In this document: one piece after another, positions 1 to 64,000 of the stretch
How positions within the stretch are numbered: the stretch's first letter is position 1
Layout of the letters: each line of letters starts with the position of its first letter
Assembly: GCA_964617375.1 (NCBI GenBank)
Contig: CAZTXQ010000004.1
Location: forward strand, 34,546 to 98,545
Length of the DNA: 64,000 bases
Reading direction: 5' to 3'
DNA from: an uncultured Mageeibacillus sp.
GTDB taxonomy: Bacteria > Bacillota > Clostridia > Saccharofermentanales > Saccharofermentanaceae
Translations under genes and position numbers: made by a program
Notes under the pieces: model-generated
What the model was told of the DNA's origin: nothing
What the model saw: only the letters and a program-made list of their open reading frames with translations
The model's database searches: none

Positions 1-65
1 AGGGCTCCGGGGCCAAGCTTGGCCGTGCATCCTCCGCCCTTGCAAAAGACAATTTTCTCCGGCAT
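1..65 (-). CDS. 5' end of a PurM-superfamily / selenophosphate-synthetase (SelD)-like gene that runs off the left edge
   Basis: The reverse complement of 1-65 reads ATG CCG GAG AAA ATT GTC TTT TGC AAG GGC GGA GGA TGC ACG GCC AAG CTT GGC CCC GGA GCC, which is MPEKIVFCKGGGCTAKLGPGA. The Gly-rich C-x-x-K N-terminus resembles the SelD GxGCxCK motif. Only 21 codons are visible. Confidence 0.3.
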   Translation of the reverse strand, partial: MPEKIVFCKGGGCTAKLGPGA

Positions 66-216
66 TTCTGCGCTTCGCCTCCCTCACACATTTTTCCCTT
101 TGATTATAATCGATTCTGTACGCGCGGGCTTAAGAATTCATAATTCTTCTCCGGGAAAAATCCGGCGGTGTTTTGTCGTGATATAATTATTTATATTGTA
201 AAGATCGGGGGACGCT

Positions 217-1152
217 ATGCGGGATTCATTCGGGCGCGACATCGACTACTTAAGGATTTCCGTAACGGACAGGTGCAATTACCGCTGTCTGTATTGCATG
301 CCCGGCGAGTGTACTTCGAAATCGGAACGGGAATTAATGCCCGCCGAAGAATATATTCGGATCGCCGGGGCAGCTGTACGTCTCGGTATACGAAAAATCC
401 GGATCACAGGCGGAGAACCGCTGGTGCGAAGTGATCTCCTTACCATATGCCGCGGGATCTCCGCTATCCCGGAACTTCGGGAATTGTGTCTTACGACAAA
501 CGGTATGCTGCTGCCCGAAATGGCACAGGATTTGAAGGCCGCCGGCGTATCCCGGCTTAATATCAGCATTAACTCAATGAACCCCGCCAATTATGCCAAG
601 ATCACCTCCTCCGACACGCTCGAACGTGTCACGGCCGGCATCCGTGCAGCGGAAGAAGCCGGGTTCACCGGTACAAAGATTAATGTGGTCCTGATCAAGG
701 ACATGAACGACGGAGAAATTCCCGCCTTTGTCGAGCTGACGAAGGAAAAGCCGATCACCGTTCGCTTTATTGAACTGATGCCGATGGGTCTCCTGAAAGA
801 CTGGGCCGTGAGACATTATATCTCCGCGGATAAAGTTCTCGAAGCCTGTCCGGAACTCGTTCCGGAAGAGGGCGCCGGTGTAGCCCGGCTGTACCGTATC
901 CCCGGATATATGGGCAGGGTCGGGCTTATACGTCCCTTGAGCCGGAATTTCTGCAGCAAATGCAGCCGTATCCGTCTTACGGCCGACGGCATGCTGAAGC
1001 CTTGCCTTCATTCGGACCGTGAGATTTCTGTGCGCGGCCTTTCGGACGGCGAACTGTCCCGCGCGATCCAAGAAGCTATACTCGTAAAACCCCCGCACAG
1101 CCGTATGGACGGGACTTTTTGCGGACGCACGATGAATGAGATCGGAGGATAA
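217..1152 (+). CDS. moaA: GTP 3',8-cyclase (radical-SAM MoaA)
   Basis: The N-terminus carries the CNYRCLYC radical-SAM CxxxCxxC cluster motif. The C-terminus has [13 protein letters not shown], which fits the second cluster. It is the first gene of a Moco operon. Confidence 0.9.
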
Positions 1153-1154
1153 CG

Positions 1155-1634
1155 ATGGAACTTACTCATTTTAACGAATTCGGCCACGCGAAAATGGTCG
1201 ACGTCACCGGTAAGGAACCGACATTCCGGACGGCAGTCGCCGCGGGGTTTGTCGCGATGACACCCGAAACCTTAGCCCTCATTACCGGGGGGCATGTCAG
1301 GAAAGGCGACGTCTTGAGTGTTGCTCAAGTCGCCGGAATCATGGCCGCCAAAAAGACTTCCGAGCTTATCCCGATGTGTCATCCGGTCGCCGTCACGGGA
1401 GCCGATATCGTTTTCCGGACATCCGATGAACCCTGCGGCATAGAGATCGAAGCGACAGTCAGCTGCAAGGGCGAAACCGGTGTGGAAATGGAAGCTCTGA
1501 CCGCCGTTTCCGTCGCTGCCCTCACGATCTATGACATGTGCAAGGCCGTCGAACGCGGAATTCATATCGGTGATATACGCCTTCTCTCCAAATCCGGCGG
1601 GAAAAGCGGCGACTACCGTGCGGAGGGAATGTAA
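1155..1634 (+). CDS. moaC: cyclic pyranopterin monophosphate synthase MoaC
   Basis: 159 aa with the MoaC-typical IPMCHP and [18 protein letters not shown] segments. It starts 3 nt after the moaA stop. Confidence 0.9.
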
Positions 1635-2084
1635 ATGCCGGAAGTAATCAGCGTCAATATCAGCGAAAAAAGAGGCACACAAAAACACGAAGTCCCGGAA
1701 ATCCGGCTGGTCGCAAATTACGGTATCTCCGGCGATGCGCATGCCGGAGACTGGCACCGGCAAGTAAGTCTTCTTGCGGATGAAAGCATCGATCAGATGC
1801 GAAAAGATCATGTATCCGGTCTCGTATCCGGAGCATTCGCCGAAAACATGATTACCCGCGGCATAGACGTAAAGAATCTCCCCCTCAAGACCAGACTTCG
1901 CATAGGAGCGGCCTTGCTTGAAATCACGCAGATCGGCAAGGAATGTCATAACGACTGCGAAATACGCCGTGCTGCGGGCCGCTGTGTCATGCCGACCGAC
2001 GGTGTTTTCGCGAGGGTTTTGGAAGGCGGTCTCGTCAAACCCGGAGACAGTATCACAATCGAACAGGAAACAGCCGGAGGATAG
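1635..2084 (+). CDS. MOSC domain protein
   Basis: 149 aa. The ATG directly abuts the moaC stop (taaATG). The GISGDAHAG...RQVSLL pattern is typical of small MOSC proteins found in Moco operons. Confidence 0.7.
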   Translation: MPEVISVNISEKRGTQKHEVPEIRLVANYGISGDAHAGDWHRQVSLLADESIDQMRKDHVSGLVSGAFAENMITRGIDVKNLPLKTRLRIGAALLEITQIGKECHNDCEIRRAAGRCVMPTDGVFARVLEGGLVKPGDSITIEQETAGG

Positions 2085-2088
2085 CAGT

Positions 2089-3108
2089 ATGAAAATGATT
2101 GATGTAAGAGACGCGGTCGGACAGGTGATCTGTCACGATATGACGCGCATCACAGAAAGAATAGAAAGAGACGTCCCGTTCCGCAAAGGGCACATCATAC
2201 GGGAAGAAGATATACCGGTACTTCTCGCAATGGGGAAAGAACACATCTACGTGTGGGAGCTGCACGAAGGATTTCTTCACGAAAACGATGCCGCCATGCT
2301 TCTTTACAAAATCACGGCCAATAGCGGCATGTCGGCATCTGAAGTCAAGGAAGGAAAAATCGAGCTCTTTGCTGAGCATGACGGCCTCTTCCTGTCGGAT
2401 ACCGGGCGTCTTCGGGACATCAATTCGATCGATGACATCTGTATTGCCGCACGGCACAATCATTCGGCAGTCAGGAAGGGCGACAAACTCGCCGGAATGC
2501 GGGTAATCCCGCTCGTAGTCAACGAATCGCACCTGACCCTGGCCGAGACAATCGCGGGCGGCGAACCGCTTTTTCAGCTCCTCCCCTATCGCCTTCATAA
2601 AGCAGGCGTCATTACGACGGGAAGCGAAGTGTTGTCCGGGCGCATCACCGATTCCTTTACGCCCGTACTCGTAAAGAAACTCAACGAATACGGTATCGAA
2701 ATGTCGGAGCATATCACGGTCGGCGACAAGATGGAGGATATCCTCGCAGCCATCGAAAAAATGCGCGCTTCGGACGTACAAATGATTCTTCTGACCGGCG
2801 GAATGAGCGTTGATCCCGACGATATGACGCCGGGCGCGATCAGGAAGAGCGGCGCTCGGATCGTCACCTACGGCGCACCGGTTTTTCCGGGCGCGATGCT
2901 TCTCGTTGGATACTACCCCGAAGGAACTCCCGTCCTGGGTCTTCCCGGCTGCGTAATGTATGCCAAAGCCACGGTTTTTGATCTGATTTTACCCAGAGTC
3001 GCCGCCGGTGAAGCCGTTTCAAAATCCGACATCGTCTCACTTGGAGACGGCGGACTCTGTCTCGGCTGCGATCCGTGTCATTATCCGATATGCCCTTTCG
3101 GCCGCTAA
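2089..3108 (+). CDS. molybdopterin-binding (MoeA/MoCF_BD-like) protein
   Basis: I chose the internal ATG at 2089 (MKMIDVRD...) because the longer ORF from 1918 overlaps the MOSC gene. The C-terminal half (ILLTGGMSVDPDD) resembles the MoCF-binding fold. It sits inside the Moco operon. Confidence 0.6.
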   Translation: MKMIDVRDAVGQVICHDMTRITERIERDVPFRKGHIIREEDIPVLLAMGKEHIYVWELHEGFLHENDAAMLLYKITANSGMSASEVKEGKIELFAEHDGLFLSDTGRLRDINSIDDICIAARHNHSAVRKGDKLAGMRVIPLVVNESHLTLAETIAGGEPLFQLLPYRLHKAGVITTGSEVLSGRITDSFTPVLVKKLNEYGIEMSEHITVGDKMEDILAAIEKMRASDVQMILLTGGMSVDPDDMTPGAIRKSGARIVTYGAPVFPGAMLLVGYYPEGTPVLGLPGCVMYAKATVFDLILPRVAAGEAVSKSDIVSLGDGGLCLGCDPCHYPICPFGR

Positions 3109-3185
3109 GGCCGCAAATAGCAAGACGACAGAATCCGAATGTGAATCCGCCCGCGTGAAAACGCCCTTTGAAAGGAGCTCCCGAT

Positions 3186-3683
3186 ATGTTTACAGCAGCT
3201 GTCATCACCGTAAGCGACCGAAGTTTTCGCGGGGAAAGAACCGACGGTTCCGGCCCGCAAGTCGCTTCAATCTTAAGGAATGCGGGATTTGATGTAACAA
3301 TCACCGATACGGTCCCCGACGAGATAGCGCTTATCTCTGCGGCGATTATCCATGCGGCCGACGATCTCGACACAGCGCTGATCGTAACGACGGGAGGCAC
3401 GGGTCTGGCCCCTCGGGATGTCACGCCCGAGGCGACTCTGGCTGTCTGCGAACGACTTGTACCGGGAATTCCGGAGGTCATGCGCATGAGAGGACTTGCC
3501 CACACCGAACGCGCAATGCTGTCGCGCGGAGTTGCCGGAATCCGGAAATGTTCCCTGGTTATCAATTTGCCCGGAAGTCCCAAAGCTGCGTCCGAGAACC
3601 TGGAAGCAGTCGCGGATGCTCTTGAACACGCGCTCCTGATGCTGCGCAAAGAACCCTCGGATTGTGCGTCTCTTGCTCCGTAA
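3186..3683 (+). CDS. MogA/MoaB-family molybdopterin adenylyltransferase
   Basis: The RBS gaaaggag lies 6 nt upstream of the ATG at 3186. The protein has ITVSDR and TTGGTGLAPRD MoaB/Mog signatures. Confidence 0.85.
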   Translation: MFTAAVITVSDRSFRGERTDGSGPQVASILRNAGFDVTITDTVPDEIALISAAIIHAADDLDTALIVTTGGTGLAPRDVTPEATLAVCERLVPGIPEVMRMRGLAHTERAMLSRGVAGIRKCSLVINLPGSPKAASENLEAVADALEHALLMLRKEPSDCASLAP

Positions 3684-3849
3684 TAACGGATACCGGGAAA
3701 TTTCTCGTCACTTCGGGGTCCCGTGATAGTCGATTTTCTGGTATAATAGTAATACACCTTGCGCTAATTCAAAGCAGTTGCGACTTGAGGCATGCGCCTC
3801 AAGCATCAATGTGCCCGTGTTCTTTGCTCAAAGAGAGAGGATTCTTTTC

Positions 3850-4371
3850 ATGTCATCTTCCGTATTTCACATCAATGATTATATGATCTATGGCGGCAGC
3901 GGGGTCTGCGTTGTAGAGGATATTTGTGTCCCCGAGATCAAGGGACTCGACCCCACCAAAGAATACTATATTTTAAGGCCGATTTACGATAACGGCGGAA
4001 CAATCTTTTCCCCGGTCGACAACACCAGAAATGTCATGAGACGCCTGATCACCAAGGACGAAGTTACGAATCTTTGGGAGAAGCTTGCCGCGACTTCCAT
4101 CCTTTGGAACGCCACCGAGAAGATTCAGGAGAATGATTTTCTTAACGTCATCCGCACATACGACCCATTTGACTGGGCCTGTATTATTAAGACGCTTCAT
4201 GAGCGTGTCGAGACCAGGACCCGTCAGAAGAAGTCCATCGGCGAGACCGATAAGCGCTTCCTTCGCATGACCGAGGACCTCCTGTACGGAGAGCTCGCCA
4301 TCGCACTCGACATTCCCAAGGATCAGGTCGGAACCTATTTTTCGGAGAGGCTGCGCGAAGGTACGGTATAA
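3850..4371 (+). CDS. CarD/CdnL/TRCF-domain transcriptional regulator
   Basis: The internal start gives MSSSVFHINDYMIYGGSGVCVVEDI, a CarD_CdnL_TRCF-like N-terminal barrel, followed by a helical C-terminal domain. Confidence 0.65.
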   Translation: MSSSVFHINDYMIYGGSGVCVVEDICVPEIKGLDPTKEYYILRPIYDNGGTIFSPVDNTRNVMRRLITKDEVTNLWEKLAATSILWNATEKIQENDFLNVIRTYDPFDWACIIKTLHERVETRTRQKKSIGETDKRFLRMTEDLLYGELAIALDIPKDQVGTYFSERLREGTV

Positions 4372-5013
4372 AGATTGAACTTGATGCTGAACGGCCTGAG
4401 AATTTCCGGGTCGAATGGGACGGTCAGTATGACATTTTTTCTTATCTGGAATTTGCCTGTTCGGTACCGTCACCGATGTTTCTCGTCACTACGCGAAAAG
4501 AAAACGGACTCCCTAATGCCGCGATGCAGGCATGGAGCTGCTTCGGCGGCGATTCCGGCGGTTACTTCGCGGTGATGCAGGGCGTCATGCAGCGTACGCA
4601 CACATATACGAATATTCTGCGCGAAAAGGAATTCTGCATCAACTTTCTCGCGCCGCAATACTACGATAATTGCAGGGAAACCGTTTTTAAGAACGACAAC
4701 CAAGCCGACGAAATTGCAATTGGCGGCATGACCGCCGAACCTTCATCGGCAATTGGCGCACCGCGCATCCGCGAAGCATTCCTTACCATGGAATGTACGC
4801 TCGAATCCCATACCGACCTCTCCGGAGCCGGCATCAATTCGATGATTGTCGGTCGCGTCCGTCATGTCTCGGTCGACAGCAATCACGGCAGTATCGCGAA
4901 CATCTGCAGCCCGAACGCCTTCATGTACAACGTTCACTCCCCCAAAGGATGCGCAAACCGGACTCGGAGAGACATCGGCCGTCGCCGCACTTTCCTTTTT
5001 ACGGGAAGGGTAA
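4368..5013 (+). pseudogene. flavin reductase-like (FMN-binding split-barrel) gene, apparently disrupted by an ATA at the start position and a 1-nt frameshift near the 3' end
   Basis: The frame of ORF 4476..5105 stays open upstream and reads (ATA)KIELDAERPENFRVEWDGQYDIFSYLEFACSVPSPMFLVTTRKENG. GAAGG lies 6 nt before the ATA at 4368, and there is no ATG, GTG or TTG there. After ...NVHSPK (about 4946) the listed frame turns Arg-rich and would run into the convergent gene. The +1 frame reads DAQTGLGETSAVAALSFLREG and stops at 5011-5013. Confidence 0.45.
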
Positions 5014-5033
5014 ACCGCTTTTCCGTTCAGGCT

Positions 5034-5474
5034 TTACGTGCGTTCCTCAATCATGGTTTCCGCCAGAATCACGGCATCCGAAACCATTTTGGGACAAACG
5101 GATGAAAACAATCCCTTGCTTTTCAGAATTTCCAAATCTTCCGGCACCGAGAGATTATATCCAAGAAGCTCGCGGCATAGAATCGAGCCGTTCTTCCCGA
5201 TAAACCGGCGCTCAAACTCGAGTGCCAGCGCATTGGACCTTGCTTTCGCGTCCGGGTCGTCCGGAGCATCATAACCGCAGTACAGACCGATCGCCATAAG
5301 TGCGCCCGTTACCGCTCCGCGCACCTCGCCGCATCTCATTCCGCCGCCGAAGCATGACGCGATACGAAACGCCTGATTCCGGTCGAGACCGGTATCCTCT
5401 GTCAGCGCAGCGAATGCGGACTGTGCACAGTTCATCCCGCTGTTGAACATTTGGACGGCTTCATTTTCGCGCAT
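5034..5474 (-). CDS. C_GCAxxG_C_C family protein
   Basis: 146 aa with FNSGMNCAQS, a ...CGEVRGAVTGALMAIG core and a C-terminal Cys. This is the family's typical layout. Confidence 0.7.
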   Translation of the reverse strand: MRENEAVQMFNSGMNCAQSAFAALTEDTGLDRNQAFRIASCFGGGMRCGEVRGAVTGALMAIGLYCGYDAPDDPDAKARSNALALEFERRFIGKNGSILCRELLGYNLSVPEDLEILKSKGLFSSVCPKMVSDAVILAETMIEERT

Positions 5475-5523
5475 ATAAATTACCTCGCTTGTTATTTTTT
5501 ATTATTCTACATGATTTTGAATC

Positions 5524-5907
5524 TCACGGCGTATCCGGCCGGTTCTTCTCCCTGTATTTTTCGATCTGATCCCGGTCTTCGATTTCCAGTTCTTTTGTGC
5601 CGCCCATAGACTCCAGGTGGTGGCGGAATTCATGCTTTAAGGTGTGTACAATCCGTTCCCGGAGAAGATTCTCATCGAGATTCCCGTACGTTCGTATAAA
5701 ACTGCCGTAGTATATGGCGATATTCCGTCCCATAACAGAATCATAGTGATACTCACCAAGAATATAGAGATCGCCATGTACGGCCTCAGGATGTATTTTC
5801 CATTCCGGAAGCAGCCGGATACCGCCATTTAAATCGTCAAAAAAGTCGGGCGGCATTTCGTCTGCCGCCTCGCTTAAGATTCTATTAAACTCGGCGAGGG
5901 AAATCAT
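5524..5907 (-). CDS. zincin-like metallopeptidase-fold protein (DUF1025-like)
   Basis: 127 aa with an HEFRHH (HExxH-type) motif near the C-terminus. It overlaps the upstream HD-GYP gene by 23 nt. Confidence 0.55.
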   Translation of the reverse strand: MISLAEFNRILSEAADEMPPDFFDDLNGGIRLLPEWKIHPEAVHGDLYILGEYHYDSVMGRNIAIYYGSFIRTYGNLDENLLRERIVHTLKHEFRHHLESMGGTKELEIEDRDQIEKYREKNRPDTP

Positions 5908-7453
5908 ACGACTCGGAGCTCTCTTTCGTAAAATCGATCGGGGGTACGGTATTATCCAGACTCTCCATCTCTTTCATGATCGTATCCATCTGATCGACGA
6001 CCACCCGTATAAATATCTCGACCACTTCCTGGTCAAACTGAACTCCGGCACCGCGAATTAACTGCTCACGGGCATGGGATATGTCCAGCTTCGAACGGTA
6101 TCGGCGATTGGATGTCATTGCGTCAAACGCGTCCGAAACGGACAGGATTTTCGCGAGAAACGGAATCTGGTCTCCCTTGATGCCTTCGGGATATCCGGTG
6201 CCGTTCACCCATTCATGATGATAAAGGACAAGCGGAACCACCCCCGTGAACATAGAGAGCGCCGACAGTATATGGGCGCCTTTCAGGGGATGCTTTTTGA
6301 TGATATCGTACTCATCCGAAGTAAGCTTCACACTCTTCTTCAGTATATCGTCGGCCGTTCCGATTTTTCCGATATCGTGGAAGATACCGGCCGTTCTCAG
6401 CAATTCCAGTTCATCCTCGGTCAAGCCAATGGCCTCTCCGACCTTTTGCGAAAAGAAAGCGACCCGGTCTGAGTGTCCGCAGGTATATTCGTCCTTCGCG
6501 TCAACCGTCAGGCGCAGCGCCTCGATGGTATCGACGTACGTCTTCTTCAGATCCGAATAGGTTCTTAACAGCTCCTCGTTCTTCGTGTTTACCAGCGAAT
6601 GCAGGAAGGCGTTGTTCAGAGCGGAAGCCGCCTGATTCGCATAGATCTCCAGAAGCTTAAGCTCGGATTCGAACTCCGTGCTCTCGATATAAATCACACC
6701 CAGAGTCTGCTTGTATTCATTGATCAGCGGGAAAATAACGCCTGTTTCCAGCTTCTCGATTTTCCGGTTCGTACGGGCATATCCGATCTTCTCCATCAGT
6801 TCCGGATCGAGAAGCGGTACAAAGTCCTCGATGCTTGTGTTGTAAATGCCGATGCCCTTGAAAATACTCTTGTGATTGTTGTCGAGGCTTTCCGTACCGT
6901 CAACAAGAATGAATGCGTTTTTGCTGTTTACAAATCGCATGACCTCGATCAGTATGCCTTCGAGAATACTGCCGATTGGCTGAAGCTGATAGATCTTCGG
7001 TACTGCTTCAAGAATCTTGTTAAGACCGTCCTGAAAGCGCTTAATCGTACGGACCTGCATAATGGATTTAATGGCTGACTCGACAAGAAGAATAAGCTGA
7101 TCAAATTTGTCGCTCTTCTCACAGTATCCCTGGATTTCAAGTGCCCGGATTGTTTCAAGAGGCGGAGCCATATCTTTATATCCTGTGAGAAGCAGGATAT
7201 AGAGTTCCTGATTGAATTCCCGGATTTTGGCGACCACTTTATCACCGTTGATCGGTTCCATCATGAAATCCAGGATAAGAAGATCGTAATGCTCCGCACG
7301 AATCAACTCGATGGCATCGAGTGGCGAAGTTATTCCCTTAACATAATACCCGCTGCGGCCCAATACGACCGACAATGAATCGATAATCCCTGTCTCGTCA
7401 TCCAGGACAAGAATCTTGTATTGGGACAGTGTCTCCGGTTTCTTCCTTCTCAT
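5885..7453 (-). CDS. response regulator with REC, central GAF-like and HD-GYP (c-di-GMP phosphodiesterase) domains
   Basis: The N-terminal REC domain reads ILVLDDE...DLLILDFMMP-like...K. The C-terminal domain has HDIGKIG and HHEWVNGTGYP motifs. Confidence 0.85.
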   Translation of the reverse strand: MRRKKPETLSQYKILVLDDETGIIDSLSVVLGRSGYYVKGITSPLDAIELIRAEHYDLLILDFMMEPINGDKVVAKIREFNQELYILLLTGYKDMAPPLETIRALEIQGYCEKSDKFDQLILLVESAIKSIMQVRTIKRFQDGLNKILEAVPKIYQLQPIGSILEGILIEVMRFVNSKNAFILVDGTESLDNNHKSIFKGIGIYNTSIEDFVPLLDPELMEKIGYARTNRKIEKLETGVIFPLINEYKQTLGVIYIESTEFESELKLLEIYANQAASALNNAFLHSLVNTKNEELLRTYSDLKKTYVDTIEALRLTVDAKDEYTCGHSDRVAFFSQKVGEAIGLTEDELELLRTAGIFHDIGKIGTADDILKKSVKLTSDEYDIIKKHPLKGAHILSALSMFTGVVPLVLYHHEWVNGTGYPEGIKGDQIPFLAKILSVSDAFDAMTSNRRYRSKLDISHAREQLIRGAGVQFDQEVVEIFIRVVVDQMDTIMKEMESLDNTVPPIDFTKESSESYDFPRRV

Positions 7454-7471
7454 TGATGTCCTCCCGCAAAT

Positions 7472-9283
7472 TTATGCAAACGGAATTAATATATAAAACG
7501 TCGTACCCGAACCTTCCACCGATTCAAACCACATGTCTCCGCCAAACTTACCTACGATATTCGAATACGACATATAAAGTCCAAGTCCTGTGCCCTGTTT
7601 CGCTTTCGTCGTAATCATTTCTTTAAACAATTTCTGTTTTACTTCATCCTTCATGCCACATCCGTAATCACGAACCGACAGCAATAACTTACCCTTGTCA
7701 TTGGTCAGAATCAGATCAACAGTCCCCTCCTTGCCTTCATACGCATCGATGGCATTGTTGATCAAATTATTCACAATTTGGACAAGACTGTTCACTTCCC
7801 CCTTTATCATAGTCGATTTTTCCATTTCACAAACTACATTTAGTTTACAACCATATTTTTTTAGTTCGTGATTCATCAAAATATCGATTCTTTTTAAGAG
7901 TTCATTGATTTCAAACTGATCGGTAGTCGTTGCCGTCAGCTGTACGGCCTGCCCCTTAACCGTAGAGATAATGTCCGACATATAAGCGCAGTACTGATTG
8001 ATTTTCTCGGTCCATCCGCGCATTTCCCGCGTAATTTCATGATAATCCTCTCTGTCAACCTGCGGGTCATCTACGGAGTCATCTATCTCCCTGATCAAAT
8101 CCATAAGACCTTCGACGGCACCGGAGACCGACATAATCGGAGTTTTCAGGTTATGCGCAATTCCTCCGACCATTTGTCCCAGACTTGCCAGATGCTCCCT
8201 CTCGATCAGTTGCGTCTGCGTATGTTTGACTAATTCAAAAGACTTCTTCAGATCGGTTATATCCTTAATAAGTATAATCATTCCGTCATATCTTTTGTCT
8301 TTAATGATCGGTGTTATTTCAATAGAAAAGATAACGTCGATATCCTTATACTGCATCTCTTCTTCGCAGAACGCGGATTTCTTATCCATCCCGGCCTGAA
8401 TGAACGCTGTTTTTAATGGTTCAAGCCGGTCCGGCGCATACTTTTCTATCTGTTCGATAAAAGTCCAGATTCCGGTTTTTCGTTTGATGTCGACAAATCC
8501 GGAAAAATGGGTGATAAACGCCTTATTGTAATCCACAATGCTGTGATCGCTGTTCAGAACGAGATAACTGTCAGAAATGTGGTCGACAATCGTTTGGACC
8601 GCAATAGGGAGTACATTCAGAAAGTCGTATTTTATAATGGCAAGGGCAAAGCAGATTGCAGCAACCGTAAAGGAAATGGGTTCAAAGTACATGGAAAAGG
8701 TGGCAATCTTCGTCACAAAGGCGAGATCCACCGTGAGTGGAACGACGATCCCGATCGCTATCAGAACGGACTGTCTGGAAAAGAAACCCGCATTCTTAAT
8801 CGAAAAGAAAATCAGATAGAACAAACCGATCAGTATGAGCGGATATGCATAAAGAGACTGAAGATTGTGAAGCGGCCCGCTTAGCAATTCACTGTTGATC
8901 AGCGAATAATTTTTGAAATACAACCGATGATAGTCGTTGGTCCAGATGGCCGCCATGTTGAGGATCGGGAAAATGAGTGTCAGATAATTCAGTCGATTGA
9001 TCTTTTCGCCGGCCGAAAACGATCGACCCAGAAGATATACAAACACGGAGACAAATCCGACCGCCGAGAAATAAACATTGGTAAAAAACATGCCCTCGTA
9101 GTGAAACAGAGAAACGGCATACGATTCCGTCAGCATACCCGTGCACCAGCTGAAGATGCTTGCGATCAGCGCGATCGAAATGATATGAATCTCTCTTTTC
9201 CGGTGCATTCCGACAATCATGAAAAGTGTAATTCCGGTTGTCAAAGCCGAAATATGCAGCAGAACAAATGCCAAATCCTCCAT
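7472..9283 (-). CDS. sensor histidine kinase with an N-terminal 7TM module, a PAS-like domain, an H-box and an HATPase_c domain
   Basis: About seven hydrophobic helices fill the first roughly 220 aa. The H-box is GGIAHNLKTPI. The ATPase N/G boxes are NLINNAIDA, RDYGCGM and GTGLGL. Confidence 0.85.
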   Translation of the reverse strand: MEDLAFVLLHISALTTGITLFMIVGMHRKREIHIISIALIASIFSWCTGMLTESYAVSLFHYEGMFFTNVYFSAVGFVSVFVYLLGRSFSAGEKINRLNYLTLIFPILNMAAIWTNDYHRLYFKNYSLINSELLSGPLHNLQSLYAYPLILIGLFYLIFFSIKNAGFFSRQSVLIAIGIVVPLTVDLAFVTKIATFSMYFEPISFTVAAICFALAIIKYDFLNVLPIAVQTIVDHISDSYLVLNSDHSIVDYNKAFITHFSGFVDIKRKTGIWTFIEQIEKYAPDRLEPLKTAFIQAGMDKKSAFCEEEMQYKDIDVIFSIEITPIIKDKRYDGMIILIKDITDLKKSFELVKHTQTQLIEREHLASLGQMVGGIAHNLKTPIMSVSGAVEGLMDLIREIDDSVDDPQVDREDYHEITREMRGWTEKINQYCAYMSDIISTVKGQAVQLTATTTDQFEINELLKRIDILMNHELKKYGCKLNVVCEMEKSTMIKGEVNSLVQIVNNLINNAIDAYEGKEGTVDLILTNDKGKLLLSVRDYGCGMKDEVKQKLFKEMITTKAKQGTGLGLYMSYSNIVGKFGGDMWFESVEGSGTTFYILIPFA

Positions 9284-9327
9284 TTAAGGGCCTCCTCCCG
9301 AGCTGATTGTCCCTTTGCGGGACCGGT

Positions 9328-12300
9328 TTATCGTTCCTTTTCCGCGAGTACCGCCGACATGATACCGACAAGTTCCTCCGCATGCGTATTGATGAAGTAA
9401 TGCTCGGCTCCCGGTATGACATGAAGCTTCACATCCTCCGAATAGCTTAGCCAGTTTCTATAACGCGTCGCATAACGGCCGGTCACGCGATCTTGATCAC
9501 CCGCTATAAAACAGATCCCTGTCTTAAGGCGCGGCGAAGGACCTGTCCGGAGACCGTGCAGGTACCGGTAGAACAATCTTGCATCATGCCGGAAAGCTTT
9601 AATCACAAACGCCAGACTGTCCGCATCGTACGAGTTCTTCGGAAGGCCGATGCGCATCAGATAATCCAGGATCTGCTTGTCGGAGGAGAACATCCAGGGA
9701 TCGAAGAATCCGCCGTAAATCCCGACATATCTCGGAGGGTAAGTACCGCCGGCAAAGATACCCGCGATCGCAATCCCGGCATTTTCGAGCAGATGCGCCA
9801 GTGCGAGCATCGGTGCGCATCCCACACAGTGCCCGTAGAGTACGACTTCCGGGGGATTCATCCGGACGATCTCATCAAAAATAAGCTGCGCGGTCGCTTC
9901 GGCTGTCAGGAATACCGGATCGGCACCTGTATCATGGCCGGACAGGTTTACCGCATACAGGGAATACCCCGGCAATACGGGACGTGCCGCGTCGGACATA
10001 TTCCGGTAAGAGAGAACGGTGCCTCCGCCGTAGGGGAAACAGATTACCGGGATTTTCCCCGTCCGGGTTCCGGATGAGAGTCTCACAAGAACCGGGTTCT
10101 CTTCCTCTTCCCCGCTGTCAATAAGCGCGGCCAGTTCGCGTATGGTAGGGTTCTTATACAGATCGACAAGCGTAGCCGCATATCCGTTATCGGGCAGTTT
10201 TGAGATGAATTTGACCGCCTTTAAGGATTCGCCGCCGATCGCGAAAAAATCATCGTCGAGACCGATGTCCTCTGTCTCAAGAACCTCCGACCACAAGCTG
10301 TACAGCAATTTCTCGGTATCACTTTCCGGTGCGGAGTATTTTCGCTCGGGCCGAATCGCTTCTTCAAAACCGGGCAGCATCGCCTTGTCTATTTTGCCGT
10401 TCCGGTTCAGCGGGATCTCCGGTATGCGAATAAAGTAGGCCGGAATCATATATGTGGGCAGGCTCACGGACAGGAAGCTTTTGAGCTCTTCGTATCCGAT
10501 CCCTGTATCTGATGTGAAATACGCGTAAAGCTGCTTTTCGCCGTATCGATCGGCGCGCGGATATACAAAAACTTCACGTATTTTCGCGTGCTTCAGGAGT
10601 TCCGATTCAATTTCGCCAAGTTCGATTCTGTAACCCCGGATCTTAAGCTGATTGTCGATTCGGCCGAGATACTCAAGGTCACCCGATTCCAGAACTCTGG
10701 CCAGGTCACCCGAGCGGTACATCCGTTCTTTTTCGACAAACGGATTCGGACAGAATTTGACCTGCGTAAGCTCCGGATTATTGAGATATCCGCGGCCTAA
10801 CCCCGCGCCGCTTACACAGAGTTCTCCCGGCACTCCGACCGGGACGAGGTTCAACTCTTTGTCGACAACAAATGTCTTAAGAGTCGGGATCGGCACTCCG
10901 ATGTTTCCGGTATTCGACAGAATTTCCCGGTCCCCGATTTCTTTAACGGTAACGTGAACCGTCGTCTCCGTAATGCCGTACATGTTGATCAGCCTGGTTT
11001 CCGGATATCGGTCGCGAAAAAGCTTAAGAAGTCTCGGGCGCAGGGCGTCGCCGCCAAAAATCACATACCGAAGCGAAAGTCCTGCGTCTTTTGAGGATTC
11101 TTCGTCGATCAGGTTGTAAAAGGCGGCCGGAGTCTGATTCAGGACCGTCACCTTCTCCCGTATCAGAAGATCAATAAACTCACGTGTGTCTCTCGTTTTT
11201 GTTTTTGGAACAAGGACAAGACGCCCGCCCCTTAAAAGTGCCCCGTACATCTCCCACACCGAGAAATCAAAACAGAACGAATGAAACATCGTCCATACGT
11301 CGTTCTCCGAAAATTCGAACGGGAATCGGCTGTTAAACAGAAGTCTCACGACATTTCTGTGTTCGATCATGACACCTTTGGGTTTGCCGGTAGAGCCGGA
11401 CGTATAGATGATATAGGCCAGGTTGCCGGGGGCATGTTCTCCTCTTCTGACCGGCGATACCGGCGAATACACGGCTATATCCTCCGGACGGATGCACTCG
11501 GTGATCGGGAGAAATCTCTCCGGAAACGGTCCGGCTGCCAGAAATGCCTTAGCACGGCTGTCTTCCAGAAGATAGGCCGTCCGTTCAACCGGCGCATCGG
11601 GATCAATCGGAAGATACGCCGCGCCTGCTTTCAGAATTCCCAGAATTCCGACGATCATTTCAAAGGACGGTGCAAGGGATATCGCGACAATATCGTCCGC
11701 CTCCACGCCCCTGTCAAGCAGCATGCCGGCGAACGCATCCGATCTTTCGGCGAGTTCTCTGTAGGTCATGGAGCTCTCCCCCATGGTAAGCGCCGTTCTT
11801 TCCGGGTACGACGTAACGCATGCATCGAATATCGAATCAATCGTCTCATCGTCCGGGAAAGAAGCGTCCGTATCGGAAAAACCGGTTATCAGAGAAGCTT
11901 TCTCTTCCTGGGACAGCAATGGGATTTTTCCGATCGCAATCTGATCGTCCGCCAGCACAGCGTGCAGAACATTCCGATAATGCGACAGAAAACGGTCTAT
12001 CGTATTTTCCGAGAAGAGATCTGTGCTGTATTCCGCGCCGATCCGGATCCCGTCCGGCGTGACATCCGCTTCAAGGGTCAGATCGAATTTCGTCGTACCG
12101 GTATCGATTATTCCCGGCGCAAATTCAAGCTTATCCGCCTTCATAAGCGAGATGTCCATGTTCTGAAGAACGAAGCACGTATCAAACAGGGGATTCCGGC
12201 TTAAATCTCTGGTCGGATACACTTTCTCGACCAGACGTTCCACAGGATAATCCTGATTCTCGTAAGCTCCGATTAAGTCGGATCTCACTTCGTCAAGAAA

Positions 12301-15300
12301 AGCGGCAAACGTCTTATCCCATGCCGGATTACTCCGTACGGCAAGCGTGTTAACGAACATACCGATCAAATCAAGAGTGTCGGGATGCCGTCTTCCCACA
12401 ATGGGGATACCGACGACGATATCATCCTGTCCCGAATAGCGGGACAGAAGAACATGGAAAGCCGCATACAGCACCATAAAAATCGTCGCGCGCGCATGCG
12501 CCGCCATATCCTTTATTCCGGATACAGTCTCCGGATTGAGACTTATCGACGTCCGCGAACCCCGGAAGGATTTCCGTGAAGGCCGCGCATGATCCGTCGG
12601 CAGATTAAGGACGGGCACTTCGCCTTTAAATCTCCCGAGCCAGTATTCCTCTTCCCGTTTCAGATCGCCGGCTGAGAGCCGCGCGTTCTGCCAGGCCGAA
12701 TAATCCTTATATTGGTTTCTGATTTCGGGAAGCTCGCCTCCCGAATAGAGAGCCGCAAATTCACGCTCCAGAATATTCACCGACTCACCGTCGGAAATAA
12801 TGTGGTGCATATCGATAAGAAGGACGTGTCTCTCGGCTCCGAGTGTTATGAGTTCCGCGCGTAAAAGAGGCGCGGTCCCGAGATCGAACGGCCGGACAAA
12901 TTCTTTCATTATGAACGGTAATTCCTTCTCGTCCGCCTGACGTTCGGGAATACGGAATGCCGCCTGCGGGTTAACGATCTGCACGGGAACGCCGTCGATG
13001 AGCAAAAATGAAGTCCTCAGGGACTCGTGCCGGTCAATTATTTTCGCAAAGGCTTCGGAAAGTGCCGGAACAGACAGAGGTCCCTTGATTTCGACAGCCG
13101 CGGGGAGATTATAGTTAATTCCCTCACCGTCAATCTGCCTAAGGAGAAAGAGGCGTTTCTGAGACGGCGAAACATCATAGGAAGAGGCCTCGGGAACCGG
13201 CAGAATCGACTGTCTGCCCGGCACGCCCGTTTCATCTATTTTCTTGCCGATTTTTCGCACGGTTCTTAACTGAAAGATATCGCTGATTCCGATTTCCGCA
13301 CCGAATCTTTTCTGAATCGCCACGGAAAGAGAGATCACTTTGAGCGAATCGCCTCCGAGATCAAAAAAGTCCTCGTCAACGCCGATCACCGATATTTCCA
13401 GAATCTTTGTCCAGATCTCAAGAAGAACCGCTTCGGTTCCGGTTTCCGGTGCCGTAACCTGCGTTTTGACCGTATCTTCAAAACAGGGTTCGGGAAGTGC
13501 TTTCCGGTCCGCCTTTCCGTTTGGCGAAAGCGGGATATTTTTCATATACATAAAGATGGCCGGAACCATATAATCGGGAAGCCCGGATGACAGATGCGAT
13601 TTTAAAGACGAAACATCCAGCTCTTTATCGGAAGTATAGTAGGCGCAAAGATACGTCGAATCCTTGTGCGATTTCGCCGTTACCACGCTGCTCAGAACTT
13701 TGGGATGTGCCGACAGCCGGTTCTCGATTTCGCCGAGCTCGATCCGGAAACCGCGGATCTTAATCTGAAAATCAAGACGCCCGAGATACTCGATATCCCC
13801 TTTCGGATACCAGCGTGCCTTGTCACCCGTTTTGTACATGATTTGACCCGGAAAGAAAGGATCCGGAAGAAAACGTTCCGCCGTAAGCGTCGGATTATTG
13901 ATATATCCGCGCGCGACGCAGATCCCGCTGATATAGAGTTCACCCGGAATCCCGACCGGCAGGAGCTTGTGGTTCTTGTCCAGGATATACAGGCGCACAT
14001 TGTCAATCGGCCTTCCGATCGGAACATTTTTTAAGTTTACGCGCGGAGAACAGTCAAAGTACGACACATCCACGGCAGCCTCCGTCGGACCGTACAAGTT
14101 ATACAGCTGCGCGCCGCATCGATCATACAAGTTCCGGTTGAAACGCTCCGTCTGACGGAGCGTCAGCGCCTCACCGCTCGCGAAAACCTGTTTCAGCGAC
14201 ATGAGCTTTCCGGTCATATCCTTCTCCGTGACATAATCCAGAAATGCGCCGAGCATGGAAGGCACAAAGTGCATCGTTGTCACCTTGTTCTTATCGATCG
14301 CATCCGCGATCACCTGAGGGTCTTTTTCACCGCCCGGCTCGAGCATCAGAACGCCGGACCCCGTGAAAGTCCACCAGAAAAGCTCCCATACGGATACATC
14401 AAAGGTGAACGGCGTTTTCTGCATAATCAGGTCTTCGGGATGAATGGGGTATTTTTTCTGCATCCAGTTGATGCGGTTGACGATGCTTCTGTGCCGGATC
14501 ATAACGCCCTTGGGTTTGCCGGTTGATCCCGATGTATAAATCACATAGGCGAGATCGTCGGGTCCGCTCATGCATTCGGGATTTGAAATGTCTCCGCGAT
14601 ACAGTTCCGGATCTTCCAGATACAGAACTTCGGCTCCCGGATCGGCAAGCTTTGAGGAAAGTGCGGTCTGCGTAAGAAGAAGGGTCGCTCCGCTGTCCCC
14701 GATGATATAGCGAATGCGATCTGCCGGATAATTCGGATCGATCGGAAGATACGCGCCGCCGGCTTTGAGGATAGCCTGAACCGCAATGATCATTTCAAAG
14801 GAACGGTAAACCGAGAGAGCGACAATTCGGTCTGGTCCGATGCCCTTTTCGATCAGACAGCGTGCCAGTTGATTTGACTTCTCGTTCAGCTCACGGTACG
14901 TCATCACGCGTCCGTTTGAGATTACCGCGCGCGCATCCGGGGTTTGGGAAGCCTGCTCATACAGGAATTCATGAAGTGTTTTCTCGTACGGATAATCAGC
15001 GGTCGTGCGGTTAAAATCGACAAGAATCTGCTGTTTCTCTTTCTCGGAAAGCATCTCCAGCCGCCCGATCGCTCTTTCCGGATTGTCGAGCGCATGCCAA
15101 AGGATATTGATCACATGCCGGTTGAGACTCTCTATCTCATTAATATGGTAAATTTCCGTCAGAAAATCGTAATTCAGTACAAAGCGGCCTTCGTCGTCGC
15201 GGTCATTCACATGAATGATGAGAGACTCGACCTGTTGTCCCGTGAAATGCCAGCGGCTCTTGACTACCTCTCCGAATTGAGTCGATTCGAACTTCGAATT

Positions 15301-16380
15301 CTGATAATTCAGAACAATATCATAGAGCCTGTGCGGGAGATTGTGATTTCTCTTCAAGTCTTTGAGAAGATAATTGTAAGGATACTTCTGATGGCGCAGA
15401 ATATTCATATTCTCGCGGCTCATCATTTCGGAAAACTCCGAAAAGTTCTTGGCATCGATCATCCGGACGCGGACCGGCGCGGCAACACTGACGAACATAC
15501 CGGATGTCTCTTTCTCGCGTGCATTGATCCGGTTCAGGATCGTAGTCCCGAGAATAATGTCGTCATTTCCCGTTACTCGATGAATATATATGCAAAGTGC
15601 CGCCATAAAAAGAGTAAACGGAGATTTATTATTTCGCGAGCAGTAGTCACGTATCTTATCCGACAAGACCTGGGGAATGATAAAGGACTTTCGCGCCGAC
15701 ATAATGCTCTCCGTCGTAAGCGCCTGAGGTTTCAGGACGGTCGGCTCCGGAAAGGAAGCAAATTTCCCGTTCCAGTATTCCCGGTCTTTCAAGAATCGCT
15801 CCGAGGACTCATAGGCCATCTCGTTTTTTAAGTGCTCGAAAAAAGACGGCTTCGGCGCATCTTCATACGGAAGATTCCTGCGCAGCGCGGCATAATAGGC
15901 GGTTATCTGATTCCCTATTACGGACATATTCCAGGCATCCGAGATAATATGGTGCAGCTTGACGAGCACCCCGCCGTTACTGTCGTCAATTTTAATCACA
16001 GTAAAAGAGAACAAATCCGAATCATACAAAGGAAAAGGCCGCTGCGTTTCCTTGACATCCCATGCGTACAGGGATTCAAGACCAGTCGTACTAAAATCAA
16101 AATAATCCAATTCCTTCTCTTCGAACGAAGATGCATACTGCAGGGGTTCTCCATTTTCCTCATGAATCCGTATACGAAGACCTTCGTTGTTCTTGATAAC
16201 AAGTATGACGGCCTTCCGCAAGGCATCATAATCAATCGTTCCCACGTAACGAATGGTTCCGGATATAATGTTCATATACGTTCCGGGATACTTCTGCTCA
16301 AGATACCAGATCGACTTCTGCGGCTGCGATAACTCGTAAAAAACCTTATCCATATACTCTTGTTTCCCTTCGAAAGGCAT
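9328..16380 (-). CDS. bimodular non-ribosomal peptide synthetase, C-A(Ser)-T-C-A(Thr)-T-TE
   Basis: Domain map in aa and approximate nt: C1 10-445 (15046-16353, HHIISDAW); A1 470-965 (13486-14973; LAYVIYTSGSTGKPKG, YKTGD, GRLDFQIKIRG); T1 975-1045 (GGDS, Ser1012 at 13345-13347); C2 1062-1495 (HHIISDGE); A2 1515-2005 (10366-11838); T2 2015-2085 (GGES); TE 2095-2350 (9331-10098). An alternative start is MDKV at 16353. Confidence 0.95.
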   Translation of the reverse strand: MPFEGKQEYMDKVFYELSQPQKSIWYLEQKYPGTYMNIISGTIRYVGTIDYDALRKAVILVIKNNEGLRIRIHEENGEPLQYASSFEEKELDYFDFSTTGLESLYAWDVKETQRPFPLYDSDLFSFTVIKIDDSNGGVLVKLHHIISDAWNMSVIGNQITAYYAALRRNLPYEDAPKPSFFEHLKNEMAYESSERFLKDREYWNGKFASFPEPTVLKPQALTTESIMSARKSFIIPQVLSDKIRDYCSRNNKSPFTLFMAALCIYIHRVTGNDDIILGTTILNRINAREKETSGMFVSVAAPVRVRMIDAKNFSEFSEMMSRENMNILRHQKYPYNYLLKDLKRNHNLPHRLYDIVLNYQNSKFESTQFGEVVKSRWHFTGQQVESLIIHVNDRDDEGRFVLNYDFLTEIYHINEIESLNRHVINILWHALDNPERAIGRLEMLSEKEKQQILVDFNRTTADYPYEKTLHEFLYEQASQTPDARAVISNGRVMTYRELNEKSNQLARCLIEKGIGPDRIVALSVYRSFEMIIAVQAILKAGGAYLPIDPNYPADRIRYIIGDSGATLLLTQTALSSKLADPGAEVLYLEDPELYRGDISNPECMSGPDDLAYVIYTSGSTGKPKGVMIRHRSIVNRINWMQKKYPIHPEDLIMQKTPFTFDVSVWELFWWTFTGSGVLMLEPGGEKDPQVIADAIDKNKVTTMHFVPSMLGAFLDYVTEKDMTGKLMSLKQVFASGEALTLRQTERFNRNLYDRCGAQLYNLYGPTEAAVDVSYFDCSPRVNLKNVPIGRPIDNVRLYILDKNHKLLPVGIPGELYISGICVARGYINNPTLTAERFLPDPFFPGQIMYKTGDKARWYPKGDIEYLGRLDFQIKIRGFRIELGEIENRLSAHPKVLSSVVTAKSHKDSTYLCAYYTSDKELDVSSLKSHLSSGLPDYMVPAIFMYMKNIPLSPNGKADRKALPEPCFEDTVKTQVTAPETGTEAVLLEIWTKILEISVIGVDEDFFDLGGDSLKVISLSVAIQKRFGAEIGISDIFQLRTVRKIGKKIDETGVPGRQSILPVPEASSYDVSPSQKRLFLLRQIDGEGINYNLPAAVEIKGPLSVPALSEAFAKIIDRHESLRTSFLLIDGVPVQIVNPQAAFRIPERQADEKELPFIMKEFVRPFDLGTAPLLRAELITLGAERHVLLIDMHHIISDGESVNILEREFAALYSGGELPEIRNQYKDYSAWQNARLSAGDLKREEEYWLGRFKGEVPVLNLPTDHARPSRKSFRGSRTSISLNPETVSGIKDMAAHARATIFMVLYAAFHVLLSRYSGQDDIVVGIPIVGRRHPDTLDLIGMFVNTLAVRSNPAWDKTFAAFLDEVRSDLIGAYENQDYPVERLVEKVYPTRDLSRNPLFDTCFVLQNMDISLMKADKLEFAPGIIDTGTTKFDLTLEADVTPDGIRIGAEYSTDLFSENTIDRFLSHYRNVLHAVLADDQIAIGKIPLLSQEEKASLITGFSDTDASFPDDETIDSIFDACVTSYPERTALTMGESSMTYRELAERSDAFAGMLLDRGVEADDIVAISLAPSFEMIVGILGILKAGAAYLPIDPDAPVERTAYLLEDSRAKAFLAAGPFPERFLPITECIRPEDIAVYSPVSPVRRGEHAPGNLAYIIYTSGSTGKPKGVMIEHRNVVRLLFNSRFPFEFSENDVWTMFHSFCFDFSVWEMYGALLRGGRLVLVPKTKTRDTREFIDLLIREKVTVLNQTPAAFYNLIDEESSKDAGLSLRYVIFGGDALRPRLLKLFRDRYPETRLINMYGITETTVHVTVKEIGDREILSNTGNIGVPIPTLKTFVVDKELNLVPVGVPGELCVSGAGLGRGYLNNPELTQVKFCPNPFVEKERMYRSGDLARVLESGDLEYLGRIDNQLKIRGYRIELGEIESELLKHAKIREVFVYPRADRYGEKQLYAYFTSDTGIGYEELKSFLSVSLPTYMIPAYFIRIPEIPLNRNGKIDKAMLPGFEEAIRPERKYSAPESDTEKLLYSLWSEVLETEDIGLDDDFFAIGGESLKAVKFISKLPDNGYAATLVDLYKNPTIRELAALIDSGEEEENPVLVRLSSGTRTGKIPVICFPYGGGTVLSYRNMSDAARPVLPGYSLYAVNLSGHDTGADPVFLTAEATAQLIFDEIVRMNPPEVVLYGHCVGCAPMLALAHLLENAGIAIAGIFAGGTYPPRYVGIYGGFFDPWMFSSDKQILDYLMRIGLPKNSYDADSLAFVIKAFRHDARLFYRYLHGLRTGPSPRLKTGICFIAGDQDRVTGRYATRYRNWLSYSEDVKLHVIPGAEHYFINTHAEELVGIMSAVLAEKER
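9826..9828 (-). other. TGT codon for Cys2185 at the thioesterase nucleophile-elbow position (GHCVG instead of GxSxG)
   Basis: The minus strand reads ctc tac ggg cac tgt gtg gga tgc gca, which is LYGHCVGCA. The surrounding context is FPYGGG...GHCVG...GDQD...GAEHY, the order expected for an alpha/beta-hydrolase TE with Asp and His partners. Confidence 0.7.
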
Positions 16381-17017
16381 TTTCTAAAAAAGAGTCTTCG
16401 CTGACCGTCGTAAGATGTCTGATTTCGTCCGCATTTTCCGAACAGCAACTGATGAAATAATCTCCCTCTCTTATCGTCTGCAGCATGCCTTTAATATCCG
16501 GTTTAAAGATACCCGGGTCCGCCAGAACCTCCGCCCATCCCTTCCCAAGCCATTTCAGGTAGGCTTCCTTCCGGGTCCAGATCTCAAAGAAGCGGGCACG
16601 CGTGTCACCCTCTCCGGTAAAGACATAGTTATACTCGCGGTCCGTAAAAACTTTACGGGCGATATCTTTATCCGGGGGGCCGGTCTTCTCGACATCCACG
16701 CCGACATCCCTGTCGCCGAATGCGACAGCAATCGCGCTTCTTGTATGAGACACACTAAAATACAGAGAAGGCTGGTATTGCAAGAACGGCTTGCCGTATG
16801 AATTCCGTATGAATATTAAATCCCGATTCTGAATAGACAATTTCTCGCACAGCAGATGCCGGAGAAATATGTCCGAATATAGAAGGAGCTTCCGGTCTAT
16901 ATCGGCGCGCATCGATTCAATCTGCTTTATTCTCCGTTCGGGAAGAAGCGGCAGAAAATGTTCGGTGACTTCGGGGTCATAACGACAGCTCGTTTCCAAA
17001 AAATACAAATGAATCAT
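16346..17017 (-). CDS. Sfp-type 4'-phosphopantetheinyl transferase
   Basis: 223 aa with FSVSHTRSAIAVAF, GVDVEK and WTRKEAYLKWLGKG motifs. Its stop codon is 4 nt from, or overlapping, the NRPS start. Confidence 0.85.
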   Translation of the reverse strand: MIHLYFLETSCRYDPEVTEHFLPLLPERRIKQIESMRADIDRKLLLYSDIFLRHLLCEKLSIQNRDLIFIRNSYGKPFLQYQPSLYFSVSHTRSAIAVAFGDRDVGVDVEKTGPPDKDIARKVFTDREYNYVFTGEGDTRARFFEIWTRKEAYLKWLGKGWAEVLADPGIFKPDIKGMLQTIREGDYFISCCSENADEIRHLTTVSEDSFLENAFRRETRVYG

Positions 17018-17221
17018 AAACGGTTACCACGCTTTTCTTACCATAGATCTTAAGAAAGCTAAACCGGTCAAAATTAAACCTATATAATTATTACATGTTG
17101 ATAAAAATTTGAAAAGAGTTTACATACAAGTTTTCTTACAAAAGTAGATATAGATTGATTAATTGAAATGAGAAGTCCCCCTTTTTTGGCGAATCGGGGG
17201 TGAAATCCGCCTTGTCCCATT

Positions 17222-18097
17222 TTAAGGCCAGTATACCTGCTCCACACCGGTGATGACATTGCCGGTTACCGTGCAGTAGTAGAAGTACGAAGAGTAGGTA
17301 ACCAGTTCAGGGTGAGCATTATATATCGAACAGAATTGATCATAATGAAAAGGAATGGATAAGGCGTCGTTGATAGCGCTTCCGTCTAAGTTGCACATCA
17401 TTTTAATCGTCACGATACTCATATTGGCAGAACGAAGCTGTGGATTAATGTTCTTATAGACAAATTCACTGTCCGCAAAATTGTTGACTATATCCTCGGC
17501 TTCTGTACGGGTATAACCTTCCTGGTCGACAAGCCAGTCAATCGCATCCTCGCCTCGCAGCATATCGAAATAATCAAACGAAGCGACCCCGGTTGACGGA
17601 TCAAAGGCCGTCATGATCGCATAACTCGAATACATGTTGGCTGTATTGACCGGTGCCGTCGATGATACGGTCCCGGCGGGCGTAATGATTGCGGTCGTCG
17701 CAGGACCCGTCGTTGCGGCGCCGGTATCTGTTCCTTCCGCCGCAGTTCCCGCTATAGATGTTTCATATAAAGCCGAGTCCGATGCGCCGGCTGTGGTTGC
17801 CGTTGTTGTCCGGTTGCCGAACAGATTCGAGAGCCAGGAATCAATATTGTTTCCCCCGCCGGACGACGATTCGGACGCTCTTGATTCTGTCTCGTCTGCA
17901 CTGGCCGTCTCTTCACGGGATGGTTCATTCGAGTGATCCGAACGGCCGGTTTTTAAGGACAGAAATCCGAAAAGCAAACCGCCGGCAAAGAGTAAAATCA
18001 CTGCGAGCAGCAGCGCCGAGGCGATAATCAGTATTTTTTCGAGTGTTGTACGACCGGCTCTTTTCCTAAAAACCCGCATTTTCTCATAATCAAACAT
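17222..18097 (-). CDS. hypothetical single-pass membrane protein with a Ser/Thr/Ala-rich linker and a C-terminal globular domain
   Basis: A basic N-terminus is followed by a TM helix (ILIIASALLLAVILLFAGGLLFGFL), a low-complexity TTATTAGAS... linker, and about 140 aa of ordinary composition. I do not recognise a family. Confidence 0.45.
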   Translation of the reverse strand: MFDYEKMRVFRKRAGRTTLEKILIIASALLLAVILLFAGGLLFGFLSLKTGRSDHSNEPSREETASADETESRASESSSGGGNNIDSWLSNLFGNRTTTATTAGASDSALYETSIAGTAAEGTDTGAATTGPATTAIITPAGTVSSTAPVNTANMYSSYAIMTAFDPSTGVASFDYFDMLRGEDAIDWLVDQEGYTRTEAEDIVNNFADSEFVYKNINPQLRSANMSIVTIKMMCNLDGSAINDALSIPFHYDQFCSIYNAHPELVTYSSYFYYCTVTGNVITGVEQVYWP

Positions 18098-18614
18098 TCT
18101 ATCGTACCTCTTTTTCAGAAATCAAAGAGTTCCTATGCTTAGCCGTTTATGAGCTAATGTTAAACTTGAATGATTGGAATATCAATAATTATTTATATAC
18201 AAAATGTATATCAGTAAGGCGATGCTAAAGAGGACAGCGTTCCGTTCATTGAGAAAGGAGAATCCGATGCGCTCGTAAAATGTGTAATCCGATTCGAATG
18301 TTCGGGCGTAACCCCTGAATCTTATTGTGGCATTCACCCGCCGTATTTCGGTCATAATTTCTTAGCACACCTGGTTGACCAGTCCTTTTGATAGCAACCA
18401 TATCAATGTATGACTATTTGCTATAAATTCTTCTAAAAATGATGAAATCATCTTGCTGTATTGTTACGTTTGTGCTAAAATTATGTCAAATAAAAATGAT
18501 ATATGTGAATTTTTACGATAGTTTCTATGTTGGTACGCGCTGATTTCAGAAGCTTGGCCTGATTTTTATCTTCCGGCAAGAGATGTACGCATAATCCCGC
18601 GTTAGCCGAAAGAC

Positions 18615-18705
18615 TTTTTGAAAAGGGCAACCTGCACCAAAGTGCAGAAACGCAAAGTCTGGAATCTAAAGGTTCTCCCATGATTGTCCGACTGCCGATT
18701 AGTAT
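18615..18705 (+). promoter_or_regulatory. candidate c-di-GMP-I (GEMM-I) riboswitch aptamer in the leader of the surface-protein gene
   Basis: The sequence is AAAAGGGCAA-CCUGCAC-CAAA-GUGCAG-AAACGCAAAGUC-UGGA...UCCGAC-UGCCGAUUAG. It matches the GGCAAAC / hairpin / ACGCAAAGC / second hairpin / CCGAU layout remembered from Vc2 and Cd1. Boundaries are approximate. Confidence 0.5.
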
Positions 18706-18859
18706 TTCGATTCATGACGATATTCATGACCGTCTCTGATATCTGTCGCAATTTCATATGCCCCGATATTAAGACGGCCGGTGTGCGCACCCGTCTCTGC
18801 CGACGATTCGCCGCAAATGCACTCGCATTTGCCGGAGAACGGATGAGTGGAGGTATCAA

Positions 18860-21769
18860 ATGAACCGATCATCTATTCACGTATCTTTTTCTTTCAAAGC
18901 CATTCGAAAACAACTCTATCTGTTGCTGGCTATGTTATTCCTTCTCTCGAATATTCCGTTTACGGTAGCCGCCGGCGCAGAGGATGCTCCTCATTCCGAA
19001 ACAGCCATTGCCGCCCATAGTGCGGAAAGCCTCCGCTGGAGTTCGCCGCTTCTCTTCAAAGATAATGAAGTCGATCCGGCGACCTTGAACGGCGGACCGT
19101 TACTGACGCTCACCAAACTTACCAACGGAGCGGACGGAAGCTTTATTCCGGCCGGATCAGAAGTAACATGGACGTATACCGCAACAAACTGCGGCATTGT
19201 TGATCTGTATCACGTAATCATAACGGATTCGAATCTCGGCTTTATAGGTATAATCCCTACTCTTCCCGTTGGCGCTTCAGAGACGCTCACCAGGATCGGA
19301 ACCGCAATTTCCGGACCTTATGCAAACATGGGTTATGCGCAAGGTTTCTTCTCCTTGGGAGGGGAACCGCTTCCGCCGGAATCCTTTGATCCATGCTGTC
19401 TCCCGCCTGTTATACTTCCAACCTTTGCGTTTGACGGAAGTTGCTACTTTGGTTCTGAACCTTCGATCGCAATCGACAAAACAACCAATGATTTCGACGG
19501 ACAGTATATCCTGACCGGCGATGCCATTACCTGGTCCTACAAAGTAACCAATACCGGAAACGTAACTTTGACCAATGTCCGGGTTGACGACTCCGTTGCG
19601 GGACCTGTCGGAACAATCGCCTCTCTTGCTCCCGGGGAGTCGCAAACGCTGACTCTTGCGGGAACTGCCATTGCAGGTGCATATAAAAACACAGGAATCG
19701 CTGTCGGAACGCCTCCTGTCGGCGAAGAAGTAAATTCGAGCGACGACAGCGGTTATTACGGAATTCATCCTTCGCTCTCCATCAGTAAATTAACAAATGG
19801 TGCCGATGCGGCGAAGATTCTCGTCGGAGATCCGATTGAGTGGACTTATGACGTTACCAACGACGGCAATGTCGATTTGGTATCCATTACGGTAACCGAT
19901 TCCGACCCGGCAATCGGTGTAGTCGGAACGATCGACAGTCTGCTTGTCGGCCAGACAGCAACCCTGAGCCGCATGGGAACAGCGACGGCGGGCGCTTATG
20001 CCAATACAGGCACAGCAACCTGCGAATACTCGCTCGAGCAAGGCAGTATTGATTTGATGTGTATCGAAACGCCTCCCGACTGTACTCCGGCTCCTACCGG
20101 TACTCCTCAACCGATCCAAACAACGGTATCGGCCAGTGACGACAGCAGCTACTTCGGAGTTTCGCCCGCAATCACTATGTCGAAAACAACGAACGGGACC
20201 GACGGTTCCATGATTCTCAAAGGCAGTCCGATTGTCTGGACATACACGGTCACCAATACGGGCAACAGCGTACTTACGAATGTTACCGTTACAGATTCCG
20301 ATCCTGCGATCGGAGAAGTCGGTACCATCGCGACGCTCGCTCCCGGCGAGACACAATCACTCACGGCTAACGGAACGGCCGGAACCGGAGCTTACGATAA
20401 CACAGGATCGGTTCACGGTACGCCGGAAGCCGGCGCAGACGTAACAGCCGCGGATTCGAGCTCGTATTTCGGAGCCGATCCGGTCGTTGGCATATCAAAA
20501 ACCACCAATGATCTTGACACAGGCAGCTTCCCCGTCGGCACAGCGCTTACATGGAAGTATACGATCAGCAATCTTGGAAACATCGAAATTGTAAATATTA
20601 AAATTACGGATTCGATGGAGGGCGATGTCGGCACGATTCCCTCGCTCGCTCCCGGCGAAACGGCAGCACTTACACTCACCGGAACAGCCGTTGCCGGAGC
20701 CTATACGAACACCGGAACGGCGACTGCAAATTATGAATTGCTTCCTGCTCCCTCCTCGGTCCAAAGCATGAATCTCTTACTGAACGGCGAGGAAGGAAAT
20801 CAGGTAACCGCGTCCGATGACAGCAGCTATTTCGGCTATACGGCGAGTCTTTCTGTGAATAAAACCACAAACGGCGGAGACGGAATTACGCTGGACGTAG
20901 GTGACACAATTACCTGGTCGTACGAAGTAACGAATACCGGAAACGTAACGGTCACGAACATTACGGTAACGGACTCGGATCCTGATATCGGTCAGGTAGG
21001 TACGATCGCATCTCTTGCTCCCGGAGAATCCCAGACGTTAACCGCGTCCGGAACTGCGGAGGCAGGCGATTACAGCAACACCGGAACCGTGAGCGGTCAA
21101 CCGGTTGCTGCCGATGATTCTGCAATCGGAGATGTCATTACAGCTTCCGATGCCAGCAGCTACTTCGGTTCCGGACCGGCGATTGACATCGCCAAGACGG
21201 TTCAGAATATCACCACGGCAGGAGCTGCCGGAAAGACAGCGACCGGCGCACCGGGTGACGATTTCAAATTCACTCTTGTCGTAAAGAATACCGGAAATAA
21301 AGATCTTTCTCAGATCCTGATTACGGACAGCAAGGCCGCAGTCGGTTCTGCGGTAACGGTAGACGGTACGCCGAAGAACTGGGCATCGGGCGCCGGCGGA
21401 ATTGCCACGCTGGAGCTGACAGGCCTTGCCGCGGGAGCGAGTTCAACGATCACCTACACACTTGACACCGCAGCGGGTGATGGAACGCTGATCATGCTGA
21501 ACGTAGCGACGGTTTCCGCAATGGATCTTTCAACGGAGAAACAGGTCGAAGATACGGATGTCGCAACACTATCGACGTCATCGGTACTCGGAGCCGTACG
21601 GTCTACACCGACACCGACACCGAATTCGTCGAGTGTTCTCGGAGCAGCCCGAACCGGTGAAGCCTTCGGGTTTGCGGATTGGATCGGAACGCTGTTCCTG
21701 CTCGCGGCAGCCGGCCTTACACTTCGACTTGTGATTCGTAAAGAAGAGAAGTCGATGCATAACAAATAA
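18860..21769 (+). CDS. secreted surface protein with seven DUF11-like (conserved repeat domain) modules and a C-terminal membrane anchor or sorting tail
   Basis: The RBS is gagtggagg. There is a signal peptide. The recurring module is K(T)TNG.DG..(I)..G..I.W.Y.VTNTGNV.L.N(I)TVTDS...G.VGTI.SLAPGE(S/T)..LT..GTA..G.Y.NTG. The C-terminus has a TM helix followed by RKEEK. Confidence 0.85.
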   Translation: MNRSSIHVSFSFKAIRKQLYLLLAMLFLLSNIPFTVAAGAEDAPHSETAIAAHSAESLRWSSPLLFKDNEVDPATLNGGPLLTLTKLTNGADGSFIPAGSEVTWTYTATNCGIVDLYHVIITDSNLGFIGIIPTLPVGASETLTRIGTAISGPYANMGYAQGFFSLGGEPLPPESFDPCCLPPVILPTFAFDGSCYFGSEPSIAIDKTTNDFDGQYILTGDAITWSYKVTNTGNVTLTNVRVDDSVAGPVGTIASLAPGESQTLTLAGTAIAGAYKNTGIAVGTPPVGEEVNSSDDSGYYGIHPSLSISKLTNGADAAKILVGDPIEWTYDVTNDGNVDLVSITVTDSDPAIGVVGTIDSLLVGQTATLSRMGTATAGAYANTGTATCEYSLEQGSIDLMCIETPPDCTPAPTGTPQPIQTTVSASDDSSYFGVSPAITMSKTTNGTDGSMILKGSPIVWTYTVTNTGNSVLTNVTVTDSDPAIGEVGTIATLAPGETQSLTANGTAGTGAYDNTGSVHGTPEAGADVTAADSSSYFGADPVVGISKTTNDLDTGSFPVGTALTWKYTISNLGNIEIVNIKITDSMEGDVGTIPSLAPGETAALTLTGTAVAGAYTNTGTATANYELLPAPSSVQSMNLLLNGEEGNQVTASDDSSYFGYTASLSVNKTTNGGDGITLDVGDTITWSYEVTNTGNVTVTNITVTDSDPDIGQVGTIASLAPGESQTLTASGTAEAGDYSNTGTVSGQPVAADDSAIGDVITASDASSYFGSGPAIDIAKTVQNITTAGAAGKTATGAPGDDFKFTLVVKNTGNKDLSQILITDSKAAVGSAVTVDGTPKNWASGAGGIATLELTGLAAGASSTITYTLDTAAGDGTLIMLNVATVSAMDLSTEKQVEDTDVATLSTSSVLGAVRSTPTPTPNSSSVLGAARTGEAFGFADWIGTLFLLAAAGLTLRLVIRKEEKSMHNK
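19103..21469 (+). repeat. seven in-frame tandem domain repeats of about 105-130 aa each inside the surface-protein gene
   Basis: The repeats start near LTKLTNGADGS, IAIDKTTNDFDG, LSISKLTNGADA, ITMSKTTNGTDG, VGISKTTNDLDT, LSVNKTTNGGDG and IDIAKTVQNITT. Divergence shows mainly at the DNA level, while the protein motif is retained. Confidence 0.8.
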
Positions 21770-21843
21770 CAGAAAACGAAGAGCAAATGGTAAAGTGAAA
21801 CGGTGTGTCCGGATTCTCTGATCCGGACAAGAAAACAAAAAAA

Positions 21844-21882
21844 AGGAGCGCGTTTTATGGATAATCCCAAAAGCGCGCTCCT
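21844..21882. terminator. bidirectional intrinsic terminator between convergent genes
   Basis: aggagcgcg (21844-21852) pairs with cgcgctcct (21874-21882), and the stem is extendable through tttt/aaaa. An A8 run lies upstream and T5 downstream. Confidence 0.7.
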
Positions 21883-21901
21883 CTTTTTGTGAATCCCTCA
21901 A

Positions 21902-22852
21902 TTAATCCAGCTTCAGCCGTCTGTACAATTCACCGACGGGAAGCCCCATAACCGTATAAAAATCGCCCTTGATTCCGCGGATAAAGAGCGCTCCCATATC
22001 CTGTATACCGTATGAGCCTGCCTTATCAAGCGGCAGACCGCTCCGGACATACTCTTCTGCCATTGCCTTCTCCTGCTCTCCCCACGGGAAGAACGCGACT
22101 CGCGTCGTTGTAAAGAACGTCTCGCTTCTCTCGCGGCTGCGGATACTGACACCGGTAAACACATGGTGTTCACGTCCCGCAAGCGTTCGAAGCATCTGTA
22201 ACGCGTCCTCCGGCGAAGAAGGTTTCCCGAGTATCTCCTCATCAATCGTAACAATCGTATCGGAACCGATGACGACACACTCCGGGTTATTTCCAAGTAT
22301 CTTCTCTGCTTTTGCCGCAGCTAAGGCCATCACCGTGCATGCGGCCCTTACGCCGAAAGGCTCCGCTCTATAGTCCGTCTGAATTCTTGCTGTAAGTGCG
22401 TCTTCATCAAGTGATGGAACGGCACAGGTGAACGGAATATTCAGGAGACCGAGCAGTTCCCTTCGTCTCGGCGACTGGCTGGCCAGTATTAGGCCGGTAC
22501 GGGATGCCTCTGAGGCGGAATACACGGATGTTTCGCCGGAATCCGGAAAACGGAACGGTCCTGATTCTTCGGTAATCCGATTCGAAAGACCGCTTCGCAT
22601 GTCTTCGTCAAAAAGATCAATCTCTTCGGTTTCCCAGCCGTCCTGATCTCTTAAAAGGACCTGTCTGATACCGGGCGTCTTTCTCAGAAGACCGAGTATC
22701 TCCAGAACATTCGCGGAATGTTCCGTCGCGGCTGTCACGCCTTCGCCGGTCCGGCAAATTGTCTTAAAATCCTGTGTTTCCTTAAGGATAAGATCCAGAG
22801 TCCTGTCCGCCGAATCACGGTTTATAAAAGTAAGGTAAAAAGTGTATGCCAT
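21902..22852 (-). CDS. maf: Maf-family nucleoside-triphosphate pyrophosphatase with an N-terminal extension of about 125 aa
   Basis: The C-terminal roughly 190 aa carry LILASQSPRRRELL, GSDT(I)V and AGSYGIQ Maf signatures. The N-terminal 125 aa have ordinary coding composition but no family I recognise. Confidence 0.8.
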   Translation of the reverse strand: MAYTFYLTFINRDSADRTLDLILKETQDFKTICRTGEGVTAATEHSANVLEILGLLRKTPGIRQVLLRDQDGWETEEIDLFDEDMRSGLSNRITEESGPFRFPDSGETSVYSASEASRTGLILASQSPRRRELLGLLNIPFTCAVPSLDEDALTARIQTDYRAEPFGVRAACTVMALAAAKAEKILGNNPECVVIGSDTIVTIDEEILGKPSSPEDALQMLRTLAGREHHVFTGVSIRSRERSETFFTTTRVAFFPWGEQEKAMAEEYVRSGLPLDKAGSYGIQDMGALFIRGIKGDFYTVMGLPVGELYRRLKLD

Positions 22853-22893
22853 ATTTGAGCTTCCTCTCCGCAGGAGATTATGGGAATATCAGC

Positions 22894-23799
22894 TCATTTA
22901 TTATAATGGAACATTTGGAGGAGCGCATCCGCAAATTCATAATCGACGCGAAGATTCTTTATAGTCGTCTTCGACGTCTTTCGATTCCGATTGTCCAAGG
23001 CTATCTCGTTAATATCGATATAGTTCTCTGTATAATCGCCGGAATGATGAAGGGTGATCTCCGTATAATTTCTCTGGGAAAAGGTATTGAGATCGAGTGA
23101 CCGGATGACTTCCGTCGGATTCTTCTCAAGATCCGAGACTCTGGTCTTGGTCTGAAAATACGGAAGCGCAAAAGTCTTCGGATACTTGACGGCCCATTTT
23201 CCCTCGGACTCAATAAATGGCTTCTTGGTCTGACTGATCACAGGGAATAGCATACACAGATAGATCAGAGCAATTTCGATAATCCAGACGATTCCGAGCA
23301 GGACTCCGTTCACGGCAGAGGAATCGCTCCCCGAACTCGTATGGCTGCTCGACATGGACCAGGTTCCTTCCTGATTGATTGCACCGATCATCTGGATGAA
23401 ATCCAGGGGGTGAGTGATTAGTGAGGGAGCATATGAGATATAGGAAGCTGCACCGTCATAGATATCCGAAGCGATAAAGCTCACATAAAAGATCCATTTG
23501 AAATACGTAAGAAACAAGTAGCCGAGTGTGACCGCAAGCAAAGCAACCACAACGCTTCGCATCTTAAACCACTTGCACAGGAGGCCAGCCAGCCAGCCCA
23601 GAGCTAATCCGAATAATATTGTAACGATAATCGTAAGCTTGATATACGGACAGACTCGTATAAGAAACAGATACGGAATGCTGATAGCAGAACCGATGAT
23701 AGCCACTCCGAAAAAGATCGAGAAGAAACCCGCGACCGATGATTGCTGCGATGGTGCATAGTATTTCGACGTCATAATAATCATTGCTCCTTTACTCAT
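22894..23799 (-). CDS. hypothetical polytopic membrane protein with a soluble C-terminal domain
   Basis: About 5-6 hydrophobic helices are followed by a roughly 110-aa hydrophilic tail. The gene lies in a visibly AT-richer stretch. No family recognised. Confidence 0.45.
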   Translation of the reverse strand: MSKGAMIIMTSKYYAPSQQSSVAGFFSIFFGVAIIGSAISIPYLFLIRVCPYIKLTIIVTILFGLALGWLAGLLCKWFKMRSVVVALLAVTLGYLFLTYFKWIFYVSFIASDIYDGAASYISYAPSLITHPLDFIQMIGAINQEGTWSMSSSHTSSGSDSSAVNGVLLGIVWIIEIALIYLCMLFPVISQTKKPFIESEGKWAVKYPKTFALPYFQTKTRVSDLEKNPTEVIRSLDLNTFSQRNYTEITLHHSGDYTENYIDINEIALDNRNRKTSKTTIKNLRVDYEFADALLQMFHYNK

Positions 23800-23911
23800 A
23801 TGCGAATCATTCTAGCATTGTGGCAAGCTGCACGCAATGATATAAGTCTGATATTTTTTACATATTGCACGGGATGCGGTGATATAATGAGATAAAAAGG
23901 GGTGATGAGAT

Positions 23912-24142
23912 ATGATTACATGTCCAAAATGCGGTTTTAAAGATCATATTGAAGGCGCGGTATTCTGTCAGAACTGCGGCCAGCACATCGGAATCAACTA
24001 CTGTACCAACGCGGATTGTCCCAAAGGAGTTCAGCCCAGACTGCCCGAAGATGCGCGCTTCTGCCCGTTCTGCGGCAAAAAAACGTATTTTTCGGATATC
24101 GGAATTTTCTCGTCGGAGGAATCGTATCCGTTTCCCTTATAA
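23912..24142 (+). CDS. double zinc-ribbon protein
   Basis: 76 aa with CPKC...CQNC and C..DC...CPFC pairs. The RBS aaaaggggtgatgag lies upstream. Confidence 0.6.
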   Translation: MITCPKCGFKDHIEGAVFCQNCGQHIGINYCTNADCPKGVQPRLPEDARFCPFCGKKTYFSDIGIFSSEESYPFPL

Positions 24143-24148
24143 CGCGAT

Positions 24149-25732
24149 CTAGACTTTATCCGTAGTTTCCTGATCGGACGAATCTTTCATCCGGTCATCA
24201 TAGATCACGACTCTGTTGCGCCCGGTCTGCTTCGCACGATAGAGCGCACGGTCCGCGCGTCTGTAAAAGGCTGAAAAGGACTCGCCCGGAGCTCTTTCGG
24301 CCACGCCCAGGCTGGCGGTAATCCGGCCCGCCTGAGGGTGTTCTTTCTCTTCGATCCGCTTCCGGATCTTCTCGGCAGCTTCCGCCGCACCGAGGATGTC
24401 GGTCTTCGGAAGGAGAATCTCGAATTCTTCGCCGCCGAGGCGTACGAGCACGTCAGCCTTTCTGATACACTCCCCGATAATGTTTGCCGTTTGGACAAGT
24501 ACCTCGTCTCCGACCGGATGTCCGTATTTGTCGTTTACCCTCTTGAAATAGTCAATATCAATCGTTATCAGGGATAAGGTTTCCTGATAACGGTCGGAAT
24601 GGTACATCGCTTTATCCATAACCGAATCAAGATACCTTCTGTTCTTTAATCCTGTCAAAGGATCCGTCAGCGAAATTTCGCGAATCTGATTCTCGGCTCT
24701 CTTACGGAATTCCACCTCCCTGAACGCGAGGAACAGGAGTATTGCGATGATAAAAATCGGAATGGAGCGGATCAACGCATCAAGCAGAATGGTGCCTCTC
24801 GGTTCTATGATGTAGAGTGTCCAAGGAGCGTCGCTGAAAGTCATCTTATACACGAAGTGATCGCCGATGATCTGAACTCTGTTGTCAGCGGTGTTGCCCA
24901 GGCCCTTTATATCGCTTTCGGACAAGTCGTCAATGTCAGAAAGTTTCCTGATTTCGGTATTTTCGGAAAGATTTCCGTCCGCAATAATCGTACCGTACGG
25001 AGTGACCAGATATCCCTGATAGTCCGTCGCGAGAAACCGGTCCAGGCGGTTCGTGTCAAGATCAATCGAAACGACTCCCATAAAGAGATTCTCCTGATAT
25101 AAAGGATTCGAGATTGTAACTATCAAACCTTTCCCGGCAGCATCCAGATACACATCCGTCCAGACAGCACTTCGGGAAGGATTGTTCGCGGGAGTTGCGA
25201 CCGAATAGAAAGTGACATCCCGAAGACCGTCGTAATACGCGAAATCCTTCGACTCTATATAGGGATACATCATGATAAAATCAAATTCACTCGTGTAATA
25301 AATCCAGGCGAGATCCGGATAACGGCCATAGAATCCCTTGAAGAAATCGTTCAGGTTGAGAGCGAGATTCAGACTCTCCTTCGCCGCTCCTATGGTCGGG
25401 ACGGTTCCCGCTCCGGTAAGATTGCCGACCGGAGAACCGAAAATCGCGCCGTTCAGTCCATCGAGGGAATACATGTTTTTCCCGGAATCATATACGAGTT
25501 TGCCCGCAAGGAACGGCTCGTCTTCATTCTTCGAGGCGAAGTATTTCTCCCCGTAAATCGAAAGCCCGCTGATGATAAAATTCGCGGGTCGTATCGCATC
25601 TCCGATGTCCAGCTGTTCCCGTTTCGCCGTTTCGGCGAAATCATTGAGCACGGCTATATAGTTGACGGCAAAAGACGCCAGAATCAGCGCGATTGAAAGA
25701 ACAAACTTGAATGCCCTGCTTAAGCTTCTCAT
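24149..25732 (-). CDS. diguanylate cyclase with an extracytoplasmic Cache-like sensor (TM-Cache-TM-GGDEF)
   Basis: The layout is an N-terminal TM helix, a roughly 280-aa periplasmic-type domain, a second TM helix, then a GGDEF domain with an intact GGEEF active site and an RKAD I-site five residues upstream. Confidence 0.85.
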   Translation of the reverse strand: MRSLSRAFKFVLSIALILASFAVNYIAVLNDFAETAKREQLDIGDAIRPANFIISGLSIYGEKYFASKNEDEPFLAGKLVYDSGKNMYSLDGLNGAIFGSPVGNLTGAGTVPTIGAAKESLNLALNLNDFFKGFYGRYPDLAWIYYTSEFDFIMMYPYIESKDFAYYDGLRDVTFYSVATPANNPSRSAVWTDVYLDAAGKGLIVTISNPLYQENLFMGVVSIDLDTNRLDRFLATDYQGYLVTPYGTIIADGNLSENTEIRKLSDIDDLSESDIKGLGNTADNRVQIIGDHFVYKMTFSDAPWTLYIIEPRGTILLDALIRSIPIFIIAILLFLAFREVEFRKRAENQIREISLTDPLTGLKNRRYLDSVMDKAMYHSDRYQETLSLITIDIDYFKRVNDKYGHPVGDEVLVQTANIIGECIRKADVLVRLGGEEFEILLPKTDILGAAEAAEKIRKRIEEKEHPQAGRITASLGVAERAPGESFSAFYRRADRALYRAKQTGRNRVVIYDDRMKDSSDQETTDKV

Positions 25733-25819
25733 ATTCAGCCTCGCGTCCCAAAAAACTGCAATTTTACGTCACAGCGCGCTGTCAGCCGGATGATCGGGCT
25801 CAACATTTATGATAACTAA

Positions 25820-27604
25820 TTATATCATAATCGGCTCCGTTTGATCCTTCAGCCAGCTCTTATGTTCTTCGTCGAGAAACGGGCTTAATTTGTCGTAAAC
25901 ATCGGCGTGATAACGGTTGAGCCAGCCCTTTTCAAAATCGTCAAGCATCCCGGGTACGATCGCACGAAGGTCGATCGGAAGAAAGCAAAGTGTCTCAAAA
26001 CGCATAAAGGTTCCGTCGTGAGTCATCCCGTCCTCGACGATCAGAAGCGTGTTTTCCGTCCGTATTCCGTGCTTTCCTTCTTTGTAAACGCCCGGTTCGA
26101 CCGTAATGATCATTCCCTTTTCGAGTCTTGCGCCGGCTGCCGTTTTGGCGAAGCGCTGAGGAGCTTCATGCACAGTCGAGAAGTATCCGACGCCGTGACC
26201 GGTTCCGCACTTGTAATCCATGCCTCTCTGCCACATCGGCATGCGAGCCAGCACGTCGAGATTCGGTCCCGTCGCACCGTACAGGAACTTAGCCGAGGAG
26301 AGCGCAATCAGCGATTTGAGCGTCAGGGTAAAATCCGTCTTCTCCTCTTCTGTCAATTCGCCGAGAGCTATTGTTCTTGTGATGTCCGTCGTCCCGTTCA
26401 GGAACTGACACCCCGAGTCCAGAAGGAAAAAACCGTGCGGCTCGAGAACCGCGTTCGATTCCGGTTTCGGTGCATAATGCATCATCGCGGCATTCCTGCC
26501 GTAGGCGGCAATCGTCCCGAAGCTTAAGCCTTTGAATAGAGGCAGCTCCCTGCGGAATTCGAGACCTCTCTCATCGACTTCAAGTTCGGTTACGGGTCTT
26601 TTCGAAACAGTATCGTCAATCCACTTGAAAAGCCGGACGAGTGCCGTCGCATCCTTAAGATAGGAATCGCGTATGTTTCTGATCTCCGTATCGTTCTTTA
26701 TAGCCTTCATCGGTATGACAAGGCTCTCGCCTTCGATCACGCGGATCTCCGGCCGGATCGATCCCGTGATGCGGACATTCGTTTTCTCGGGATCATAAAG
26801 CAGAGAAACACTGCCTTCCAGTCCGCGGACCGCTTCATAAACCGCGTCGTATTCTTTAATATCGATCCGGTCATTGCTTAAGCTCCTGCGGACCTCGTCC
26901 GGGAATTTTCTCAGATTCGCGAAAAGGACGGCCTCTTCTCTTCCGATCAGCGCAAAAGCCGTGACAAAAGGATTGTACGGTACGTCGCTTCCGCGGATGT
27001 TAAAGAGCCAGCAGATTTCATCGACGGCCGTCAGAACGTAATAGTCCGCCCGGGCGTTCGCCATTCCCGCACGAACCTTCGCGAGCTTCTCGCCGCGGCT
27101 TCTTCCTGCGTATATTTCCTCGTGCACGAAAACGGGATCCGGAGATATTTCGGGTCTGTCACTCCAGACCGTTTCGAAAGGATCGCTCTCCGTGAGAAAA
27201 ACTGCCGGTTTGCCGGTCAAGGCCTTCTCGAGTGTTCTCCGGTTTTCGATCGACAGTACCCGTCCGTCGGCGGCAATGCGGCCGCCTTCCCCGATCTGTC
27301 CGGCAATCCAATCCTCGCAAGTCGGGACGCCCGCTTCTCCCATCTTAAAAAGCCGGATGCCGGAACCGTCAAGCTCCTTCTCCGCCTGAATGAAATAGCG
27401 GCCGTCGGTCCAGAGTCCCGCGTCGTCTGCCGTAATAACCGCCGTTCCGGCCGATCCGGTAAAGCCGGTAAGCCAGGCTCTGGATCTCCAATGGAGTCCC
27501 GTATATTCGCTCATATGCGCATCAGAGCTCGGCACATAGCAAATGTCCGCGCCCTTATCCATCATCCATTCTCTGAGAAGCTTAAGTTTTTCGGTTGTTT
27601 TCAT
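25820..27604 (-). CDS. Xaa-Pro aminopeptidase (M24B, aminopeptidase P-like)
   Basis: I chose the start at MKTTEKLKLLREWM, which has an aggag RBS. A creatinase/prolidase-type N-terminal domain is followed by an M24 pita-bread domain (HGVGYF..VHE, EPG.Y). Confidence 0.85.
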   Translation of the reverse strand: MKTTEKLKLLREWMMDKGADICYVPSSDAHMSEYTGLHWRSRAWLTGFTGSAGTAVITADDAGLWTDGRYFIQAEKELDGSGIRLFKMGEAGVPTCEDWIAGQIGEGGRIAADGRVLSIENRRTLEKALTGKPAVFLTESDPFETVWSDRPEISPDPVFVHEEIYAGRSRGEKLAKVRAGMANARADYYVLTAVDEICWLFNIRGSDVPYNPFVTAFALIGREEAVLFANLRKFPDEVRRSLSNDRIDIKEYDAVYEAVRGLEGSVSLLYDPEKTNVRITGSIRPEIRVIEGESLVIPMKAIKNDTEIRNIRDSYLKDATALVRLFKWIDDTVSKRPVTELEVDERGLEFRRELPLFKGLSFGTIAAYGRNAAMMHYAPKPESNAVLEPHGFFLLDSGCQFLNGTTDITRTIALGELTEEEKTDFTLTLKSLIALSSAKFLYGATGPNLDVLARMPMWQRGMDYKCGTGHGVGYFSTVHEAPQRFAKTAAGARLEKGMIITVEPGVYKEGKHGIRTENTLLIVEDGMTHDGTFMRFETLCFLPIDLRAIVPGMLDDFEKGWLNRYHADVYDKLSPFLDEEHKSWLKDQTEPIMI

Positions 27605-27664
27605 GTTGTCACTCCTGATTGTTATTTCTATTCGAATCCGTCCAAACAAATCCATTTGCTGAAT

Positions 27665-28819
27665 TTACTTTTCGGATTTGTTTACTATATTCGTCATCGC
27701 GGGTCTTTTCGACCGGGACAGAAAGAAGAAGGCCAGCAGGACAGAAAAAAGACCGCTGCTGATTTTCGCGATCAGAAAAGGCCCGACTGCCGACGGGGCG
27801 ACGCTTGCGACATAGGCAAACTGTCCGCCCAGAACAAAGGCTGAGCTTACGGCAAGAGAGGAACAGAGAAGCTTGCCCTTCCCGTCCATTTCCTTAAGCT
27901 TTCCCCAGACCAGAATATTCGATGCCAGATTCCCGATCACAGCAGACAGAGTGTTTGCGGACATCATGTCTTCGGACATCCTGTCTTCGGACATCCTGTC
28001 CGAGGGAAGGCGCGTCTGTTTCTTACTTCTGCGCCGTATCAACTTGATAAGCCGGCTTAAGATCTCGGTCATAGGATACGCTCCTCCCAGGATCAGCGCA
28101 ATTTTTCCGACAATAAAGACGGTGTCTTGAAACGGCACCATATCCGGTATGATCTTGATGCCCAGGAGCACATAAAGCGCCTGCAGGATAAGTCCGGCTA
28201 TGCTGAGCGCCATAATGAATTTGCCGAAAATGAAAAATGCCCTGAGCGTCTGCTCCGGAAACCGAAGCAGGCCAAGGGATACGATTAGTACCATAACGAA
28301 AAGGGGAAGCATGTTCAAAAGGAGAGAAATCGCTCCGATCCCCATGAAGAGTCCCGCTATGAACGCGCCGGGTACAATAGCGACCGTGCCGATCAGAATC
28401 CCTTTGGCAAGATCCTTATGATCTTCCCTGGAGACCATGGAGAGGGCGACCGGAATGCTGAAGCTAACGGCCGCACCGAGTTGAGAAGCAATGATGATGC
28501 CCGAAAAAAGGCCGATTCCGGCCGTTTTCGCGATCCCCGACGAAATCGGGAAGCCGCCCATGTCGACCGGGAAAATCATTGCGGGGAGGATCGACGGGTC
28601 AATCGGCAGTATCGTTGAAAGGCTTACTGCGGCGGGGCTGATCAACGAGAGAATGGTTGGGGACAGCGAATAGATACCGACCATTCCGAGAGCCAGAGGG
28701 CCCATCGTCTTAATGCCTTCTTCAAATTTTCCGCCAAGCTTCAGCGGACTTCCGATAAGGTAGTCAACCCCGCCGGCCAATAGAAAAACGCACATTACAA
28801 TCAGAATCGCCTTGTCCAT
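27665..28819 (-). CDS. EutH-like (ethanolamine permease family) polytopic membrane protein
   Basis: The N-terminus MDKAILIVMCVFLLAGGVDYLIGSPLKLGGKFEEGIKTMGPLALGMVGI resembles the EutH N-terminus. No other eut genes are nearby. Confidence 0.55.
   Translation of the reverse strand: MDKAILIVMCVFLLAGGVDYLIGSPLKLGGKFEEGIKTMGPLALGMVGIYSLSPTILSLISPAAVSLSTILPIDPSILPAMIFPVDMGGFPISSGIAKTAGIGLFSGIIIASQLGAAVSFSIPVALSMVSREDHKDLAKGILIGTVAIVPGAFIAGLFMGIGAISLLLNMLPLFVMVLIVSLGLLRFPEQTLRAFFIFGKFIMALSIAGLILQALYVLLGIKIIPDMVPFQDTVFIVGKIALILGGAYPMTEILSRLIKLIRRRSKKQTRLPSDRMSEDRMSEDMMSANTLSAVIGNLASNILVWGKLKEMDGKGKLLCSSLAVSSAFVLGGQFAYVASVAPSAVGPFLIAKISSGLFSVLLAFFFLSRSKRPAMTNIVNKSEK
27955..28003. repeat. 15-bp in-frame tandem duplication (gtcttcggacatcct, two full copies plus partials) inside the EutH-like gene
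   Basis: Full copies lie at 27966-27980 and 27981-27995. They encode ...DRMSEDRMSEDMMS... in a hydrophilic loop. Confidence 0.8.
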
Positions 28820-28837
28820 TCCACATGCCTCTAACCT

Positions 28838-30370
28838 TTAGAACGTTCTGTAAGACTTAAGAATTTGCTTGTCATCGGCCCGGCCCATGCCGTCGCGGTC
28901 ATTTCGGGCGGAACGGCTGTTGCCCGGCTGGGTCTTCACGCGGGAATCACGGTTTCCCGAAGCCGAAGGACGGTTCCGGGAATCTGCGGGACGAGATGCC
29001 GGAGCGCGGTTCTGCGTAACCGGCGTATGTCTTTCGGATACGCTCGGACGCGGTGCCGGTGTACGCTTTTGAGCGGCCGGCGTACGGTTCTGAGCGGCCG
29101 GAGTACGGCTTTCAGAAACGGCCGGGCGCGCTGCCGGTGTACGGCTTTGAGACGCCGGCGTACGGTTTTCCCTTACAGGAGAACTATCCCGTCTTCCTCT
29201 AACCGTTTTCTTGCTGGACTCATCAATACTTTCGTCAAGCGGATACGGATGTCCTTCGACGACGGGAACCATTTTCCCGATCAACTTCTGAATATCTCTG
29301 AGGAGAAGCTTCTCCTCTTTGTCGCAGAACGAAATGGCGGTTCCGCCGAGTCCAGCACGTCCCGTACGGCCGATTCTGTGTACATATGTCTCGGGTACCT
29401 CGGGCAAGTCGAACAGAATTACGTGCGACAGTTCGTCGATGTCGATACCGCGGGCCGCAATGTCCGTCGCGACCAGTATCTTTGTTTTACGCGTCTTGAA
29501 ATTACTCAGGGCCGTCTGTCTCGCATTCTGGGACTTGTTGCCATGGATCGCAAGCGCGTCGATCTCTTCGGCGGCCAGCCCTTTGACGATTTTGTCCGCA
29601 CCGTGCTTGGTTCGCGAAAAGACCAGTGCCGACTCGATATCCTTCGTTCTCAAGAGATGAACGAGAAGGCGCAGTTTGTTGCCCTTGTTGACGAAATAGA
29701 CGGACTGACGGATCGTATCCACGGTCGAAGAAACGGGTGTAATCTCGATTCGGACAGGCTTATGGAGGATCGAGTCGGCAAGACCTGCGATCTCCGGCGG
29801 CATCGTAGCCGAGAAGAACATCGTCTGTCTCTCCGTGGGAAGAGCCGCAATGATTCTTTTCACATCGCGGAGCATACCCATATCGAGCATGCGGTCGGCC
29901 TCGTCGAGAACAAAATACTGAACATGCGAAAGAGATATGAACTTCTGCCCCATAAGGTCGAGAAGACGTCCGGGTGTTGCGACAAGAATATCAATGCCGG
30001 AAGCCAGAGCCTTGGTCTGCGGATGCTGTGAGACACCGCCGAATATAACGGCGGTTTTGAGGGAAAGATATTTTCCGTATGTGTCAAAGCTTTCGCCGAT
30101 CTGTATCGCAAGCTCGCGCGTCGGCGCGAGAATCAGGGCTTTAATGTCTTTTCGGGATGAGGAACTTCTTTGGGAAAAGGACATCTGCTGCAGAATCGGG
30201 ACCGCAAAAGCGGCCGTTTTCCCTGTGCCCGTCTGCGCGGTGCCGAGAAGATCATGTCCTTCAAATAATGGCGGAATGGCTTCGGTCTGAATGGGTGAAG
30301 GTTCGGTATAGCCCTCCTCGAGCAATGCTTTAAGAATCGGTTTCGAAATTTGTAAGTCGTTAAAATGCAA
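28838..30370 (-). CDS. DEAD-box ATP-dependent RNA helicase with a basic repetitive C-terminal tail
   Basis: The motifs AQTGTGKT, PTRELA, DEAD, SAT and HRIGRTGRAG are present. The likely start is the TTG at 30370, preceded by aaaggag 5 nt upstream. The listed ATG at 30460 would add 30 non-conserved residues. Confidence 0.9.
   Translation of the reverse strand: MHFNDLQISKPILKALLEEGYTEPSPIQTEAIPPLFEGHDLLGTAQTGTGKTAAFAVPILQQMSFSQRSSSSRKDIKALILAPTRELAIQIGESFDTYGKYLSLKTAVIFGGVSQHPQTKALASGIDILVATPGRLLDLMGQKFISLSHVQYFVLDEADRMLDMGMLRDVKRIIAALPTERQTMFFSATMPPEIAGLADSILHKPVRIEITPVSSTVDTIRQSVYFVNKGNKLRLLVHLLRTKDIESALVFSRTKHGADKIVKGLAAEEIDALAIHGNKSQNARQTALSNFKTRKTKILVATDIAARGIDIDELSHVILFDLPEVPETYVHRIGRTGRAGLGGTAISFCDKEEKLLLRDIQKLIGKMVPVVEGHPYPLDESIDESSKKTVRGRRDSSPVRENRTPASQSRTPAARPAVSESRTPAAQNRTPAAQKRTPAPRPSVSERHTPVTQNRAPASRPADSRNRPSASGNRDSRVKTQPGNSRSARNDRDGMGRADDKQILKSYRTF
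28975..29175. repeat. degenerate short tandem repeats encoding the (N/S)RTPA(A/S)Q-type tail of the helicase
   Basis: The protein tail reads NRTPASQSRTPAARPAVSESRTPAAQNRTPAAQKRTPAPRPSVSERHTPVTQNRAPASRP. The DNA shows recurring ccggcgtacgg(t/c)t units. Confidence 0.7.
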
Positions 30371-30520
30371 AGGCTTCTCCTTTATGAAGATACGTATTAT
30401 ATCTTCTTCTTTCTCAAAAAAAGGGGCGCGTACATAGCGTCCCTCATTAAAGTGTACCATACTTATTACCGGTTGCGTTAGTGTTTCTTTCGCCGCACCA
30501 TGGCGGAATACTTCTGTAAC

Positions 30521-31402
30521 CTACTCTCTCCTGGCCGGAATAAGGAGCACCGATGCCTTGGCCTGGCGGGCGATATTGTGGCTTACGCTTCCGAGGAAGA
30601 CGTCGCGGATAAAGCCGCGCCCCTGACTTCCCATTACGACAAGCTGTATGCCGCGGTCCTCGATCGCATCGAGAATATACCTCGTGGGGCTCCCGTAGAA
30701 GAGAACCGTGTCGACTTCGGTATCGCCATTAATGTCCTGAAGCGTCTTCTTCATGGCATCGAGACGCGCTTCGTCCTTGGCATTAAATTCGGACAGCTGC
30801 GCGAGAAGATACGGATCGATGCGGCTCTGATCCTGAACATGCATCAGCGTAATCTGGCGGACTCCGGCCGCTGTCATTTCCTTCAAAACCTCAAATGCGT
30901 CATAAGACGCCGCCGAGAAATCCGTCGGAAACAGAACATGAAGATTGTAGCTGCTTCTTACCGGTGCATAGTAGACGGCTCCGTCCTTCTTCGTGCCTTC
31001 CAGCCTTACCAGAAGGAACGGCTTCGTGCAAAAATGTATAATCTCATAGGCGATTCCGCCCATGAGCGGTTCGCTCAGGAGAGTTCTGGTCTCGCCGCCC
31101 GCAAGGATCAGCGAATAGTCTTCTTCTTCGGCGATTCTTTTAACCTCGGTCTTGGCAAGTCCCGGAACAACGCGCACTTCGACTTCATAACCCTTTGCTT
31201 CCAGAACTCTCTTCTGCTCCTGCAGATTCTTATCGAGGGCGGAGGTCGCATAGGTAATGGCAATCGCGTCGGATTCCCGCTGGTCCAGACACTGTACAAG
31301 CAAAATCTTCTTCGTTCCGAACGCTTTCAGATTCTCGATATCTTTAAGAACTGCAAATGCTGCCGATGAAAGATCCGTGGCGATAATGACCTTCTCAAAC
31401 AT
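30521..31402 (-). CDS. tandem-domain universal stress protein (UspA family)
   Basis: I chose the start at MFEKVIIATDLS, which has a ggaaagaaggg RBS. There are two Usp repeats, each ending in a G..G(R/H)G...LGSV-like ATP-binding motif. Confidence 0.8.
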   Translation of the reverse strand: MFEKVIIATDLSSAAFAVLKDIENLKAFGTKKILLVQCLDQRESDAIAITYATSALDKNLQEQKRVLEAKGYEVEVRVVPGLAKTEVKRIAEEEDYSLILAGGETRTLLSEPLMGGIAYEIIHFCTKPFLLVRLEGTKKDGAVYYAPVRSSYNLHVLFPTDFSAASYDAFEVLKEMTAAGVRQITLMHVQDQSRIDPYLLAQLSEFNAKDEARLDAMKKTLQDINGDTEVDTVLFYGSPTRYILDAIEDRGIQLVVMGSQGRGFIRDVFLGSVSHNIARQAKASVLLIPARRE

Positions 31403-31563
31403 ATAAGTCCCTTCTTTCCTTCCGCTTCCGCAAGGTCCGATCGTATGAGATATCAAATTTACACGATATTTCTAACTTGATTATACTCTCTTTATCACCT
31501 GACGGATCACGGCGGGGCCTTCTTCAATATGAACAAGAAGTAAAGATGTCAGAAGGAACGATC

Positions 31564-33723
31564 TTATTCGAACTTCTTGTATAGCACCCGCATCGCATTC
31601 AGTATGGCGAGTATCGCAACACCGACATCCGCAACGACTGCCGCCCACATGTTTGCCATTCCGAAAGCCGCCAGAACAAGGATGACACTCTTAACCCCCA
31701 GGGCAAAAACGATGTTCTCCGTCACGATTTTCCGCGTATAAGCCGATATCCGAAGCGCCGTAGCAACCTTGGACGGTTCATCGGTCATGATGACCACATC
31801 CGCGGCTTCGATCGCCGCATCCGACCCGACGCCGCCCATCGCGATTCCGACGTCCGCTCTTCGCAAGACTGGCGCGTCATTCATTCCGTCGCCGACAAAA
31901 ACCGTTTTCCGTCCGGGCGAACTCAGGGCGATCAGGCTCTCGAATGCCTCCACCTTCTGATGCGGCAGGAGACCGCTTTTCACCTCGTCGAGACCGAGCT
32001 CCCGCCCGATTCTGTCGCCGGTTTCGCGATTGTCACCGGTCAGCATGACAAGCTTCCCGATACCGAGGCGCCTTAAATCCGCGATCGCCCGTGCCGAGTC
32101 TTCTCTGACCGTATCAGAGATCACGATATGACCGTAATATACACGGTCAACAGCGACATGAACGACGGTTCCGGTTCTTTCCGGTACGTCAAAAGGTATA
32201 TCGAATTTCCTCATAAGCCCTTCGTTGCCGGCGAGAATTTCTTTCCCCTCGAAAACGGCCCGGGTTCCTTCGCCTGTGAATTCTTCGCTTTCCGTGACAG
32301 CTATCGCATCAACCGGGTTCCCGTACGCTTTCAGAACAGCTTCGGCAATCGGATGATTGGAATAGGCCTCCGCGTGAGCCGCATAGCGTAAAAGCTGCTC
32401 GCGATCCCCTGTCTTGCTCATGACCTCCGAGATCTCAAAGACGCCTTTTGTCAGGGTTCCCGTCTTGTCGAAAACGATCGTTCCGGCCGAATGCAGTGCT
32501 TCCAGATAATTGCCGCCTTTAAAGAGTATTCCCTGTTTCGAAGCCCTGCCGATTCCGCCGAAGAAGCCCAGAGGAATCGATATGACAAGCGCGCAGGGGC
32601 AGGAGATCATAAGGAATACGAGCGCTCTTCCGATCCACTCGCTCCAGACGGCTCCCGTGATCAGAAGCGGCGGCAGAATAGCAAGGGCCAGCGCCAGAAA
32701 TACAACGGCCGGCGAATAGATACGCGCAAATTTCGTAATGAAGTTCTCGGTCGCGGCCTTTTTGCTCGCGGCATTCTGCACGAGGTCCAGTATTTTGTAA
32801 ACCGTGGAATCGGTGTATTCCTTGGTAACCTGTACGACAAACATACCATTACGGTTGATCGACCCGGAATAGACTTCGCTTCCGGGTTCGACGCTTCGCG
32901 GTAAGGATTCACCTGTAATCGCGGACGTATCCAGCATTGAATTGCCTTCCCGGACGACACCGTCCAGCGGAATCCTCTCGCCCGGTTTGATCACGATGAA
33001 ATCGCCGGGATGCACGTCTTCCGGAACCACCTTGCTGATCTCGCCGTCTATTTGTAAGTTCGCATATTCCGGCTTGATGTTCATCAGAGACTTGATGGAC
33101 TTTCTCGAACGATCGACAGCCATATCCTGGAAGAATTCGCCGATCTTATAGAAAATCATAACGGCAACGCCCTCGCTGTACTCGCCGATCACGATTGCAC
33201 CGATCGTCGCGACGCTCATGAGGAAATTCTCGTCGAAGATCTGACCCTTCCCTATTTTCCGTACGGCCTTCACGAGGATATCGGCTCCGAAGATCAGGTA
33301 GCTTGTAAGGTAAAGAGCGATCCCTATTGCGTCGGTACGTTTAAGAATAAGCGCCAATGCGAAAAGAATCGCACCTACGGGATACGCGATCCTCTTAACC
33401 CGGCGGATCATAGCGCCCTCTTCCCCGGAACTCTCCGCCGGCTGCATCATGGACTGGCGGTCAGCTGTCGAAGAAACGGGTTCAACAATACGGATATCAG
33501 GTTCGATACTATGAACGATATCTTTGATCTTCTCTATAATCAGGTTGTCCTTATTGTCCTTCTCCAGGGCGAACTTCAGCGTTTTCGAGACGAAATCAAC
33601 CGAAGCGGATACGACTCCGTCCAGTTCGCCGACTTTCCGTTCAATCTTTGCGGCACAGTTCGCGCAGCCGAGATTCTCAAGGCTCCAGAGAATGGTTATG
33701 TCTTTCTTCATATATTTCCCCAT
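31564..33723 (-). CDS. heavy-metal (Cd/Zn/Co-type) P1B-ATPase
   Basis: The N-terminal HMA domain has GCANCAAKIE. The protein also has the TM CPC motif (SCPCALVISIP), DKTGTLT and GDGMNDAP. An alternative start is at 33711. Confidence 0.9.
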   Translation of the reverse strand: MGKYMKKDITILWSLENLGCANCAAKIERKVGELDGVVSASVDFVSKTLKFALEKDNKDNLIIEKIKDIVHSIEPDIRIVEPVSSTADRQSMMQPAESSGEEGAMIRRVKRIAYPVGAILFALALILKRTDAIGIALYLTSYLIFGADILVKAVRKIGKGQIFDENFLMSVATIGAIVIGEYSEGVAVMIFYKIGEFFQDMAVDRSRKSIKSLMNIKPEYANLQIDGEISKVVPEDVHPGDFIVIKPGERIPLDGVVREGNSMLDTSAITGESLPRSVEPGSEVYSGSINRNGMFVVQVTKEYTDSTVYKILDLVQNAASKKAATENFITKFARIYSPAVVFLALALAILPPLLITGAVWSEWIGRALVFLMISCPCALVISIPLGFFGGIGRASKQGILFKGGNYLEALHSAGTIVFDKTGTLTKGVFEISEVMSKTGDREQLLRYAAHAEAYSNHPIAEAVLKAYGNPVDAIAVTESEEFTGEGTRAVFEGKEILAGNEGLMRKFDIPFDVPERTGTVVHVAVDRVYYGHIVISDTVREDSARAIADLRRLGIGKLVMLTGDNRETGDRIGRELGLDEVKSGLLPHQKVEAFESLIALSSPGRKTVFVGDGMNDAPVLRRADVGIAMGGVGSDAAIEAADVVIMTDEPSKVATALRISAYTRKIVTENIVFALGVKSVILVLAAFGMANMWAAVVADVGVAILAILNAMRVLYKKFE

Positions 33724-33727
33724 ATCC

Positions 33728-34099
33728 TCACTTTTCTGAGATGTGGCTTAAGCCCTGATCGAAAATCTGCATGACGTGCTCATCAGCCAGCGAATAAAAA
33801 ACGGTCTTTCCGTCTTTTCTGGTCTTCACGAGCTTGGACTGCCGAAGTATACGGAGCTGATGGGAGATCGCCGACTGGGTCATCTTAAGGAGTTCCGCGA
33901 TATCGCAAACGCACATCTCCGTCTCGAAAAGGGCCGACATTATGCGTATTCTGGTCGAATCGCCGAATATCTTGAAGAGCTCCGCCAGATCAAAAAGCAT
34001 GTTCTCATCCGGTTGTCCGGACTTAAGGTGTTCCATAATCTCTTCGGGTATAACACGCGTTTCGGTTGATTCAATGTCATCAGGTTCGTCGTATATCAT
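33728..34099 (-). CDS. ArsR/SmtB-family metal-sensing repressor
   Basis: I chose the start MIYDEPDD at 34099, which has a ggaggaa RBS. The longer listed ORF would translate through the promoter and operators. The protein has the DSTRIRIMSAL...CVCDIAELL...SAISHQLRILR winged-helix region with an alpha3 Cys pair. Confidence 0.8.
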   Translation of the reverse strand: MIYDEPDDIESTETRVIPEEIMEHLKSGQPDENMLFDLAELFKIFGDSTRIRIMSALFETEMCVCDIAELLKMTQSAISHQLRILRQSKLVKTRKDGKTVFYSLADEHVMQIFDQGLSHISEK

Positions 34100-34123
34100 C
34101 CTTCGTTCCTCCATGTTATACAC

Positions 34124-34143
34124 ATATGAGCACTTGTTCATAT
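34124..34143. promoter_or_regulatory. proximal ArsR-type operator (imperfect 9-2-9 inverted repeat ATATGAGCA-CT-TGTTCATAT)
   Basis: It lies between the -10 box and the RBS of the arsR-ATPase operon. It has one mismatch relative to the distal site. Confidence 0.6.
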
Positions 34144-34153
34144 TTATGTCTTG

Positions 34154-34182
34154 ATTGTACACCGGGTGATTCTCGATGTCAA
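34154..34182 (-). promoter_or_regulatory. sigma-A type promoter of the arsR/P1B-ATPase operon
   Basis: The minus strand reads TTGACA (34182-34177), a 17-nt spacer, then TACAAT (34159-34154). Confidence 0.6.
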
Positions 34183-34185
34183 CAT

Positions 34186-34207
34186 CATATGAACACATGT
34201 TCATATG
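34186..34207. promoter_or_regulatory. distal ArsR-type operator (perfect 10-2-10 palindrome CATATGAACA-CA-TGTTCATATG)
   Basis: It directly abuts the -35 box of the minus-strand promoter. Confidence 0.65.
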
Positions 34208-34382
34208 TAATTTATCCGGCCGGGTAACGCTCTCACTGAACATCATATGAAAGAATATAGTAAGTATGATTATTTTGACATTTCAGCGCCGTCACTGTCT
34301 CAATAACCTCTCGAAACGAGAGGCCCGTTTTCACATTGTGTTCACATTTGTTTTAATTAATGTCCGAATTATGTCTTTATTG

Positions 34383-34411
34383 TTGACAATTCAACAAAAA
34401 TGCTGTATAAA
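34383..34411 (+). promoter_or_regulatory. candidate sigma-A promoter for the XrtG cassette
   Basis: TTGACA (34383-34388), a 17-nt spacer, then TATAAA (34406-34411) with TG immediately upstream. It lies about 95 nt before the ATG at 34507. Confidence 0.5.
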
Positions 34412-34506
34412 TAGGGTAAATAACAACCGTACAGGTTGCAAAAGAGAAAAAACGGGTCCAGCCTGCTGAATTACTGAAAATAACAGTATTCTTTCAAAGG
34501 AGCGTT

Positions 34507-37500
34507 ATGAGTTTCGAAAGCTATAAATATACATTTCGATTAAACGCTTCTCACAGCCGTCTTAACTCGGACGACACACATTCGCATACATTTGAGATTA
34601 CGCTTTATATCAGACAATCGGAGTCTTTCTCCGAATATCGCGAGACCGAGAAACGAATAGGCGATTATTTGAATCGTTACACCGGTGTGCTCTTAAACAA
34701 TACTCCTCCGTTTGACCGCACCAACCCGACTCTCGAGAACATGGGAGAGGAATTCTTCACGGGAATTTCCGATGTATTGTCCGGTGTCGGATATCAGCTG
34801 ATCCGGCTTACCATCAGCGAGAACCCGCAGAGAATCTACAGTGTCAACTTAGATGACTTAAGTCCCGATAAGCTTGAACGCCTTAAGCTCTCCAAAAGCA
34901 AAATCGAAGAAGCCGCGGAGGTCCCTCACAAGACACCCGATCACGCCGGAAAGATGCCGGAAGCGTCGATCAGACCCGAAACGCCGATTCTCGATACAGC
35001 CCCTGCAGCCGTGATTTCTTATGTCCCCCCAAAAGAGATCCGTCCGGCGTCCGGACTTTCTTTTCTTCTATCGTTTTGGCTGGTGCTCATCGCCGGCTTT
35101 GCTGTCATGACCGCCGTAGAGCATTCCGGATTCTATCCGCTCGGTCTGGATATACACGGTCACCTTTTCAAATCGAATCTGGTCTATAACGAGATTCTTA
35201 AAGGCAACTGGTATCCGTTATATACAGAGTTCTGGTACAACGGTCTCCAGCCGTTCCGCTACTGGCCACCTATGACGTATTACGTAATGGCGTTCCTGCA
35301 GTTTATCTCTGGCGGCGATGTTATGAATGCCTATCTGGGCTTCATCTGGCTGTCCTGTTCGGCAGGCGGCATCGGCTGGCTTCTGTTCGGGAAAAAATTG
35401 GGACGCCCCGTTCTGGGTGCATTTTTCGGACTGATATGGTTCTTCTTCCCCGATAACCTGAGAGTATTCTTCGGGGAAGGCAACATGCCGAGAATGCTGA
35501 TCACCATGCTGCTGCCGTACCTCTTCTATTTCTTATGGAGTTACGTGGCCTATCGCCGGAAGAGATGGGTAATTCCGCTGATCCTGCTGATGCTTGTCAT
35601 TATTTTCACGCATCTGATGATCTCGGCAATGGTCGGTGTCGCCTCCGCTCTCTTCCTGCTGATTTACGCGATTGCGAACAAGAGGTTCAAGGAATCGGTT
35701 CTTGCGATCCTTGCCATGCTCTTCTCCTTTGCGGTGGCCGGAATCTGGGTTTATCCGTCACTGGTGGGCGGCCTTACCTCGATGGCGTCCGACGGCACCT
35801 CTGCCCTTATGGCGTCACTAAGCGCAAGAATATATGTGTCCCTGAATCCTTTCATCCGTCTTGAAGGCGGTGTAACGGAACTTTATTTCGGCCTGGCCAT
35901 CGCACTGATCGCACTGATCGGGGTGTTCCTGTCGAATCGGAAAAGTCTTCCCGGATTCATGACACTCTTAATCGTAATACTTGGTACAACGACCGCTCTT
36001 ACGCCCCTCATTCAGCATCTTCCCTTAAGCCAGCTTTTCTGGGTTCGCCGCTTCACCCCGATCGCCTATGCATTCTTCGTGATCGCCGTTCTCGAATGGC
36101 GCAGCCTGAAAAAGCCAATCGCCGTTGCCTTGTGCTCTGTCATACTTCTCGACGCGATTCCGTCCTGTGACCTTGCAGCTTACGATTTCAGGATGAATGT
36201 TCCCGCCACCGTAAACAGCATCTCATCTACAATGGATGATCTTCTCATCACAGAGGCCAAAGATATTACAAAGCAGCGCGTGTCGCTTATGGATTTAAGC
36301 ACGTTGGGACCGATGCCATCCTACGCCTTCGCCGACGTCGGTACGAGAACGCAGTACGTATTCGGCTGGGCCTGGCAGGGTGCCGCAACGGCTAACAATA
36401 TCGCGTATCTGAACGAATCCCTTGAGAAGCAGAATTATCTTTATCTGTTTGACAGGAATCTCGAGCTTGGCGCCGATACGGTGCTCATTCAGAAATTGCA
36501 GATGAAAGGTACCGGTGCCCGCGAGAAATTATTGAAGGCAGCGGAGAAAGTCGGCTACAGTCTGATCGACGAAACCGACGAGATGCTTCTGTTCTCCTAT
36601 CCGGTCAACGGAAACTTCGGTGTCACGACCAAATACAGCGGGCTTGCCATAGGATCGACGGCAGCTCTCGTTCCCGGCATTCTTCCTTCCTTTCACCCGG
36701 GTGACAAAGTAATCATCGACGATTACACAGCGGCGGAACTGGAACAATATGACATGATCTATCTTTCCGGATTCTTCTACCGGAACAAAGCAGACGCCGA
36801 AAAAATCGTACGCGAAATAGCCGCCGCCGGCGTAAAAGTTTACATCGATATGAGCCGCATTCCGGCCGATCCGACCACACAGCGAATGACCTTTCTGGAT
36901 GTGTCTGCGCAGCCGATCACGTTTTATGACAGTTTTCCCGAGCTGATTACGGAATCGGTTACGACAAATGCCGCTCCCTTTGCAGAAGGATACGAGAAAT
37001 GGAACACCGTATATCTGACGGGACTCAGCGACGCGAACGGCTATGCATGGTTTCAGGATACCAAACTGGATTTTGTCCGAACAGACGAGACAAACAACAT
37101 CACGTTCCTCGGATTCAACCTTCTGTTTCACGCATATACGGCCGGGGACACGGCCGTGAAGGCTGTTTTTGACTCATTAATGGAGCTGGATGAAGATAAA
37201 CTGCCCGAACGTACCGTCGTACCGCTTGAAATTCGTTACGAAACGAATAAGATAATAATTGAGTCCTTATTTGATAATGTCAACACTACGATTGCATATC
37301 AGGATACCTTCAAGAGCGATCAGCCGATTCGCTCCGTGAACCACTTCCTGATCGTCGATAAAGGTACGACCGTGATCACAATGGAATATCCATACCTGAG
37401 GCAGGGAACAATCGTATCGGCTATCGGAATTGTTTTGGAAGCGGGGGTCCTTTATCTGATTTTTCGCAAATCCAAAACCGAAAGAACCGGGACAGCATCG

Positions 37501-37533
37501 AGCAAAGCAGCAGTAAGCGGAAAGGGAGCATGA
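34507..37533 (+). CDS. 6-pyruvoyl-tetrahydropterin-synthase-related domain fused to a large polytopic membrane protein (XrtG-cassette component)
   Basis: The RBS is aaaggagcg. Residues 1-115 are PTPS/QueD-like (NASH...HSHTFEI...TNPTLEN). At least 12 TM helices follow, then a roughly 400-aa extracytoplasmic domain and a terminal TM helix with an RKSK tail. Confidence 0.8.
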   Translation: MSFESYKYTFRLNASHSRLNSDDTHSHTFEITLYIRQSESFSEYRETEKRIGDYLNRYTGVLLNNTPPFDRTNPTLENMGEEFFTGISDVLSGVGYQLIRLTISENPQRIYSVNLDDLSPDKLERLKLSKSKIEEAAEVPHKTPDHAGKMPEASIRPETPILDTAPAAVISYVPPKEIRPASGLSFLLSFWLVLIAGFAVMTAVEHSGFYPLGLDIHGHLFKSNLVYNEILKGNWYPLYTEFWYNGLQPFRYWPPMTYYVMAFLQFISGGDVMNAYLGFIWLSCSAGGIGWLLFGKKLGRPVLGAFFGLIWFFFPDNLRVFFGEGNMPRMLITMLLPYLFYFLWSYVAYRRKRWVIPLILLMLVIIFTHLMISAMVGVASALFLLIYAIANKRFKESVLAILAMLFSFAVAGIWVYPSLVGGLTSMASDGTSALMASLSARIYVSLNPFIRLEGGVTELYFGLAIALIALIGVFLSNRKSLPGFMTLLIVILGTTTALTPLIQHLPLSQLFWVRRFTPIAYAFFVIAVLEWRSLKKPIAVALCSVILLDAIPSCDLAAYDFRMNVPATVNSISSTMDDLLITEAKDITKQRVSLMDLSTLGPMPSYAFADVGTRTQYVFGWAWQGAATANNIAYLNESLEKQNYLYLFDRNLELGADTVLIQKLQMKGTGAREKLLKAAEKVGYSLIDETDEMLLFSYPVNGNFGVTTKYSGLAIGSTAALVPGILPSFHPGDKVIIDDYTAAELEQYDMIYLSGFFYRNKADAEKIVREIAAAGVKVYIDMSRIPADPTTQRMTFLDVSAQPITFYDSFPELITESVTTNAAPFAEGYEKWNTVYLTGLSDANGYAWFQDTKLDFVRTDETNNITFLGFNLLFHAYTAGDTAVKAVFDSLMELDEDKLPERTVVPLEIRYETNKIIIESLFDNVNTTIAYQDTFKSDQPIRSVNHFLIVDKGTTVITMEYPYLRQGTIVSAIGIVLEAGVLYLIFRKSKTERTGTASSKAAVSGKGA

Positions 37534-37536
37534 AAC

Positions 37537-38223
37537 ATGAATAAGAAGATGAAAATACTGACGGGGATCATTGCCGCCGCATCCATTCTGGTGACAGGCT
37601 TCCCGGTTCTTGCCGCCTCGCCGGCCGGATCCATCAAGGGCAGCGATGTCATCTATACGGCGGACGCGGTCACGACCGACAAATTGGCCATAACGATCGA
37701 CGGGAGTTTTGAGGATTGGAGCGACAAGCCCGTTTACGAGTTGTTCTGGTCGGAGAGCACCAAGCACCATGTTCAGATTTTCAGGGACGACACCTATGTC
37801 TATCTTCATATCCGTATGAGCGATTCCGGTTATGCTAAGTTCAATGGATATGGTTATTGCTTCAATTTTGACAACAAAGATCATTTTGTTGATGTCGTCG
37901 CTGTGTCCGGCCCTACAGTAAACGGCATCAACGCCTTTGAGATTCGAAGACGCGAGGGAAATAAGCTGATTGACGATGCTCCTGCTTATGTCACCCATAC
38001 CGAAGGTCAGCCGGATGAATGCGAACTTAAGATACCGCTCCGCTTTTTTGACCCGCACCCGGAAAGAGTCACCAGCATTACGTTCACCTGTGACAATCTG
38101 GGCTCGCAGAGTGTAGAGTTTGAAGGAACCTCTACGGGGCCCTATATCATCGCGGGAGCCGGACTTGTTCTCGCGGCCGCCGGAATTTTCGCCTTCACGA
38201 AAAAAAGGAAGATTCGTACATGA
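37537..38223 (+). CDS. small secreted protein with a C-terminal TM plus basic sorting tail (candidate XrtG substrate, Firmicu-CTERM-like)
   Basis: It has a signal peptide (MNKKMKILTGIIAAASILVTGFPVLAAS) and about 170 aa of globular sequence. The C-terminus is ...EGTSTGPYIIAGAGLVLAAAGIFAFTKKRKIRT. Its stop overlaps the xrtG start (ATGA). Confidence 0.7.
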   Translation: MNKKMKILTGIIAAASILVTGFPVLAASPAGSIKGSDVIYTADAVTTDKLAITIDGSFEDWSDKPVYELFWSESTKHHVQIFRDDTYVYLHIRMSDSGYAKFNGYGYCFNFDNKDHFVDVVAVSGPTVNGINAFEIRRREGNKLIDDAPAYVTHTEGQPDECELKIPLRFFDPHPERVTSITFTCDNLGSQSVEFEGTSTGPYIIAGAGLVLAAAGIFAFTKKRKIRT

Positions 38224-38825
38224 ATATCATTACAGTCGTCGCACTCATTGGATGGATTTATCTGATCACGGTGCTCCATCGCGCAAAGCTGCCCTTTTTC
38301 ACCTTTCTTGCGGGAAGCGTCGGACTCTTTATTTTCATGATGGTGCTGCTTCAGGGGTATATAACGGAGCCACTGTCAAAAGCGGTGGCAGCTTCGACAG
38401 GTGTAATCGGGAATCTTACCGGTATGTTCTATTCCTACTACCAGTATTCGCTGATCTTTGTCCGCCACGGGGCGGAATCGATCTCCCTCTATATCGACTA
38501 TGAGTGCTCCGGTGTCATCGAGCTCCTGTCCTTCACGGCGCTTCTCTGGTTCTTCCCTCTTTACAAGATCTCGGAGAAAATCGTGGTCAACATCGTCGGC
38601 ATATTCTGGATTTTTGCTTCAAATATCCTGCGTCTGACGGTCATCTGTACGCTTGTTTATTTTTTCGGCAACGATATCTTTTTCTTCGCGCACGCAATAT
38701 TCGGCCGTATCATATTCTACGGGCTCTCGATCGTCCTCTATTTCTACGTTTTTACACGTTCGCAGATCATTAAACAGAAAGTAGGAAGGTTCGCTTATGG
38801 AAGCGCTGCTCAAGGAAATATTTGA
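38220..38825 (+). CDS. xrtG: exosortase family protein, Gram-positive type (XrtG)
   Basis: 201 aa and polytopic. It carries the exosortase catalytic signature: Cys96 in IDYECSGV (38505-38507), Arg138 in ASNILRLT and His158 in FFAHAIFGR. Confidence 0.8.
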   Translation: MNIITVVALIGWIYLITVLHRAKLPFFTFLAGSVGLFIFMMVLLQGYITEPLSKAVAASTGVIGNLTGMFYSYYQYSLIFVRHGAESISLYIDYECSGVIELLSFTALLWFFPLYKISEKIVVNIVGIFWIFASNILRLTVICTLVYFFGNDIFFFAHAIFGRIIFYGLSIVLYFYVFTRSQIIKQKVGRFAYGSAAQGNI

Positions 38826-40173
38826 ACAGATGATTTTCTGGATGGCGTGGATTATCATCCCGCTGTTCATGGAAATTCTTCCGGCTTTCGGCGGGTTTGT
38901 TTTGCTTGTCAAGAAACGCCTGTCTGCTAAGAAACAGAAGACCCCTTTGCGCGACCCCGAAATCACGCTGATTATTCCCGTGTACAACTCCGCTTCGACG
39001 CTCGAAGGCTGTCTCGAATCTGTCCGCAAATCGAATTATCCGGCCGAACGAATCAATATTTTGCTTGTAAACAACCAGAGCCGCGACAACAGCTTCGAAG
39101 TGTATTGCCGCTGTCAGGAGAAATTCCCCGAACTGTCCATGCAGTGGCTCAAGGCGCGGCAGGGCAAGTCGAAAGCTCTGAATCTGGCACTTTTCAACAG
39201 CGACGGCAAGTATATTATCCACATCGACAGCGACGGTCAGCTTCATCCCATGGCCATCCGGAATATCGTCGAGCGGTTCGAATCCAATCCGCAAATTCAC
39301 TGTCTGACAGGTGTTGTTCTTACCGATCCCGAAATGATTGAAGAGACAGAGAATCCGGCCATGCGGCTCTTCCGCCGCTGCGAGTTTCTCGAATACTGTC
39401 AGGACTTCCTGGCTGGCCGTAATTTCGAATCTGAACTCGACAGCATTTATACGCTCTCGGGGGCGTTCTCGGCTTTCCGGAAATCGACGATTCTTAAGAC
39501 GCAGCTCTATAACACCGACACGGTGTGCGAAGATACACAGGTTACCTTTCAGGTCAGAAAGCTCATGAAAAAGAGCATATATCTCTGTGAGAACGCGTTC
39601 TTTTTTGTCGATCCGATCGAATCCTTAGGGAAGCTCTATACACAGCGGCAGCGTTGGCAGACAGGCGAACTGGAAGTGTCCCACATGTTTCTGCAGGGCG
39701 AATTACGAACCAATGGTTTCTTCTCTGATTTCATGATCCGGCAGCTGACCTATGACCACACGTTCGCATTCCCGCGCATGATCTGGTATTTTGCGCTGAT
39801 CTGCCTTTTGTTCTTCAACTACCCCTTCATATTGATCGCAGGTTCGGTCATGATCCTCTATCTTCTCTACGTTTTTTCCGGTTTCCTTTATTACTTGAAT
39901 ATTATCGGATATCTCAAAGGCTTCCCCGAAATCCGACGTTATTATGCGCGAAAATGGTATATTCTTCCGCTCATGCCGATTTTCAATTTCTACTGTTTCT
40001 GGATCCGCTTCGCCGCGATTATCAACAGTATCGTCAACCGGAGTGGTTGGAAAACAAGCACTTTCAAAGAAGAACGGACGCGGTTCGGCGCTATCTTCAT
40101 GAAGGACTTTTCGCATTTTTACAGTATAATAAATAAGTTGAAGTCGCTTATAAATCGCGAACAAAGTGAGTAA
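38797..40173 (+). CDS. processive family-2 glycosyltransferase (XrtG-associated, cellulose/PNAG-synthase-like)
   Basis: It has the ITLIIPVYN start of the GT-A fold, a DSDG (DxD) motif, CEDTQ, and QRQRWQTGE (the QxxRW processivity motif). TM helices lie at both ends. It overlaps xrtG by 29 nt. Confidence 0.85.
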   Translation: MEALLKEIFEQMIFWMAWIIIPLFMEILPAFGGFVLLVKKRLSAKKQKTPLRDPEITLIIPVYNSASTLEGCLESVRKSNYPAERINILLVNNQSRDNSFEVYCRCQEKFPELSMQWLKARQGKSKALNLALFNSDGKYIIHIDSDGQLHPMAIRNIVERFESNPQIHCLTGVVLTDPEMIEETENPAMRLFRRCEFLEYCQDFLAGRNFESELDSIYTLSGAFSAFRKSTILKTQLYNTDTVCEDTQVTFQVRKLMKKSIYLCENAFFFVDPIESLGKLYTQRQRWQTGELEVSHMFLQGELRTNGFFSDFMIRQLTYDHTFAFPRMIWYFALICLLFFNYPFILIAGSVMILYLLYVFSGFLYYLNIIGYLKGFPEIRRYYARKWYILPLMPIFNFYCFWIRFAAIINSIVNRSGWKTSTFKEERTRFGAIFMKDFSHFYSIINKLKSLINREQSE

Positions 40174-41351
40174 TGGAGTATAGAATGGAAAAGGCAAATC
40201 AAAAGGAAAAAGGCATTCTTCTTGAATTTCTGACGATTGTGACCGTTCTTTTGATCTCGGTCTTTGCCGTTATATTCCTGAACAGCCAAACCGACGCCAT
40301 GACTAAGGGCTTAATAGAAAGTGCGGCAAAGGACAACGAATACACCGTACAAGTAATGGCAGACCGGCTCGCCGCCTCTGCTTCGGACGGCAAAAGTGCG
40401 GTCGAAATTGTTGCGTCGTCCACGCCATCCGGAACCCGGTACTGGTTCCTGTATTCCGCGGATACCTGCCTGTTCGAAAAGAACGCCGAAGTCACATCCG
40501 CATTAGGCGGTCTAACTTTTTCGCAAATCAAGGATTCCTATGTCAGGAGCGGCGGCAGAGGCATCGATACATACATGAGTCTCCTGTCAGCCGGCAACAA
40601 TTTCACGGCGGTGACGCTGAAAGACAGCACCGTCGGAAGCGAGCTTATCAGCGTCAAATTCATCACGATCGGCGGCGAGGTCTATGCTCTGGGCGTCTCC
40701 GTTCTTCAGAGTTATCTGTTGTCGACGGCCCACATGGGTGAGAGAATCTATCTTCTTCGCATACTGACGGTCGCTCTGTGCCTGATCGTTACGGGCGTTA
40801 CCGCCTATTTCGCTTTGTCCACGCGGAAAAAGTCCATTCAAATCCGCGCGCTCAAGTACGACCTTATGAATAAAAATGTTCTGGTGCAGGATCAGGGCGA
40901 GAAACTCTTCGAGTCACAAGCCGGCGATAATGATTTGACGGAAGACGCGCTTACGGGGCTCTATAACGCCGAGTTTTTCAAGACATTTCTCGAAAAGCTT
41001 TCGACAAGAAATGTCCGCGATACCGGATTCATTCTGGTCCGGATTGAGAATCTGAATGAGATTACCTTTGAAAGTGGATATGCGTTTTCGAGCCGCCTCT
41101 TATCGGATACGGCTTCCGGGTTCTTAAAGTTCGCCGGCGAGAAGGATCTGTGCGCGCGTACCGGAAGAAACGAATTCGTAATGGTTAAGATAAACACGAC
41201 CGGAAAATCGACCTGGGATACGGCCAGGAATCTCTTAAAAGAACTGAAAGACTCGAATCCCCAGGCACGGTTCGTCTCGGGTTCCGCCCTGCAGAATCCT
41301 GATATGAGCGTCGATGCCGCTTATGAATCGGCAAGGAAAGGCATGGCTTAG
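40173..41351 (+). CDS. membrane sensor protein with a degenerate GGDEF domain (GRNEF, and no RxxD I-site)
   Basis: The layout is TM, a roughly 160-aa extracytoplasmic domain, TM, then a GGDEF fold (DALTGLYN...). The signature GRNEF lies at 41163-41177, and GEKD lies at 41136-41147 where RxxD is expected. An alternative start is at 40185. Confidence 0.75.
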   Translation: MEYRMEKANQKEKGILLEFLTIVTVLLISVFAVIFLNSQTDAMTKGLIESAAKDNEYTVQVMADRLAASASDGKSAVEIVASSTPSGTRYWFLYSADTCLFEKNAEVTSALGGLTFSQIKDSYVRSGGRGIDTYMSLLSAGNNFTAVTLKDSTVGSELISVKFITIGGEVYALGVSVLQSYLLSTAHMGERIYLLRILTVALCLIVTGVTAYFALSTRKKSIQIRALKYDLMNKNVLVQDQGEKLFESQAGDNDLTEDALTGLYNAEFFKTFLEKLSTRNVRDTGFILVRIENLNEITFESGYAFSSRLLSDTASGFLKFAGEKDLCARTGRNEFVMVKINTTGKSTWDTARNLLKELKDSNPQARFVSGSALQNPDMSVDAAYESARKGMA

Positions 41352-41356
41352 AACAT

Positions 41357-41836
41357 ATGAAATACAGCCAGTATAACTTCAAATTCTATCTAAACGCCAA
41401 TCACGCCATCTGGCTTGGCGGGGTTCTCGGTCAGAACCATCCTCACACCTGGGAAATATCTCTCGATACGATCAAGGTCGGTGACGATTTTGTCCAGTTC
41501 GACCAGATCGAAAAATCCGTGGAGAAGTACTTCGCTGTGTTTCAGGATTCGGACATCAACAAAATCGAGCCGTTTGACACAACAAATCCGACGCTCGAAA
41601 ACTTATGCGGCTATTTCAAAAATGAGCTTGGAAAACTGCTCGGAAATAAAGGATGGCTTCTGGTCAGAATTGAAATGAGCGAGACGCCGACCAGGTCCTA
41701 TATTATTGATCTGACCGACGAAGTCGACGCCATACTGACGGTAAGCCGGCGTGAGCGCGAACTTGCGAGGAACTTCGCAAACGCCGCCGACAACAAGCTC
41801 GACGAGATTCTCGGTTTGAAGGAATCGGGGAAATAA
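41357..41836 (+). CDS. stand-alone PTPS/QueD-like protein, paralog of the N-terminal domain of the 34507 gene
   Basis: It has NANH...HPHTWEI...EPFDTTNPTLENLCGYF, compared with NASH...HSHTFEI...PPFDRTNPTLENMGEEFF in the fusion protein. Confidence 0.75.
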   Translation: MKYSQYNFKFYLNANHAIWLGGVLGQNHPHTWEISLDTIKVGDDFVQFDQIEKSVEKYFAVFQDSDINKIEPFDTTNPTLENLCGYFKNELGKLLGNKGWLLVRIEMSETPTRSYIIDLTDEVDAILTVSRRERELARNFANAADNKLDEILGLKESGK

Positions 41837-42029
41837 GAAAGAATCGCAAGCAGAGTCATCCGCGGGACATGAACAATCCTTTCTAGTCTAAAGAATCGCA
41901 AATAACCAGACTAAATATGGGTCTGTACTAAAAATGAAAGCATCCAGCGTGGGTTATTGATACAGCCTGCCGCAAATCGACTGATTTTGGTTATGAAGCG
42001 GAAATCTGGACTCATGCGAAAATGATAAA

Positions 42030-42364
42030 CCTACTCAATCCGCATCTGAGCGTATTTGGGTAGGTACGCCGGTGCCCTATTACGTTGTTTTTTATCATTG
42101 CGAGCCTACTCAATCCGCACATGAGTGCATTTGGGTAGGTACCCCGGTGTCCCGATGCGATGTTTTTTATCATTGCGAGCCTACTCAATCAGCATCTGAG
42201 TGCATTTGAGTAGGCACGCCAACCACCCGAAGTGCATTTCTTATCATTGATAAGCCTGCTCAATCCGCATCTGAGTGCATTTGAGTAGGTACGCCGGCCT
42301 CCCGAAGCGCGTTTCTTATCATTGATATACCTACTCAATCAGTATCTAAACGCATTTGAGTAGG
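42030..42364. repeat. 4.5 tandem copies of a 75-bp hairpin-containing unit (array A)
   Basis: Copies start at 42030, 42105, 42180, 42255 and 42330. The unit is cctactcaatccgcatctgagtgcatttgagtagg (9-bp arms cctactcaa/ttgagtagg) followed by a conserved 40-nt segment ending in cttatcattgataag. Confidence 0.9.
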
Positions 42365-42366
42365 TT

Positions 42367-42834
42367 GAACTTCTATTCCTTGACGAATGGTCCTGATTCC
42401 CATCAAGCAGGACGATACGCAACTCTTACCCTCCATTGCCTAACGGCGGTATTGTATCCGCCGGACTAAAATCGCCAAAATGCAATGAGTATTGTCTCAC
42501 GGTTTGAATCACCGGAACCCGGCTCATTTTGTCACGAATTACTCAGCTCACACATCTATGCAGACACATGAGTATCTGATAACTATGGCAGGGCGGTTTG
42601 AATTTGTCTTTACACGGATCCTGGTCGAACCTTGTTGAAGGCTTTTTTAGTAAGCTGACGCGACAGATACTTAGAGAAATCAGAGTGGCTGATAAAGAAG
42701 AACGGATCGAACGAATAAACAAGTATTTCGCTGAAATCAACGATTCGCCCATTGTCTACGACTGGAAATACAATATGAGTGAAATCGATGTTGAAGAGGC
42801 TATCAGTCTAGCTAATTCGAAATCGTTATACTAG
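42367..42834 (+). pseudogene. decayed IS630-family (DDE) transposase remnant
   Basis: Fragments sit in different frames: ELLFLDEW (42367-42390), FVTNYSAHTSMQTHEYLITMAGRFEFVFT, then a frameshift into LHGSWSNLVEGFFSKLTRQILREIRV...N.SPIVYDWKY, the typical IS630 C-terminus. A possible N-terminal HTH fragment, DFGYEAEIWTHAKMI, lies at 41983-42027 on the other side of the repeat array. Confidence 0.6.
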
Positions 42835-43049
42835 TCTCCTATATATTCAAATCTTTTCAGTCTTCTCTCGTCGATTTCGATCGTCTCGTTCCACATGCCG
42901 GCGGGTCTTACCCAGATTCCGCCTTCACCGTACATCGCCTGATAAACGACCATTTTTTCGCGGGTCTCCGAATGTGTTGCTGTATAGAGCACAAGGTACT
43001 CGTTTCCTTTGTAGTGCCTGTACCGGCCCGGTTTGATTTCTGTATCCAT
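42831..43049 (-). CDS. DUF1653 domain protein
   Basis: 72 aa. GRYRHYKGNEYLVLYTATHSETREKMVVYQAMYG is the characteristic DUF1653 core. Confidence 0.75.
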   Translation of the reverse strand: MDTEIKPGRYRHYKGNEYLVLYTATHSETREKMVVYQAMYGEGGIWVRPAGMWNETIEIDERRLKRFEYIGD

Positions 43050-43134
43050 GTATCAGAGATCCGCCCTTCGTTTTTCTACAAGTATACAAATATATCTTCC
43101 AAAAAACCACTGTCGTTCTTTGCCACGCGTCTGT

Positions 43135-43163
43135 TTGCACGCTTCTCCGGGCTATGGTATATT
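43135..43163 (+). promoter_or_regulatory. candidate promoter for the cobalamin riboswitch / btu operon
   Basis: TTGCAC (43135-43140), a 17-nt spacer, then TATATT (43158-43163). Confidence 0.45.
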
Positions 43164-43194
43164 TGTCCTGAATGAACCGATGCACAGATGCGCG

Positions 43195-43360
43195 AAAGCG
43201 CCGGCGCCCGACCAAGGTGCCGAGGGAACACGGATGAGATTTCCGGACTATCCCAGTAACCGTGAAGCGGACGAAACGGTATTTAAGTCACTGTCATAAC
43301 GACGGGAAGACGCCGGAGTAGGATGAAGCCAAGCCGGGAGACCTGTATGTGCATGATTTA
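43195..43360 (+). promoter_or_regulatory. cobalamin (B12) riboswitch aptamer
   Basis: It contains GGUGCCGAGGGAACACGG.UGAGAUUUCC, CCCAGUAACCGUGAAG, GUCACUG, GGGAAGAC and the B12-box AAGCCGGGAGACCUG (43330-43345), all in the canonical order. Boundaries are approximate. Confidence 0.8.
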
Positions 43361-43416
43361 CTCCTGGGGATGAGAATTATACATGCGCGCCATTTTTAGC
43401 GGCGTGCTGTTTTGTT

Positions 43417-43443
43417 GCTCCTCCGGTCGGGGGAGCTTTTTTT
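43417..43443 (+). terminator. intrinsic terminator acting as the riboswitch expression platform
   Basis: gctcctcc-ggtc-gggggagc forms 8 bp including one G-U pair, followed by T7. Confidence 0.75.
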
Positions 43444-43495
43444 GCTCCTTCACAAGCGGTTCATGACCCAATATTTTGAAGGAGGAACATTTCCC

Positions 43496-44506
43496 ATGAA
43501 AAAGACTAGGACTTTCACACTTCTTCTCGCCGGAATTCTGGCGCTCTCCCTCAGCACCGGCTGCTCGGCCGGAGCGGCTGCGGACACAACTATTAAGAAT
43601 ACGGCATCCGGCACAACCGCTGCAGCCGTATTGACGGATGCGACCGAAGGCCAGACCGCCGCAGAAACCACCGCAGATTCTTCGGCCGTTAAAGTTACCG
43701 ATATGGCCGGACGCGAGATCGTCCTCGACAAGCCGGCCGGGAAAATCGTCGCCGTCACGGCTTCCGACTGTGAGATTCTGTACGCGATCGGAGCCGGTGA
43801 CAAATTGGTCGGCCGCGGCGAATATTGCGACTACCCGGCGGAAGTCTTAAATCTTCCCTCCGTCGAATCCGGCGCCGAAACCAATGTCGAGCAGATCATT
43901 GCCCTTGACCCCGACGTCGTCATTATGAATTTTATGGCGCAAAGCAAAGAACAGGTTGCCGCTCTCGAAAACGCCGGGATTACGGTTGTCATGAACAACG
44001 CCGTCACGATCGAGGATATCTATACGTCGATCACCCTCTTAGGTGCAATCACTGGCAAGGAGAGCGAAGCGGCCTCCGTCATATCCGATATGAAGTCTGT
44101 TTTCGACAATATCGACCAGAGTTCGGAAAACACCGGAAAAACCGTCTATTTTGAAGTGTCCCCGCTCGAATACGGCCTTTGGACAGCGGGAAAGGGTACC
44201 TTCATGGATGAGATCGCAGGTCTTCTCGGACTGACGAATATTTTCGCCGACGTGGACGGCTGGGGTGAAGTATCCCAGGAACAGGTCATCGAGAGGAACC
44301 CGGACTATATTGTGACGATTGCCATGTACTCCGGCGAAGGGACCAGCCCCGTCGACGAGATCGCCGGCCGCGAAGGCTGGCAGAACATCAGCGCAGTTAA
44401 GAACGGTATGATCTACAATGCGGATTCCAACGAAATCTCGAGACCCGGTCCCCGCATCGCAAATGCTGCGAAGGCTTTTTACGATTTTGTCGAAGCGGCA
44501 GTCTAA
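43496..44506 (+). CDS. BtuF-like (cluster A-II) cobalamin/siderophore-type substrate-binding lipoprotein
   Basis: The RBS gaaggagg precedes the start MKKTRTF. There is a lipobox LSTGC followed by a Thr/Ala-rich linker. It has the periplasmic-binding-protein-2 fold pattern (IVAVTASDCEILYAIGAGDKLVG). Confidence 0.8.
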   Translation: MKKTRTFTLLLAGILALSLSTGCSAGAAADTTIKNTASGTTAAAVLTDATEGQTAAETTADSSAVKVTDMAGREIVLDKPAGKIVAVTASDCEILYAIGAGDKLVGRGEYCDYPAEVLNLPSVESGAETNVEQIIALDPDVVIMNFMAQSKEQVAALENAGITVVMNNAVTIEDIYTSITLLGAITGKESEAASVISDMKSVFDNIDQSSENTGKTVYFEVSPLEYGLWTAGKGTFMDEIAGLLGLTNIFADVDGWGEVSQEQVIERNPDYIVTIAMYSGEGTSPVDEIAGREGWQNISAVKNGMIYNADSNEISRPGPRIANAAKAFYDFVEAAV

Positions 44507-44527
44507 CAGGAAAGGAAGGACATCCGG

Positions 44528-45565
44528 ATGATTCCCCAAAAAACGCGGCGCGCCGCGCTTCCCGTCACATACCTCCTCGCTGTCCTTCTCCTTATGACAG
44601 TGATGCTCTTTTCGGTCTGTGCCGGCAGCGTCGCTGTCCCCGTTTCCGACACGTTAAAAACGATCTGGAATACCATTTGGGGCATACCGGTCCCTGAAGG
44701 TATCTCGCAGTCGATCATCGTCTTTGTACGCCTTCCGCGTGTCCTGTGCGTCGCTCTTGTAGGGGCATCGCTTTCGCTTTGCGGTGCCGCGATGCAGGGG
44801 CTTCTTCGGAACCCACTCGCGGACGGTTCGACGCTCGGCGTCTCATCCGGCGCCTCGGTCGGAGCCGTACTGGCCATCGCTTTCGGATTCAACCTGCCCG
44901 GTATTCCTTTCGGAGGCACGGTAATCCTCGCGACACTCTTTGCCTTTCTTACCATGATGCTCCTTCTGGCCCTCTCCTACCGGCTGGATTTCTCGCTCTC
45001 TACCAATACGATTATCCTGATGGGTGTGATCTTTTCGATGTTTGCGAACAGCATCATCAGTCTGATTATTACATTTGCGGGTTCGAGGCTTAAGTCGATC
45101 GTGTTCTGGACGATGGGATCGTTGGCCGGAAGCAGTTATCAGAACGCCGGCGTGCTCTTCGCCATACTTGTCCTGTTCGGCGCGGTGATTCTTCGATACT
45201 CGAGGGAGCTTAACGCGTTCGCAATCGGCGAAGACCATGCCAGGCATATTGGTGTCGAAGTGCGGCGAGTCAAGCTTCTGATTCTGATATCGGTGTCTGC
45301 CATCATCGGCGTCTGTGTCGCAATCGGCGGCACCATCGGGTTTGTCGGGCTTGTCATCCCGCATATTACGCGGTTCGTTACCGGCCCGAACCACAAAAAG
45401 CTTCTCCCCTTCTCCATGTTTGCCGGCGCGATCTTCCTGGTCCTGGCCGATCTTGCGGCCCGCGTGATCTTGAGCCCGATCGAATTGCCGATCGGCGTCG
45501 TAACTTCGTTTATCGGTTCGGTTGTCTTCATACTGATCTTCATAAAATACAAGAAAGGGGGCTGA
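44528..45565 (+). CDS. FecCD/BtuC-family ABC permease
   Basis: 345 aa and polytopic, with the family-typical GAAMQGLLRNPLADGSTLGVSSGA and GTIGFVGLVIPH motifs. Confidence 0.9.
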   Translation: MIPQKTRRAALPVTYLLAVLLLMTVMLFSVCAGSVAVPVSDTLKTIWNTIWGIPVPEGISQSIIVFVRLPRVLCVALVGASLSLCGAAMQGLLRNPLADGSTLGVSSGASVGAVLAIAFGFNLPGIPFGGTVILATLFAFLTMMLLLALSYRLDFSLSTNTIILMGVIFSMFANSIISLIITFAGSRLKSIVFWTMGSLAGSSYQNAGVLFAILVLFGAVILRYSRELNAFAIGEDHARHIGVEVRRVKLLILISVSAIIGVCVAIGGTIGFVGLVIPHITRFVTGPNHKKLLPFSMFAGAIFLVLADLAARVILSPIELPIGVVTSFIGSVVFILIFIKYKKGG

Positions 45566-45568
45566 CGT

Positions 45569-46441
45569 ATGCCGACTGACGAGAACCCTGTACAGAACAT
45601 GCTATCCGACACGGAAGACCGGCGCGTCCCGTCCGGCAATACGGCTCCCGACATTCTTTGCGGCACAAACGATCCCCGGGTCCTTCTTGATGTGGAGAAC
45701 CTTAAGGTCCGTCTCGGCAACCGCACGATTGTCGGCGGTGCATCCCTGAAAGTCATGCCCGGGCACTGGCTCATGGTGGCGGGACCGAACGGCGCCGGTA
45801 AAAGCACGCTGATCCACGCGGTTACCCAGGGAGTCCCCTACACAGGGAAGGTCCTTTTCGACGGCAAAGACATCTCGGAATTCAGAGCCGCCGAACTGGC
45901 CAGAAACATCGGGGTGCTGACGCAGAGCCATAGCGTTCATTACGATTTCACCGTCGAGGAGGTCGTCCGGCTCGGCCGCTACGCCTACTCGCCCGGTATT
46001 TTTTCGAAGGGAAACGACGGGGACGAGAGCGCAATTCGCTCGGCGCTCGAAAAAACGGGCCTCATCGATATCCGGAACCAGTCGGTGACGACGCTTTCCG
46101 GCGGCGAGAGGCAGCGGACGTTCCTCGCGCAGGTTTTCGCGCAGGATCCGCGTCTGCTGATTCTGGACGAACCTACGAATCACCTCGATCCGGTCTATCA
46201 GAAGCAGATTTTCGGCATGATCCGGAACTGGATTGCGGATTCCGGCAAAGCTGTCATCTCCGTCGTCCACGACTTAAGCCTCGCGAAAATGTTCGGGACG
46301 GACGCCCTTCTGATGCAGCAGGGACAGCCGTCCGAATCGGGGCCAATTGATACGGTCCTTACCGAAGAGAACCTGGAAAACGTCTACTCGATGGACATGT
46401 ACGGATGGATGAACGGGCTTCTCTCCCAGTGGCAGAGGTAA
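45569..46441 (+). CDS. ABC transporter ATP-binding protein (BtuD/FepC-like)
   Basis: It has Walker A GPNGAGKST, the signature LSGGERQR and Walker B LLILDEP. The first roughly 30 residues are not conserved-looking, so the true start may be internal. Confidence 0.9.
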   Translation: MPTDENPVQNMLSDTEDRRVPSGNTAPDILCGTNDPRVLLDVENLKVRLGNRTIVGGASLKVMPGHWLMVAGPNGAGKSTLIHAVTQGVPYTGKVLFDGKDISEFRAAELARNIGVLTQSHSVHYDFTVEEVVRLGRYAYSPGIFSKGNDGDESAIRSALEKTGLIDIRNQSVTTLSGGERQRTFLAQVFAQDPRLLILDEPTNHLDPVYQKQIFGMIRNWIADSGKAVISVVHDLSLAKMFGTDALLMQQGQPSESGPIDTVLTEENLENVYSMDMYGWMNGLLSQWQR

Positions 46442-46445
46442 ACAA

Positions 46446-46988
46446 ATGGCGAAGAACATTACGCTTATAACCGGCAGCCCGAGAGTCGGCGGCAATACGG
46501 ATCTTCTCGCGGATGCGTTCGTTCGCGGCGCAATCTCTTCGGGCAATACGGTGACCGTTTTCCATGCGGCCAGAAGCAGGATCGATGGATGCACCGACTG
46601 CAAATACTGTTTCGATCACGGCGGAGAGTGCCGGATCCAAGACGATATGCAGGATATCTACACTTCGCTCAGAAAGCCCGGCCTCCTCATACTGGCAAGC
46701 CCCGTATACTGGTACGGACTCACCGGTCAGATCAAGACTGCGATTGACAAAATGTTCGCAGGTGCCCGGAAGCCCTTCCCGATCACCGGTATCGGGCTCC
46801 TTCTTGCAGCAGGAAGCACGGACCCGGAGGTCACTGCTCCGTCCGTCGCCCATTTTGAAGCGATCTCGCGTTATATGGGCTGGGAAAGTATCGGACTTGT
46901 CACGGCATACGGCGTTCATGCGCCGGGTGATATCGTGGGGCGTCCTTCTCTTGATGCCGCGTACGAATTCGGGAAAAGCATCGGCTGA
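46446..46988 (+). CDS. flavodoxin-fold NADPH-dependent FMN reductase / iron-sulfur flavoprotein-like
   Basis: It has ITLITGSPRVGGNT, a Cys cluster (CTDCKYCFDHGGEC) and the SPVYWYG motif. Confidence 0.7.
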   Translation: MAKNITLITGSPRVGGNTDLLADAFVRGAISSGNTVTVFHAARSRIDGCTDCKYCFDHGGECRIQDDMQDIYTSLRKPGLLILASPVYWYGLTGQIKTAIDKMFAGARKPFPITGIGLLLAAGSTDPEVTAPSVAHFEAISRYMGWESIGLVTAYGVHAPGDIVGRPSLDAAYEFGKSIG

Positions 46989-47062
46989 TCCGGGATATCC
47001 AATTCTTGGCATCTCGAACACAGGCGGCATTTTTGAGCCGGCAGAAGGGTCGGGAACGGGTT

Positions 47063-47255
47063 TACAGCCTGAAAGAGTCAAAATGACGATTTAGGCCGTA
47101 GTTTTTGCGAAAACGCAGGCGCCGGAAGGGCCAAACTACAGCCTGAAAGAGTCAAAATGACGATTTAGGCCGTAGTTTTTGCGAAAACACAGGCGCCGGA
47201 AGGGCTAAGCTACAGCCTGAAAGAGCCAAAGAGTCAAACTGGGCTGTATCGTTAA
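47063..47255. repeat. 2.6 tandem copies of a 74-bp hairpin plus T-tract unit (array B) in a convergent intergenic region
   Basis: Copies start at 47063, 47137 and 47211. The unit is tacagcctgaaagagtcaaaatgacgatttaggccgtag followed by tttttgcgaaaac(g/a)caggcgccggaaggg. Confidence 0.9.
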
Positions 47256-47288
47256 GATAGATATTGTCAGCGTTGACACATACGCGTC

Positions 47289-50273
47289 TTAGAGCAGATA
47301 CTCGTACCGCTCCAGAACCGCCGTTATGATCTTCACGATTCCGTCCGGGACATCCGCCGATTCTTCACCGGGCAGGAAGTCGAATATTTCTCCGTCGACC
47401 CTTACCTTGCAGGCACCCGTGCCGGTATCGGTGACCGTAAAGCCCTGCTGGCTTCCGGACCCCATATCGGCCTCGTTCGTGAAAAGCGTAAATTTGTCGC
47501 GGTACGGAGCGCTGTCGTACGGACAGAAACAGGCACAGTTCCCGCATTCGTTGCACAGCCGGTCAAGGTGAAGAATCTGATGCTGCCGAAAGCCCGGCAC
47601 TTGTATCGACACGTTCGCGCGGTTCGGACAGACGTCGGCGCAGATCTCACAAACGACGCCGCAGCTTAAGCATCTTGCACTGTCGGACAAAGACGGATCC
47701 TCGTCCTTCAGAATTCCTTTCTTCCGGATAACCGATTCTCTCCTGGAAGTTTCGTCATAATCGCGGGTCACCTTGCCGCCCGCAATCGCTTCGGCGGCCA
47801 CAGTCGCATCACGGATCGCCTCGACAACCGATGCAGGGCCCTGAAGTCCGTCGCCCACGGCATAAACACCGGGAAGGTTCGTCTCATTCGTCTTCTTATC
47901 AACCGCAGGACGTCCGTATTTGTCGACCTCGATCCCGTTGTCGCGGTAGAACTTCTCCGGTACTTTTTCTCCGACCGCGCTGATTATGGTATCGCATGCG
48001 ACGCAGACTTCCTCGCCCGTATCGCTTACGGAGCGCCGTCCGTCCGCACCCGGCTCGCCGAGCGCCATTTTGCTGCAGACCATCTTGCCGTCGCTGCTCA
48101 TGACCGGCGCGAGAAGATGAAGAAATTCGATTCCTTCCTCCTCAAGCATTTGAAGTTCCTCTTCGTCGGCCGGCATATATCTCTTCGTCCTCCGGTACAC
48201 GACGGCAACCTGCGTGACGCCCGATGTCCGTTTCGCGGCGCGGGCCGTATCCATCGCGGTGTTGCCGCCGCCGATTACGACAACGCGGCGTCCGATGTCC
48301 ATTTTCCCGCCGGTGCGTTTGAATTCTTCCAGGAAATCAATCGCGTTTATGGACGTTCCGGTTTTAAGCTCCATCGACCCCGGAACCGGTGCGCCGACGG
48401 CCAGAACAACCGCGTCATACTCTTTCTTTAGTTCCGCGACATCCGTGATTTCTTTCCCCGTCACAAGCCGGGCTCCCGCCGCCTTAATCAGTTCGATATC
48501 GCGGTCGATTCTATCCTCCGGAATCCGGAATCCGGGAATCGCGTACCGGATGACTCCGCCCGCTTTTTCGCGCTTCTCGAAAACGGTCGTATCGATGCCG
48601 CTTCGCGCGAGAAAGTAAGCCGCCGCAAGTCCTGCGGGACCGGCTCCGACAACCGCAGCCGTTCGGCCTCTTTTATCCGGTGCAACCGCTGTACTCATCA
48701 GCTCCGCGAATCCGCCCTCTGCCGCTTCAAGCTTGGCGCGGCGGATGTTGACGGGCTGCTCGTAATGGTTTCTTGTACACTTGTCCATGCAGTTGTGGAC
48801 GCAGATGGTCCCGGTTATAAAGGGCAGCGGGTTCTTCTCGGTGATCACCTTCAAAGCATCGAAGTATTTTCCCTCGTCGACGAGTTTCAAATAAGCGCTG
48901 CAGTCCTGATGGATCGGGCAGCCCTCGCGGCAGGGCGTCATAAAGCAGTCGGTAAGCGGGACCTTACCCGATATTTTTCGCGTGGGCAGAGGTTTAATGG
49001 GCTTCGTGTGGTGCGGATCGGTTTTCGCCTCTTCCGCCAGCCCATATGCCTTTTTAAAGTTCGTGCCGCTGAACCCCAGGGGTTTCACGCGCTCAAAGAG
49101 ACCGGCGATCTGTGTAAGGCGCTGATAGCCGCCGGGCTTCAGAAGCGTTGAAGCCATGGTTACGGGCCAGATGCCCGCATCGACGATCTTTGCGATGTTG
49201 AAGAAATCGGCGCCGCCCGAGAAAGAGATTCTCAAATCTCCGTGAAAAGCATCGGCCAGGCGTGCCGCGACGGTCATCGACAGCGCGAAAAGCGCCTTTC
49301 CCGACATATACATCTCCTTGCCGGGGAGCTCTCCCGCTGTAATATCTACGGGAAGGGTGTTCGAGATCTTGACGCCGAACTCCAGTCCCTTCGCGGCGGC
49401 TTTCTCCTGTAAGCGCCGGATCATCGGAACTGCCTCCGCGTACGGAAGATCCTCGCGGAAATGCAGATCACCGAACGCGATATAGTCGTAGCCCATATCG
49501 TCCAGCGTCTTTCTCGTAAAGTCATATCCCAGAAGCGTCGGATTGCATTTGACGAACGTGTGCAGGTTCTTCTCATCGATCAGATAAGCGGCAATCCGCT
49601 CGATCTCATGCGCCGGACAGCCGTGAAGCGTCGACAGCGTGACGGAATCACAGATGACGGGCGAAATCGCTTCGGCATCCTCGGAACCGAATTTCTCGAA
49701 AAGCGCCGCGTTCTTTCTGAGCCAGGCCGTGCAGGACGTGAAGACCGGTGTTTCCGAGGCGTCTTTAAGCCCTTCGATAAAGCGGTCGATTTTCTCCGAA
49801 CGGATGCCTTCCAAACTGTAGCCGACGCTTGCGTTGAACCGGAATCCGTCGGATGAGCCGAGATCGAATTCTTTCGAGATGACCTTGATCGCAATCCAGG
49901 CCTTCACGTATTCGTCAAAGGCTTCGGATACCTTAAGCTCCGTAGACCACTCGCAGTTGTAGCACTCGTCGTCCGATAAGATGCAGGGCTTCGATACGAC
50001 CAGATCCTCACCGTCAAGTGTCTGAACGGTCTTGAGCTCGAAAAATCGGCTTCCGGCATAGTAAGCGGCGACGAGATTCTGGGCAAGCTGCGTATGCGGT
50101 CCCGCTGCGGGACCGAACGGCATTTCGAGCGGCTTCCCGAAAAGCTCGCGGCCGCGGTTTGGGGCGGCGTGATATGCGCGCCTTACACCGAACACGGTGT
50201 CGTGCCTTTGCTTCTCCGTTATGATTTGCGTCATCAGATCCGGAAATGAAATCGGTGTCATCCTATCGCTCAT
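47289..50273 (-). CDS. ygfK: YgfK-type putative selenate reductase / oxidoreductase subunit (DPD-like, GltD-like and 2x[4Fe-4S] domains)
   Basis: 994 aa. It has the Rossmann motif VVGAGPAGLAAAYFLAR and C-terminal ferredoxin motifs CLSCGVVCEICADVCP and CNECGNCACFCP. Its context matches the E. coli ygeW-ygfK type cluster. Confidence 0.75.
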   Translation of the reverse strand: MSDRMTPISFPDLMTQIITEKQRHDTVFGVRRAYHAAPNRGRELFGKPLEMPFGPAAGPHTQLAQNLVAAYYAGSRFFELKTVQTLDGEDLVVSKPCILSDDECYNCEWSTELKVSEAFDEYVKAWIAIKVISKEFDLGSSDGFRFNASVGYSLEGIRSEKIDRFIEGLKDASETPVFTSCTAWLRKNAALFEKFGSEDAEAISPVICDSVTLSTLHGCPAHEIERIAAYLIDEKNLHTFVKCNPTLLGYDFTRKTLDDMGYDYIAFGDLHFREDLPYAEAVPMIRRLQEKAAAKGLEFGVKISNTLPVDITAGELPGKEMYMSGKALFALSMTVAARLADAFHGDLRISFSGGADFFNIAKIVDAGIWPVTMASTLLKPGGYQRLTQIAGLFERVKPLGFSGTNFKKAYGLAEEAKTDPHHTKPIKPLPTRKISGKVPLTDCFMTPCREGCPIHQDCSAYLKLVDEGKYFDALKVITEKNPLPFITGTICVHNCMDKCTRNHYEQPVNIRRAKLEAAEGGFAELMSTAVAPDKRGRTAAVVGAGPAGLAAAYFLARSGIDTTVFEKREKAGGVIRYAIPGFRIPEDRIDRDIELIKAAGARLVTGKEITDVAELKKEYDAVVLAVGAPVPGSMELKTGTSINAIDFLEEFKRTGGKMDIGRRVVVIGGGNTAMDTARAAKRTSGVTQVAVVYRRTKRYMPADEEELQMLEEEGIEFLHLLAPVMSSDGKMVCSKMALGEPGADGRRSVSDTGEEVCVACDTIISAVGEKVPEKFYRDNGIEVDKYGRPAVDKKTNETNLPGVYAVGDGLQGPASVVEAIRDATVAAEAIAGGKVTRDYDETSRRESVIRKKGILKDEDPSLSDSARCLSCGVVCEICADVCPNRANVSIQVPGFRQHQILHLDRLCNECGNCACFCPYDSAPYRDKFTLFTNEADMGSGSQQGFTVTDTGTGACKVRVDGEIFDFLPGEESADVPDGIVKIITAVLERYEYLL

Positions 50274-50358
50274 ACTCGTCTCCTTAAGCCTTTCTGTCGG
50301 ATCCGCTCCCGCGTATTCCGCTGCCGTTCATGCCAAATAAAGGGATTGTGTTTATTGC

Positions 50359-50979
50359 TTATACCTTTAGCGGAGTGTCAATATCCGTAAGCTCCGCAAG
50401 ACTCATCTCAAACCGTTCCGTATCCTCCGGGTGCCGCCTCACGATCTTCCGGCCGCCGGTATCACCGACAAGCGCCATCAGCTCACCGAAATATTTCCTG
50501 TCAAAGGATACCGGATTCCCGGGAGTACCTTCGTGCGAGGCCGTCAGAATTCCTTTATCGGTTATAGCCGCCCGGTCCAGAAATGCTTCGAGCGTCTCAA
50601 ACCGGAGATACGGTTGATCGGCCGTGAAAAACACGGCGCATGCACCATCGGATGCCAGACCGGGCGTGCCCGATATCGCCTTAAGTCCCAGCCGCAGGGA
50701 GAGCGAGATTCCTTCCTCCGTCTGATCGTTCCTTACAGCCGTAAACCCCGCTTTACGCGCGGCGTCCAGAATCTCCTCGTACCGCGAAACAACCGTCACC
50801 AGGGTCTTTCCCGGCTTCTCTCCGAGGTACCTTACGAGCAGATCAAAAACATGCCGGAACATCGGCTTGCCGTCAATCGGTACGAGAAGCTTGTTGGCTC
50901 CGTAGCGGGTGCTTCCGCCGGAGGCCAGAAGAATCAGATGGAGTCTCCTATATACGCTCAAATCGGTATCCTCCGTCAC
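50359..50979 (-). CDS. mocA: molybdenum cofactor cytidylyltransferase (MocA/YgfJ-like NTP transferase)
   Basis: It has the ILLASGGSTRYGANKLL nucleotide-binding loop, is about 200 aa long, and sits next to a molybdenum hydroxylase gene. Confidence 0.75.
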   Translation of the reverse strand: MTEDTDLSVYRRLHLILLASGGSTRYGANKLLVPIDGKPMFRHVFDLLVRYLGEKPGKTLVTVVSRYEEILDAARKAGFTAVRNDQTEEGISLSLRLGLKAISGTPGLASDGACAVFFTADQPYLRFETLEAFLDRAAITDKGILTASHEGTPGNPVSFDRKYFGELMALVGDTGGRKIVRRHPEDTERFEMSLAELTDIDTPLKV

Positions 50980-50985
50980 ATTCCT

Positions 50986-53580
50986 TTACCGGTTCGGTTT
51001 GTATGCGGTATTTTCGAGCGGGAGTCGGGTCCTTGCGACACCGTCGACCCGGTAAGCGGCCGCCGCGGCCGCCGGAGCTGCGGCAACACTGCTGATCTCG
51101 CCGATCCCTTTCGCGCCGTACGCGAGTCCCTCTTTCCCGGCCTTGCCGATCAGAATCACTTCGATCGGCGGCACATCGGTTGACCTTAAGAGTCCTAGAG
51201 TGTTGTATGTGCTTTTCACGTACCCGTTCTCCGTAATGAAATTCTCGGTCAGGGCGAATCCCAAGCCCATCGTGACTCCGCCTTCAATCTGTCCCTCACA
51301 GAGCTTCGGATTGACGGCCCGTCCGACATCGTGCGCGGCGACAGCCCGAATGACTTTTTTGCTCTCGTCCATAATCACAACCTGCGCGCCGTATCCGTAG
51401 GCGACATGGCTTACCGGATGCTCCTTGCCGGAACGCATCGGGTCCGTTATGCCGCTGTATTCACCGTAAAATTCCTCGCCTTCCAATTCCCCGAGCGACT
51501 TCTCAAGGAGAGCTTCTTTCAGCAGGAGCGCGGCCTTTTTCGTGGCTTCACCGCAGAAAAGAGTCTGCCGCGACGCCGTGGTCGTGCCGCTGTTCGGCGT
51601 AAGGAAGGTATCCGGCGTCTCGCGGATGACGCGGTCGGCCGGGATACCAGCCGTCTCGCAAACGATCTGGACGGCAACCGTCCCGATCCCCTGTCCCATG
51701 TCGGCCGCTGAAGTCCGGACGTGTACAATCCCGTCCTTGATTTTAAGCGTGGTGCGGCCGAAATCCGGAAGTCCGACCCCGAGCCCGCTGTTCTTCATAC
51801 AGCCCGCAATCCCCGCAAAGGGGCTGCTCCGGTACGCTTCTTTTACGGCATCGAGACATTCGACAAAGGCCGTCTCTTCCGAAGCGATCTGTCCGTTGGG
51901 CAGCGATTCGCCGGGCCGGATTGCGTTCATGCGGCGGAATTCCCACGGATCAATGCCCGCTTTTTCCGCGAGCAGCGTAATATTCATTTCCTGCGCGAAG
52001 CAGCTCTGTGTCACGCCGAAGCCGCGAAAAGCGCCGCCCGGAACGTTGTTGGTATAGACACAGTAGCCGTCCGCCTTAAAGTTGTCGAAGTGATACGGGC
52101 CACCGGCATGCGTGCACGCGCGCTGCAGAACCGGCCCGCCGAGCGATGCGTAAGCGCCGCAGTCGGATATCAGGAGGACCTTGGTCGCCGTTATATTGCC
52201 TTTTGCGTCACAGGCCGTCGTGATATCGATCTCCATCGCATGGCGCTTGACGTGAACATTGAGGCTCTCCTGACGCGAGAACTTGACCTTAACCGGTCTC
52301 CCCGTCTTCCACGCCATCAGTGCGGCGTGGTGCTGCACGCTCATATCCTCCTTGCCGCCGAACCCGCCGCCGACGAGCACGGACCGGCACCGGATGCTCC
52401 CGTTCGGAATCTTGAGCATCGCGGCGATCTCGCGCTGTTCGTCATAAACAGACTGCGAAGCCGTATAAACGGTAAGCTCGGGCTCCTCCGGATCGCCCTT
52501 TGCGGCAGATCCGACCCCGAAGGCTTTCGGTATAGCGACGGCACATTCCGGTTCCATAAAGGCGTGGTCGGTCTGGGGCGTCGAATAGTGCGTGGTAACG
52601 GCAAAAGCTGCTTCGGCAATCGCCTGATCGGCATCTCCCCTATCGACATATTCATGCGTGAGTATGTTGCCGTTCGGATGCAGCTTCGGCGCATTTTCTG
52701 CGAGAGCAGCTGCCGGACTTGTAACCGGATCAAGAACCGTGTAATCCACTTCGACAAGGGCCAGAATCTCGTCTAAGGATTCCTCGTATAAAGATGCCGC
52801 CAGCACGATCGCATCCCCGATATAGCGCGTAATGTCGCCTTCGGCAATCAGGACATCCCAGTCCTTTACGATGTGGCCCGTCTTGTTGAAAGGCACATCC
52901 GCCGCGGTAAGAACCGTGACGCAGTCCGGGTGCGCGAGCGCCTTTTCGATGTTGATCCGGTCAACTCTGGCCCGTGGATACGTTGAACGGAGCGCTTTGG
53001 CATAGATCATCCCCGGCACCGTAAAATCGTCTGCGAATAAGCCGGTTCCGCATACCTTTTCCGCAGCATCGACACGGTGAAGGGACTCGCCGACTCCGGC
53101 CGCTTTGGAGATATCCGGGACCGGTGCATTTTCTCTGAAAAGCCCGGCCGCCATCAGGATCGCCGTCTCAATCTTCGCGTATCCGGTACAGCGGCAAATG
53201 TTGCCGTTGATCGCTTTCACGACATCGCCGCGCGCGGGATCCGGATTCGTATCGAGCAGACACTTCGCGCTCATAACCATTCCCGGCATACAGAAGCCGC
53301 ACTGGACGGCGCCTGCCTCCGCAAACGCATAGGAATAGACCGCCTTCTCCCGATCACTTAAGCCCTCAATCGTAACAATGGTCTTGCCGGCGAGCGAGGA
53401 TGTCTTAGGGACACAGGCGCGTGCCTTTCTGCCGTCAACGATCACCGTGCAGGTTCCGCAGGCCCCCGAACCGCAGCCTTCCTTTGTTCCCGTAAGTCCT
53501 AAGTCTTTCCGGAGGTAATCGATAAGACACACGTCTTTGTCCGTCGAACAGATTTGATTGTTCACTGTAAACACGAACAT
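50986..53580 (-). CDS. selenium-dependent-type xanthine dehydrogenase / molybdenum hydroxylase ([2Fe-2S] domain fused to a MoCo-binding subunit)
   Basis: The N-terminus has CGSGACGTCTV and CRCTGY 2Fe-2S motifs. A roughly 700-aa aldehyde-oxidase/XDH a/b-hammerhead and MoCo domain follows. Confidence 0.8.
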   Translation of the reverse strand: MFVFTVNNQICSTDKDVCLIDYLRKDLGLTGTKEGCGSGACGTCTVIVDGRKARACVPKTSSLAGKTIVTIEGLSDREKAVYSYAFAEAGAVQCGFCMPGMVMSAKCLLDTNPDPARGDVVKAINGNICRCTGYAKIETAILMAAGLFRENAPVPDISKAAGVGESLHRVDAAEKVCGTGLFADDFTVPGMIYAKALRSTYPRARVDRINIEKALAHPDCVTVLTAADVPFNKTGHIVKDWDVLIAEGDITRYIGDAIVLAASLYEESLDEILALVEVDYTVLDPVTSPAAALAENAPKLHPNGNILTHEYVDRGDADQAIAEAAFAVTTHYSTPQTDHAFMEPECAVAIPKAFGVGSAAKGDPEEPELTVYTASQSVYDEQREIAAMLKIPNGSIRCRSVLVGGGFGGKEDMSVQHHAALMAWKTGRPVKVKFSRQESLNVHVKRHAMEIDITTACDAKGNITATKVLLISDCGAYASLGGPVLQRACTHAGGPYHFDNFKADGYCVYTNNVPGGAFRGFGVTQSCFAQEMNITLLAEKAGIDPWEFRRMNAIRPGESLPNGQIASEETAFVECLDAVKEAYRSSPFAGIAGCMKNSGLGVGLPDFGRTTLKIKDGIVHVRTSAADMGQGIGTVAVQIVCETAGIPADRVIRETPDTFLTPNSGTTTASRQTLFCGEATKKAALLLKEALLEKSLGELEGEEFYGEYSGITDPMRSGKEHPVSHVAYGYGAQVVIMDESKKVIRAVAAHDVGRAVNPKLCEGQIEGGVTMGLGFALTENFITENGYVKSTYNTLGLLRSTDVPPIEVILIGKAGKEGLAYGAKGIGEISSVAAAPAAAAAAYRVDGVARTRLPLENTAYKPNR

Positions 53581-53592
53581 CTTTCTTACCCC

Positions 53593-54942
53593 CTATTTCA
53601 CGTAAACGCCGGTAAAAGGCTTCGTGATAAGACCGTTTTCAAGCACCGGTATTCCGTTCAGCAGTACATGCCGTACTTTACCCGTAACCTCTAAGCCCTC
53701 ATAGGGCGTATAGTCAAGATTTTGTGTCTGCTCCGCTGCGCGGATTCTGTGTGTTCCGCTCTTCTCATAAACGACGATATCCGCGTCGCTTCCTTCCCGG
53801 AGAACGCCTTTTCGCGGATACATGCCGTACATTTTCGCGGGATTCTCAGCCATCAGCCTTACGAGATCCGTGACCGGCAGAGACTCTTGGCAGGCGAGCT
53901 TCGTGTACATGAGAGGCACCCGGTGCTCCACGCCGGGAATGCCGCCCGGAATGCGCGAAAAGTCATGAAGCCCGATCGTCTTCTGCGTGTCGAAACGATA
54001 GCTGCAGTGGTCCGTCGCGATCGTCTGGATCTCGCAGTTTCGGATCGCTTCCAGGAGCGCCTCCCGATCTTCGGCTCTGCGCAGGGGAGGCGACATCACG
54101 TATTTCGCGCCTTCGAATCCGGGCCGTTCATACAGGGATGCATCTAAAAGAAGGTACTGCGGGCATGTCTCCGCGCTGATATCGATATCCGAAGCCCTCG
54201 CCTTGCGAAGTTCTGCAAGACCGGCCTTGCTGCTCAGGTGAACAACGTGAACCGGATATCCCGCGAGCTTTCCGATATAGGCAAGTCTCGAGACCGCTTC
54301 GGCTTCGGCGATGTCCGGATGCGATTTCGGATGTGCGGCCGGAGCCGATTCCCCGGCGGCCAGGAGTTCGGCCGTCCTGACTCTAAGGAAATCGCCGTTT
54401 TCGCAGTGGGCACCGAGGAGCCCGCCGATCTTCCTGATCTCTTTCAGAGCGTCGTAAATCACGCGGTCGCTCACGCCGATATCGTATGCCATATAGACCT
54501 TAAACGACGTGATTCCGAGAGCCGGCATCTCCGCGATCTCGCGGGCAAGACCATCGTTGAAATCGACGATCTCCATATGAAAACGATAATTGCAGGAAGA
54601 ATGGCCTTCCGCCATTGCCGTGGAGCGGTCGTACGCCGCGCGGAGAGTTCCGCCCTTGACGGGCGATGCAAAATTGATAATAGTCGTGGTTCCTCCGGCA
54701 AGCGCCGCCTTCGTACCGGTCTCAAAGCTGTCGGCCGTCGTGGTAAGGGCGTTTGTCATCTGGAAATGTGTGTGCGCGTCGATAAAGCCCGGGAACACAT
54801 AGGAATCCGTCGCGTCGATAACCGTATCTCCCGGCGCCGGAGCAATGCTCCCGGATATGCGAACGATCTTGCCGTCCGATATCGCGACGTCTGCCTTCTC
54901 TTCGATGTCCCTTACCAGAGTTCCGTTTTTGACGATAATCAT
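53593..54942 (-). CDS. hyuA: D-hydantoinase / dihydropyrimidinase family amidohydrolase (YgeZ/HyuA-like)
   Basis: It has GFIDAHTHF (the HxH metal site) and a conserved ...FKVYMAY carboxylated-Lys region. 449 aa. Confidence 0.8.
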   Translation of the reverse strand: MIIVKNGTLVRDIEEKADVAISDGKIVRISGSIAPAPGDTVIDATDSYVFPGFIDAHTHFQMTNALTTTADSFETGTKAALAGGTTTIINFASPVKGGTLRAAYDRSTAMAEGHSSCNYRFHMEIVDFNDGLAREIAEMPALGITSFKVYMAYDIGVSDRVIYDALKEIRKIGGLLGAHCENGDFLRVRTAELLAAGESAPAAHPKSHPDIAEAEAVSRLAYIGKLAGYPVHVVHLSSKAGLAELRKARASDIDISAETCPQYLLLDASLYERPGFEGAKYVMSPPLRRAEDREALLEAIRNCEIQTIATDHCSYRFDTQKTIGLHDFSRIPGGIPGVEHRVPLMYTKLACQESLPVTDLVRLMAENPAKMYGMYPRKGVLREGSDADIVVYEKSGTHRIRAAEQTQNLDYTPYEGLEVTGKVRHVLLNGIPVLENGLITKPFTGVYVK

Positions 54943-55015
54943 AAGCGTGAGTACGGATCTTCACAAAGAATCCGTACGCCTCCCTTCATGAACGTATGAG
55001 AAGTACATGTGACGA

Positions 55016-56344
55016 TCAGGCGTTAAGACGGCTCCACAGGCTTCGGGCCTGTTTTTCGACACCGGAAAGAACTTCCCGCTTATCGATGCCTTGAAGCTTG
55101 CGGTCCTTCATCCGGACCACGCCGCCGCTAACCGTCGTAACGACGTCACGGCCGCTCATACCAAACAGCATGTGTCCGTTCAGATTGCCGGCGTTAAGCG
55201 GTGTGATCGGATCGTAGTCCAGAACGATCACGTCGCCGTACGCACCCGTCTTCAGGATGCCGCACGGTTTCGGGAAGAATCGCTCCGCAATCCGCCTGTT
55301 GTTCTCAAAAAGAAGCGCGGGAATCTCCGTCCAGCCGACGGCCGGATTCCGGCTCGCGTGCTTCACGAGGCAGTTGGCGGCCTTATAGCTCTCGAGCATA
55401 TCGGAGGTATAGCCGTCCGTTCCGAGGCCGGTCAGGATGCCTTCATGGGACATCGTGAGCACCTCCGGAGCGCCGACCGCGTTCCCCATGTTGCTTTCCG
55501 GATTGTGAACGATAATCGTGCCGGTCTCCCTGAGGAGACGGATTTCGGTCTCGTTGATATGAATGCAATGCGCGGCAATCGTCTTTTCGCCGAGAAGCCC
55601 CAGGTTATAGAGTCGCTCGGCAGGACGTGCGCCGAACTTTTCGCGGCTGATATTCACATCGTCCGTTCCTTCGGCTACATGTACATGATATCCGGCACCG
55701 GCTTTGTTGCTGTCGATGATAAACCGCATGCTCTCGTCGGAGAGCGTAAAAGAAGCATGAAGGCCGATCATGCCGGCGAGGCGGTCCGGATCATGGGCCG
55801 CAAATCCGGCAAAAACGATGTTCTCTGCGACCGCTTTTTCCATTTCTTCGCGGCCGTTCCGGTCGCTTGTTTCATAGCACAGACAGGACCGGACGCCGAA
55901 ACGGACGGCCTCCTCCGCGATAACCTTAAGGCTCCCCGTCGTTTGGCCGTAACTTGCGTGATGGTCGAAAATCGTCGTCACGCCGTTCTCGATACAGCTG
56001 ATGTACGTGGCGATCGCGCTTGCTCTGGTATCGTCGAGATTCATACCTTTGTCGAGCCGCCACCACAGGCCCTCGAGAATATCGAGGAAACCGTGCGGAT
56101 CGTAACCATTCAGGGCAAGCCCTCTGGAAAGAGCGGAATAAATATGATGGTGTGTGTTGATGAAGCCCGGCATGATGAGGCCGCCATTTGCGTCGACAAA
56201 TTCGGCATCCGGATAGATCGCCTTTAAAGTCGAGAAATCGCCTACGGCCACAATCGTATCGTTCTTAACCGCGACACCGCCGTGCGGGATCATCGGATTT
56301 GCGGGATCCCGCGTAAAAACCGTACCTTCACCGATCAGAATCAT
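55016..56344 (-). CDS. ssnA: SsnA-type putative aminohydrolase
   Basis: It has GFINTHHHIYS (HxH). At 442 aa and in this position it matches the ssnA member of selenium-dependent hydroxylase clusters. Confidence 0.7.
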   Translation of the reverse strand: MILIGEGTVFTRDPANPMIPHGGVAVKNDTIVAVGDFSTLKAIYPDAEFVDANGGLIMPGFINTHHHIYSALSRGLALNGYDPHGFLDILEGLWWRLDKGMNLDDTRASAIATYISCIENGVTTIFDHHASYGQTTGSLKVIAEEAVRFGVRSCLCYETSDRNGREEMEKAVAENIVFAGFAAHDPDRLAGMIGLHASFTLSDESMRFIIDSNKAGAGYHVHVAEGTDDVNISREKFGARPAERLYNLGLLGEKTIAAHCIHINETEIRLLRETGTIIVHNPESNMGNAVGAPEVLTMSHEGILTGLGTDGYTSDMLESYKAANCLVKHASRNPAVGWTEIPALLFENNRRIAERFFPKPCGILKTGAYGDVIVLDYDPITPLNAGNLNGHMLFGMSGRDVVTTVSGGVVRMKDRKLQGIDKREVLSGVEKQARSLWSRLNA

Positions 56345-56392
56345 ACGTCATCCTCCTTCGGTACTATCAAGAGCCGGCTGCAATTATGAATT

Positions 56393-56770
56393 TTAAAGCG
56401 CGGCGATACACTCGATCTCGACTTTGGCGCCTTTCGGCAGGGCCTTTACCGCAATACACGAACGCGCCGGATTGACGCCGCGGAAGAAGGTCTTGTATAC
56501 CTCGTTCACACCGGCGAAATCAGCCATATCCGTAAGGAAAACGGTGGTTTTGACAACCCCCGCATAGCTGCTTCCTGCTTCCGACAGAATCGCTTCCATA
56601 TTGTCGAGCGAGCATTTCGCCTGATCGGCAACACTTTCCGGCAGTTCGCCCGTCTTCATATCGATTCCAAGCTGCCCCGACACGAAAAGAAATCCGTTCG
56701 CCTTCACGGCCTGCACATACGGTCCGATGGCAGCCGGTGCGTGTTCTGTTCCGATTACTTCTTTAGACAT
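56393..56770 (-). CDS. ridA: RidA/YjgF-family reactive-intermediate deaminase
   Basis: I chose the start MSKEVIGTE at 56770, which has a gggagga RBS. It has the APAAIGPYVQAV..G.LFVSGQ and C-terminal VEIECIA signatures. Confidence 0.85.
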   Translation of the reverse strand: MSKEVIGTEHAPAAIGPYVQAVKANGFLFVSGQLGIDMKTGELPESVADQAKCSLDNMEAILSEAGSSYAGVVKTTVFLTDMADFAGVNEVYKTFFRGVNPARSCIAVKALPKGAKVEIECIAAL

Positions 56771-56897
56771 GATGAAATCCTCCCGATTTTTGAGTGTCAT
56801 TAGGTTCGGATAGCGTCTGGTCAATACGATTCTAATAGGTTCAGATAAATCCATTCAATACGATTCTTATGAGTTCGGACGGAGACCGCAACGACTT

Positions 56898-58100
56898 TTA
56901 CAGGCTCGGATAGAGTCCGTCCCATACAATGCGCCGGTAATTCTTCCGGTCCGTATCGCCCTCGGTGCTGAAGCAGAGGATCTTCGAGTCGCGGTTCAGG
57001 CCGATTCTGTCCCGGATCCCCCTTAAGTCCTCCCTCGTCATAAGCGACGCGACAAGACCTGAAGTAACCGCGCCGCTCTCGCCGGATATAACGCGACGGT
57101 CCTCACCGATCGGATTTCCGAGAATCCGCATGCCTTTTGCGGAAACATAGTCCGGACACGACACAGCAAATTCCGCGGTCTCACGCAAGACGTCCCAGGC
57201 GATCCGGTTCGGCTCGCCGCAGGCCAGTCCCGCCATGATCGTATCCATCTCGCCGGTCACGAAATGAAGCTGCCCGTCACGGGCCGCAGCGGTTCTGTAG
57301 ATGCAGTCGGCCTTATTCGGTTCGACGATCGTGATAACCGGCTTCTGATCGCCGTAATAATCGGCCAGGAAGCCGGAAACGGCACCGGCCAGAGAGCCGA
57401 CTCCCGCCTGGAGAAATACATGGGTCGGTGTTTCGTCTCCCATCCCGGAGACGGCTTCAAGCGCCATTGTCGCATAACCCTGCATGATGCGCCGCGGAAT
57501 CTCTTCATATCCTTCCCACGCCGTATCCTGAACCATAACCCAGCCCTTCTCCTCCGCCATATGGTTGGCAAGGCGGACCGCCTCGTCGTAGTTCATGTCG
57601 GTAATCGAAGCATCTGCGCCCTCGGCACGGATATTCTCAAGCCGTTCGGCAGCACTTCCGTGCGGCATATATACGACCGATTTATGGCCGAGCTCGCGTG
57701 CCGTCCACGCGACCCCGCGGCCGTGATTGCCGTCCGTCGCCGTGACAAAGGTAATCTCGCCGAGCGCGGCTTTGGCCTCCTGCGAGGAAAGGACGTCAAA
57801 GGTCACTTGCGATTCGGAAATGCCGAGCCTTCCTGCCAGATACATACCCATCGCGTAGCTGCCGCCTAAGACCTTAAAAGCATTCAGGCCGAAGCGGTAG
57901 GATTCATCCTTCACGAAGATTTTTGAGACACCGATCTCCGCGGCAAGACCTGCAAGGTCGGCAAGTGGTGTTTGGCTGTAAGAGGGAAAGCTTTTGTGAT
58001 AGCGGAGTGTATTCGCAAGGCGGCTGCCCGATAGAAAGTCCCGGACATGGGAGCCGGCGGGCGCTTTTTCGATATCCGCAAGGAGAAAGGTCTCTTCCAT
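56898..58100 (-). CDS. dpaL: diaminopropionate ammonia-lyase (YgeX/DpaL, PLP-dependent)
   Basis: 400 aa with the NAFKVLGG PLP-lysine motif and the GNHGRGVAW and GVGSLAG loops. Confidence 0.8.
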   Translation of the reverse strand: MEETFLLADIEKAPAGSHVRDFLSGSRLANTLRYHKSFPSYSQTPLADLAGLAAEIGVSKIFVKDESYRFGLNAFKVLGGSYAMGMYLAGRLGISESQVTFDVLSSQEAKAALGEITFVTATDGNHGRGVAWTARELGHKSVVYMPHGSAAERLENIRAEGADASITDMNYDEAVRLANHMAEEKGWVMVQDTAWEGYEEIPRRIMQGYATMALEAVSGMGDETPTHVFLQAGVGSLAGAVSGFLADYYGDQKPVITIVEPNKADCIYRTAAARDGQLHFVTGEMDTIMAGLACGEPNRIAWDVLRETAEFAVSCPDYVSAKGMRILGNPIGEDRRVISGESGAVTSGLVASLMTREDLRGIRDRIGLNRDSKILCFSTEGDTDRKNYRRIVWDGLYPSL

Positions 58101-58241
58101 ACTTTTAAATTCCTTTCGCGAGATGGATCGTCACAAGATTTTTCGGAACAAAAATGGATAAACCCATACTGACCGCCGGCGCCAAAGGGCTCCTTATGAC
58201 GGCATATTTTTATGTCTTCATTATATCGCCGGACCCTGCCG

Positions 58242-58270
58242 TTGACAAATCATTCGTACCCTATTATGAT
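58242..58270 (+). promoter_or_regulatory. sigma-A type promoter of the cop operon
   Basis: TTGACA (58242-58247), a 17-nt spacer, then TATGAT (58265-58270). Confidence 0.6.
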
Positions 58271-58279
58271 GAGATTGTG

Positions 58280-58297
58280 ACACCCCTCCCCGGGTGT
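58280..58297. promoter_or_regulatory. GC-rich inverted repeat ACACCC-CTCCCC-GGGTGT, candidate CsoR operator
   Basis: It lies immediately downstream of the -10 box and upstream of the copA RBS. CsoR operators are known to be GC-rich pseudo-palindromes of the type TACCC...GGGTA. Confidence 0.5.
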
Positions 58298-58318
58298 AGT
58301 TATAGAGAGGTGAATTGC

Positions 58319-60646
58319 ATGGAAAAGAAATTTGACGTAACCGGAATGACCTGCTCCGCCTGCTCGGCGAATGTAGACAAAAGCGTCCGGAAGCTTCCCG
58401 GTGTACGGGATGTAAATGTAAACCTGCTTTCGAACAATATGACCGTCGATTACGACGAAACACAGGTCGATCCGGGACGTATCATCACAGCCGTAACGAA
58501 CGCGGGATACGGTGCCGGAGAGCATGTCCGCTCGAAAAGCAAAGCCACGGAGAAGCCGGCAGATCCGGCCGCCGGCGAATATAAAGAGATGAAGCACCGG
58601 CTTATCGTATCTTTCCTGTTCCTCATCCCGCTCCTCTACCTGGCCATGCACCATATGCTCAAGATGTGGTTCGGACTTCCCGTTCCGGACTTTATCGTAT
58701 CGGCTTTTCACGGAGCCGAAAACGGCATAACATTTGCCTTCACGCAGCTTCTTCTCCTGATACCGATCCTTTATGTCAACCGGAAGTACTATCTGGTCGG
58801 CTTCAAAACCCTGATCCGGCGCGCTCCGAACATGGACTCGCTGATCGCGATCGGATCTTCGGCGGCCGTCATATACGGCATATATGCGATTTTCCGGATC
58901 GGATACGCGGTGGGTCACGGCGATCCCGGGACGGCTGATCTCTTCCTGTCCGAACTCTATTTCGAATCGGCCGGAACCATTCTTACGCTGATCACTCTGG
59001 GAAAATACTTGGAGAGCCGCTCGAAGGGCAAGACCTCTGACGCGATCCGGAAAATGATGGATCTTGCTCCGAAAACCGCCACGGTGATCCGGGACGGTGC
59101 GGAGACAGAGATTCCGGCCGAAGACGTCGCGGTCGGCGACATTGTCGTTGTAAAACCGGGCCGCACCATTCCCGTGGACGGAATCGTGCTTGAAGGACAT
59201 TCATCCGTCGATCAATCGGCGCTGACGGGCGAGAGCATCCCGGTTGAGAAGTCTCCCGGAGACCCGGTCATTGCGGCCTCGGTCAACCGGACCGGGTATT
59301 TTCGTTTTCGCGCGGAAAAAGTCGGAGACGACACGACGCTCGCTCAAATCATCGAACTTATGGAAGAGGCCGGTTCCTCCAAAGCCCCGATCTCGAGGCT
59401 CGCGGATAAAATCAGCGGCATCTTCGTCCCCGTCGTGATCGTGATCGCTCTGGTCGCATCCGCCGTCTGGCTCATACTCGGACAGACGCCCGAATTCGCC
59501 CTTTCGATCGGGATTGCGGTGCTCGTCATCTCCTGTCCCTGCGCCCTGGGTCTCGCGACTCCGGTCGCGATTATGGTCGGTACGGGGAAAGGCGCCGCCA
59601 ACGGAATCCTCATCAAGTCCGCGCAGGCACTGGAGACGGCACATCTCGCGGACACCGTCGTCCTAGACAAGACCGGTACCGTCACAATGGGAAAGCCCGT
59701 CGTGACCGACATTCTCCCGGCGGACGGACGAACCGGCGAAGAGCTTCTCCTTCTGGCCGCCTCGCTCGAAAAACCTTCTGAACACCCGCTGTCCGAAGCG
59801 GTCACGGCCAAAGCCGCCGAGGCCGATCTGAAACTCAAAGATGTGACGGACTTCCGCTCTCTTACCGGCCGGGGACTCGAAGCGGTTATCGACGGCACGC
59901 GCTTCCTTGCGGGCAACGAATCGCTCATGAAAGAACGCGGCATCCCGACCGACCGCTTCGCAAAAGCGGCCGATGCACTCGCCGAAGACGGCAAGACACC
60001 GCTCTTTTTCGCGGACGGGAAGAATCTTCTCGGAATCATCGCGGTCGCCGACGTGATCAAACCGGAAAGCCGCGAAGCTGTCCGCGAATTCACGTCGATG
60101 GGCATCGACGTGATCCTTCTTACCGGCGACAACAAGAAGACGGCCGAAGCGATCCGCAAACAGCTCGGCATACGCGAGGCGATCGCCGAAGTCATGCCGC
60201 AGGATAAGGAAAGGGAAGTCCGGCGTCTCATGGAAAGCGGCCGCAAAGTCGTCATGATCGGCGACGGAATCAACGACGCACCGGCCCTCGCGAGAGCGGA
60301 TGTAGGCATGGCGATCGGCGCGGGCACGGACATCGCGATCGAATCGGCGGACATCGTGCTGATGCGTTCGGATTTGCGCGACGCCGTAACCGCCATCGAA
60401 CTCGGCCGAGCCACGATCCGGAACATTCGCCAGAACCTGTTCTGGGCATTCTTTTACAACACGGTCGGGATACCGCTTGCGGCGGGCGTCTTCTTTTCTC
60501 TTCTCGGCTGGAAGTTAAACCCGATGTTCGGCGCCGCGGCGATGAGTTTAAGCTCGGTCTTTGTCGTTACCAATGCGCTCCGGCTTCGTTTCTTTAAGCC
60601 GTCGCGCGAAAAGAAAAACAGCAGAAGAAAGTTCCCGGCCGCGTAA
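58319..60646 (+). CDS. copA: copper-translocating P1B-ATPase
   Basis: I chose the start [16 protein letters not shown], which has a gagaggtg RBS. The protein has an HMA domain, CPC ([11 protein letters not shown]), DKTGTVT and GDGINDAP motifs. Confidence 0.9.
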
Positions 60647-60743
60647 ATACGTCGGCACCGGATCATAAGTCTGCAAATCTTAAGTCTACAAATCACAAGT
60701 CACCGGATCAAGAATCCGCAGAAGAAAGAAAGAGGTAAACAGT

Positions 60744-60971
60744 ATGAAAAAAGTCATCGAAATCAAAGGAATGCACTGCGAGCACTGCCGCACGACAGCG
60801 GAAAATGCCCTGAACGCGATCCCCGGTGTCAAGGCGAAGGTCGACCTGAAAAAGAGCCAGGCCGTCGTATCCGTTACCGGAGATATTCCGGACGAAGCTT
60901 TCATCAAGGCCCTGAAGGAATTCGGATACGAGGCGGTATCCGTCACGCAAAAAAAGGGACTTTTCGAATAA
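60744..60971 (+). CDS. copZ: CopZ-like heavy-metal-associated chaperone
   Basis: 75 aa with an HMA fold and a GMHCEHC metal-binding motif. Confidence 0.8.
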   Translation: MKKVIEIKGMHCEHCRTTAENALNAIPGVKAKVDLKKSQAVVSVTGDIPDEAFIKALKEFGYEAVSVTQKKGLFE

Positions 60972-60987
60972 ATTCAATAGAGGGAAG

Positions 60988-61090
60988 AAAGGTCTTTTCG
61001 CATAAGGCGGATAAAGGTCTTTTCGCATAAGGCGGATAAAGGTCTTTTCGCATTAGGCGAGAGAAATTCTTATCGCATGAATCGGGAAAG
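60988..61090. repeat. 25-bp tandem repeat, three good copies plus one degenerate copy, between copZ and csoR
   Basis: The unit aaaggtcttttcgcataaggcggat starts at 60988, 61013 and 61038. A fourth, degraded copy is gaaattcttatcgcatgaatcggga. Confidence 0.9.
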
Positions 61091-61102
61091 AGGGTAATAG
61101 AC

Positions 61103-61366
61103 ATGCAGGCAGACAAAGTTAAAGTGACGAGACTCTTAAAGACCGCAAGAGGACAGCTCGACGGGCTTCTTAAGATGGTGGAAGACGATCGTTACTGTAT
61201 CGATATTTCAAATCAGCTGCTCGCGACGCAGGCCATCCTGCGCAACGTAAACCGGCAGATCCTCAAGGCTCACCTCTCCTGCTGCGTCGAGGACTCGATG
61301 AACACGGACGACGGCCGGAAGAAGATCGAGGAGATCATGGATATCATAGACACACTCTCAAAATAA
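61103..61366 (+). CDS. csoR: CsoR-family metal-sensing transcriptional repressor
   Basis: 87 aa with RLKTARGQLDGLLKMVEDDRYCIDI...H..C, the C-H-C ligand pattern of the family. Confidence 0.85.
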   Translation: MQADKVKVTRLLKTARGQLDGLLKMVEDDRYCIDISNQLLATQAILRNVNRQILKAHLSCCVEDSMNTDDGRKKIEEIMDIIDTLSK

Positions 61367-61376
61367 CCACACAGCA

Positions 61377-61417
61377 AAAGCCGCGCGGCGCCGACAAGGT
61401 ACCGCGCGGCTTTATTG
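61377..61417. terminator. bidirectional intrinsic terminator between csoR and the convergent GerMN gene
   Basis: aaagccgcgcgg (61377-61388) pairs with ccgcgcggcttt (61402-61413). A-rich sequence lies 5' and T-rich sequence 3'. Confidence 0.7.
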
Positions 61418-61469
61418 TGTCCGGATTCGTTAGGGATTCGCCGGTTCATCGTGTTTTCGGCTATGGCGG

Positions 61470-62648
61470 TTACGTTACGTTGTAGTAATCAACCGAGAGC
61501 GTCTCGCCCTGCTTGAAGGCGATATGACCGGACTCATAGAGTTGTTTATCAATCGTGATAATCACCTGTGACGCACCGTACAGGGATCCGGCGGTATTGG
61601 CGATGGATTGAAGAATCGCGCCTTCGGCCGCAGCACCTTCATTCATGCCGGAGATAAATTCTTTGGAGAAATCAATGGTCACAACACCGGATACGGGTTC
61701 CTGCATGACGGAATTTACGACTGCGTTTTCGCTCATAATCGGCAGCACATCCGTTTCCGGCGGATGGCGGAAGTAATCCGTCAGAACATCGGTCAGGCTG
61801 TCGTTGCTGTACAACTTGACCGAAACCTCATCGGAGGTGATAACGACGTCCGTGTCGGTCATTTTCGGATAATAGAAAGTAAGATCCATGGTCTCCGGCT
61901 GACCCGTCGTGCGGCTGCCCAGTACGCTTGTGTCTTCAAACGCGCCGGTTCTGACCGTCTTCACAAGACCGATGCCGGGAGCATAGTACTGTCTCGTCGC
62001 CGTATCGTTGCCGATCGTCGTGACTTCGATCGCACTGTACATTCCGGTCGGCGTGTCAACCTGCGCCTTAAGATCCGTAATGGACCGGATCCCGCCTTCG
62101 ACATACCAGGTCGTCCCGACCTTGAGCGGTTCTTTGAGAAGAATCTCCCCGTCGCCCACCGAAGGCAGAAGAGACAGATCCTCACGCGCATACAGTTCGG
62201 AGCGCTCTCCGGCTATGCGAACTTCACCGTTCCGTATGGCATACAGTACGTGCTTTACCGTCGTGCCGTTGTCGTATTTGATCTGGATCGTATCCTGTCC
62301 GATGAATTCGACATACGTGGAAACAGGCAGATCCTTGCCGCCCGACACGTCGAAACGGCAGCTTATATCGGGAAGAATCGGGAAATAATCGGCAAGGGTC
62401 AGCACGGCCGATTCGGATGGCGCAGAAGTATCGGAAGCCGTCTCCGAAGGCTTTGCCGTTTCGGAAGCTGTCGGGGATACCGAAGTTTCGGCCGATGTCG
62501 CAGGAGACGTCTCCGTCGCTGTCGTGATAGAAATCGAAGTATCCGCCACGGTTGTTCCGCCGGTATCTTTCCGGGCGCAGCCTGCGGTAATCAGAATCAT
62601 GCAAACCGCGAGAATAAGAGCCGGTACCTTCCTAAGATCTTTACGCAT
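61470..62648 (-). CDS. GerMN-domain lipoprotein (sporulation/germination associated)
   Basis: It has the lipobox ITAGC followed by a Ser/Thr/Ala/Glu-rich linker. The C-terminal GerMN-like region reads VVTIDFSKEF...AILQSIANTAGSLYGASQVIITID. Confidence 0.65.
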   Translation of the reverse strand: MRKDLRKVPALILAVCMILITAGCARKDTGGTTVADTSISITTATETSPATSAETSVSPTASETAKPSETASDTSAPSESAVLTLADYFPILPDISCRFDVSGGKDLPVSTYVEFIGQDTIQIKYDNGTTVKHVLYAIRNGEVRIAGERSELYAREDLSLLPSVGDGEILLKEPLKVGTTWYVEGGIRSITDLKAQVDTPTGMYSAIEVTTIGNDTATRQYYAPGIGLVKTVRTGAFEDTSVLGSRTTGQPETMDLTFYYPKMTDTDVVITSDEVSVKLYSNDSLTDVLTDYFRHPPETDVLPIMSENAVVNSVMQEPVSGVVTIDFSKEFISGMNEGAAAEGAILQSIANTAGSLYGASQVIITIDKQLYESGHIAFKQGETLSVDYYNVT

Positions 62649-62769
62649 ATCAACACACCCCCTCGTGCCGATGAGAGATTAAACGCTCCTATGAAAAAGA
62701 ACCTTATCAAAAGACCTAAGCTACTGTAGAATACTTACATTATACACCGCCGAAAGGAAGGCCGCTCAC

Positions 62770-63651
62770 ATGCGCCGAATCCGGAAAGAAACCCTTCTCT
62801 TCACAGCTGTCCTGCTCACATTATCCGTGGTCACCTCTTCCTGTTATTGGATCGCTCCCGCGGCGACGCGAGACACGGCAAACGCCGATACAGCCACAAC
62901 CGAATCCGCAGCGAAGGATTCCGAAACGTACGCCGTATTTGATCCGGAAACGGCAGTCCGGGGCCAAACCTACTCGGTGCAGGGCACCTTACTGTCTCTG
63001 GATCGCTATAAGAGCGGCAACATACTCTTCGTTCTGAGTCAGAGCGACTCGAGCGAAGTAACCTGCTTTATCCGGATAGACAGCGGAATAGAAGGGATGA
63101 GCCTTACGATCGGCGAGGTTTATGCCGTATCGGGCGAACTCGACGAATACGAGGGGAATCCTGAGCTGATACTCTCCTCACCGGCCGACCTCTCACACGT
63201 CGGAGAATATCATTTCGAAGAAGTAAAGGTTGTCGAAATCATCGACGGAGACACGATCCGCGCGGAAGACTCCGCGGGCAATACGGTAAAGATCCGTTTC
63301 ATCGGATGCGACTGTCCCGAGACCGAGAAAGAAGGTCAGCCCGGCGAATTCTACGCCGACGAAGCAACCCGGTATACGTCGGACACGATTCTGGGCCGGA
63401 CCGTTTATCTCGAAAAGGACCATTCCGAAACCGACCGTTACGGCCGGCTCTTGCGATACATCTGGCTCAAGGTACCGGACGAGATCACCGAAGAGACAAT
63501 CCGGGAGTATAACGTAAGCGCCTCTCTCATCGAAAACGGCTATGCCTCTTCGATCACCGTCGGCGACGACGACAAATATGCCGTGCTTTTCGGAGATCTC
63601 GAAAACGAGGCCGCTTCGGAGGGTATCGGAATGTGGTCGGAAGCGGCTTAG
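62770..63651 (+). CDS. thermonuclease (SNase) family secreted nuclease with an N-terminal OB-fold-like domain
   Basis: It has a signal or lipobox-like N-terminus (VVTSSC). The SNase core reads VVEIIDGDTIRAED..G..VKIRFIGCDCPE...YGRLLRYIW. Confidence 0.8.
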   Translation: MRRIRKETLLFTAVLLTLSVVTSSCYWIAPAATRDTANADTATTESAAKDSETYAVFDPETAVRGQTYSVQGTLLSLDRYKSGNILFVLSQSDSSEVTCFIRIDSGIEGMSLTIGEVYAVSGELDEYEGNPELILSSPADLSHVGEYHFEEVKVVEIIDGDTIRAEDSAGNTVKIRFIGCDCPETEKEGQPGEFYADEATRYTSDTILGRTVYLEKDHSETDRYGRLLRYIWLKVPDEITEETIREYNVSASLIENGYASSITVGDDDKYAVLFGDLENEAASEGIGMWSEAA

Positions 63652-63765
63652 AGGAAAGGAGCCGGATCAAAATTGACTCGCTCCCGAGACCTCGGGCTTC
63701 GCCCTGTCGAAGGGCCCTCTCCAAATGCGATCCGCCGGGTTAACAGGTGTCAGAGTGCTGCGAAA

Positions 63766-63794
63766 TTCGTAGGTAATCAATGATTACCTACGAA
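63766..63794. repeat. perfect 29-bp palindrome ttcgtaggtaatca-a-tgattacctacgaa
   Basis: The 14-bp arms lie at 63766-63779 and 63781-63794. The core TCAATGA is shared with the second hairpin of the 75-bp repeat unit. Confidence 0.9.
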
Positions 63795-63849
63795 ATAAGG
63801 GAAATCGGCGTTTTCGCATGTATTAGAATGTCATTTAATAGATGTTCAA

Positions 63850-64000
63850 CCTACTCAAATGCACTCAGATGTCGATTCAGTAGGCTTATCAATGACAAGA
63901 AACATGCTTCGGGAGGCCGTCGAACCTACTCAAATGCACTCAGATGTCGATTCAGTAGGCTTATCAATGATAAGAAACACGCTTCGGGAGGCCGTCGAAC
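63850..64000. repeat. at least two tandem copies of the 75-bp unit in inverted orientation (array A'), running off the right edge
   Basis: Copies start at 63850 and 63925. The sequence cctactcaaatgcactcagatgtcgattcagtagg + cttatcaatga(c/t)aagaaaca(t/c)gcttcgggaggccgtcgaa is the reverse complement of the array A unit, at roughly 90% identity by eye. Confidence 0.9.

Follow-up and report, generated by a model that had tools for sequence, protein, structure and literature searches.

To our knowledge, the thioesterase (TE) of ObiF1, the obafluorin NRPS of Burkholderia diffusa / Pseudomonas fluorescens (PDB 6N8E), is the only characterised NRPS TE that forms a beta-lactone. ObiF1 uses one non-proteinogenic residue, which it acylates with 2,3-DHB that an aryl carrier protein delivers. 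It also has an MbtH-like domain, and the P. fluorescens enzyme has an aryl-adenylating domain behind the TE. In this TE a Cys is needed for lactone formation and the C1146S variant mainly hydrolyses (PMC6668435); residue roles have been described for the Cys, the Asp at position II and a Gly (PMC6668435; PMC11298585). The TE of SulM (sulfazecin, PDB 8W2C) also has a Cys and a position-II Asp and also closes a four-membered ring, a beta-lactam. NRPSs with the order C-A-T-C-A-T-R occur in gut Clostridia, and the ruminopeptin 'rup' cluster of Ruminococcus bromii and the Fischbach-lab family reportedly belong to this type. Their products, dipeptide aldehydes and pyrazinones, are summarised in PMC12327764. 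Among signalling systems, RpfF/RpfC/RpfG of the DSF circuit in Xanthomonas combines a synthase, a membrane kinase and a REC...HD-GYP regulator with c-di-GMP output rather than DNA binding. DhbF, the bacillibactin synthetase, needs aryl loading by DhbE/DhbB, and its EntF-type TE trimerises and lactonises. Here, we describe an NRPS locus from an uncultured Mageeibacillus sp., lying in a 64 kb stretch of DNA that we call the window, which has features of several of these systems.

Organization of the operon

A first-pass annotation had described a minimal NRPS operon of two ORFs. Both ORFs are present, the large one at 9328..16380 (minus strand, 2350 aa) and the small one at 16346..17017 (minus strand, 223 aa), and Pfam confirms the C-A-T-C-A-T-TE order as well as an Sfp-type PPTase in front of the NRPS. 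The description as minimal understated the locus, since genes for a histidine kinase and a response regulator follow downstream, up to a terminator at 5869-5849:

17017 to 5885, minus strand: four-gene operon PPTase-NRPS-kinase-regulator (gene order and domains read from the sequence)
17087..17115, minus strand: candidate sigma-70-like promoter TTTTCA-17-AATAAT with TG, upstream of the PPTase gene (weak, from a consensus scan only)
16346..17017, minus strand: Sfp-type 4'-phosphopantetheinyl transferase (PPTase), 223 aa (Pfam ACPS and AASDHPPT_N)
9328..16380, minus strand: bimodular NRPS C-A(Ser)-T-C-A(Thr)-T-TE (Pfam Condensation x2, AMP-binding x2, PP-binding x2, C-terminal Thioesterase)
7472..9283, minus strand: sensor histidine kinase (Pfam and hydropathy)
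5885..7453, minus strand: response regulator REC-DUF3369-HD-GYP (Pfam and motifs)
5849..5869, minus strand: intrinsic terminator, 7-bp stem (6 GC pairs) and T-run, 16 nt past the regulator stop

The stop codon of the PPTase gene (TAA, 16348-16346) overlaps an alternative NRPS ATG at 16353, in agreement with the coupling proposed before. An ATG at 16380 is present too, but homologue N-termini favour the one at 16353 (2341 aa) as the likely true start. Spacing is tight further downstream, with 44 nt between the NRPS stop and the kinase start and 18 nt between kinase and regulator genes. The terminator is the strongest terminator-like site within 4400-19000 and such a site is present only after the regulator; on this sequence evidence it is the end of the operon, and the transcription unit reaches beyond 9328. 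Promoter-like matches in the consensus scan were no commoner in the region than in shuffled sequence.

The operon has no gene for a ligase, an ACP, a tailoring enzyme or an exporter, as had been stated, but that inventory left out the kinase and regulator genes. HMMs built from the NRPS's own domains, which have limited sensitivity for distant acyl ligases and ACPs, found no further A-, C- or T-like ORFs in the window, hence neither a partner NRPS nor a ligase or carrier protein, and none of these is conserved among relatives.

Modules, substrate codes and the first condensation domain

The synthetase is a type I modular NRPS, with colinear C, A, T and release domains and intact core motifs (both C domains retain HHxxxD, both T domains GG[DE]S and both A domains the A10 Lys). 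Its domains are:

15016..16359, minus strand: C1, first-position, probably starter-type condensation domain, aa 8-455 (HHIISDAW at aa 143-150)
13474..15006, minus strand: A1, code DVWHFSLVDK (Ser), D661 V662 W665 H704 F733 S735 L762 V770 D771 K956
13246..13428, minus strand: T1 carrier domain, GGDS motif, Ser1012 (Pfam and sequence)
11890..13182, minus strand: C2, typical LCL elongation condensation domain, HHIISDGE at aa 1192 (Pfam, PDB scores)
10357..11871, minus strand: A2, code DFWNIGMVHK (Thr), D1705 ... K1996 (HMM-anchored alignment)
10126..10308, minus strand: T2 carrier domain, GGES motif, Ser2052 (Pfam and sequence)
9331..10095, minus strand: ObiF1-type thioesterase with Cys nucleophile (ObiF1 TE is the top PDB sequence and Foldseek match)
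9826-9828, 9490-9492 and 9400-9402, minus strand: TE triad Cys2185, Asp2297 and His2327 (codons verified in the DNA)

Specificity codes were read by HMM-anchored alignment and, in addition, from the translation itself by comparison with the GrsA motifs. Both routes recovered the two codes on which the earlier bimodular Ser-Thr assignment was based, and only the equivalents of Lys517 had been misnumbered (K874/K1913 instead of K956 and K1996), which leaves the codes unaffected. From established NRPS knowledge, we take DVWHFSLVDK to be the EntF-type Ser code and DFWNIGMVHK to be the canonical Thr code. About 25 full-length homologues keep both, the most distant of them at about 49% identity.

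The HHIISDAW motif reported for the first condensation domain lies at residues 143-150, and the evidence favours a starter-type domain, one of the options offered before, over an ordinary LCL domain. C1 opens the assembly line, with HHxxxD intact and no carrier domain upstream. Its nearest relatives among 386 C domains, about 90, are all first-position domains, and the next nearest are the first C domains of the gut C-A-T-C-A-T-R NRPSs. The PDB profile is unlike that of C2: C2 scores 399.8 bits against TycC C6 and 50 bits against the starter C domain of RzmA, whereas C1 gains against RzmA (50 to 88 bits) and loses against TycC6 (400 to 89), so that its two scores are roughly equal. C1 would N-acylate its substrate with an acyl-CoA or acyl-ACP donor. 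We consider it very unlikely that C1 is vestigial and that a free Ser-Thr dipeptidyl thioester leaves as a diketopiperazine or free dipeptide. Such a case has a parallel in some reductase-type gut NRPSs with an N-terminal C domain, for which Guo et al. are said to have found non-acylated products in 2017. Yet HHxxxDA is invariant in the family (37/37 first C domains), the C1 clade is well conserved (400-1000 bits), and single-module C-A-T-TE relatives, too, keep a first C domain that would otherwise serve no purpose.

The release domain

The synthetase ends in a rare kind of release domain, a TE with a Cys nucleophile. Its nucleophile motif is GHCVG, and GHCxG was found in all bimodular family members. 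Gly2211 occupies the usual position of the catalytic Asp, which has moved to a later strand (position II, giving a RifR-like triad). Against PDB sequences the ObiF1 TE is by far the best match (1.2e-33, 120 bits; the next match reaches 43 bits), and Cys, His, position-II Asp and Gly all align with it, Asp2297 and Gly2211 corresponding to Asp1254 and Gly1173 of ObiF1. An AF2 model of the domain (pLDDT 87.9) again retrieved ObiF1 first in Foldseek (E 1.5e-20, TM 0.83, 32% identity), with the SulM TE second. EntF-type TEs were absent both from the PDB sequence matches and from the top Foldseek matches. Across the family alignment Cys, His, relocated Asp and Gly are invariant columns.

The predicted substrate of this domain ends in a beta-hydroxy residue, Thr, and its N-acyl part would be an acyl-seryl group. 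The same pairing recurs among kinase-linked NRPSs: in those with a Cys-TE the last module is coded for Thr or Ser at 31 of 33 loci, or in 9 of 11 distinct code sets, whereas reductase-type NRPSs show this in 2 of 37 cases and mostly end in a hydrophobic residue (Fisher p = 4e-15 over loci and 1.6e-6 over code sets, phylogeny being ignored). Single-module relatives have the order C-A(Thr/Ser)-T-TE(Cys), which is the core order of ObiF1. There are departures from this pattern. Two cassettes combine a Cys-TE with codes of unclear substrate (DFWNFGLILK in L005, DFLCIGIIFK in L006), one carries a Ser-TE (L007), and four loci outside the cassette pair a Cys-TE with Asn/Asp-like or other non-hydroxy codes (L038, L040, L041, L045). 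The TE clade is thus not exclusively coupled to Cys plus a beta-hydroxy residue.

An ObiF1-type Cys-TE adjoining Thr points to beta-lactone release, and therefore makes a plain N-capped dipeptide acid unlikely. The proposal of an N-capped Ser-Thr dipeptide accordingly stands for the two residues and the starter-type C1, and less so for the plain acid. In its simplest form that proposal would have a linear acid released by ordinary hydrolysis, with the Cys of no consequence and the two-component genes unrelated. Domain order and codes agree with it, cysteine hydrolases are able to hydrolyse, and the clade contains Ser variants as well as Cys variants beside residues that lack a hydroxyl group. 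Against this stand the requirement of ObiF1 for its Cys in lactone formation and the mainly hydrolytic C1146S variant (PMC6668435), the invariance of Cys, relocated Asp and Gly, and the strong tie of terminal Thr/Ser to the Cys-TE and not to the reductase type. Together with the genomic evidence below, we regard the linear acid as improbable.

Even less can be said for a siderophore synthetase of the DhbF/EntF kind, in which an aryl or acyl cap is supplied in trans and the TE iteratively oligomerises acyl-Ser-Thr into a macrolactone. The domain order with Thr last is that of DhbF, whose C domain also turns up in the PDB matches. However, the triad is of the ObiF1/RifR type and not of the EntF type, genes for DHB biosynthesis, an aryl carrier, adenylation or uptake were found neither in the window nor in relatives, and the conserved partners are signalling proteins, so that we assign this explanation a negligible probability.

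Conservation of the cassette

The order PPTase-NRPS-kinase-regulator is the same in six further loci (L001, L003, L005, L006, L007, L058), with a homologous PPTase at the same position in the first five of these. About 30 GTDB species of Clostridia have the kinase and regulator genes behind a Cys-TE NRPS, and so do metagenome contigs. In the reverse direction, metagenome homologues of the kinase with at least 2 kb of upstream sequence all lie directly behind an NRPS ORF, L114 excepted (in L076 the ORF is truncated); for L071 and L096 the upstream NRPS was checked with Pfam. These NRPSs are of the Cys-TE or the reductase type, the latter including human-gut contigs, and reductase-type NRPSs reached from the NRPS side (L139, L140) likewise have the kinase-regulator pair directly behind them. 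The four genes stay together through complete change of the flanking genes and through changes in module number, a persistence that also speaks against a linear acid with unrelated two-component genes. As judged from gene order, this is a conserved four-gene cassette and not an isolated biosynthetic pair. With a Cys release domain and a conserved operon for a kinase and a c-di-GMP regulator, the locus therefore looks like a chemical signalling circuit and not like a bare antibiotic gene.

Kinase and regulator

The kinase consists of seven hydrophobic segments (HisKA_7TM), PAS, HisKA (His377) and HATPase_c, and has neither a sizeable extracellular domain nor receiver or HPt domains. The regulator carries the receiver Asp62, HD at 359 (GIFHDIGK) and HHEWVNGTGYP, with HD and HHExxNGxGYP intact, and has no DNA-binding output domain. 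Domain order (REC-DUF3369-HD-GYP), motifs and receiver Asp agree with the definition of the RpfY family (bioRxiv 10.1101/2021.11.05.467447), and the protein is predicted to be a c-di-GMP phosphodiesterase. Among cassette partners the regulator is 52-72% and the kinase core 41-71% identical, the 7TM sensor only 27-59%. At matched backbone identity, sensors are 8-17 points more alike between cassettes with the same predicted peptide, phylogeny being ignored in this comparison. The linkage is compatible with a kinase that senses the product of its NRPS, which would then serve as its ligand.

In three species (L020, L025, L026) a PilZ domain is fused to the N-terminus of the NRPS, once with complete RxxxR and DxSxxG motifs, and in L026 a separate PilZ gene lies upstream as well. 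These fusions may hint at a signalling role for the cassette, and agree no less well with a c-di-GMP input that acts ahead of the NRPS. Kinase and regulator could accordingly sense another environmental cue and act on the NRPS via c-di-GMP, with the product as an output and not as a ligand of the kinase. It might, for example, be an antibiotic bearing a beta-lactone warhead, or might inhibit a protease or hydrolase covalently. The PilZ fusions suggest such control of the synthetase, and the evidence from the TE would be identical under this explanation and under self-made signalling. Characterised beta-lactones and the related gut dipeptide aldehydes are, moreover, enzyme inhibitors, as treated for obafluorin and ThrRS in PMC9880928 and for the aldehydes in PMC12327764. 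Pfam finds no PilZ domain in the window NRPS, however, and neither an immunity nor an export gene is conserved along with the cassette in the relatives examined. The kinase gene hardly ever occurs without an NRPS immediately before it, a closer tie than a general sensor would be expected to show, and the sensor domain of the kinase co-varies with the predicted peptide. We therefore consider an upstream cue somewhat unlikely.

Proposed mechanism

For signalling by a self-made product, the following sequence of events can be envisaged from the domain content. The PPTase would prime T1 and T2, and C1 would N-acylate Ser on T1 with an acyl-CoA or acyl-ACP, a donor that would come from primary metabolism, since the cassette includes no gene for a ligase or a carrier protein. 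The LCL-type C2 would join acyl-Ser to Thr on T2. After transfer of the chain to Cys2185, the beta-hydroxyl group of Thr would attack the thioester and close the ring in the 4-exo-trig manner of ObiF1, releasing N-acyl-L-seryl-L-threonine beta-lactone. The lactone, a lipophilic electrophile with a short life, or the product of its hydrolysis would enter the membrane and be sensed there by the 7TM kinase, which would phosphorylate the regulator and alter c-di-GMP hydrolysis by HD-GYP, and with it surface and behaviour programmes. Acylation, lactone release, sensing and c-di-GMP output are the steps that we infer here. Two points speak against this mechanism: the cassette has no exporter gene, and a beta-lactone is hydrolytically labile and hence an unusual choice for a diffusible signal.

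We give an even chance to an N-acyl-Ser-Thr beta-lactone being a self-made signal that controls c-di-GMP. A broader reading is more tentative: the cassette and its reductase-terminated sisters, which are abundant in gut and rumen Clostridia, might form an undescribed class of cell-cell signalling systems in Gram-positive bacteria, in which a short electrophilic N-acyl peptide is the cognate, possibly covalent ligand of the kinase and c-di-GMP is set via HD-GYP. The electrophilic C-terminus may then be a beta-lactone in this cassette and, in the sister branch, an aldehyde. On that view the dipeptide aldehydes known from the gut as 'protease inhibitors' would primarily be bacterial autoinducers, and acyl-peptidyl beta-lactones would be lactone signals of anaerobic Firmicutes, beside AHLs and gamma-butyrolactones.

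Comparison with known systems

DhbF has an identical C-A-T-C-A-T-TE order and Thr as second residue. The window NRPS does not belong to the DhbF/EntF class of catecholate siderophore synthetases, since aryl activation and carrier genes are absent (no partners of the DhbE/DhbB type by own-domain HMMs in the 64 kb window) and the TE is of the ObiF1 type. ObiF1 is the closest parallel for product release. Both TEs share the Cys in GxCxG, the Asp on a later strand, the Gly at its usual place and the His, and in both systems a (2S,3R)-type beta-hydroxy amino acid would sit on the adjacent T domain within a C-A-T-TE core. ObiF1, however, makes an N-acyl-alpha-amino-beta-lactone from an N-aroyl amino acid and not from an acyl-dipeptide, while the window NRPS is predicted to use two proteinogenic residues (Ser, Thr), has neither aryl machinery nor an MbtH-like domain, and comes from an anaerobic Firmicute with a two-component linkage. 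The SulM TE, second in structure, is more distant (19% identity). Its motif is Gln-Cys-Asn and its basic pocket accommodates N-sulfonated Dap, in contrast to His-Cys-Val/Ala as in ObiF1 and a terminal Thr in the window TE.

Outside the TE family, the gut C-A-T-C-A-T-R NRPSs are the closest relatives (about 40-45% identity). Reductase-type NRPSs with this architecture have the same HisKA_7TM kinase and HD-GYP regulator behind them, and for both types the predicted products are short (acyl-)peptides with an electrophilic end. Aldehydes of the gut NRPSs arise through a reductase and not a Cys-TE, and the window NRPS, which ends in Thioesterase and not in a reductase (NAD_binding_4), is not one of them; the reductase-type relatives are sister loci. 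On the signalling side, the regulator has exactly the architecture of the RpfY family (e.g. V. cholerae VCA0210). The synthase is an NRPS and not a crotonase-family RpfF, and the kinase is a non-hybrid 7TM-PAS protein unlike RpfC, which places the cassette outside the Rpf/DSF family. It does share the combination of synthase, membrane kinase and REC...HD-GYP regulator with RpfF/RpfC/RpfG, and may work like Rpf without being a member. In the mechanism proposed here, the NRPS would take the part of the signal synthase, in a logic akin to that of the DSF circuit.

Results

The first-pass annotation had placed a PPTase and a bimodular NRPS next to each other, and both ORFs are present. Pfam recovers ACPS and AASDHPPT_N in the PPTase and two Condensation, two AMP-binding and two PP-binding domains followed by a C-terminal Thioesterase in the NRPS. 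The operon had been described as these two genes alone, a description that did not stand, since the transcription unit is longer and adds a kinase and a regulator before the terminator:

16346-17017, minus strand: PPTase, 223 aa
9328-16380, minus strand: NRPS, 2350 aa
7472-9283, minus strand: sensor histidine kinase, 603 aa, beginning 44 nt past the NRPS stop, with HisKA_7TM, PAS, HisKA (His377) and HATPase_c
5885-7453, minus strand: REC-DUF3369-HD-GYP regulator, 522 aa, beginning 18 nt past the kinase
5869-5849: terminator after the regulator stop, the strongest in the region

The gene overlap behind the proposed translational coupling of PPTase and NRPS was borne out: the TAA of the PPTase (16348-16346) lies within reach of an overlapping, in-frame ATG of the NRPS at 16353, and a second ATG lies at 16380. 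Because homologue N-termini start 4-8 residues ahead of a conserved 'Y.LSQPQ', the comparison favours the start at 16353. For the specificity codes, every A domain of the window NRPS and of 120 homologues was aligned to one HMM. This alignment returned the codes proposed before, DVWHFSLVDK (Ser) for module 1 and DFWNIGMVHK (Thr) for module 2, and both can also be picked out by eye when the translation is set beside the GrsA motifs FDxS, xTxLPP, xAGxA, NxYGPTE and NGK. The residue numbers given earlier hold for all positions except the invariant Lys, to be read as K956 and K1996 instead of K874 and K1913. Scanned with HMMs made from the domains of this NRPS, which limits sensitivity to distant acyl ligases or ACPs, the whole 64-kb window holds no further A-, C- or T-like ORF. 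Among relatives, an unassigned code, DPWHFCMVEK or DPWHLCMVEK, replaces the Ser code in module 1 of L003 and L012 (both Sporobacter termitidis), L015, P0031, P0035 and P0038, and the loci L005 and L006 carry codes without an assigned residue (DFWNFGLILK, DFLCIGIIFK, DMWTCGLMFK).

The nucleophile of the release thioesterase (TE) is a cysteine (GHCVG, Cys2185, codon 9826-9828), and a Cys occupies this position in all bimodular relatives. The TE of ObiF1 (PDB 6N8E) is its top PDB sequence match (E 1.2e-33, 120 bits; runner-up 43 bits). ObiF1 is the obafluorin synthetase, in which a Cys-TE forms an N-acyl-alpha-amino-beta-lactone and a Cys-to-Ser mutant chiefly hydrolyses (PMC6668435). Among structurally characterised NRPS TEs, only ObiF1 and the beta-lactam-forming SulM TE have the catalytic Asp at 'position II' and a Gly at the usual Asp site (PMC11298585). 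Pairwise alignment equates Cys2185, Gly2211, Asp2297 and His2327 of the window TE with Cys1146, Gly1173, Asp1254 and His1284 of ObiF1, and none of the four residues varies across a family alignment of 14 sequences. When the TE was modelled with AlphaFold2 (pLDDT 87.9), ObiF1 was the best structural match (E 1.5e-20, TM 0.83, 32% identity), ahead of the SulM TE and, after that, RedJ and RifR, which are type II TEs. The window TE thus agrees with ObiF1 in each comparison of sequence and structure that was run and is a predicted beta-lactone former. To our knowledge, ObiF is the sole NRPS thioesterase known for beta-lactone formation. The closest TE among GTDB representatives shares 44% identity with that of the window, and the wider ObiF1-like clade comprises 351 clusters (50% identity clustering, E <= 1e-30).

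Actinobacteria (Micromonospora, Streptomyces, Dactylosporangium, Embleya) also encode ObiF1-like TEs, here without kinase and regulator (L040, L042, L044-L050, L052); most have Cys, while L044 and L048 have Ser. In several of these proteins (~1800-1900 aa) the TE lies mid-protein as in ObiF and adjoins Asn/Asp-like codes (DLTKxxHxxK), and others have a Thr code.

Scanning genomes with the TE alignment gave 50 loci. The release type goes with the last residue. Thr or Ser codes stand beside the TE in 31 of 33 kinase-linked Cys-TE NRPS loci, compared with 2 of 37 distinct code sets in the sister NRPSs that end in a reductase (R) domain (Fisher p 4e-15 by locus and 1.6e-6 with de-duplicated code sets, both ignoring phylogeny). 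At their smallest, relatives consist of one module, C-A(Thr/Ser)-T-TE(Cys), equivalent to the ObiF1 core. The inference from Cys-TE to a terminal hydroxy residue is limited by exceptions: in L005 and L006 the Cys-TE adjoins the unassigned codes, L007 has a Ser-TE, and outside the cassette the codes beside the Cys-TEs of L038, L040, L041 and L045 are Asn/Asp-like or of another non-hydroxy type. The trimodular cassette members L007 (P0004) and P0005 have TEs of this clade in which Ser is the nucleophile (GHSAG or GHSVG), and their last-module code is neither Thr nor Ser. These Ser-TEs fit, without proving, a pairing of Cys with a beta-hydroxy residue.

We compared the first condensation domain, C1, with 386 C domains drawn from homologues and loci. 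Every one of its ~90 best matches is the first C domain of its protein, beginning with the TE family (one, two or three modules) and continuing with the reductase-type Clostridial NRPSs; first-position matches score 331-1007 bits and internal C domains at most 228 bits. Within the TE family, HHxxxDA is found in 37/37 first C domains and HHxxxDG in 40 of 41 internal ones. PDB scores alone do not decide the class of C1, for which LCL and starter domains tie (TycC6 89 bits, RzmA starter C 88 bits), and become informative once contrasted with C2 (400 and 50 bits, respectively), which by these scores is a typical LCL domain. Near the relatives we found no conserved acyl ligase, ACP, exporter or second NRPS, and the genes upstream of single-module loci are unrelated (GHKL kinase, methyltransferase, amino-acid ABC transporter, arginase). 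Since the relatives of C1 are first-position domains and no ligase, ACP or second NRPS is conserved, C1 is conserved and probably an active, starter-type domain that would draw its acyl donor from general metabolism.

The order PPTase, NRPS, HisKA_7TM kinase, REC-DUF3369-HD-GYP regulator recurs in five homologues with 44-51% NRPS identity and unrelated flanks, among them Sporobacter termitidis DSM 10068 and MAGs labelled Peptococcaceae and uncultured Sporobacter. It is also kept in a 97%-identical cassette (L058, ENA contig ERZ27239232 k141_47307). In the GTDB genome scan, ~30 Clostridia species of the window's sub-branch have kinase and regulator behind the Cys-TE NRPS; L037, L038, L041 and the actinobacterial Cys-TE loci are exceptions. 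Eight loci of the Sporobacter/Oscillospiraceae sub-branch (L003, L005, L006, L007, L013, L015, L018, L056) have a small ORF after the regulator (77-78 aa, MPRGVK..., coiled-coil-like by eye); it was ruled out as a cassette part, being confined to that sub-branch and missing from the window.

From the kinase side, metagenome contigs were scanned with a 28-sequence kinase alignment and 80 loci were kept. In the first pass a Cys-TE lay upstream in 5 of 66 kinase homologues; this figure was dropped as a refutation of NRPS-kinase linkage, as the remaining homologues stand behind NRPSs that terminate in a reductase domain. Where at least 2 kb of upstream sequence was available, the kinase is immediately preceded by an NRPS in all loci but L114 (and L076, where the ORF is truncated), with 39 C-A-C-A and 15 C-A proteins whose tails are T+TE-sized or T+R-sized. 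The 334-kb human-gut contig ORLW01000006.1 (L096) carries C-A-T-C-A-T-R, 7TM kinase and REC-HD-GYP by Pfam. In L071 the kinase and REC-DUF3369-HD-GYP regulator stand behind a C-A-T NRPS whose C-terminal tail (~400 aa) has no Pfam match at E<=1e-5. Two reductase-type loci first found as plain NRPS homologues, L139 and L140, are likewise followed by the kinase-regulator pair. These two, L096 and most of L068-L138 share the order C-A-T-(C-A-T)-R NRPS, HisKA_7TM kinase, REC-(DUF3369)-HD-GYP, and the reductase-terminated, kinase-linked NRPSs have the same architecture as the gut dipeptide-aldehyde/pyrazinone synthetases. Because the linkage holds from both the NRPS and the kinase side, gene order indicates that the pair is essentially an NRPS accessory, with the window as its Cys-TE branch.

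Receiver Asp62, HD motif and HHEWVNGTGYP are all intact in the regulator. Its RpfY architecture (REC-DUF3369-HD-GYP) is that of c-di-GMP phosphodiesterases (bioRxiv 10.1101/2021.11.05.467447), and this activity is predicted here as well. Pfam detects no DNA-binding domain in it, and it is therefore no conventional cluster regulator.

Further features of the window are:

18616-18699, plus strand: c-di-GMP-I riboswitch RF01051, 56.6 bits (gathering score 35)
18860-21769, plus strand: surface protein, 969 aa, DUF7507/DUF11/CARDB repeats, the riboswitch ~160 nt upstream
17222-18097, minus strand: 291-aa ORF without Pfam match, flanked by the cassette promoter region and the riboswitch
24149-25732, minus strand: dCache-GGDEF diguanylate cyclase, another neighbouring c-di-GMP gene, ~7 kb from the cassette
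43169-43364, plus strand: cobalamin riboswitch, 75 bits
217-4371 and 5034-5907, downstream of the cassette: Zincin_1-like 127-aa ORF, C_GCAxxG_C_C protein, molybdenum-cofactor cluster

The riboswitch and surface protein are divergent from the cassette, with the lone 291-aa ORF in between, which is kept only in L058. The output of the HD-GYP regulator could plausibly act on this pair locally. No c-di-GMP riboswitch was found near the cassette in L001, L003, L005, L006 or L007, and L058 is without that region; the adjacency in the window may be coincidental. L003 and L005 likewise have cobalamin riboswitches at a distance of ~5 kb from the cassette, probably by shared synteny. The molybdenum-cofactor biosynthesis cluster comprises MoaA, MoaC, MOSC and MoCF_biosynth by synteny with L058, and the annotated start of the Zincin_1-like ORF would overlap the terminator.

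Discussion

As the most likely product we propose an N-acyl-L-Ser-L-Thr beta-lactone, which would be released by the ObiF1 mechanism. A DhbF-like siderophore synthetase was rejected, since genes for aryl or iron functions are absent from the window and its relatives and the TE belongs to another type. The most likely role of the product would be that of a self-produced signal, sensed by the 7TM kinase, which would act through the HD-GYP regulator to tune the c-di-GMP level. Genes, domains, motifs, homologies and linkage are observed here, and from them we infer the acyl donor, the closure of the lactone and the pairing of ligand and receptor. Several observations bear on the sensor. The kinase has seven hydrophobic segments with a longest loop, read by eye, of ~29 residues, and this layout would suit a membrane-partitioning ligand. 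Across cassettes, identity is 52-72% for the regulator and 41-71% for the kinase core, and falls to 27-59% in the 7TM region. In cassettes predicted to make the same peptide, the 7TM region is 8-17 points more alike at matched regulator-plus-kinase-core identity, an effect present in 5/5 bins with a regression coefficient of +0.14, all from non-independent pairs.

The main rival keeps the same chemistry and reverses causality, so that c-di-GMP and the two-component system would control an NRPS that produces an inhibitor. The synthetase itself appears tied to c-di-GMP in three species (Clostridium lacusfryxellense and two MAGs), where an N-terminal extension of ~550 aa brings a PilZ domain to a single-module Ser/Cys-TE NRPS:

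L025, 5150-10711: PilZ-NRPS fusion
L026, 5141-10738: PilZ-NRPS fusion with RxxxR (RKRSR) and DxSxxG (DLSLNG) motifs
L020, 88-5619: PilZ-NRPS fusion

No Pfam family matches the stretch of ~330 aa that joins PilZ to the C domain, and a separate PilZ gene and an HD gene lie upstream in L026. The fusions accord equally well with either reading. A self-produced signal remains our preferred one. The linkage of NRPSs to a 7TM kinase and an HD-GYP phosphodiesterase, extending to human-gut reductase-type relatives, suggests that small-NRPS products may be signals controlling c-di-GMP. If this is true, the gut dipeptide-aldehyde NRPS family would be read differently, and NRPS-based autoinduction in Clostridia would be directly testable with four genes.

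The locus is also predicted to define a family from anaerobic Clostridia that uses the ObiF catalytic signature on ordinary Thr or Ser, and the Cys-TE family would offer a simple, testable route towards new beta-lactone warheads. In the searchable literature we found no description of Clostridial ObiF-like TEs or of a cassette of NRPS, 7TM kinase and HD-GYP regulator, and no mention of the linkage of reductase-type NRPSs with kinase and regulator; an earlier mention in the primary gut dipeptide-aldehyde papers is possible. Beta-lactone release by an NRPS has been described before, as have synthase-kinase-HD-GYP circuits; new against this literature are their combination and its spread across Clostridia, including the gut reductase-type relatives. 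The circuit logic resembles that of RpfF/RpfC/RpfG. The cassette nevertheless falls outside the Rpf, DhbF and reductase-type dipeptide-aldehyde families, while sharing just a single aspect with each of them.

Follow-up and report, generated by a model that had tools for sequence, protein, structure and literature searches.

An ObiF-like cysteine thioesterase ends a predicted Ser-Thr nonribosomal peptide synthetase of an uncultured Mageeibacillus and may release its peptide as a β-lactone

The stretch analysed, a window of 64,000 nucleotides from an uncultured Mageeibacillus sp., includes on its minus strand a nonribosomal peptide synthetase (NRPS) gene with a phosphopantetheinyl transferase (PPTase) gene, a sensor kinase gene and a response regulator gene beside it (Table 1). 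The NRPS open reading frame and its translation gave a protein of 2350 amino acids, which Pfam divided into the domain order C-A-T-C-A-T-TE; together with the predicted substrates the order reads C-A(Ser)-T-C-A(Thr)-T-TE(Cys). The thioesterase (PF00975 at residues 2111–2343, 50.4 bits) forms the extreme C-terminus and is fused after the last carrier domain, and the span 9331–10098, to which the initial annotation had assigned a terminal thioesterase, was indeed found to be this domain. An epimerase domain was not detected anywhere in the protein by the Pfam scan. The first condensation domain, C1, had C domains of teixobactin, tyrocidine and RzmA-Cs (a starter C, 7c1h) as its relatives in the PDB with about equal scores, and from its N-terminal position it is presumed to N-acylate the Ser.

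Table 1. Features of the NRPS locus, with positions in the window and the basis of each assignment.
Feature	Position	Strand	Basis
NRPS	9328..16380	-	ORF and translation, Pfam, A-domain codes
Starter condensation domain C1, residues 1–450, HHIISDA	15031..16380	-	Pfam Condensation; HHxxxD at residue 143; starter role by position
Adenylation domain A1, code DVWHFSLVDK (predicted Ser)	13441..14973	-	Pfam and A-domain code
Carrier domain T1, GGDS, Ser1012	13246..13428	-	Pfam and motif
Condensation domain C2, HHIISDG	11890..13182	-	Pfam and motif
Adenylation domain A2, code DFWNIGMVHK (predicted Thr)	10393..11826	-	Pfam and A-domain code
Carrier domain T2, GGES, Ser2052	10105..10317	-	Pfam and motif
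ObiF-like Cys-TE domain, residues 2091–2350	9331..10110	-	PF00975; ObiF1 best in PDB by sequence; AF2 and Foldseek
Cys2185 codon TGT, predicted acyl-accepting nucleophile	9826..9828	-	Sequence and alignments
Asp2297 codon GAT (GDQD), 'position II' triad Asp, aligned with ObiF1 Asp1254	9490..9492	-	Alignment
His2327 codon CAT (GAEHYF), aligned with ObiF1 His1284	9400..9402	-	Alignment
Sfp-type 4'-phosphopantetheinyl transferase	16346..17017	-	Pfam ACPS, AASDHPPT_N; 35-nt overlap with NRPS start codon region
Sensor histidine kinase, 7TM-PAS-HisKA-HATPase	7472..9283	-	Pfam; begins 44 nt past NRPS stop
Response regulator REC-DUF3369-HD-GYP, predicted c-di-GMP phosphodiesterase	5885..7453	-	Pfam; NCBIfam NosR-family c-di-GMP phosphodiesterase; synteny
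Terminator-like GC-rich hairpin and T run, just 3' of regulator gene	5849..5869	-	Best-scoring site of the region; consensus match only

PPTase orthologues were present upstream of the NRPS also in three related loci (L002, L005 and L015). At the other end of the gene group, the regulator has intact HD and GYP motifs (IFHDIGK and GTGYPEG), and the hairpin following it is the probable end of the operon, as judged from its sequence. No self-resistance or tailoring genes were found near the NRPS. An ORF of 291 amino acids at 17222–18097 had no Pfam or NCBIfam match and was not conserved in the relatives, and a c-di-GMP riboswitch upstream of the operon was dropped as a part of the system as it was not conserved in seven related loci.

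The Stachelhaus codes predicted Ser for A1 and Thr for A2, agreeing at the level of prediction with the substrates that had been proposed for the first and last modules in the initial annotation. The configuration of L-Thr is L-threo, as in the obafluorin precursor.

All four strings quoted earlier from the thioesterase were found in the translation (VICFPYGGG, VVLYGHCVGCAP, GDQD and GAEHYF), and its nucleophile elbow reads YGHCVG, that is G-H-C-V-G. The plus-strand bases of the proposed nucleophile codon are 'aca', so that the coding strand reads TGT (Cys), and the residue count, (16380-9828)/3+1 = 2185, yields the number that had been given for it. In the alignments Cys2185 falls on the catalytic Cys of ObiF1, which places it at the nucleophile elbow, and the Asp of GDQD and the His of GAEHY, previously suggested as its partners, fall on the corresponding ObiF1 residues, an agreement at the level of alignment. 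The aligned sequences predict a triad of Cys2185, His2327 and Asp2297, the Asp occupying the RifR-like 'position II', and at position I the residue G2212 matches Gly1173 of ObiF1, Gly or Ala being present there throughout the family. ObiF1 Arg1190, the mutation of which lowers the activity of that enzyme ten-fold, aligns to Ser. The AF2 model of the domain (pLDDT 76, pTM 0.83) consists of alternating strands and helices, with the lid loop (residues 125–136) as a region of low confidence; the lid motif FFDPW is clade-specific.

The Cys itself was checked in three ways. The Logan assembly of SRR8925824 was identical across the final 1126 nt of the gene, and another metagenome yielded a variant of 96.8% identity (L052, Ga0209467_1000209) that retained YGHCVGCAP, GDQD and GAEHYF even though 16 of its 260 thioesterase residues differed. 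When 1.84 billion representative proteins were searched with HMMER in an unbiased way, Cys was found at the nucleophile column of 149 among the 150 best homologues, with the aligned Asp and His present in all of those 150 that covered the columns. These three results exclude a sequencing error, which the initial annotation had named as a possible source of the residue. The broader reading, that the Cys is a functionally meaningless artefact of sequencing or gene decay, is likewise refuted and retains practically no probability; the ORF is intact, the codon differences from the 96.8% variant are more often synonymous than nonsynonymous (144 against 63), and nothing was found in its favour. The earlier view that Cys thioesterases are rare needs qualifying, since this Cys-TE family alone comprised, in the HMMER search, no fewer than 317 clusters when grouped at 50% identity. 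The full HMMER search was used in place of a word-indexed protein search with the thioesterase, which gave three matches only and was too insensitive. The contig pattern scan provided context and A-domain codes only and no Cys frequency, as its patterns include the Cys.

To our knowledge, ObiF is the only NRPS thioesterase shown to form a β-lactone, and its substrate is an exotic amino acid. In the phmmer search against the PDB, ObiF1 was the best match to the window thioesterase (119.9 bits, E 1.3e-33), type II and other thioesterases scoring at most 43 bits (next E 1e-10). Foldseek with the AF2 model also ranked ObiF1 (6n8e) first (E 2e-17), followed by the SulM thioesterase on ranks 2–5 and then by type II thioesterases. 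The comparison with ObiF, SulM and type II thioesterases that had been proposed as a check therefore placed ObiF1 first by both sequence and fold, and SulM second by fold. The window and ObiF1 thioesterases are approximately 33% identical, and their paired motifs are YGHCVG and YGHCAG, GDQD and GGQD, and AEHYF and GGHYF. Two proteins with 50–55% identity to the ObiF1 thioesterase (P0109 and P0120), both among the 150 best matches, group together with ObiF1, and in a neighbour-joining tree, constructed without support values, ObiF1 falls inside the Cys-TE family. Experiments on ObiF1 have defined Cys1146/His1284/Asp1254 as its triad, and the site where the Asp usually lies is occupied by Gly1173 (PMC6668435).

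The features shared with the ObiF/ObaI thioesterase (6n8e; Pseudomonas fluorescens, Burkholderia diffusa) include the GxCxG elbow with a preceding His, the catalytic His, the position-II Asp and the position-I Gly, as well as the placement directly after the carrier for an N-acylated L-threo β-hydroxy amino acid, which in the window is a prediction. The differences concern the surroundings more than the catalytic residues: unlike in ObiF, the thioesterase is truly C-terminal, with neither an MbtH-like domain nor a downstream aryl A domain, the predicted substrate is proteinogenic Thr on a dipeptide instead of β-OH-nitro-homoPhe supplied via a transaldolase, and the donor is a starter C domain instead of an aryl carrier. 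The host belongs to anaerobic Clostridia, Arg1190 is lacking, the lid carries FFDPW, and the operon also encodes a kinase and an HD-GYP regulator. The traits of an obafluorin orthologue (MbtH-like domain, aryl carrier/DHB donor and Thr transaldolase) were accordingly absent, the neighbours being the PPTase, the kinase and the regulator.

ObiF1 and SulM are the two known Cys thioesterases that form four-membered rings. Among structurally characterised NRPS thioesterases, only ObiF and SulM have the Asp at position II (PMC11298585). The SulM thioesterase (sulfazecin β-lactam; 8w2c/8w2d) shares with the window domain both this Asp and the Cys nucleophile, but the two are only 19–20% identical, and SulM has Gln-Cys-Asn where the window domain has His-Cys-Val. 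Other marks of the SulM type in the literature are a positively charged pocket, a Dap-specific last A domain and a sulfotransferase; the window NRPS has no Dap-type A domain, its A2 code being that of Thr, and the Pfam scans found no sulfotransferase among the neighbours.

The same sub-fold and Asp placement are found in the type II thioesterases RifR, RedJ, BorB, SrfAD and YbtT, the next-best matches, and the Cys-TE family belongs to the same structural group as these hydrolytic enzymes. The Cys thioesterase could simply hydrolyse the thioester, so that a linear N-acyl-Ser-Thr-OH would leave the enzyme as a small, warhead-free lipopeptide or signal. This is considered fairly unlikely, although fold and triad layout agree with those of the hydrolytic RifR, RedJ and BorB and, according to the literature, hydrolysis proceeds with about equal ease from thioesters and oxoesters. 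Type II thioesterases are free-standing and have a Ser nucleophile in GHSxG, whereas the window domain is part of the assembly-line protein and carries Cys, a residue which hydrolysis does not require and which is nevertheless kept in all but one of the 150 closest relatives. Moreover, it is the Cys-to-Ser mutant of ObiF1 that is the hydrolytic form, C1146S yielding the hydrolysed acid only (PMC6668435).

A Cys nucleophile is also present in BulbE-TE, an indolylamide macrocyclase, and the rationale given for it in the literature is that thioesters are far more reactive than oxoesters in aminolysis. The acyl-S-Cys intermediate of the window enzyme might by analogy be resolved by an external nucleophile, such as an amine, a thiol or another metabolite, into an amide or thioester conjugate. 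Such a route, which could also serve those family members that end in Gly, is very improbable here: the Asp of BulbE-TE is at position I, after strand beta6, where the window domain has Gly, its own Asp being at position II; no amine-donor or partner-enzyme gene is conserved in the operon; and the linkage of the family to Thr and Ser would be left unexplained.

That linkage was clear in the related Clostridial loci. In every one of the 17 loci whose last A domain could be read, the Cys thioesterase followed a Thr (12) or Ser (5) module, counts that come from loci which are not phylogenetically independent, and the number of modules upstream varied from none to at least three. Among the NRPSs sharing the kinase-regulator cassette, the Cys thioesterase always followed Thr or Ser, while the terminal codes were non-hydroxy in those that close with an R domain, an EntF-like thioesterase or a 9e4s-like domain. 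Hydrolysis leaves unexplained both the pairing in the Clostridia and the non-hydroxy ends of these sister NRPSs with other release domains. In the wider family, 29 of the 45 readable TE-terminal representatives had a canonical Ser/Thr code. In some distant Cys-TE members the predicted substrate of the last module was Gly or an Asp-like residue, most of these members being in an MFS-fused clade and one a TE-terminal representative. A β-lactone is impossible in these members, and Cys together with position-II Asp is therefore insufficient for ring formation; the Gly-ending members need another release route, of which hydrolysis is the simplest. The association of this thioesterase with terminal Thr or Ser in the Clostridial relatives supports the ring-type release proposed in the initial annotation, but a four-membered ring is not universal in the family, as a few distant members end in Gly.

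Several of the relatives are single-module C-A(Ser/Thr)-T-TE enzymes and thereby resemble serrawettin-type dimerising synthetases, which have this same architecture. With two hydroxyls in the window peptide, another ester could be formed instead, either by oligomerisation or cyclisation via the Ser/Thr hydroxyls (enterobactin-like or serratamolide-like) or by lactonisation with the hydroxyl of Ser1 or of a hydroxylated acyl chain. EntF converts the same kind of N-acyl-Ser thioester into a trilactone, as known from the literature. Products of this kind are nonetheless quite unlikely, as the window thioesterase scored far higher against ObiF1 than against the oligomerising thioesterases of the EntF and Vlm2 types, which have a Ser nucleophile and position-I Asp, and as the β-hydroxyl of the terminal residue itself is the only feature kept across variants of one to four or more modules.

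Release of N-acyl-Ser-Thr as a β-lactone is thus the best-supported mechanism, unproven as it is, and on balance it is somewhat favoured. According to this mechanism, the operon of PPTase, NRPS, kinase and regulator would contain a two-module assembly line in which the starter C domain acylates Ser and C2 joins the Ser to L-Thr. The N-acyl-L-Ser-L-Thr thioester would then be passed from T2 to Cys2185 of the ObiF-type thioesterase by transthioesterification, and the β-hydroxyl of Thr would attack the enzyme thioester (4-exo-trig) to give an N-acyl-Ser-Thr β-lactone, as ObiF does for obafluorin. The product would be an electrophile, acting either as an inhibitor of hydrolases or proteases or as a short-lived signal, and its function may be coupled to that of the 7TM kinase and the HD-GYP (c-di-GMP) regulator, whose genes are co-transcribed with the NRPS. 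N-acyl-Thr β-lactones are a known class of hydrolase inhibitors, and SQ 26,517 is an acetyl-Ala-Thr β-lactone from a Bacillus. The literature search found no described Ser-Thr or Thr β-lactone NRPS, Clostridial β-lactone, NRPS/HD-GYP link or NRPS-MFS fusion.

The NRPS gene was directly followed by genes of the 7TM kinase and the REC-HD-GYP regulator in 17 of the 19 related Clostridial loci. The first reciprocal test had suggested that the kinase-regulator pair is independent of the NRPS, a reading rejected because such loci carry NRPSs with other release domains; set apart from this rejection were two loci (L057 and L058) with an orthologue of the regulator but no match to the kinase or the thioesterase. 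Among the NRPSs with other release domains are small Clostridial R-domain NRPSs, many of them from human-gut metagenomes, which have the same operon frame followed by orthologous 7TM kinase and REC-HD-GYP genes. They differ from the window NRPS in having NAD-dependent R release in place of a thioesterase, together with non-hydroxy last residues. They were likened, at the level of class, to the human-gut peptide-aldehyde type (ruminopeptin; the family of Guo et al. 2017). This published family has been reported to make protease-inhibiting peptide aldehydes (PMC12327764).

The gene order recalls also that of the Rpf system, with a small-molecule synthase beside a membrane sensor kinase and a REC-HD-GYP regulator. 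The Xanthomonas Rpf cassette consists of the synthase RpfF, the sensor kinase RpfC and the REC-HD-GYP protein RpfG. The synthase is an NRPS in the window and a crotonase in Rpf, and the sensor is a 7TM-PAS kinase in the former and a hybrid kinase in the latter. It is a speculative and rather unlikely reading that the NRPS, 7TM kinase and REC-HD-GYP regulator form a widespread Clostridial circuit, human-gut species included, in which a short-lived electrophilic acyl-peptide acts as a self-signal, read by the adjacent kinase and converted into a change in c-di-GMP. The electrophile would under the same doubtful reading be a β-lactone here and an aldehyde in the R-domain versions, and the PilZ domain fused to the NRPS in some cassette members would, as part of it, close the loop.

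Taken together, the results suggest that many uncultured anaerobes use the chemistry of ObiF on ordinary Thr and Ser. The relatives grade from one module to four or more, and cultured ones are available in Sporobacter termitidis DSM 10068 (L005) and Clostridium lacusfryxellense DSM 14205. If β-lactone release were confirmed, an ObiF-like Cys thioesterase that has its Asp at position II and follows a terminal Thr or Ser would provide a rule for mining genomes for peptide β-lactone warheads, the enzyme would be a compact biocatalyst for N-acyl-Thr β-lactones, and R-domain (aldehyde) and Cys-TE (β-lactone) release would have been swapped within one operon family. Given the invariant link to a sensor kinase and a c-di-GMP phosphodiesterase, one may ask what purpose such reactive peptides serve; these partners, which the initial annotation did not mention, bear on the role of the product. 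Should the signal circuit prove true, the N-acyl-amino-β-lactone would be a Gram-positive, NRPS-made analogue of the acyl-homoserine lactones.

The nonribosomal peptide synthetase (NRPS) was divided by Pfam into Condensation, AMP-binding, PP-binding, Condensation, AMP-binding, PP-binding and Thioesterase domains, and a PPTase gene overlaps the start of its gene. The initial annotation had described a cysteine, Cys2185, in the elbow of the terminal thioesterase (TE), and both this residue and all the motif strings quoted with it were found in the translation. The codon is TGT because the plus strand reads aca at its position, and it lies within YGHCVG. A sequencing error, which had been raised as a possible source of the cysteine, was ruled out: a Logan assembly of run SRR8925824 was identical across the final 1126 nt of the gene, and a locus from a different metagenome (L052, JGI contig Ga0209467_1000209), with 96.8% DNA identity to the window across 15.4 kb, also has the cysteine. 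The TE of L052 differed in 16 of 260 residues, with the elbow, GDQD and GAEHYF all kept. The differences between the two sequences were 125 synonymous and 47 nonsynonymous in codons outside the TE, and 19 and 16, respectively, inside it.

When the TE was compared with all PDB sequences by phmmer, holo-ObiF1 (6n8e), the Cys-TE enzyme forming the obafluorin beta-lactone, was the top match (119.9 bits, E 1.3e-33). The runners-up, with at most 43 bits, were type II thioesterases and an entry named by the fold search as the TE of SulM, the sulfazecin beta-lactam enzyme. The alignment with ObiF1 included just two gaps and paired YGHCVG with YGHCAG, GDQD with GGQD and AEHYF with GGHYF. ObiF1 has the triad Cys1146, His1284 and Asp1254, and Gly1173 at the site of the EntF-type TE aspartate (PMC6668435); the aligned residues were Cys2185, His2327, Asp2297 and Gly2212. 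At the level of the alignment, Cys2185 thus falls at the nucleophile elbow as first proposed, and its suggested triad with the GDQD aspartate and the GAEHYF histidine is supported as Cys2185/His2327/Asp2297. Two alternative sites of the triad aspartate are distinguished, and ObiF1 and SulM are the only structurally characterised NRPS TEs with it at position II, which is also its placement in type II TEs (PMC11298585). The AlphaFold2 model of the TE, constructed from a shallow alignment of four sequences, had a mean pLDDT of 76 and a pTM of 0.83, with the lid loop (residues 125-136) poorly defined. Foldseek of the model against PDB placed ObiF1 first (E 2e-17, 32% identity) and the SulM TE at ranks 2-5, followed by RifR, BorB, YbtT and RedJ. 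In the comparison with ObiF, SulM and type II TEs that the initial annotation had outlined, ObiF1 therefore came first by both sequence and fold, and on all sequence-level criteria the domain is an ObiF-type Cys-TE.

Four other assignments were rejected. The domain lacks the Gln-Cys-Asn motif and the Dap module of the SulM type; it is fused and has a cysteine nucleophile, which excludes a type II TE; the BulbE type has its aspartate at position I; and an orthologue from the obafluorin pathway would be accompanied by an MbtH-like domain, an aryl donor and a transaldolase, which are missing here.

When 1.84 billion representative proteins were searched by HMMER with a profile built from the window TE plus its three closest relatives, 317 clusters reached E ≤1e-30. 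In the 150 best matches the nucleophile was Cys in 149 and Ser in one, position I was Gly or Ala except for one Ser, and the aligned Asp and His were present in all those covering the columns. Rather than a one-off substitution, the cysteine is thus characteristic of a family of considerable size. Two members, P0109 and P0120, share 50-55% identity with the ObiF1 TE and cluster with it in a rough neighbour-joining tree, which places ObiF inside the family. Among species-representative genomes the nearest TE matches (35-44% identity) were from Clostridia, Peptococcaceae and Oscillospiraceae MAGs and Sporobacter termitidis, with no near-identical genome among those searched. The sequence is accordingly assigned to an uncultured Clostridia bacterium.

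The family includes lineages in which the protein ends with the TE, the window enzyme among them, and one large lineage with an MFS transporter fused C-terminally to the TE. The latter consists of single polypeptides, C-A-T-TE(GHCxG)-MFS, joining an NRPS to a 12-TM exporter, in Herpetosiphon, Paenibacillus/Fontibacillus, Streptosporangium, Nonomuraea and Kitasatospora; a literature search found no description of it. Two further proteins, P0100 and P0137, are PKS-NRPS hybrids (ACP-nitroreductase-KS-...-C-A(Ser)-T-Cys-TE) delivering to the same type of Cys-TE.

The ten Stachelhaus positions, located by anchoring on core motifs, gave the codes DVWHFSLVDK for the first A domain and DFWNIGMVHK for the second, which are, respectively, the Ser code of EntF type and the canonical code for Thr (Stachelhaus et al. 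1999). At the level of prediction, the last module thus loads Thr, as the initial annotation had it. Pfam found no epimerase domain in the NRPS, so that the terminal residue should be L-Thr, which shares its L-threo configuration with the precursor of obafluorin. In the N-terminal C domain the HHxxxD motif is intact, and this domain, given its position, should N-acylate Ser.

Of 50 genome loci fetched by TE motifs, 19 were Clostridia/Bacillota with a terminal TE. The last A code was Thr in 12 and Ser in five of the 17 readable ones, and the upstream modules varied from none to at least three, with differing codes. The constant end and variable upstream part indicate that the conserved feature is the beta-hydroxyl of the terminal residue, and the simplest argument from this pattern is that the hydroxyl acts as the release nucleophile. 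Capture of the acyl group by an external nucleophile is, beside this pattern, very improbable. In an unbiased representative set of TE-terminal proteins, a canonical Ser/Thr last code was present in 29 of 45 readable cases, the other 16 being mostly unassigned and one Gly. The last codes of the MFS-fused lineage were mostly DLTKIAHVSK-like or Ser-type, with some Gly. The frequent Asp-like code (DLTKIAHVSK) and the Gly codes count against a beta-lactone, and the Cys-TE scaffold is thus not confined to four-membered-ring formation. That the window enzyme makes a different ester, for example an oligomer or a macrolactone, is considered improbable.

In the proposed mechanism, C1 would acylate Ser and C2 join the acyl-Ser to Thr. 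The acyl-dipeptide would then shift from the pantetheine of T2 onto Cys2185 by an energy-neutral transthioesterification, and the Thr beta-hydroxyl, activated by His2327 and Asp2297, would attack the thioester and free an N-acyl-Ser-Thr beta-lactone. The analysis showed the domain order, the residues, the homology and the co-occurrence pattern; the acyl cap is inferred, and ring closure is regarded as the probable, though far from certain, release route. The C1146S mutant of ObiF1 gives only hydrolysed acid (PMC6668435); for the window TE, with its cysteine retained, plain hydrolysis of the acyl thioester is unlikely.

Coordinates of features in the window and in related loci (L, genome or metagenome loci; P, representative protein)
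Feature	Location	Strand	Remarks
NRPS gene	9328-16380	-	2350 aa; TE = final 260 codons
Cys2185 codon	9826-9828	-
7TM-PAS histidine kinase	begins 44 nt past NRPS stop	-
REC-DUF3369-HD-GYP response regulator	18 nt past kinase gene	-
c-di-GMP-I riboswitch	18616-18699	+	Rfam RF01051, 56.6 bits
Surface protein ORF	18860-21769	+	969 aa, repeat-rich (DUF7507, DUF11, CARDB)
Two further GGDEF diguanylate cyclase genes	24149-25732; 40173-41351	-; +	one with Cache sensor domain
Cobalamin riboswitch	43169-43364	+	Rfam RF00174, 75.1 bits; upstream of ORF 43412-44506
PilZ fusion	L010 88-1800; L012 5150-6880; L013 5141-6880; P0007		N-terminal extension ~560 aa
MFS-fused lineage	L020-L050, e.g. L022 (Herpetosiphon aurantiacus) 6737-12190; L031; L045
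Reductase-ended NRPS with same kinase/regulator	L063, L089, L101-L126		contigs from metagenomes, many with a human-gut label
EntF/AB3403-like TE	L067 5280-6134; L061		same operon frame
395-aa domain after C-A-T	L074 4978-6162; L071; L084		same operon frame

The NRPS gene is followed by the kinase and regulator genes, and the strongest terminator-like hairpin of the region lies just past the latter. The HD and GYP motifs of the regulator are intact, and its best NCBIfam match was a c-di-GMP phosphodiesterase family (197.7 bits, below the curated cut-off of 400). In 17 of the 19 Clostridial genome loci, orthologues of both genes came immediately after the NRPS, and they were absent from the loci of the MFS-fused lineage; any role of the pair is inferred from these patterns. 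Also in the reciprocal search of metagenome contigs with the regulator as query, the upstream gene was an NRPS in every examined contig that carried the complete kinase orthologue and extended far enough upstream. Two loci, L057 and L058, are exceptions to the cassette, with regulator orthologues (74% identity) and no kinase or TE match upstream. Within the literature searched, there was no description of an NRPS-kinase-HD-GYP cassette or this Clostridial clade, and none of an NRPS making a beta-lactone from Thr or Ser. The host group, the substrate class and the conserved signalling context are new here; the chemistry itself is predicted from ObiF.

Genes of c-di-GMP signalling are abundant in the window. 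The c-di-GMP-I riboswitch precedes the surface protein ORF, about 1.6 kb from the NRPS operon and in divergent orientation, and might serve as a local output of the HD-GYP regulator; it was not kept in seven related loci. In three loci and one representative protein, a c-di-GMP-binding PilZ domain is fused before C-A(Ser)-T-Cys-TE (18.8-31.3 bits against the Pfam cut-off of 22.5, passed by two of the four matches), which suggests that these synthetases may be under direct c-di-GMP control.

The release domain preceding the kinase-regulator pair varied: ObiF-like Cys-TE, NAD-dependent reductase, EntF/AB3403-like TE (GWCIG) or 9e4s-like. The ObiF-like TE was preceded by a Thr/Ser module in 17 of 17 cases and the others by non-hydroxy codes, across four distinct types. 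The reductase-ended NRPSs have the layouts C-A-T-R or A-T-C-A-T-R, with the codes DAFWLGGTFK and then DIYTVGIVLK. Gut Clostridial NRPSs with a terminal reductase have been reported to yield protease-inhibiting peptide aldehydes (PMC12327764), and the loci found here resemble these synthetases, a likeness that does not imply cluster identity; the two-component partner of the gut reductase-type NRPSs may not have been described previously. The EntF/AB3403-like TE also has an elbow cysteine (AGWCIGG), after the non-hydroxy code DVFILAGVVK, and its best PDB match, AB3403, likewise has GWCFGG. The 395-aa domain, an uncharacterised terminal domain of NRPSs, had no Pfam match; in the PDB it strongly matched 9e4s/9e4x (E 1e-75), entries whose only label is 'amino acid adenylation domain protein'. 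The pattern suggests that one operon family exchanges release domains, making different electrophiles.

Follow-up and report, generated by a model that had tools for sequence, protein, structure and literature searches.

Background

The sorting signals of the XrtA/PEP-CTERM exosortase-EPS systems of Gram-negative bacteria and of the archaeosortase ArtA/PGF-CTERM systems are tripartite, with a short motif, a transmembrane (TM) helix and a basic cluster, and both kinds of system are linked genomically to polysaccharide synthesis. The exosortase-G (XrtG) system with its Firmicu-CTERM substrate, a Gram-positive exosortase system, is already catalogued in NCBIfam and is biochemically unexplored. 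XrtG is carried by at least 237 reference species, and close homologues of the proteins described here are named "exosortase family protein XrtG" and "exosortase G-associated glycosyltransferase" in public sources. The only literature mentions of the system that we found are a transcriptome listing of L. plantarum, whose version includes a CTERM protein, XrtG and two glycosyltransferases (PMC12854382), and a CAZyme table (PMC8951740). No functional study of the cassette was found in the searchable literature, in agreement with the first-pass annotation of this DNA, which had described it as not known to be characterized experimentally.

Two further groups of systems share components with XrtG loci. 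The pairing of a GT-A enzyme, a GtrA flippase and a GT-C transferase is an established paradigm in Firmicutes (PMC8035078; also PMC5836110), and membrane GT2 glycosyltransferases with an inactive-GGDEF membrane partner are found in Listeria PssA-E and B. subtilis YdaJ-N, where the degenerate partners are PssE and YdaK (PMC4125290, PMC5422440).

A complete XrtG cassette

The window analyzed here, a stretch of 64,000 nucleotides from an uncultured Mageeibacillus sp., contains a complete and typical six-gene XrtG cassette, referred to as genes A to F. All six open reading frames are on the forward strand and span coordinates 34507 to 41836, confirming the gene list of the first-pass annotation. 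Family assignments were judged against the NCBIfam curated cut-offs, and all four curated models that apply (TIGR03110, TIGR03111, TIGR03112, and the Firmicu-CTERM model TIGR04145) score well above them at the cassette, so that the combination of XrtG, a GT2 and a PTPS-related membrane protein does match the context models TIGR03110 to TIGR03112 named at first reading. We also inspected the 80 best-matching loci, nearly all of them from Clostridia, and the gene set is common to them, the conserved synteny for which a check had been proposed. The identification as an XrtG cassette follows from the scores of the four models, an invariant catalytic-type triad, the position of a substrate gene upstream of XrtG, and this conservation of the gene set. 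There is no defining difference from the NCBIfam XrtG/Firmicu-CTERM system; the gene neighbourhood is that behind the context models, and the window copy is an ordinary member.

Promoter and gene organization

A sigma-70-type promoter at 34383 to 34411 on the forward strand was read directly from the sequence, and has TTGACA at 34383-34388, a 17-nt spacer, and TATAAA at 34406-34411; its hexamers match the consensus at 11 of 12 positions, the near-consensus promoter noted at first reading. It is missing from the output of our promoter scan only because the scan demands a T as the sixth base of the -10 hexamer. For weaker promoter-like matches the region shows no excess over shuffled sequences (12 found versus 11.3 expected), and the promoter call therefore rests on quality and position and not on statistics. 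An AAAGGAG ribosome-binding site is present at 34496-34502 before gene A, and no Rfam family matches within the leader of about 95 nt.

The five gene junctions, computed from the sequence, are +3 nt, -4 nt (an ATGA overlap), -29 nt, -1 nt and +5 nt. Four of these are as previously described, but the stop codon of gene D and the start codon of gene E at 40173, which had been said to abut, overlap by one nucleotide (TAATG). Each of the six starts is preceded by a purine-rich Shine-Dalgarno-like stretch, and the search for an intrinsic terminator downstream of 41836 gave none. Because the genes are so tightly packed we infer that the six are co-transcribed as an operon, with the single strong promoter and the tight junctions both counting in favor.

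The Firmicu-CTERM protein and XrtG

Gene B (37537 to 38223; 228 aa) encodes the Firmicu-CTERM substrate, matching TIGR04145 at 126 bits (cut-off 50), in keeping with its earlier description as a small secreted protein with a CTERM-style tail. A signal peptide, hydrophobic at residues 7-25, is followed by a beta-sandwich ectodomain (~57-200) and a sorting tail composed of G197-T-S-T-G-P202, a TM helix at 203-221, and KKRKIRT. The tail is conserved among homologues (alignment A3), with Thr198 and Thr200 invariant; it is the only such sorting tail within the window, and a substrate gene with a tripartite tail lies directly upstream of XrtG in 77 of the 80 loci. The ectodomain matches nothing in Pfam, and its AlphaFold core (pLDDT ~80) has no Foldseek match at E ≤ 0.001. 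The match of highest probability is the carbohydrate-binding module CBM9 1i82 (0.97, E 0.038), a faint hint that the ectodomain might bind carbohydrate.

Gene C (38220 to 38825; 201 aa) encodes XrtG. With about six hydrophobic segments it is a minimal exosortase, and it scores 215 bits against TIGR03110 (cut-off 102.75). The Cys96, Arg138 and His158 signature reported at first pass is invariant in 18 diverse homologues (alignment A1), and a sequence-based search detected no related protein of solved structure. The signature domain with its Cys-Arg-His triad is shared with XrtA and ArtA (exosortase/archaeosortase model TIGR04178, 55.9 bits, cut-off 23), although the XrtA-type and Art models give XrtG scores far short of their cut-offs. 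XrtG also differs from these in being a minimal 201-aa enzyme from an organism without an outer membrane, in serving a single dedicated substrate at each locus instead of many, and in the substrate motif, which is G-T-[SP]-T-x-P and not PEP or PGF.

A processive-type GT2 and a GT-C-fold membrane protein

The product of gene D (38797 to 40173; 458 aa) is the XrtG-associated membrane GT2, with a score of 668.2 bits against TIGR03111 (cut-off 363.95). The motifs D144-S-D146, C-E-D and Q-R-Q-R-W, listed in the first-pass annotation, can be read from the translation, and correspond to the DxD, xED and QxxRW common to the membrane GT2 enzymes of Listeria PssA-E, B. subtilis YdaJ-N, PgaC/IcaA and BcsA. 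These motifs, together with TM helices at both the N- and C-terminus and an alignment with BcsA over residues 50-373, suggest that the gene D protein is a processive synthase. The next-best model, PgaC_IcaA, gives only 117 of the 422 bits that its cut-off demands, which leaves the sugar without a name, and the score against the CelA equivalog is also below its cut-off.

Gene A (34507 to 37533) codes for a protein of 1008 aa in which, as was proposed, a PTPS-related domain is fused to a polytopic membrane protein. Residues 1-137 are a cytoplasmic PTPS/QueD-like T-fold domain ('A1 type'; TIGR03112, 101.4 bits, cut-off 69.35), followed by a disordered linker (138-176), a membrane core from 183 to ~590, extracytoplasmic alpha/beta and beta domains (~590-960), and a C-terminal TM helix (964-986). 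The AlphaFold model (pLDDT 85.1, pTM 0.74) places about 13 helices in the membrane from residue 183 to residue 561, besides the C-terminal one, which fits the earlier count of at least 12. The membrane part proves to be a GT-C-fold glycosyltransferase. This refinement is drawn from a 599-bit match of residues 250-875 to PF10131, a member of GT-C clan CL0111 (PMC7801869); from Foldseek matches to AftD (E 1.2e-6), ArnT, PglB, STT3 and AftA, all with probability 1.00; from Asp215, which is invariant in a 34-sequence alignment (A2) and lies in the first outside loop just after TM1; and from GtrB- and GtrA-like neighbours in relatives. Nothing in the name of the PF10131 protein points to its GT-C nature.

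GtrB-like genes are present in 31 of the 80 loci and GtrA-like genes in 22, and one homologue is a PF10131+GtrA fusion (P0214). Many relatives have a GtrB-like GT-A enzyme and a GtrA flippase alongside a GT-C transferase, as do CsbB/GtcA/YfhO, GtlA/GtlB, GtrABC and S. mutans Pgf. In contrast to CsbB/GtcA/YfhO-type systems, gene A belongs to PF10131 and not to YfhO or PMT_2, carries the N-terminal T-fold and C-terminal TM anchor, and sits in an exosortase/synthase cassette. There is also no GtrA or GtrB homologue within the window, which leaves the lipid-linked donor for gene A unaccounted for there.

The resemblance of the GtrB-like/GtrA/GT-C trio in relatives to Firmicutes systems that modify LTA, WTA and SCWP (PMC5836110, PMC8035078) raises the question of whether the GT-C and accessory genes decorate a pre-existing wall glycopolymer (teichoic acid or secondary wall polysaccharide) in the way of CsbB/GtcA/YfhO, with XrtG and its substrate only loosely connected. 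However, across the 80 related loci the GT-C gene goes together with those for XrtG, the CTERM substrate and the synthase GT2, often by fusion or coupling, which speaks for a dedicated acceptor that the cassette itself makes, and inspection of the ORF list by eye reveals no teichoic-acid genes adjoining the cassette in the window. We regard wall decoration as very unlikely.

Protein O-glycosylation coupled to sorting is an unlikely explanation too, but one with more in its favor. Here the GT-C enzyme would glycosylate the Firmicu-CTERM protein, either in the ectodomain or, for example, at a Thr of G-T-[SP]-T-x-P, and XrtG would anchor the glycoprotein, the GT2 polymer being secondary or itself the attached glycan. 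The invariance of Thr198 and Thr200 is consistent with this, and the substrates of Haloferax ArtA are both glycosylated by the GT-C enzyme AglB and lipid-anchored. The gene A model matches the oligosaccharyltransferases PglB, STT3 and AglB as well as polymer-modifying enzymes; the accessory GT2 of relatives is closest, below cut-off, to PgfS, AglJ, and dolichyl- and polyprenyl-phosphate hexose transferases; and S. mutans Pgf pairs a GtrB-like enzyme with membrane glycosyltransferases acting on surface adhesins (PMC5856776). However, the QxxRW processive-synthase signature of the core GT2 is not needed for glycosylating one protein, gene B lacks the Ser/Thr-rich disordered stalk typical of O-glycosylation, its invariant Thr residues lie within the presumed cleavage motif, and no acceptor sequon is known.

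A conserved GGDEF-like membrane protein

Gene E (40173 to 41351; 392 aa) has TM helices at residues 15-33 and 197-215 on either side of an extracytoplasmic domain of ~150 aa, and ends in a degenerate cytoplasmic GGDEF-like domain at ~250-392. The domain matches Pfam GGDEF at 44.1 bits (cut-off 23.8) and scores below the cut-off of TIGR00254 (31.7 versus 37.4 bits). Its description as a dead GGDEF domain holds: the signature reads GRNEF, and the I-site position is GEKD instead of RxxD. In ~70 of the 80 loci this slot is taken by a homologue, in 57-60 cases with the EN-EC architecture seen in the window and in nine as an EN::PTPS fusion. Gene E is a conserved core component of the XrtG system, yet no dedicated curated model matched in NCBIfam, Pfam or PADLOC-independent scans and no name was found in public sources.

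The juxtaposition of genes D and E, as in Pss and Yda, could point to an exopolysaccharide operon gated by c-di-GMP, in which the GT2 would be activated through gene E as the receptor. PssE has been proven to act as an I-site receptor and is essential for Pss EPS synthesis (PMC4125290), and the gene E protein likewise directly follows a synthase-type GT2 to which it is probably translationally coupled. Furthermore, the protein in the E slot of some lineages is 600 aa long, matches GGDEF more strongly (71.7 bits) and has an HD-GYP domain that is intact, and two other proteins encoded in the window match the GGDEF part of the gene E profile. PssE, however, binds through RxxD, and neither the GGDEF signature nor the I-site is conserved anywhere in the gene E family, the only position conserved at more than 90% being Tyr171 in the outside domain. 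With both signature and I-site absent, gene E probably does not bind c-di-GMP at the canonical I-site. The GGDEF-like domain is, moreover, swapped for a PTPS-like domain in nine loci, Pfam finds no PilZ domain in gene D, and an Rfam search of the leader gave no c-di-GMP riboswitch. Gating by c-di-GMP seems quite improbable. Compared to the Pss, Yda, PNAG and cellulose systems the cassette lacks a BcsB/PgaD/IcaD-like partner and a CE4 deacetylase.

Two diverged PTPS-like paralogues

Gene F (41357 to 41836; 159 aa) is the free PTPS-like paralogue anticipated at first reading ('F type'), with a TIGR03112 score of 144.7 bits (cut-off 69.35). Almost all loci of sufficient length for a judgement have both paralogue types, the gene A N-terminus and gene F. 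A rival reading takes them for genuine pterin or 7-deazaguanine enzymes (PTPS or QueD) that merely lie beside an EPS cluster, and the name given to the protein by one public source points that way. The Pfam PTPS matches (38.9 and 47.5 bits) are in line with such a role, as is the retained fold, with the gene A domain giving target-normalised TM-scores of 0.76-0.85 to the PTPS/QueD structures 4ntm, 2dj6 and 3qna. The zinc-binding triad (His16, His28 and His30 in gene F) and two glutamates (Glu81 and Glu109) are invariant in a 40-sequence alignment (A4), and both paralogues keep the triad and the Glu that anchors the pterin substrate. However, both lack the Cys and the Asp-His dyad needed for catalysis, and these are replaced in all 40 sequences (alignment A4 and profile alignment to PTPS/QueD structures). 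Gene F also misses the QueD equivalog cut-off widely (17.4 versus 89.25 bits), and the presence of these genes follows XrtG and not folate or queuosine genes. Fusions, which PTPS/QueD enzymes do not share, join the domain to the GT-C enzyme in 34 loci, to the N-terminal module of gene E in nine, and to each other in two, which argues for physical association. A role in pterin or queuosine synthesis can be set aside as extremely unlikely; the domains look like zinc- and ligand-binding modules, and given the retained zinc site and Glu they could be enzymes of some other chemistry.

A model for the cassette

The explanation we favor, and consider reasonably probable, combines surface glycan synthesis, modification and protein sorting in five steps. 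The GT2 of gene D would use a nucleotide sugar to polymerise a beta-linked glycan, extruding it through its own TM channel, as in BcsA-, PgaC- and HAS-type enzymes. At the outer membrane face the GT-C enzyme of gene A would move sugar from a flipped polyprenyl-phosphate-sugar donor onto the polymer or the sorted protein; genes for supplying this donor (for a GtrB-like GT2 and for a GtrA flippase) lie within the cassette in many relatives and here would have to lie elsewhere. The T-fold paralogues (the gene A N-terminus and gene F) probably assemble in the cytoplasm into a hetero-oligomer that contains zinc and docks on the membrane components, most likely a ligand binder or scaffold and not a pterin synthase, and gene E, which as a conserved bitopic partner has an outside domain besides its relic GGDEF, is in this lineage probably a structural or signal-relay subunit rather than a canonical c-di-GMP receptor. 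The gene B protein would be exported by Sec and then retained in the membrane by its C-terminal helix, and XrtG, using Cys96, Arg138 and His158, would cut at or near G-T-S-T-G-P; as with sortases, archaeosortase A and rhombosortase, the ectodomain would then be handed to an acceptor. The mature product, a small beta-sandwich that is possibly carbohydrate-binding, may then organise the polymer or tether it at the cell surface.

Identity and organization of the cassette

The six forward-strand genes at 34507–41836, designated A to F, form a locus whose identity as an exosortase G (XrtG) cassette is essentially certain. The models TIGR03110, TIGR03111, TIGR03112, and Firmicu-CTERM all match above their curated cut-offs and the signature residues of XrtG are invariant among its relatives; the first-pass annotation, which had recognized the cassette from its gene content, was therefore correct in every particular, and its six open reading frames (ORFs) are reproduced to the exact coordinate. 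The locus is a textbook example of the XrtG system curated in NCBIfam and is already known as a kind, and public records name close homologues as XrtG and "exosortase G-associated glycosyltransferase".

The genes are tightly packed. Computed directly, genes A and B are separated by 3 nt and genes E and F by 5 nt, while B and C overlap by 4 nt (ATGA), C and D by 29 nt, and D and E by 1 nt (TAATG), and a purine-rich ribosome-binding stretch precedes all six starts. It is thus a reasonable inference from this packing that the six genes constitute a single translationally coupled unit. The near-consensus promoter proposed upstream is present, with TTGACA at 34383–34388, a 17-nt spacer, and TATAAA at 34406–34411, matching at 11 of 12 positions; our promoter scan demands T at the last −10 position, which is the sole reason that this site went unlisted. 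Within the cassette, promoter-like matches are not enriched (12 found, 11.3 expected in shuffled sequence), and terminator-like matches are likewise reported as not enriched (13 found, 9.0 expected in shuffles). No terminator was found after gene F by consensus scan, and folding of 41830–42110 is not significant (z = −0.5). Across the leader and cassette (33700–42700) there is no Rfam match at E ≤ 1 to a riboswitch or structured leader.

Flanking regions

The cassette is closely followed on the forward strand by 4.5 tandem copies of a 75-bp unit (42030–42365; 80% matches), and every unit carries the imperfect palindrome CCTACTCAATCCGCATCTGAGTGCATTTGAGTAGG. Near the window end (63850–63959), the opposite strand carries two further palindrome copies at the same 75-bp distance, and the six matches in the window compare with none expected by chance. 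A CRISPR-like array was ruled out because the spacers between the palindromes are also similar, and the repeat resembles a dispersed element of REP or MITE type. The G+C content is 47–50% across the cassette region (34001–44000), 55–57% in 44001–60000, and 52–54% upstream, and a short ORF after the cassette (42598–42834) resembles by eye the C-terminal end of a transposase. The low G+C content, repeat array, and transposase-like ORF could mark a variable or acquired region.

Directly upstream of the cassette promoter and divergent from it are minus-strand genes (31564–34246) for a P-type ATPase (719 aa) and an ArsR/CadC-like regulator (172 aa), near a strong minus-strand promoter-like site (TTGACA-17-TACAAT) at 34182–34154. 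The ATPase has CPC and DKTGT motifs and an N-terminal metal-binding CxxC, and is CadA/ZntA-like by eye only. Further upstream, a minus-strand ORF of 2350 aa (9328–16380) has an N-terminus resembling by eye a non-ribosomal peptide synthetase condensation domain, and is adjoined by a 223-aa ORF (16346–17017).

Distribution and synteny

A pattern scan using one genome per species yielded at least 237 XrtG relatives, and we inspected the best 80 loci, a sample that leaves the Lactobacillales versions outside. These 80 are almost wholly from Clostridia, including Oscillospiraceae, Ruminococcaceae, Lachnospiraceae, Clostridium, Ruminiclostridium, Desulfosporosinus, Anaerovoracaceae, and Coprococcus; two of the records have other labels, one being binned as Bacteroidales and the other as Bifidobacterium catenulatum. 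At 76% identity, the closest XrtG match comes from uncultured Oscillospiraceae or Mageeibacillus-like metagenome-assembled genomes. The system is also carried by cultured species amenable to genetics, among them C. acetobutylicum, C. ljungdahlii, C. autoethanogenum, and L. plantarum (PMC12854382).

Comparison of the six window proteins with the 80 best loci by tblastn bears out the expected synteny across Clostridia: virtually every sufficiently long locus encodes a GT-C protein, a CTERM protein, XrtG, a GT2, and two PTPS-like domains. Two gene orders were seen. One is that of the window, A(PTPS::GT-C)-B-C-D-E-F; the other, common in Lachnospiraceae, has a free PTPS gene of the A1 type (that of the gene A N-terminus), then B-C-D-(GtrB-like)-E-(GtrA) and a free F-type PTPS gene, followed by an unfused GT-C. 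A fusion of the F-type PTPS to GT-C in Lachnospiraceae proved to be wrong, both PTPS genes being free-standing there.

XrtG and its Firmicu-CTERM partner

Gene C (201 aa) scores 215 bits against TIGR03110 (XrtG; cut-off 102.75) and 55.9 bits against the exosortase/archaeosortase signature TIGR04178 (cut-off 23), and matches Exosortase_EpsH in Pfam. Its proposed signature of Cys96, Arg138, and His158 is invariant in an alignment of 18 sequences, and no solved structure related to XrtG emerged when a profile was searched against PDB sequences.

Gene B (228 aa) matches TIGR04145 (Firmicu-CTERM) with 126 bits (cut-off 50) and is, as described earlier, a small secreted protein with a CTERM-style tail, consisting of GTSTGP, a transmembrane (TM) helix, and KKRKIRT. 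In 77 of the 80 loci the gene immediately preceding XrtG encodes a signal-peptide protein of 200–617 aa, whose tail has the consensus ...N[LI]G.Q....G[TS][SP][TS]xP followed by a TM helix and a Lys/Arg cluster. The window contains only one Firmicu-CTERM-type tail, and the XrtG system is a dedicated pairing of one sortase with one substrate, which XrtG would presumably cleave and transfer.

The gene B family has 414 representatives in an exhaustive profile search, with the ectodomain duplicated in many. The ectodomain is modelled by AlphaFold as a beta-sandwich (pLDDT ~80), and has no PDB neighbour at E ≤ 0.001 in Foldseek and no Pfam match even at E ≤ 5. The likeliest Foldseek match is the CBM9 structure 1i82 (probability 0.97, E 0.038), and an "IDGxxxDW" motif was noticed by eye; the resemblance to CBM9 is a weak lead.

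Two glycosyltransferases, of the GT-C and GT2 types

Gene A (1008 aa) had been described as a PTPS-related membrane protein. The PTPS-like domain stands, with 101.4 bits for the N-terminus against TIGR03112 (cut-off 69.35), and the membrane part can now be refined to a GT-C transferase: PF10131, a family of the GT-C clan CL0111 (PMC7801869), covers residues 250–875 with 599 bits. An AlphaFold model based on 34 aligned sequences (pLDDT 85.1, pTM 0.74) has a membrane core that matches AftD (E 1.2e-6), ArnT, PglB, STT3, AftA, and AglB at a Foldseek probability of 1.00, and residues 1–137 match the QueD/PTPS fold with target-normalised TM-scores of 0.76–0.85. Gly213, Asp215, Gly218, and His219 are invariant in the 34 sequences, and Asp215 directly follows TM1 (helix 183–207) in the model, where it would be the conserved acidic residue of the first extracytoplasmic GT-C loop, with a putative catalytic role. 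The C-terminal part is modelled as a folded extracytoplasmic region (~590–960) and a final TM helix (964–986).

The gene A transferase probably draws on a lipid-linked sugar donor. A GtrB-like GT2 of ~250 aa is encoded in 31 of the 80 relatives' loci, nearest to the polyprenyl-/dolichyl-phosphate sugar synthases PpgS, AglJ, and PgfS and below the cut-offs for all three; a GtrA-family flippase is encoded in 22 of the 80, and one homologue is a PF10131::GtrA fusion. The GT-A/flippase/GT-C logic is known from multi-component glycosylation systems of Firmicutes (PMC8035078, PMC5836110), and the relatives' GtrB-like GT2, GtrA, and GT-C follow the same logic. No GtrA or GtrB homologue was found within the 64-kb window by tblastn.

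Gene D (458 aa) scores 668.2 bits against TIGR03111, the XrtG-associated GT2 (cut-off 363.95), and matches Pfam GT2 families. Its description as a processive GT2 agrees with the DSD, CED, and QRQRW motifs in the translation, with flanking TM helices (hydrophobic segments at 13–38 and 322–371), and with an alignment to BcsA over residues 50–373. Membership of the PgaC/IcaA family of PNAG synthases was rejected (TIGR03937, 117.4 bits against a cut-off of 422.3), although gene D may work like PgaC. As judged from its sequence, gene D is predicted to encode a processive synthase.

The synthase-type gene D product would make a glycan and the GT-C enzyme would decorate it outside the membrane. That the GT-C enzyme instead O-glycosylates protein B is unlikely in our estimation, and we see only a slim chance that what it decorates is a wall polymer unrelated to the cassette.

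A pair of PTPS-like T-fold proteins

Gene F (159 aa), annotated as a free PTPS-like paralogue, indeed scores 144.7 bits against TIGR03112 (cut-off 69.35), and Pfam PTPS matches both T-fold domains. Among 40 sequences covering both paralogue types, His16, His28, His30, Thr31, Phe73, Glu81, and Glu109 (gene F numbering) are invariant. In an alignment to PTPS and QueD structures, which rests on the 40-sequence profile since a PDB search with the single gene F sequence was uninformative, the three histidines correspond to the zinc ligands and Glu109 to the pterin-anchoring glutamate. The anchoring glutamate recognises the 2-amino-4-oxo-pyrimidine ring, which is present in pterins and guanine.

The catalytic Cys position is occupied by L, V, G, or similar residues, and the position of the "DH" dyad reads Q-D or S/T-G. 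Membership of the QueD equivalog was rejected on a score of 17.4 bits against a cut-off of 89.25 and on replacement of the catalytic Cys and the Asp-His dyad, and we give almost no credence to genuine pterin synthesis by these genes, notwithstanding the zinc ligands and anchoring glutamate that they share with PTPS and QueD.

The T-fold domains of the related loci occur in four architectures: free PTPS domains (99), PTPS::GT-C fusions (34), fusions of the N-terminal module of E to PTPS (9), and PTPS-PTPS tandems (2), the last at 17629–18720 in locus L012 and 8708–9268 in locus L059 of the best 80. The fusions to both GT-C and E provide Rosetta-stone-style evidence for physical cooperation among the T-fold proteins, GT-C, and E. 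We hypothesize that the T-fold proteins are zinc proteins, either non-catalytic or neo-functional, that physically partner the membrane machinery. More speculatively, and decidedly unlikely as a complete account, the pair would form a cytoplasmic hetero-oligomer docked on GT-C and E, which would either sense a guanine- or pterin-type ligand or catalyse new chemistry, and would gate both glycosylation outside the membrane and the surface assembly that depends on the exosortase. If true, this would give the T-fold a new role, regulatory or enzymatic, and would explain why a PTPS-like domain replaces the relic GGDEF domain of E in some lineages.

Gene E, a conserved subunit with a degenerate GGDEF domain

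Gene E (392 aa) consists of a TM helix, an outside domain, a second TM helix, and a GGDEF-like domain that scores 44.1 bits against PF00990 (cut-off 23.8) and 31.7 bits against TIGR00254, under its cut-off of 37.4; no dedicated curated model in NCBIfam or Pfam matched. The earlier reading of the GGDEF domain as dead holds, the signature being GRNEF and GG(D/E)EF being unconserved across the family. The I-site position, five residues upstream of the signature, is GEKD rather than RxxD, and RxxD is conserved neither among 61 family members nor among the long forms with HD-GYP. The sole position more than 90% conserved is Tyr171, in the outside domain.

The family fills its slot in ~70 of the 80 loci. 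Some distant members were recovered directly by phmmer (~1e-8), and a single clean profile iteration recovered the others (1e-14 to 1e-108); profiles were built from size-restricted seeds, with N-terminal, C-terminal, and PTPS profiles kept separate, because E::PTPS fusion ORFs drew an unrestricted profile into PTPS domains. These comparisons suggest that the gene E product is a core subunit, conserved across the related loci, for which c-di-GMP binding through a canonical I-site is improbable. Gating by c-di-GMP through E in the manner of PssE is thus disfavoured because E has no I-site, and we regard it as very unlikely.

Two groups of loci depart from the usual form of E. Eight loci from Desulfosporosinus, Anaerovoracaceae, and relatives (L012 at 15353–17197, with equivalents in L017, L028, L030, L032, L035, L036, and L060) encode a ~600-aa protein that shares the N-terminal membrane module of gene E, has near-canonical but inactive GGSEF, GSSEF, or GNSEF signatures without RxxD, and carries a phosphodiesterase domain of the HD-GYP family with its motifs intact (HD...GYP, HHE). 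The long forms point to descent from, or exchange with, genuine c-di-GMP signalling proteins. The same eight loci additionally hold a second, divergent PF10131-like gene. In nine others (L061 at 11944–13038, and L025, L049, L050, L051, L064, L069, L075, and L080) an F-type PTPS-like domain, joined in frame to the N-terminal membrane module, takes the place of the GGDEF-like domain.

Elsewhere in the window, a minus-strand gene for a ~525-aa protein (24149–25732) matches the GGDEF part of the E profile (E ~1e-15), and a second minus-strand ORF of ~525 aa (5885–7453) gave a less secure match to this part, from the first, drifted E profile only. Genes for c-di-GMP signalling are probably present in this organism beyond the cassette.

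Discussion

The working model that we favour, drawn by analogy and in our view rather probable, is that the gene D synthase makes a glycan that the gene A transferase decorates, and that XrtG processes the secreted beta-sandwich protein B, which would be attached at the surface and organise or tether the polymer. A cytoplasmic zinc T-fold hetero-oligomer, together with E, would provide scaffold or regulatory subunits.

The original survey of exosortases and archaeosortases was reportedly that of Haft et al. in 2012 (J Bacteriol). Our search of the literature yielded no functional study of the XrtG system, in agreement with the first-pass view that it has never been characterised experimentally; the only mentions found are in an L. 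plantarum transcriptome listing (PMC12854382) and a CAZyme table (PMC8951740). To this our analysis adds the GT-C identity of gene A and its lipid-linked-donor context, a putatively non-catalytic pair of zinc T-fold proteins with their fusions, and gene E as a likely core subunit with neither a curated model nor an I-site. Although this copy of the locus is itself ordinary, its analysis converts a vague annotation into concrete hypotheses for a system that belongs, in Gram-positive bacteria, to the exosortase/archaeosortase superfamily. In gut and industrial Clostridia, surface polymers influence aggregation, biofilm formation, and host interaction.
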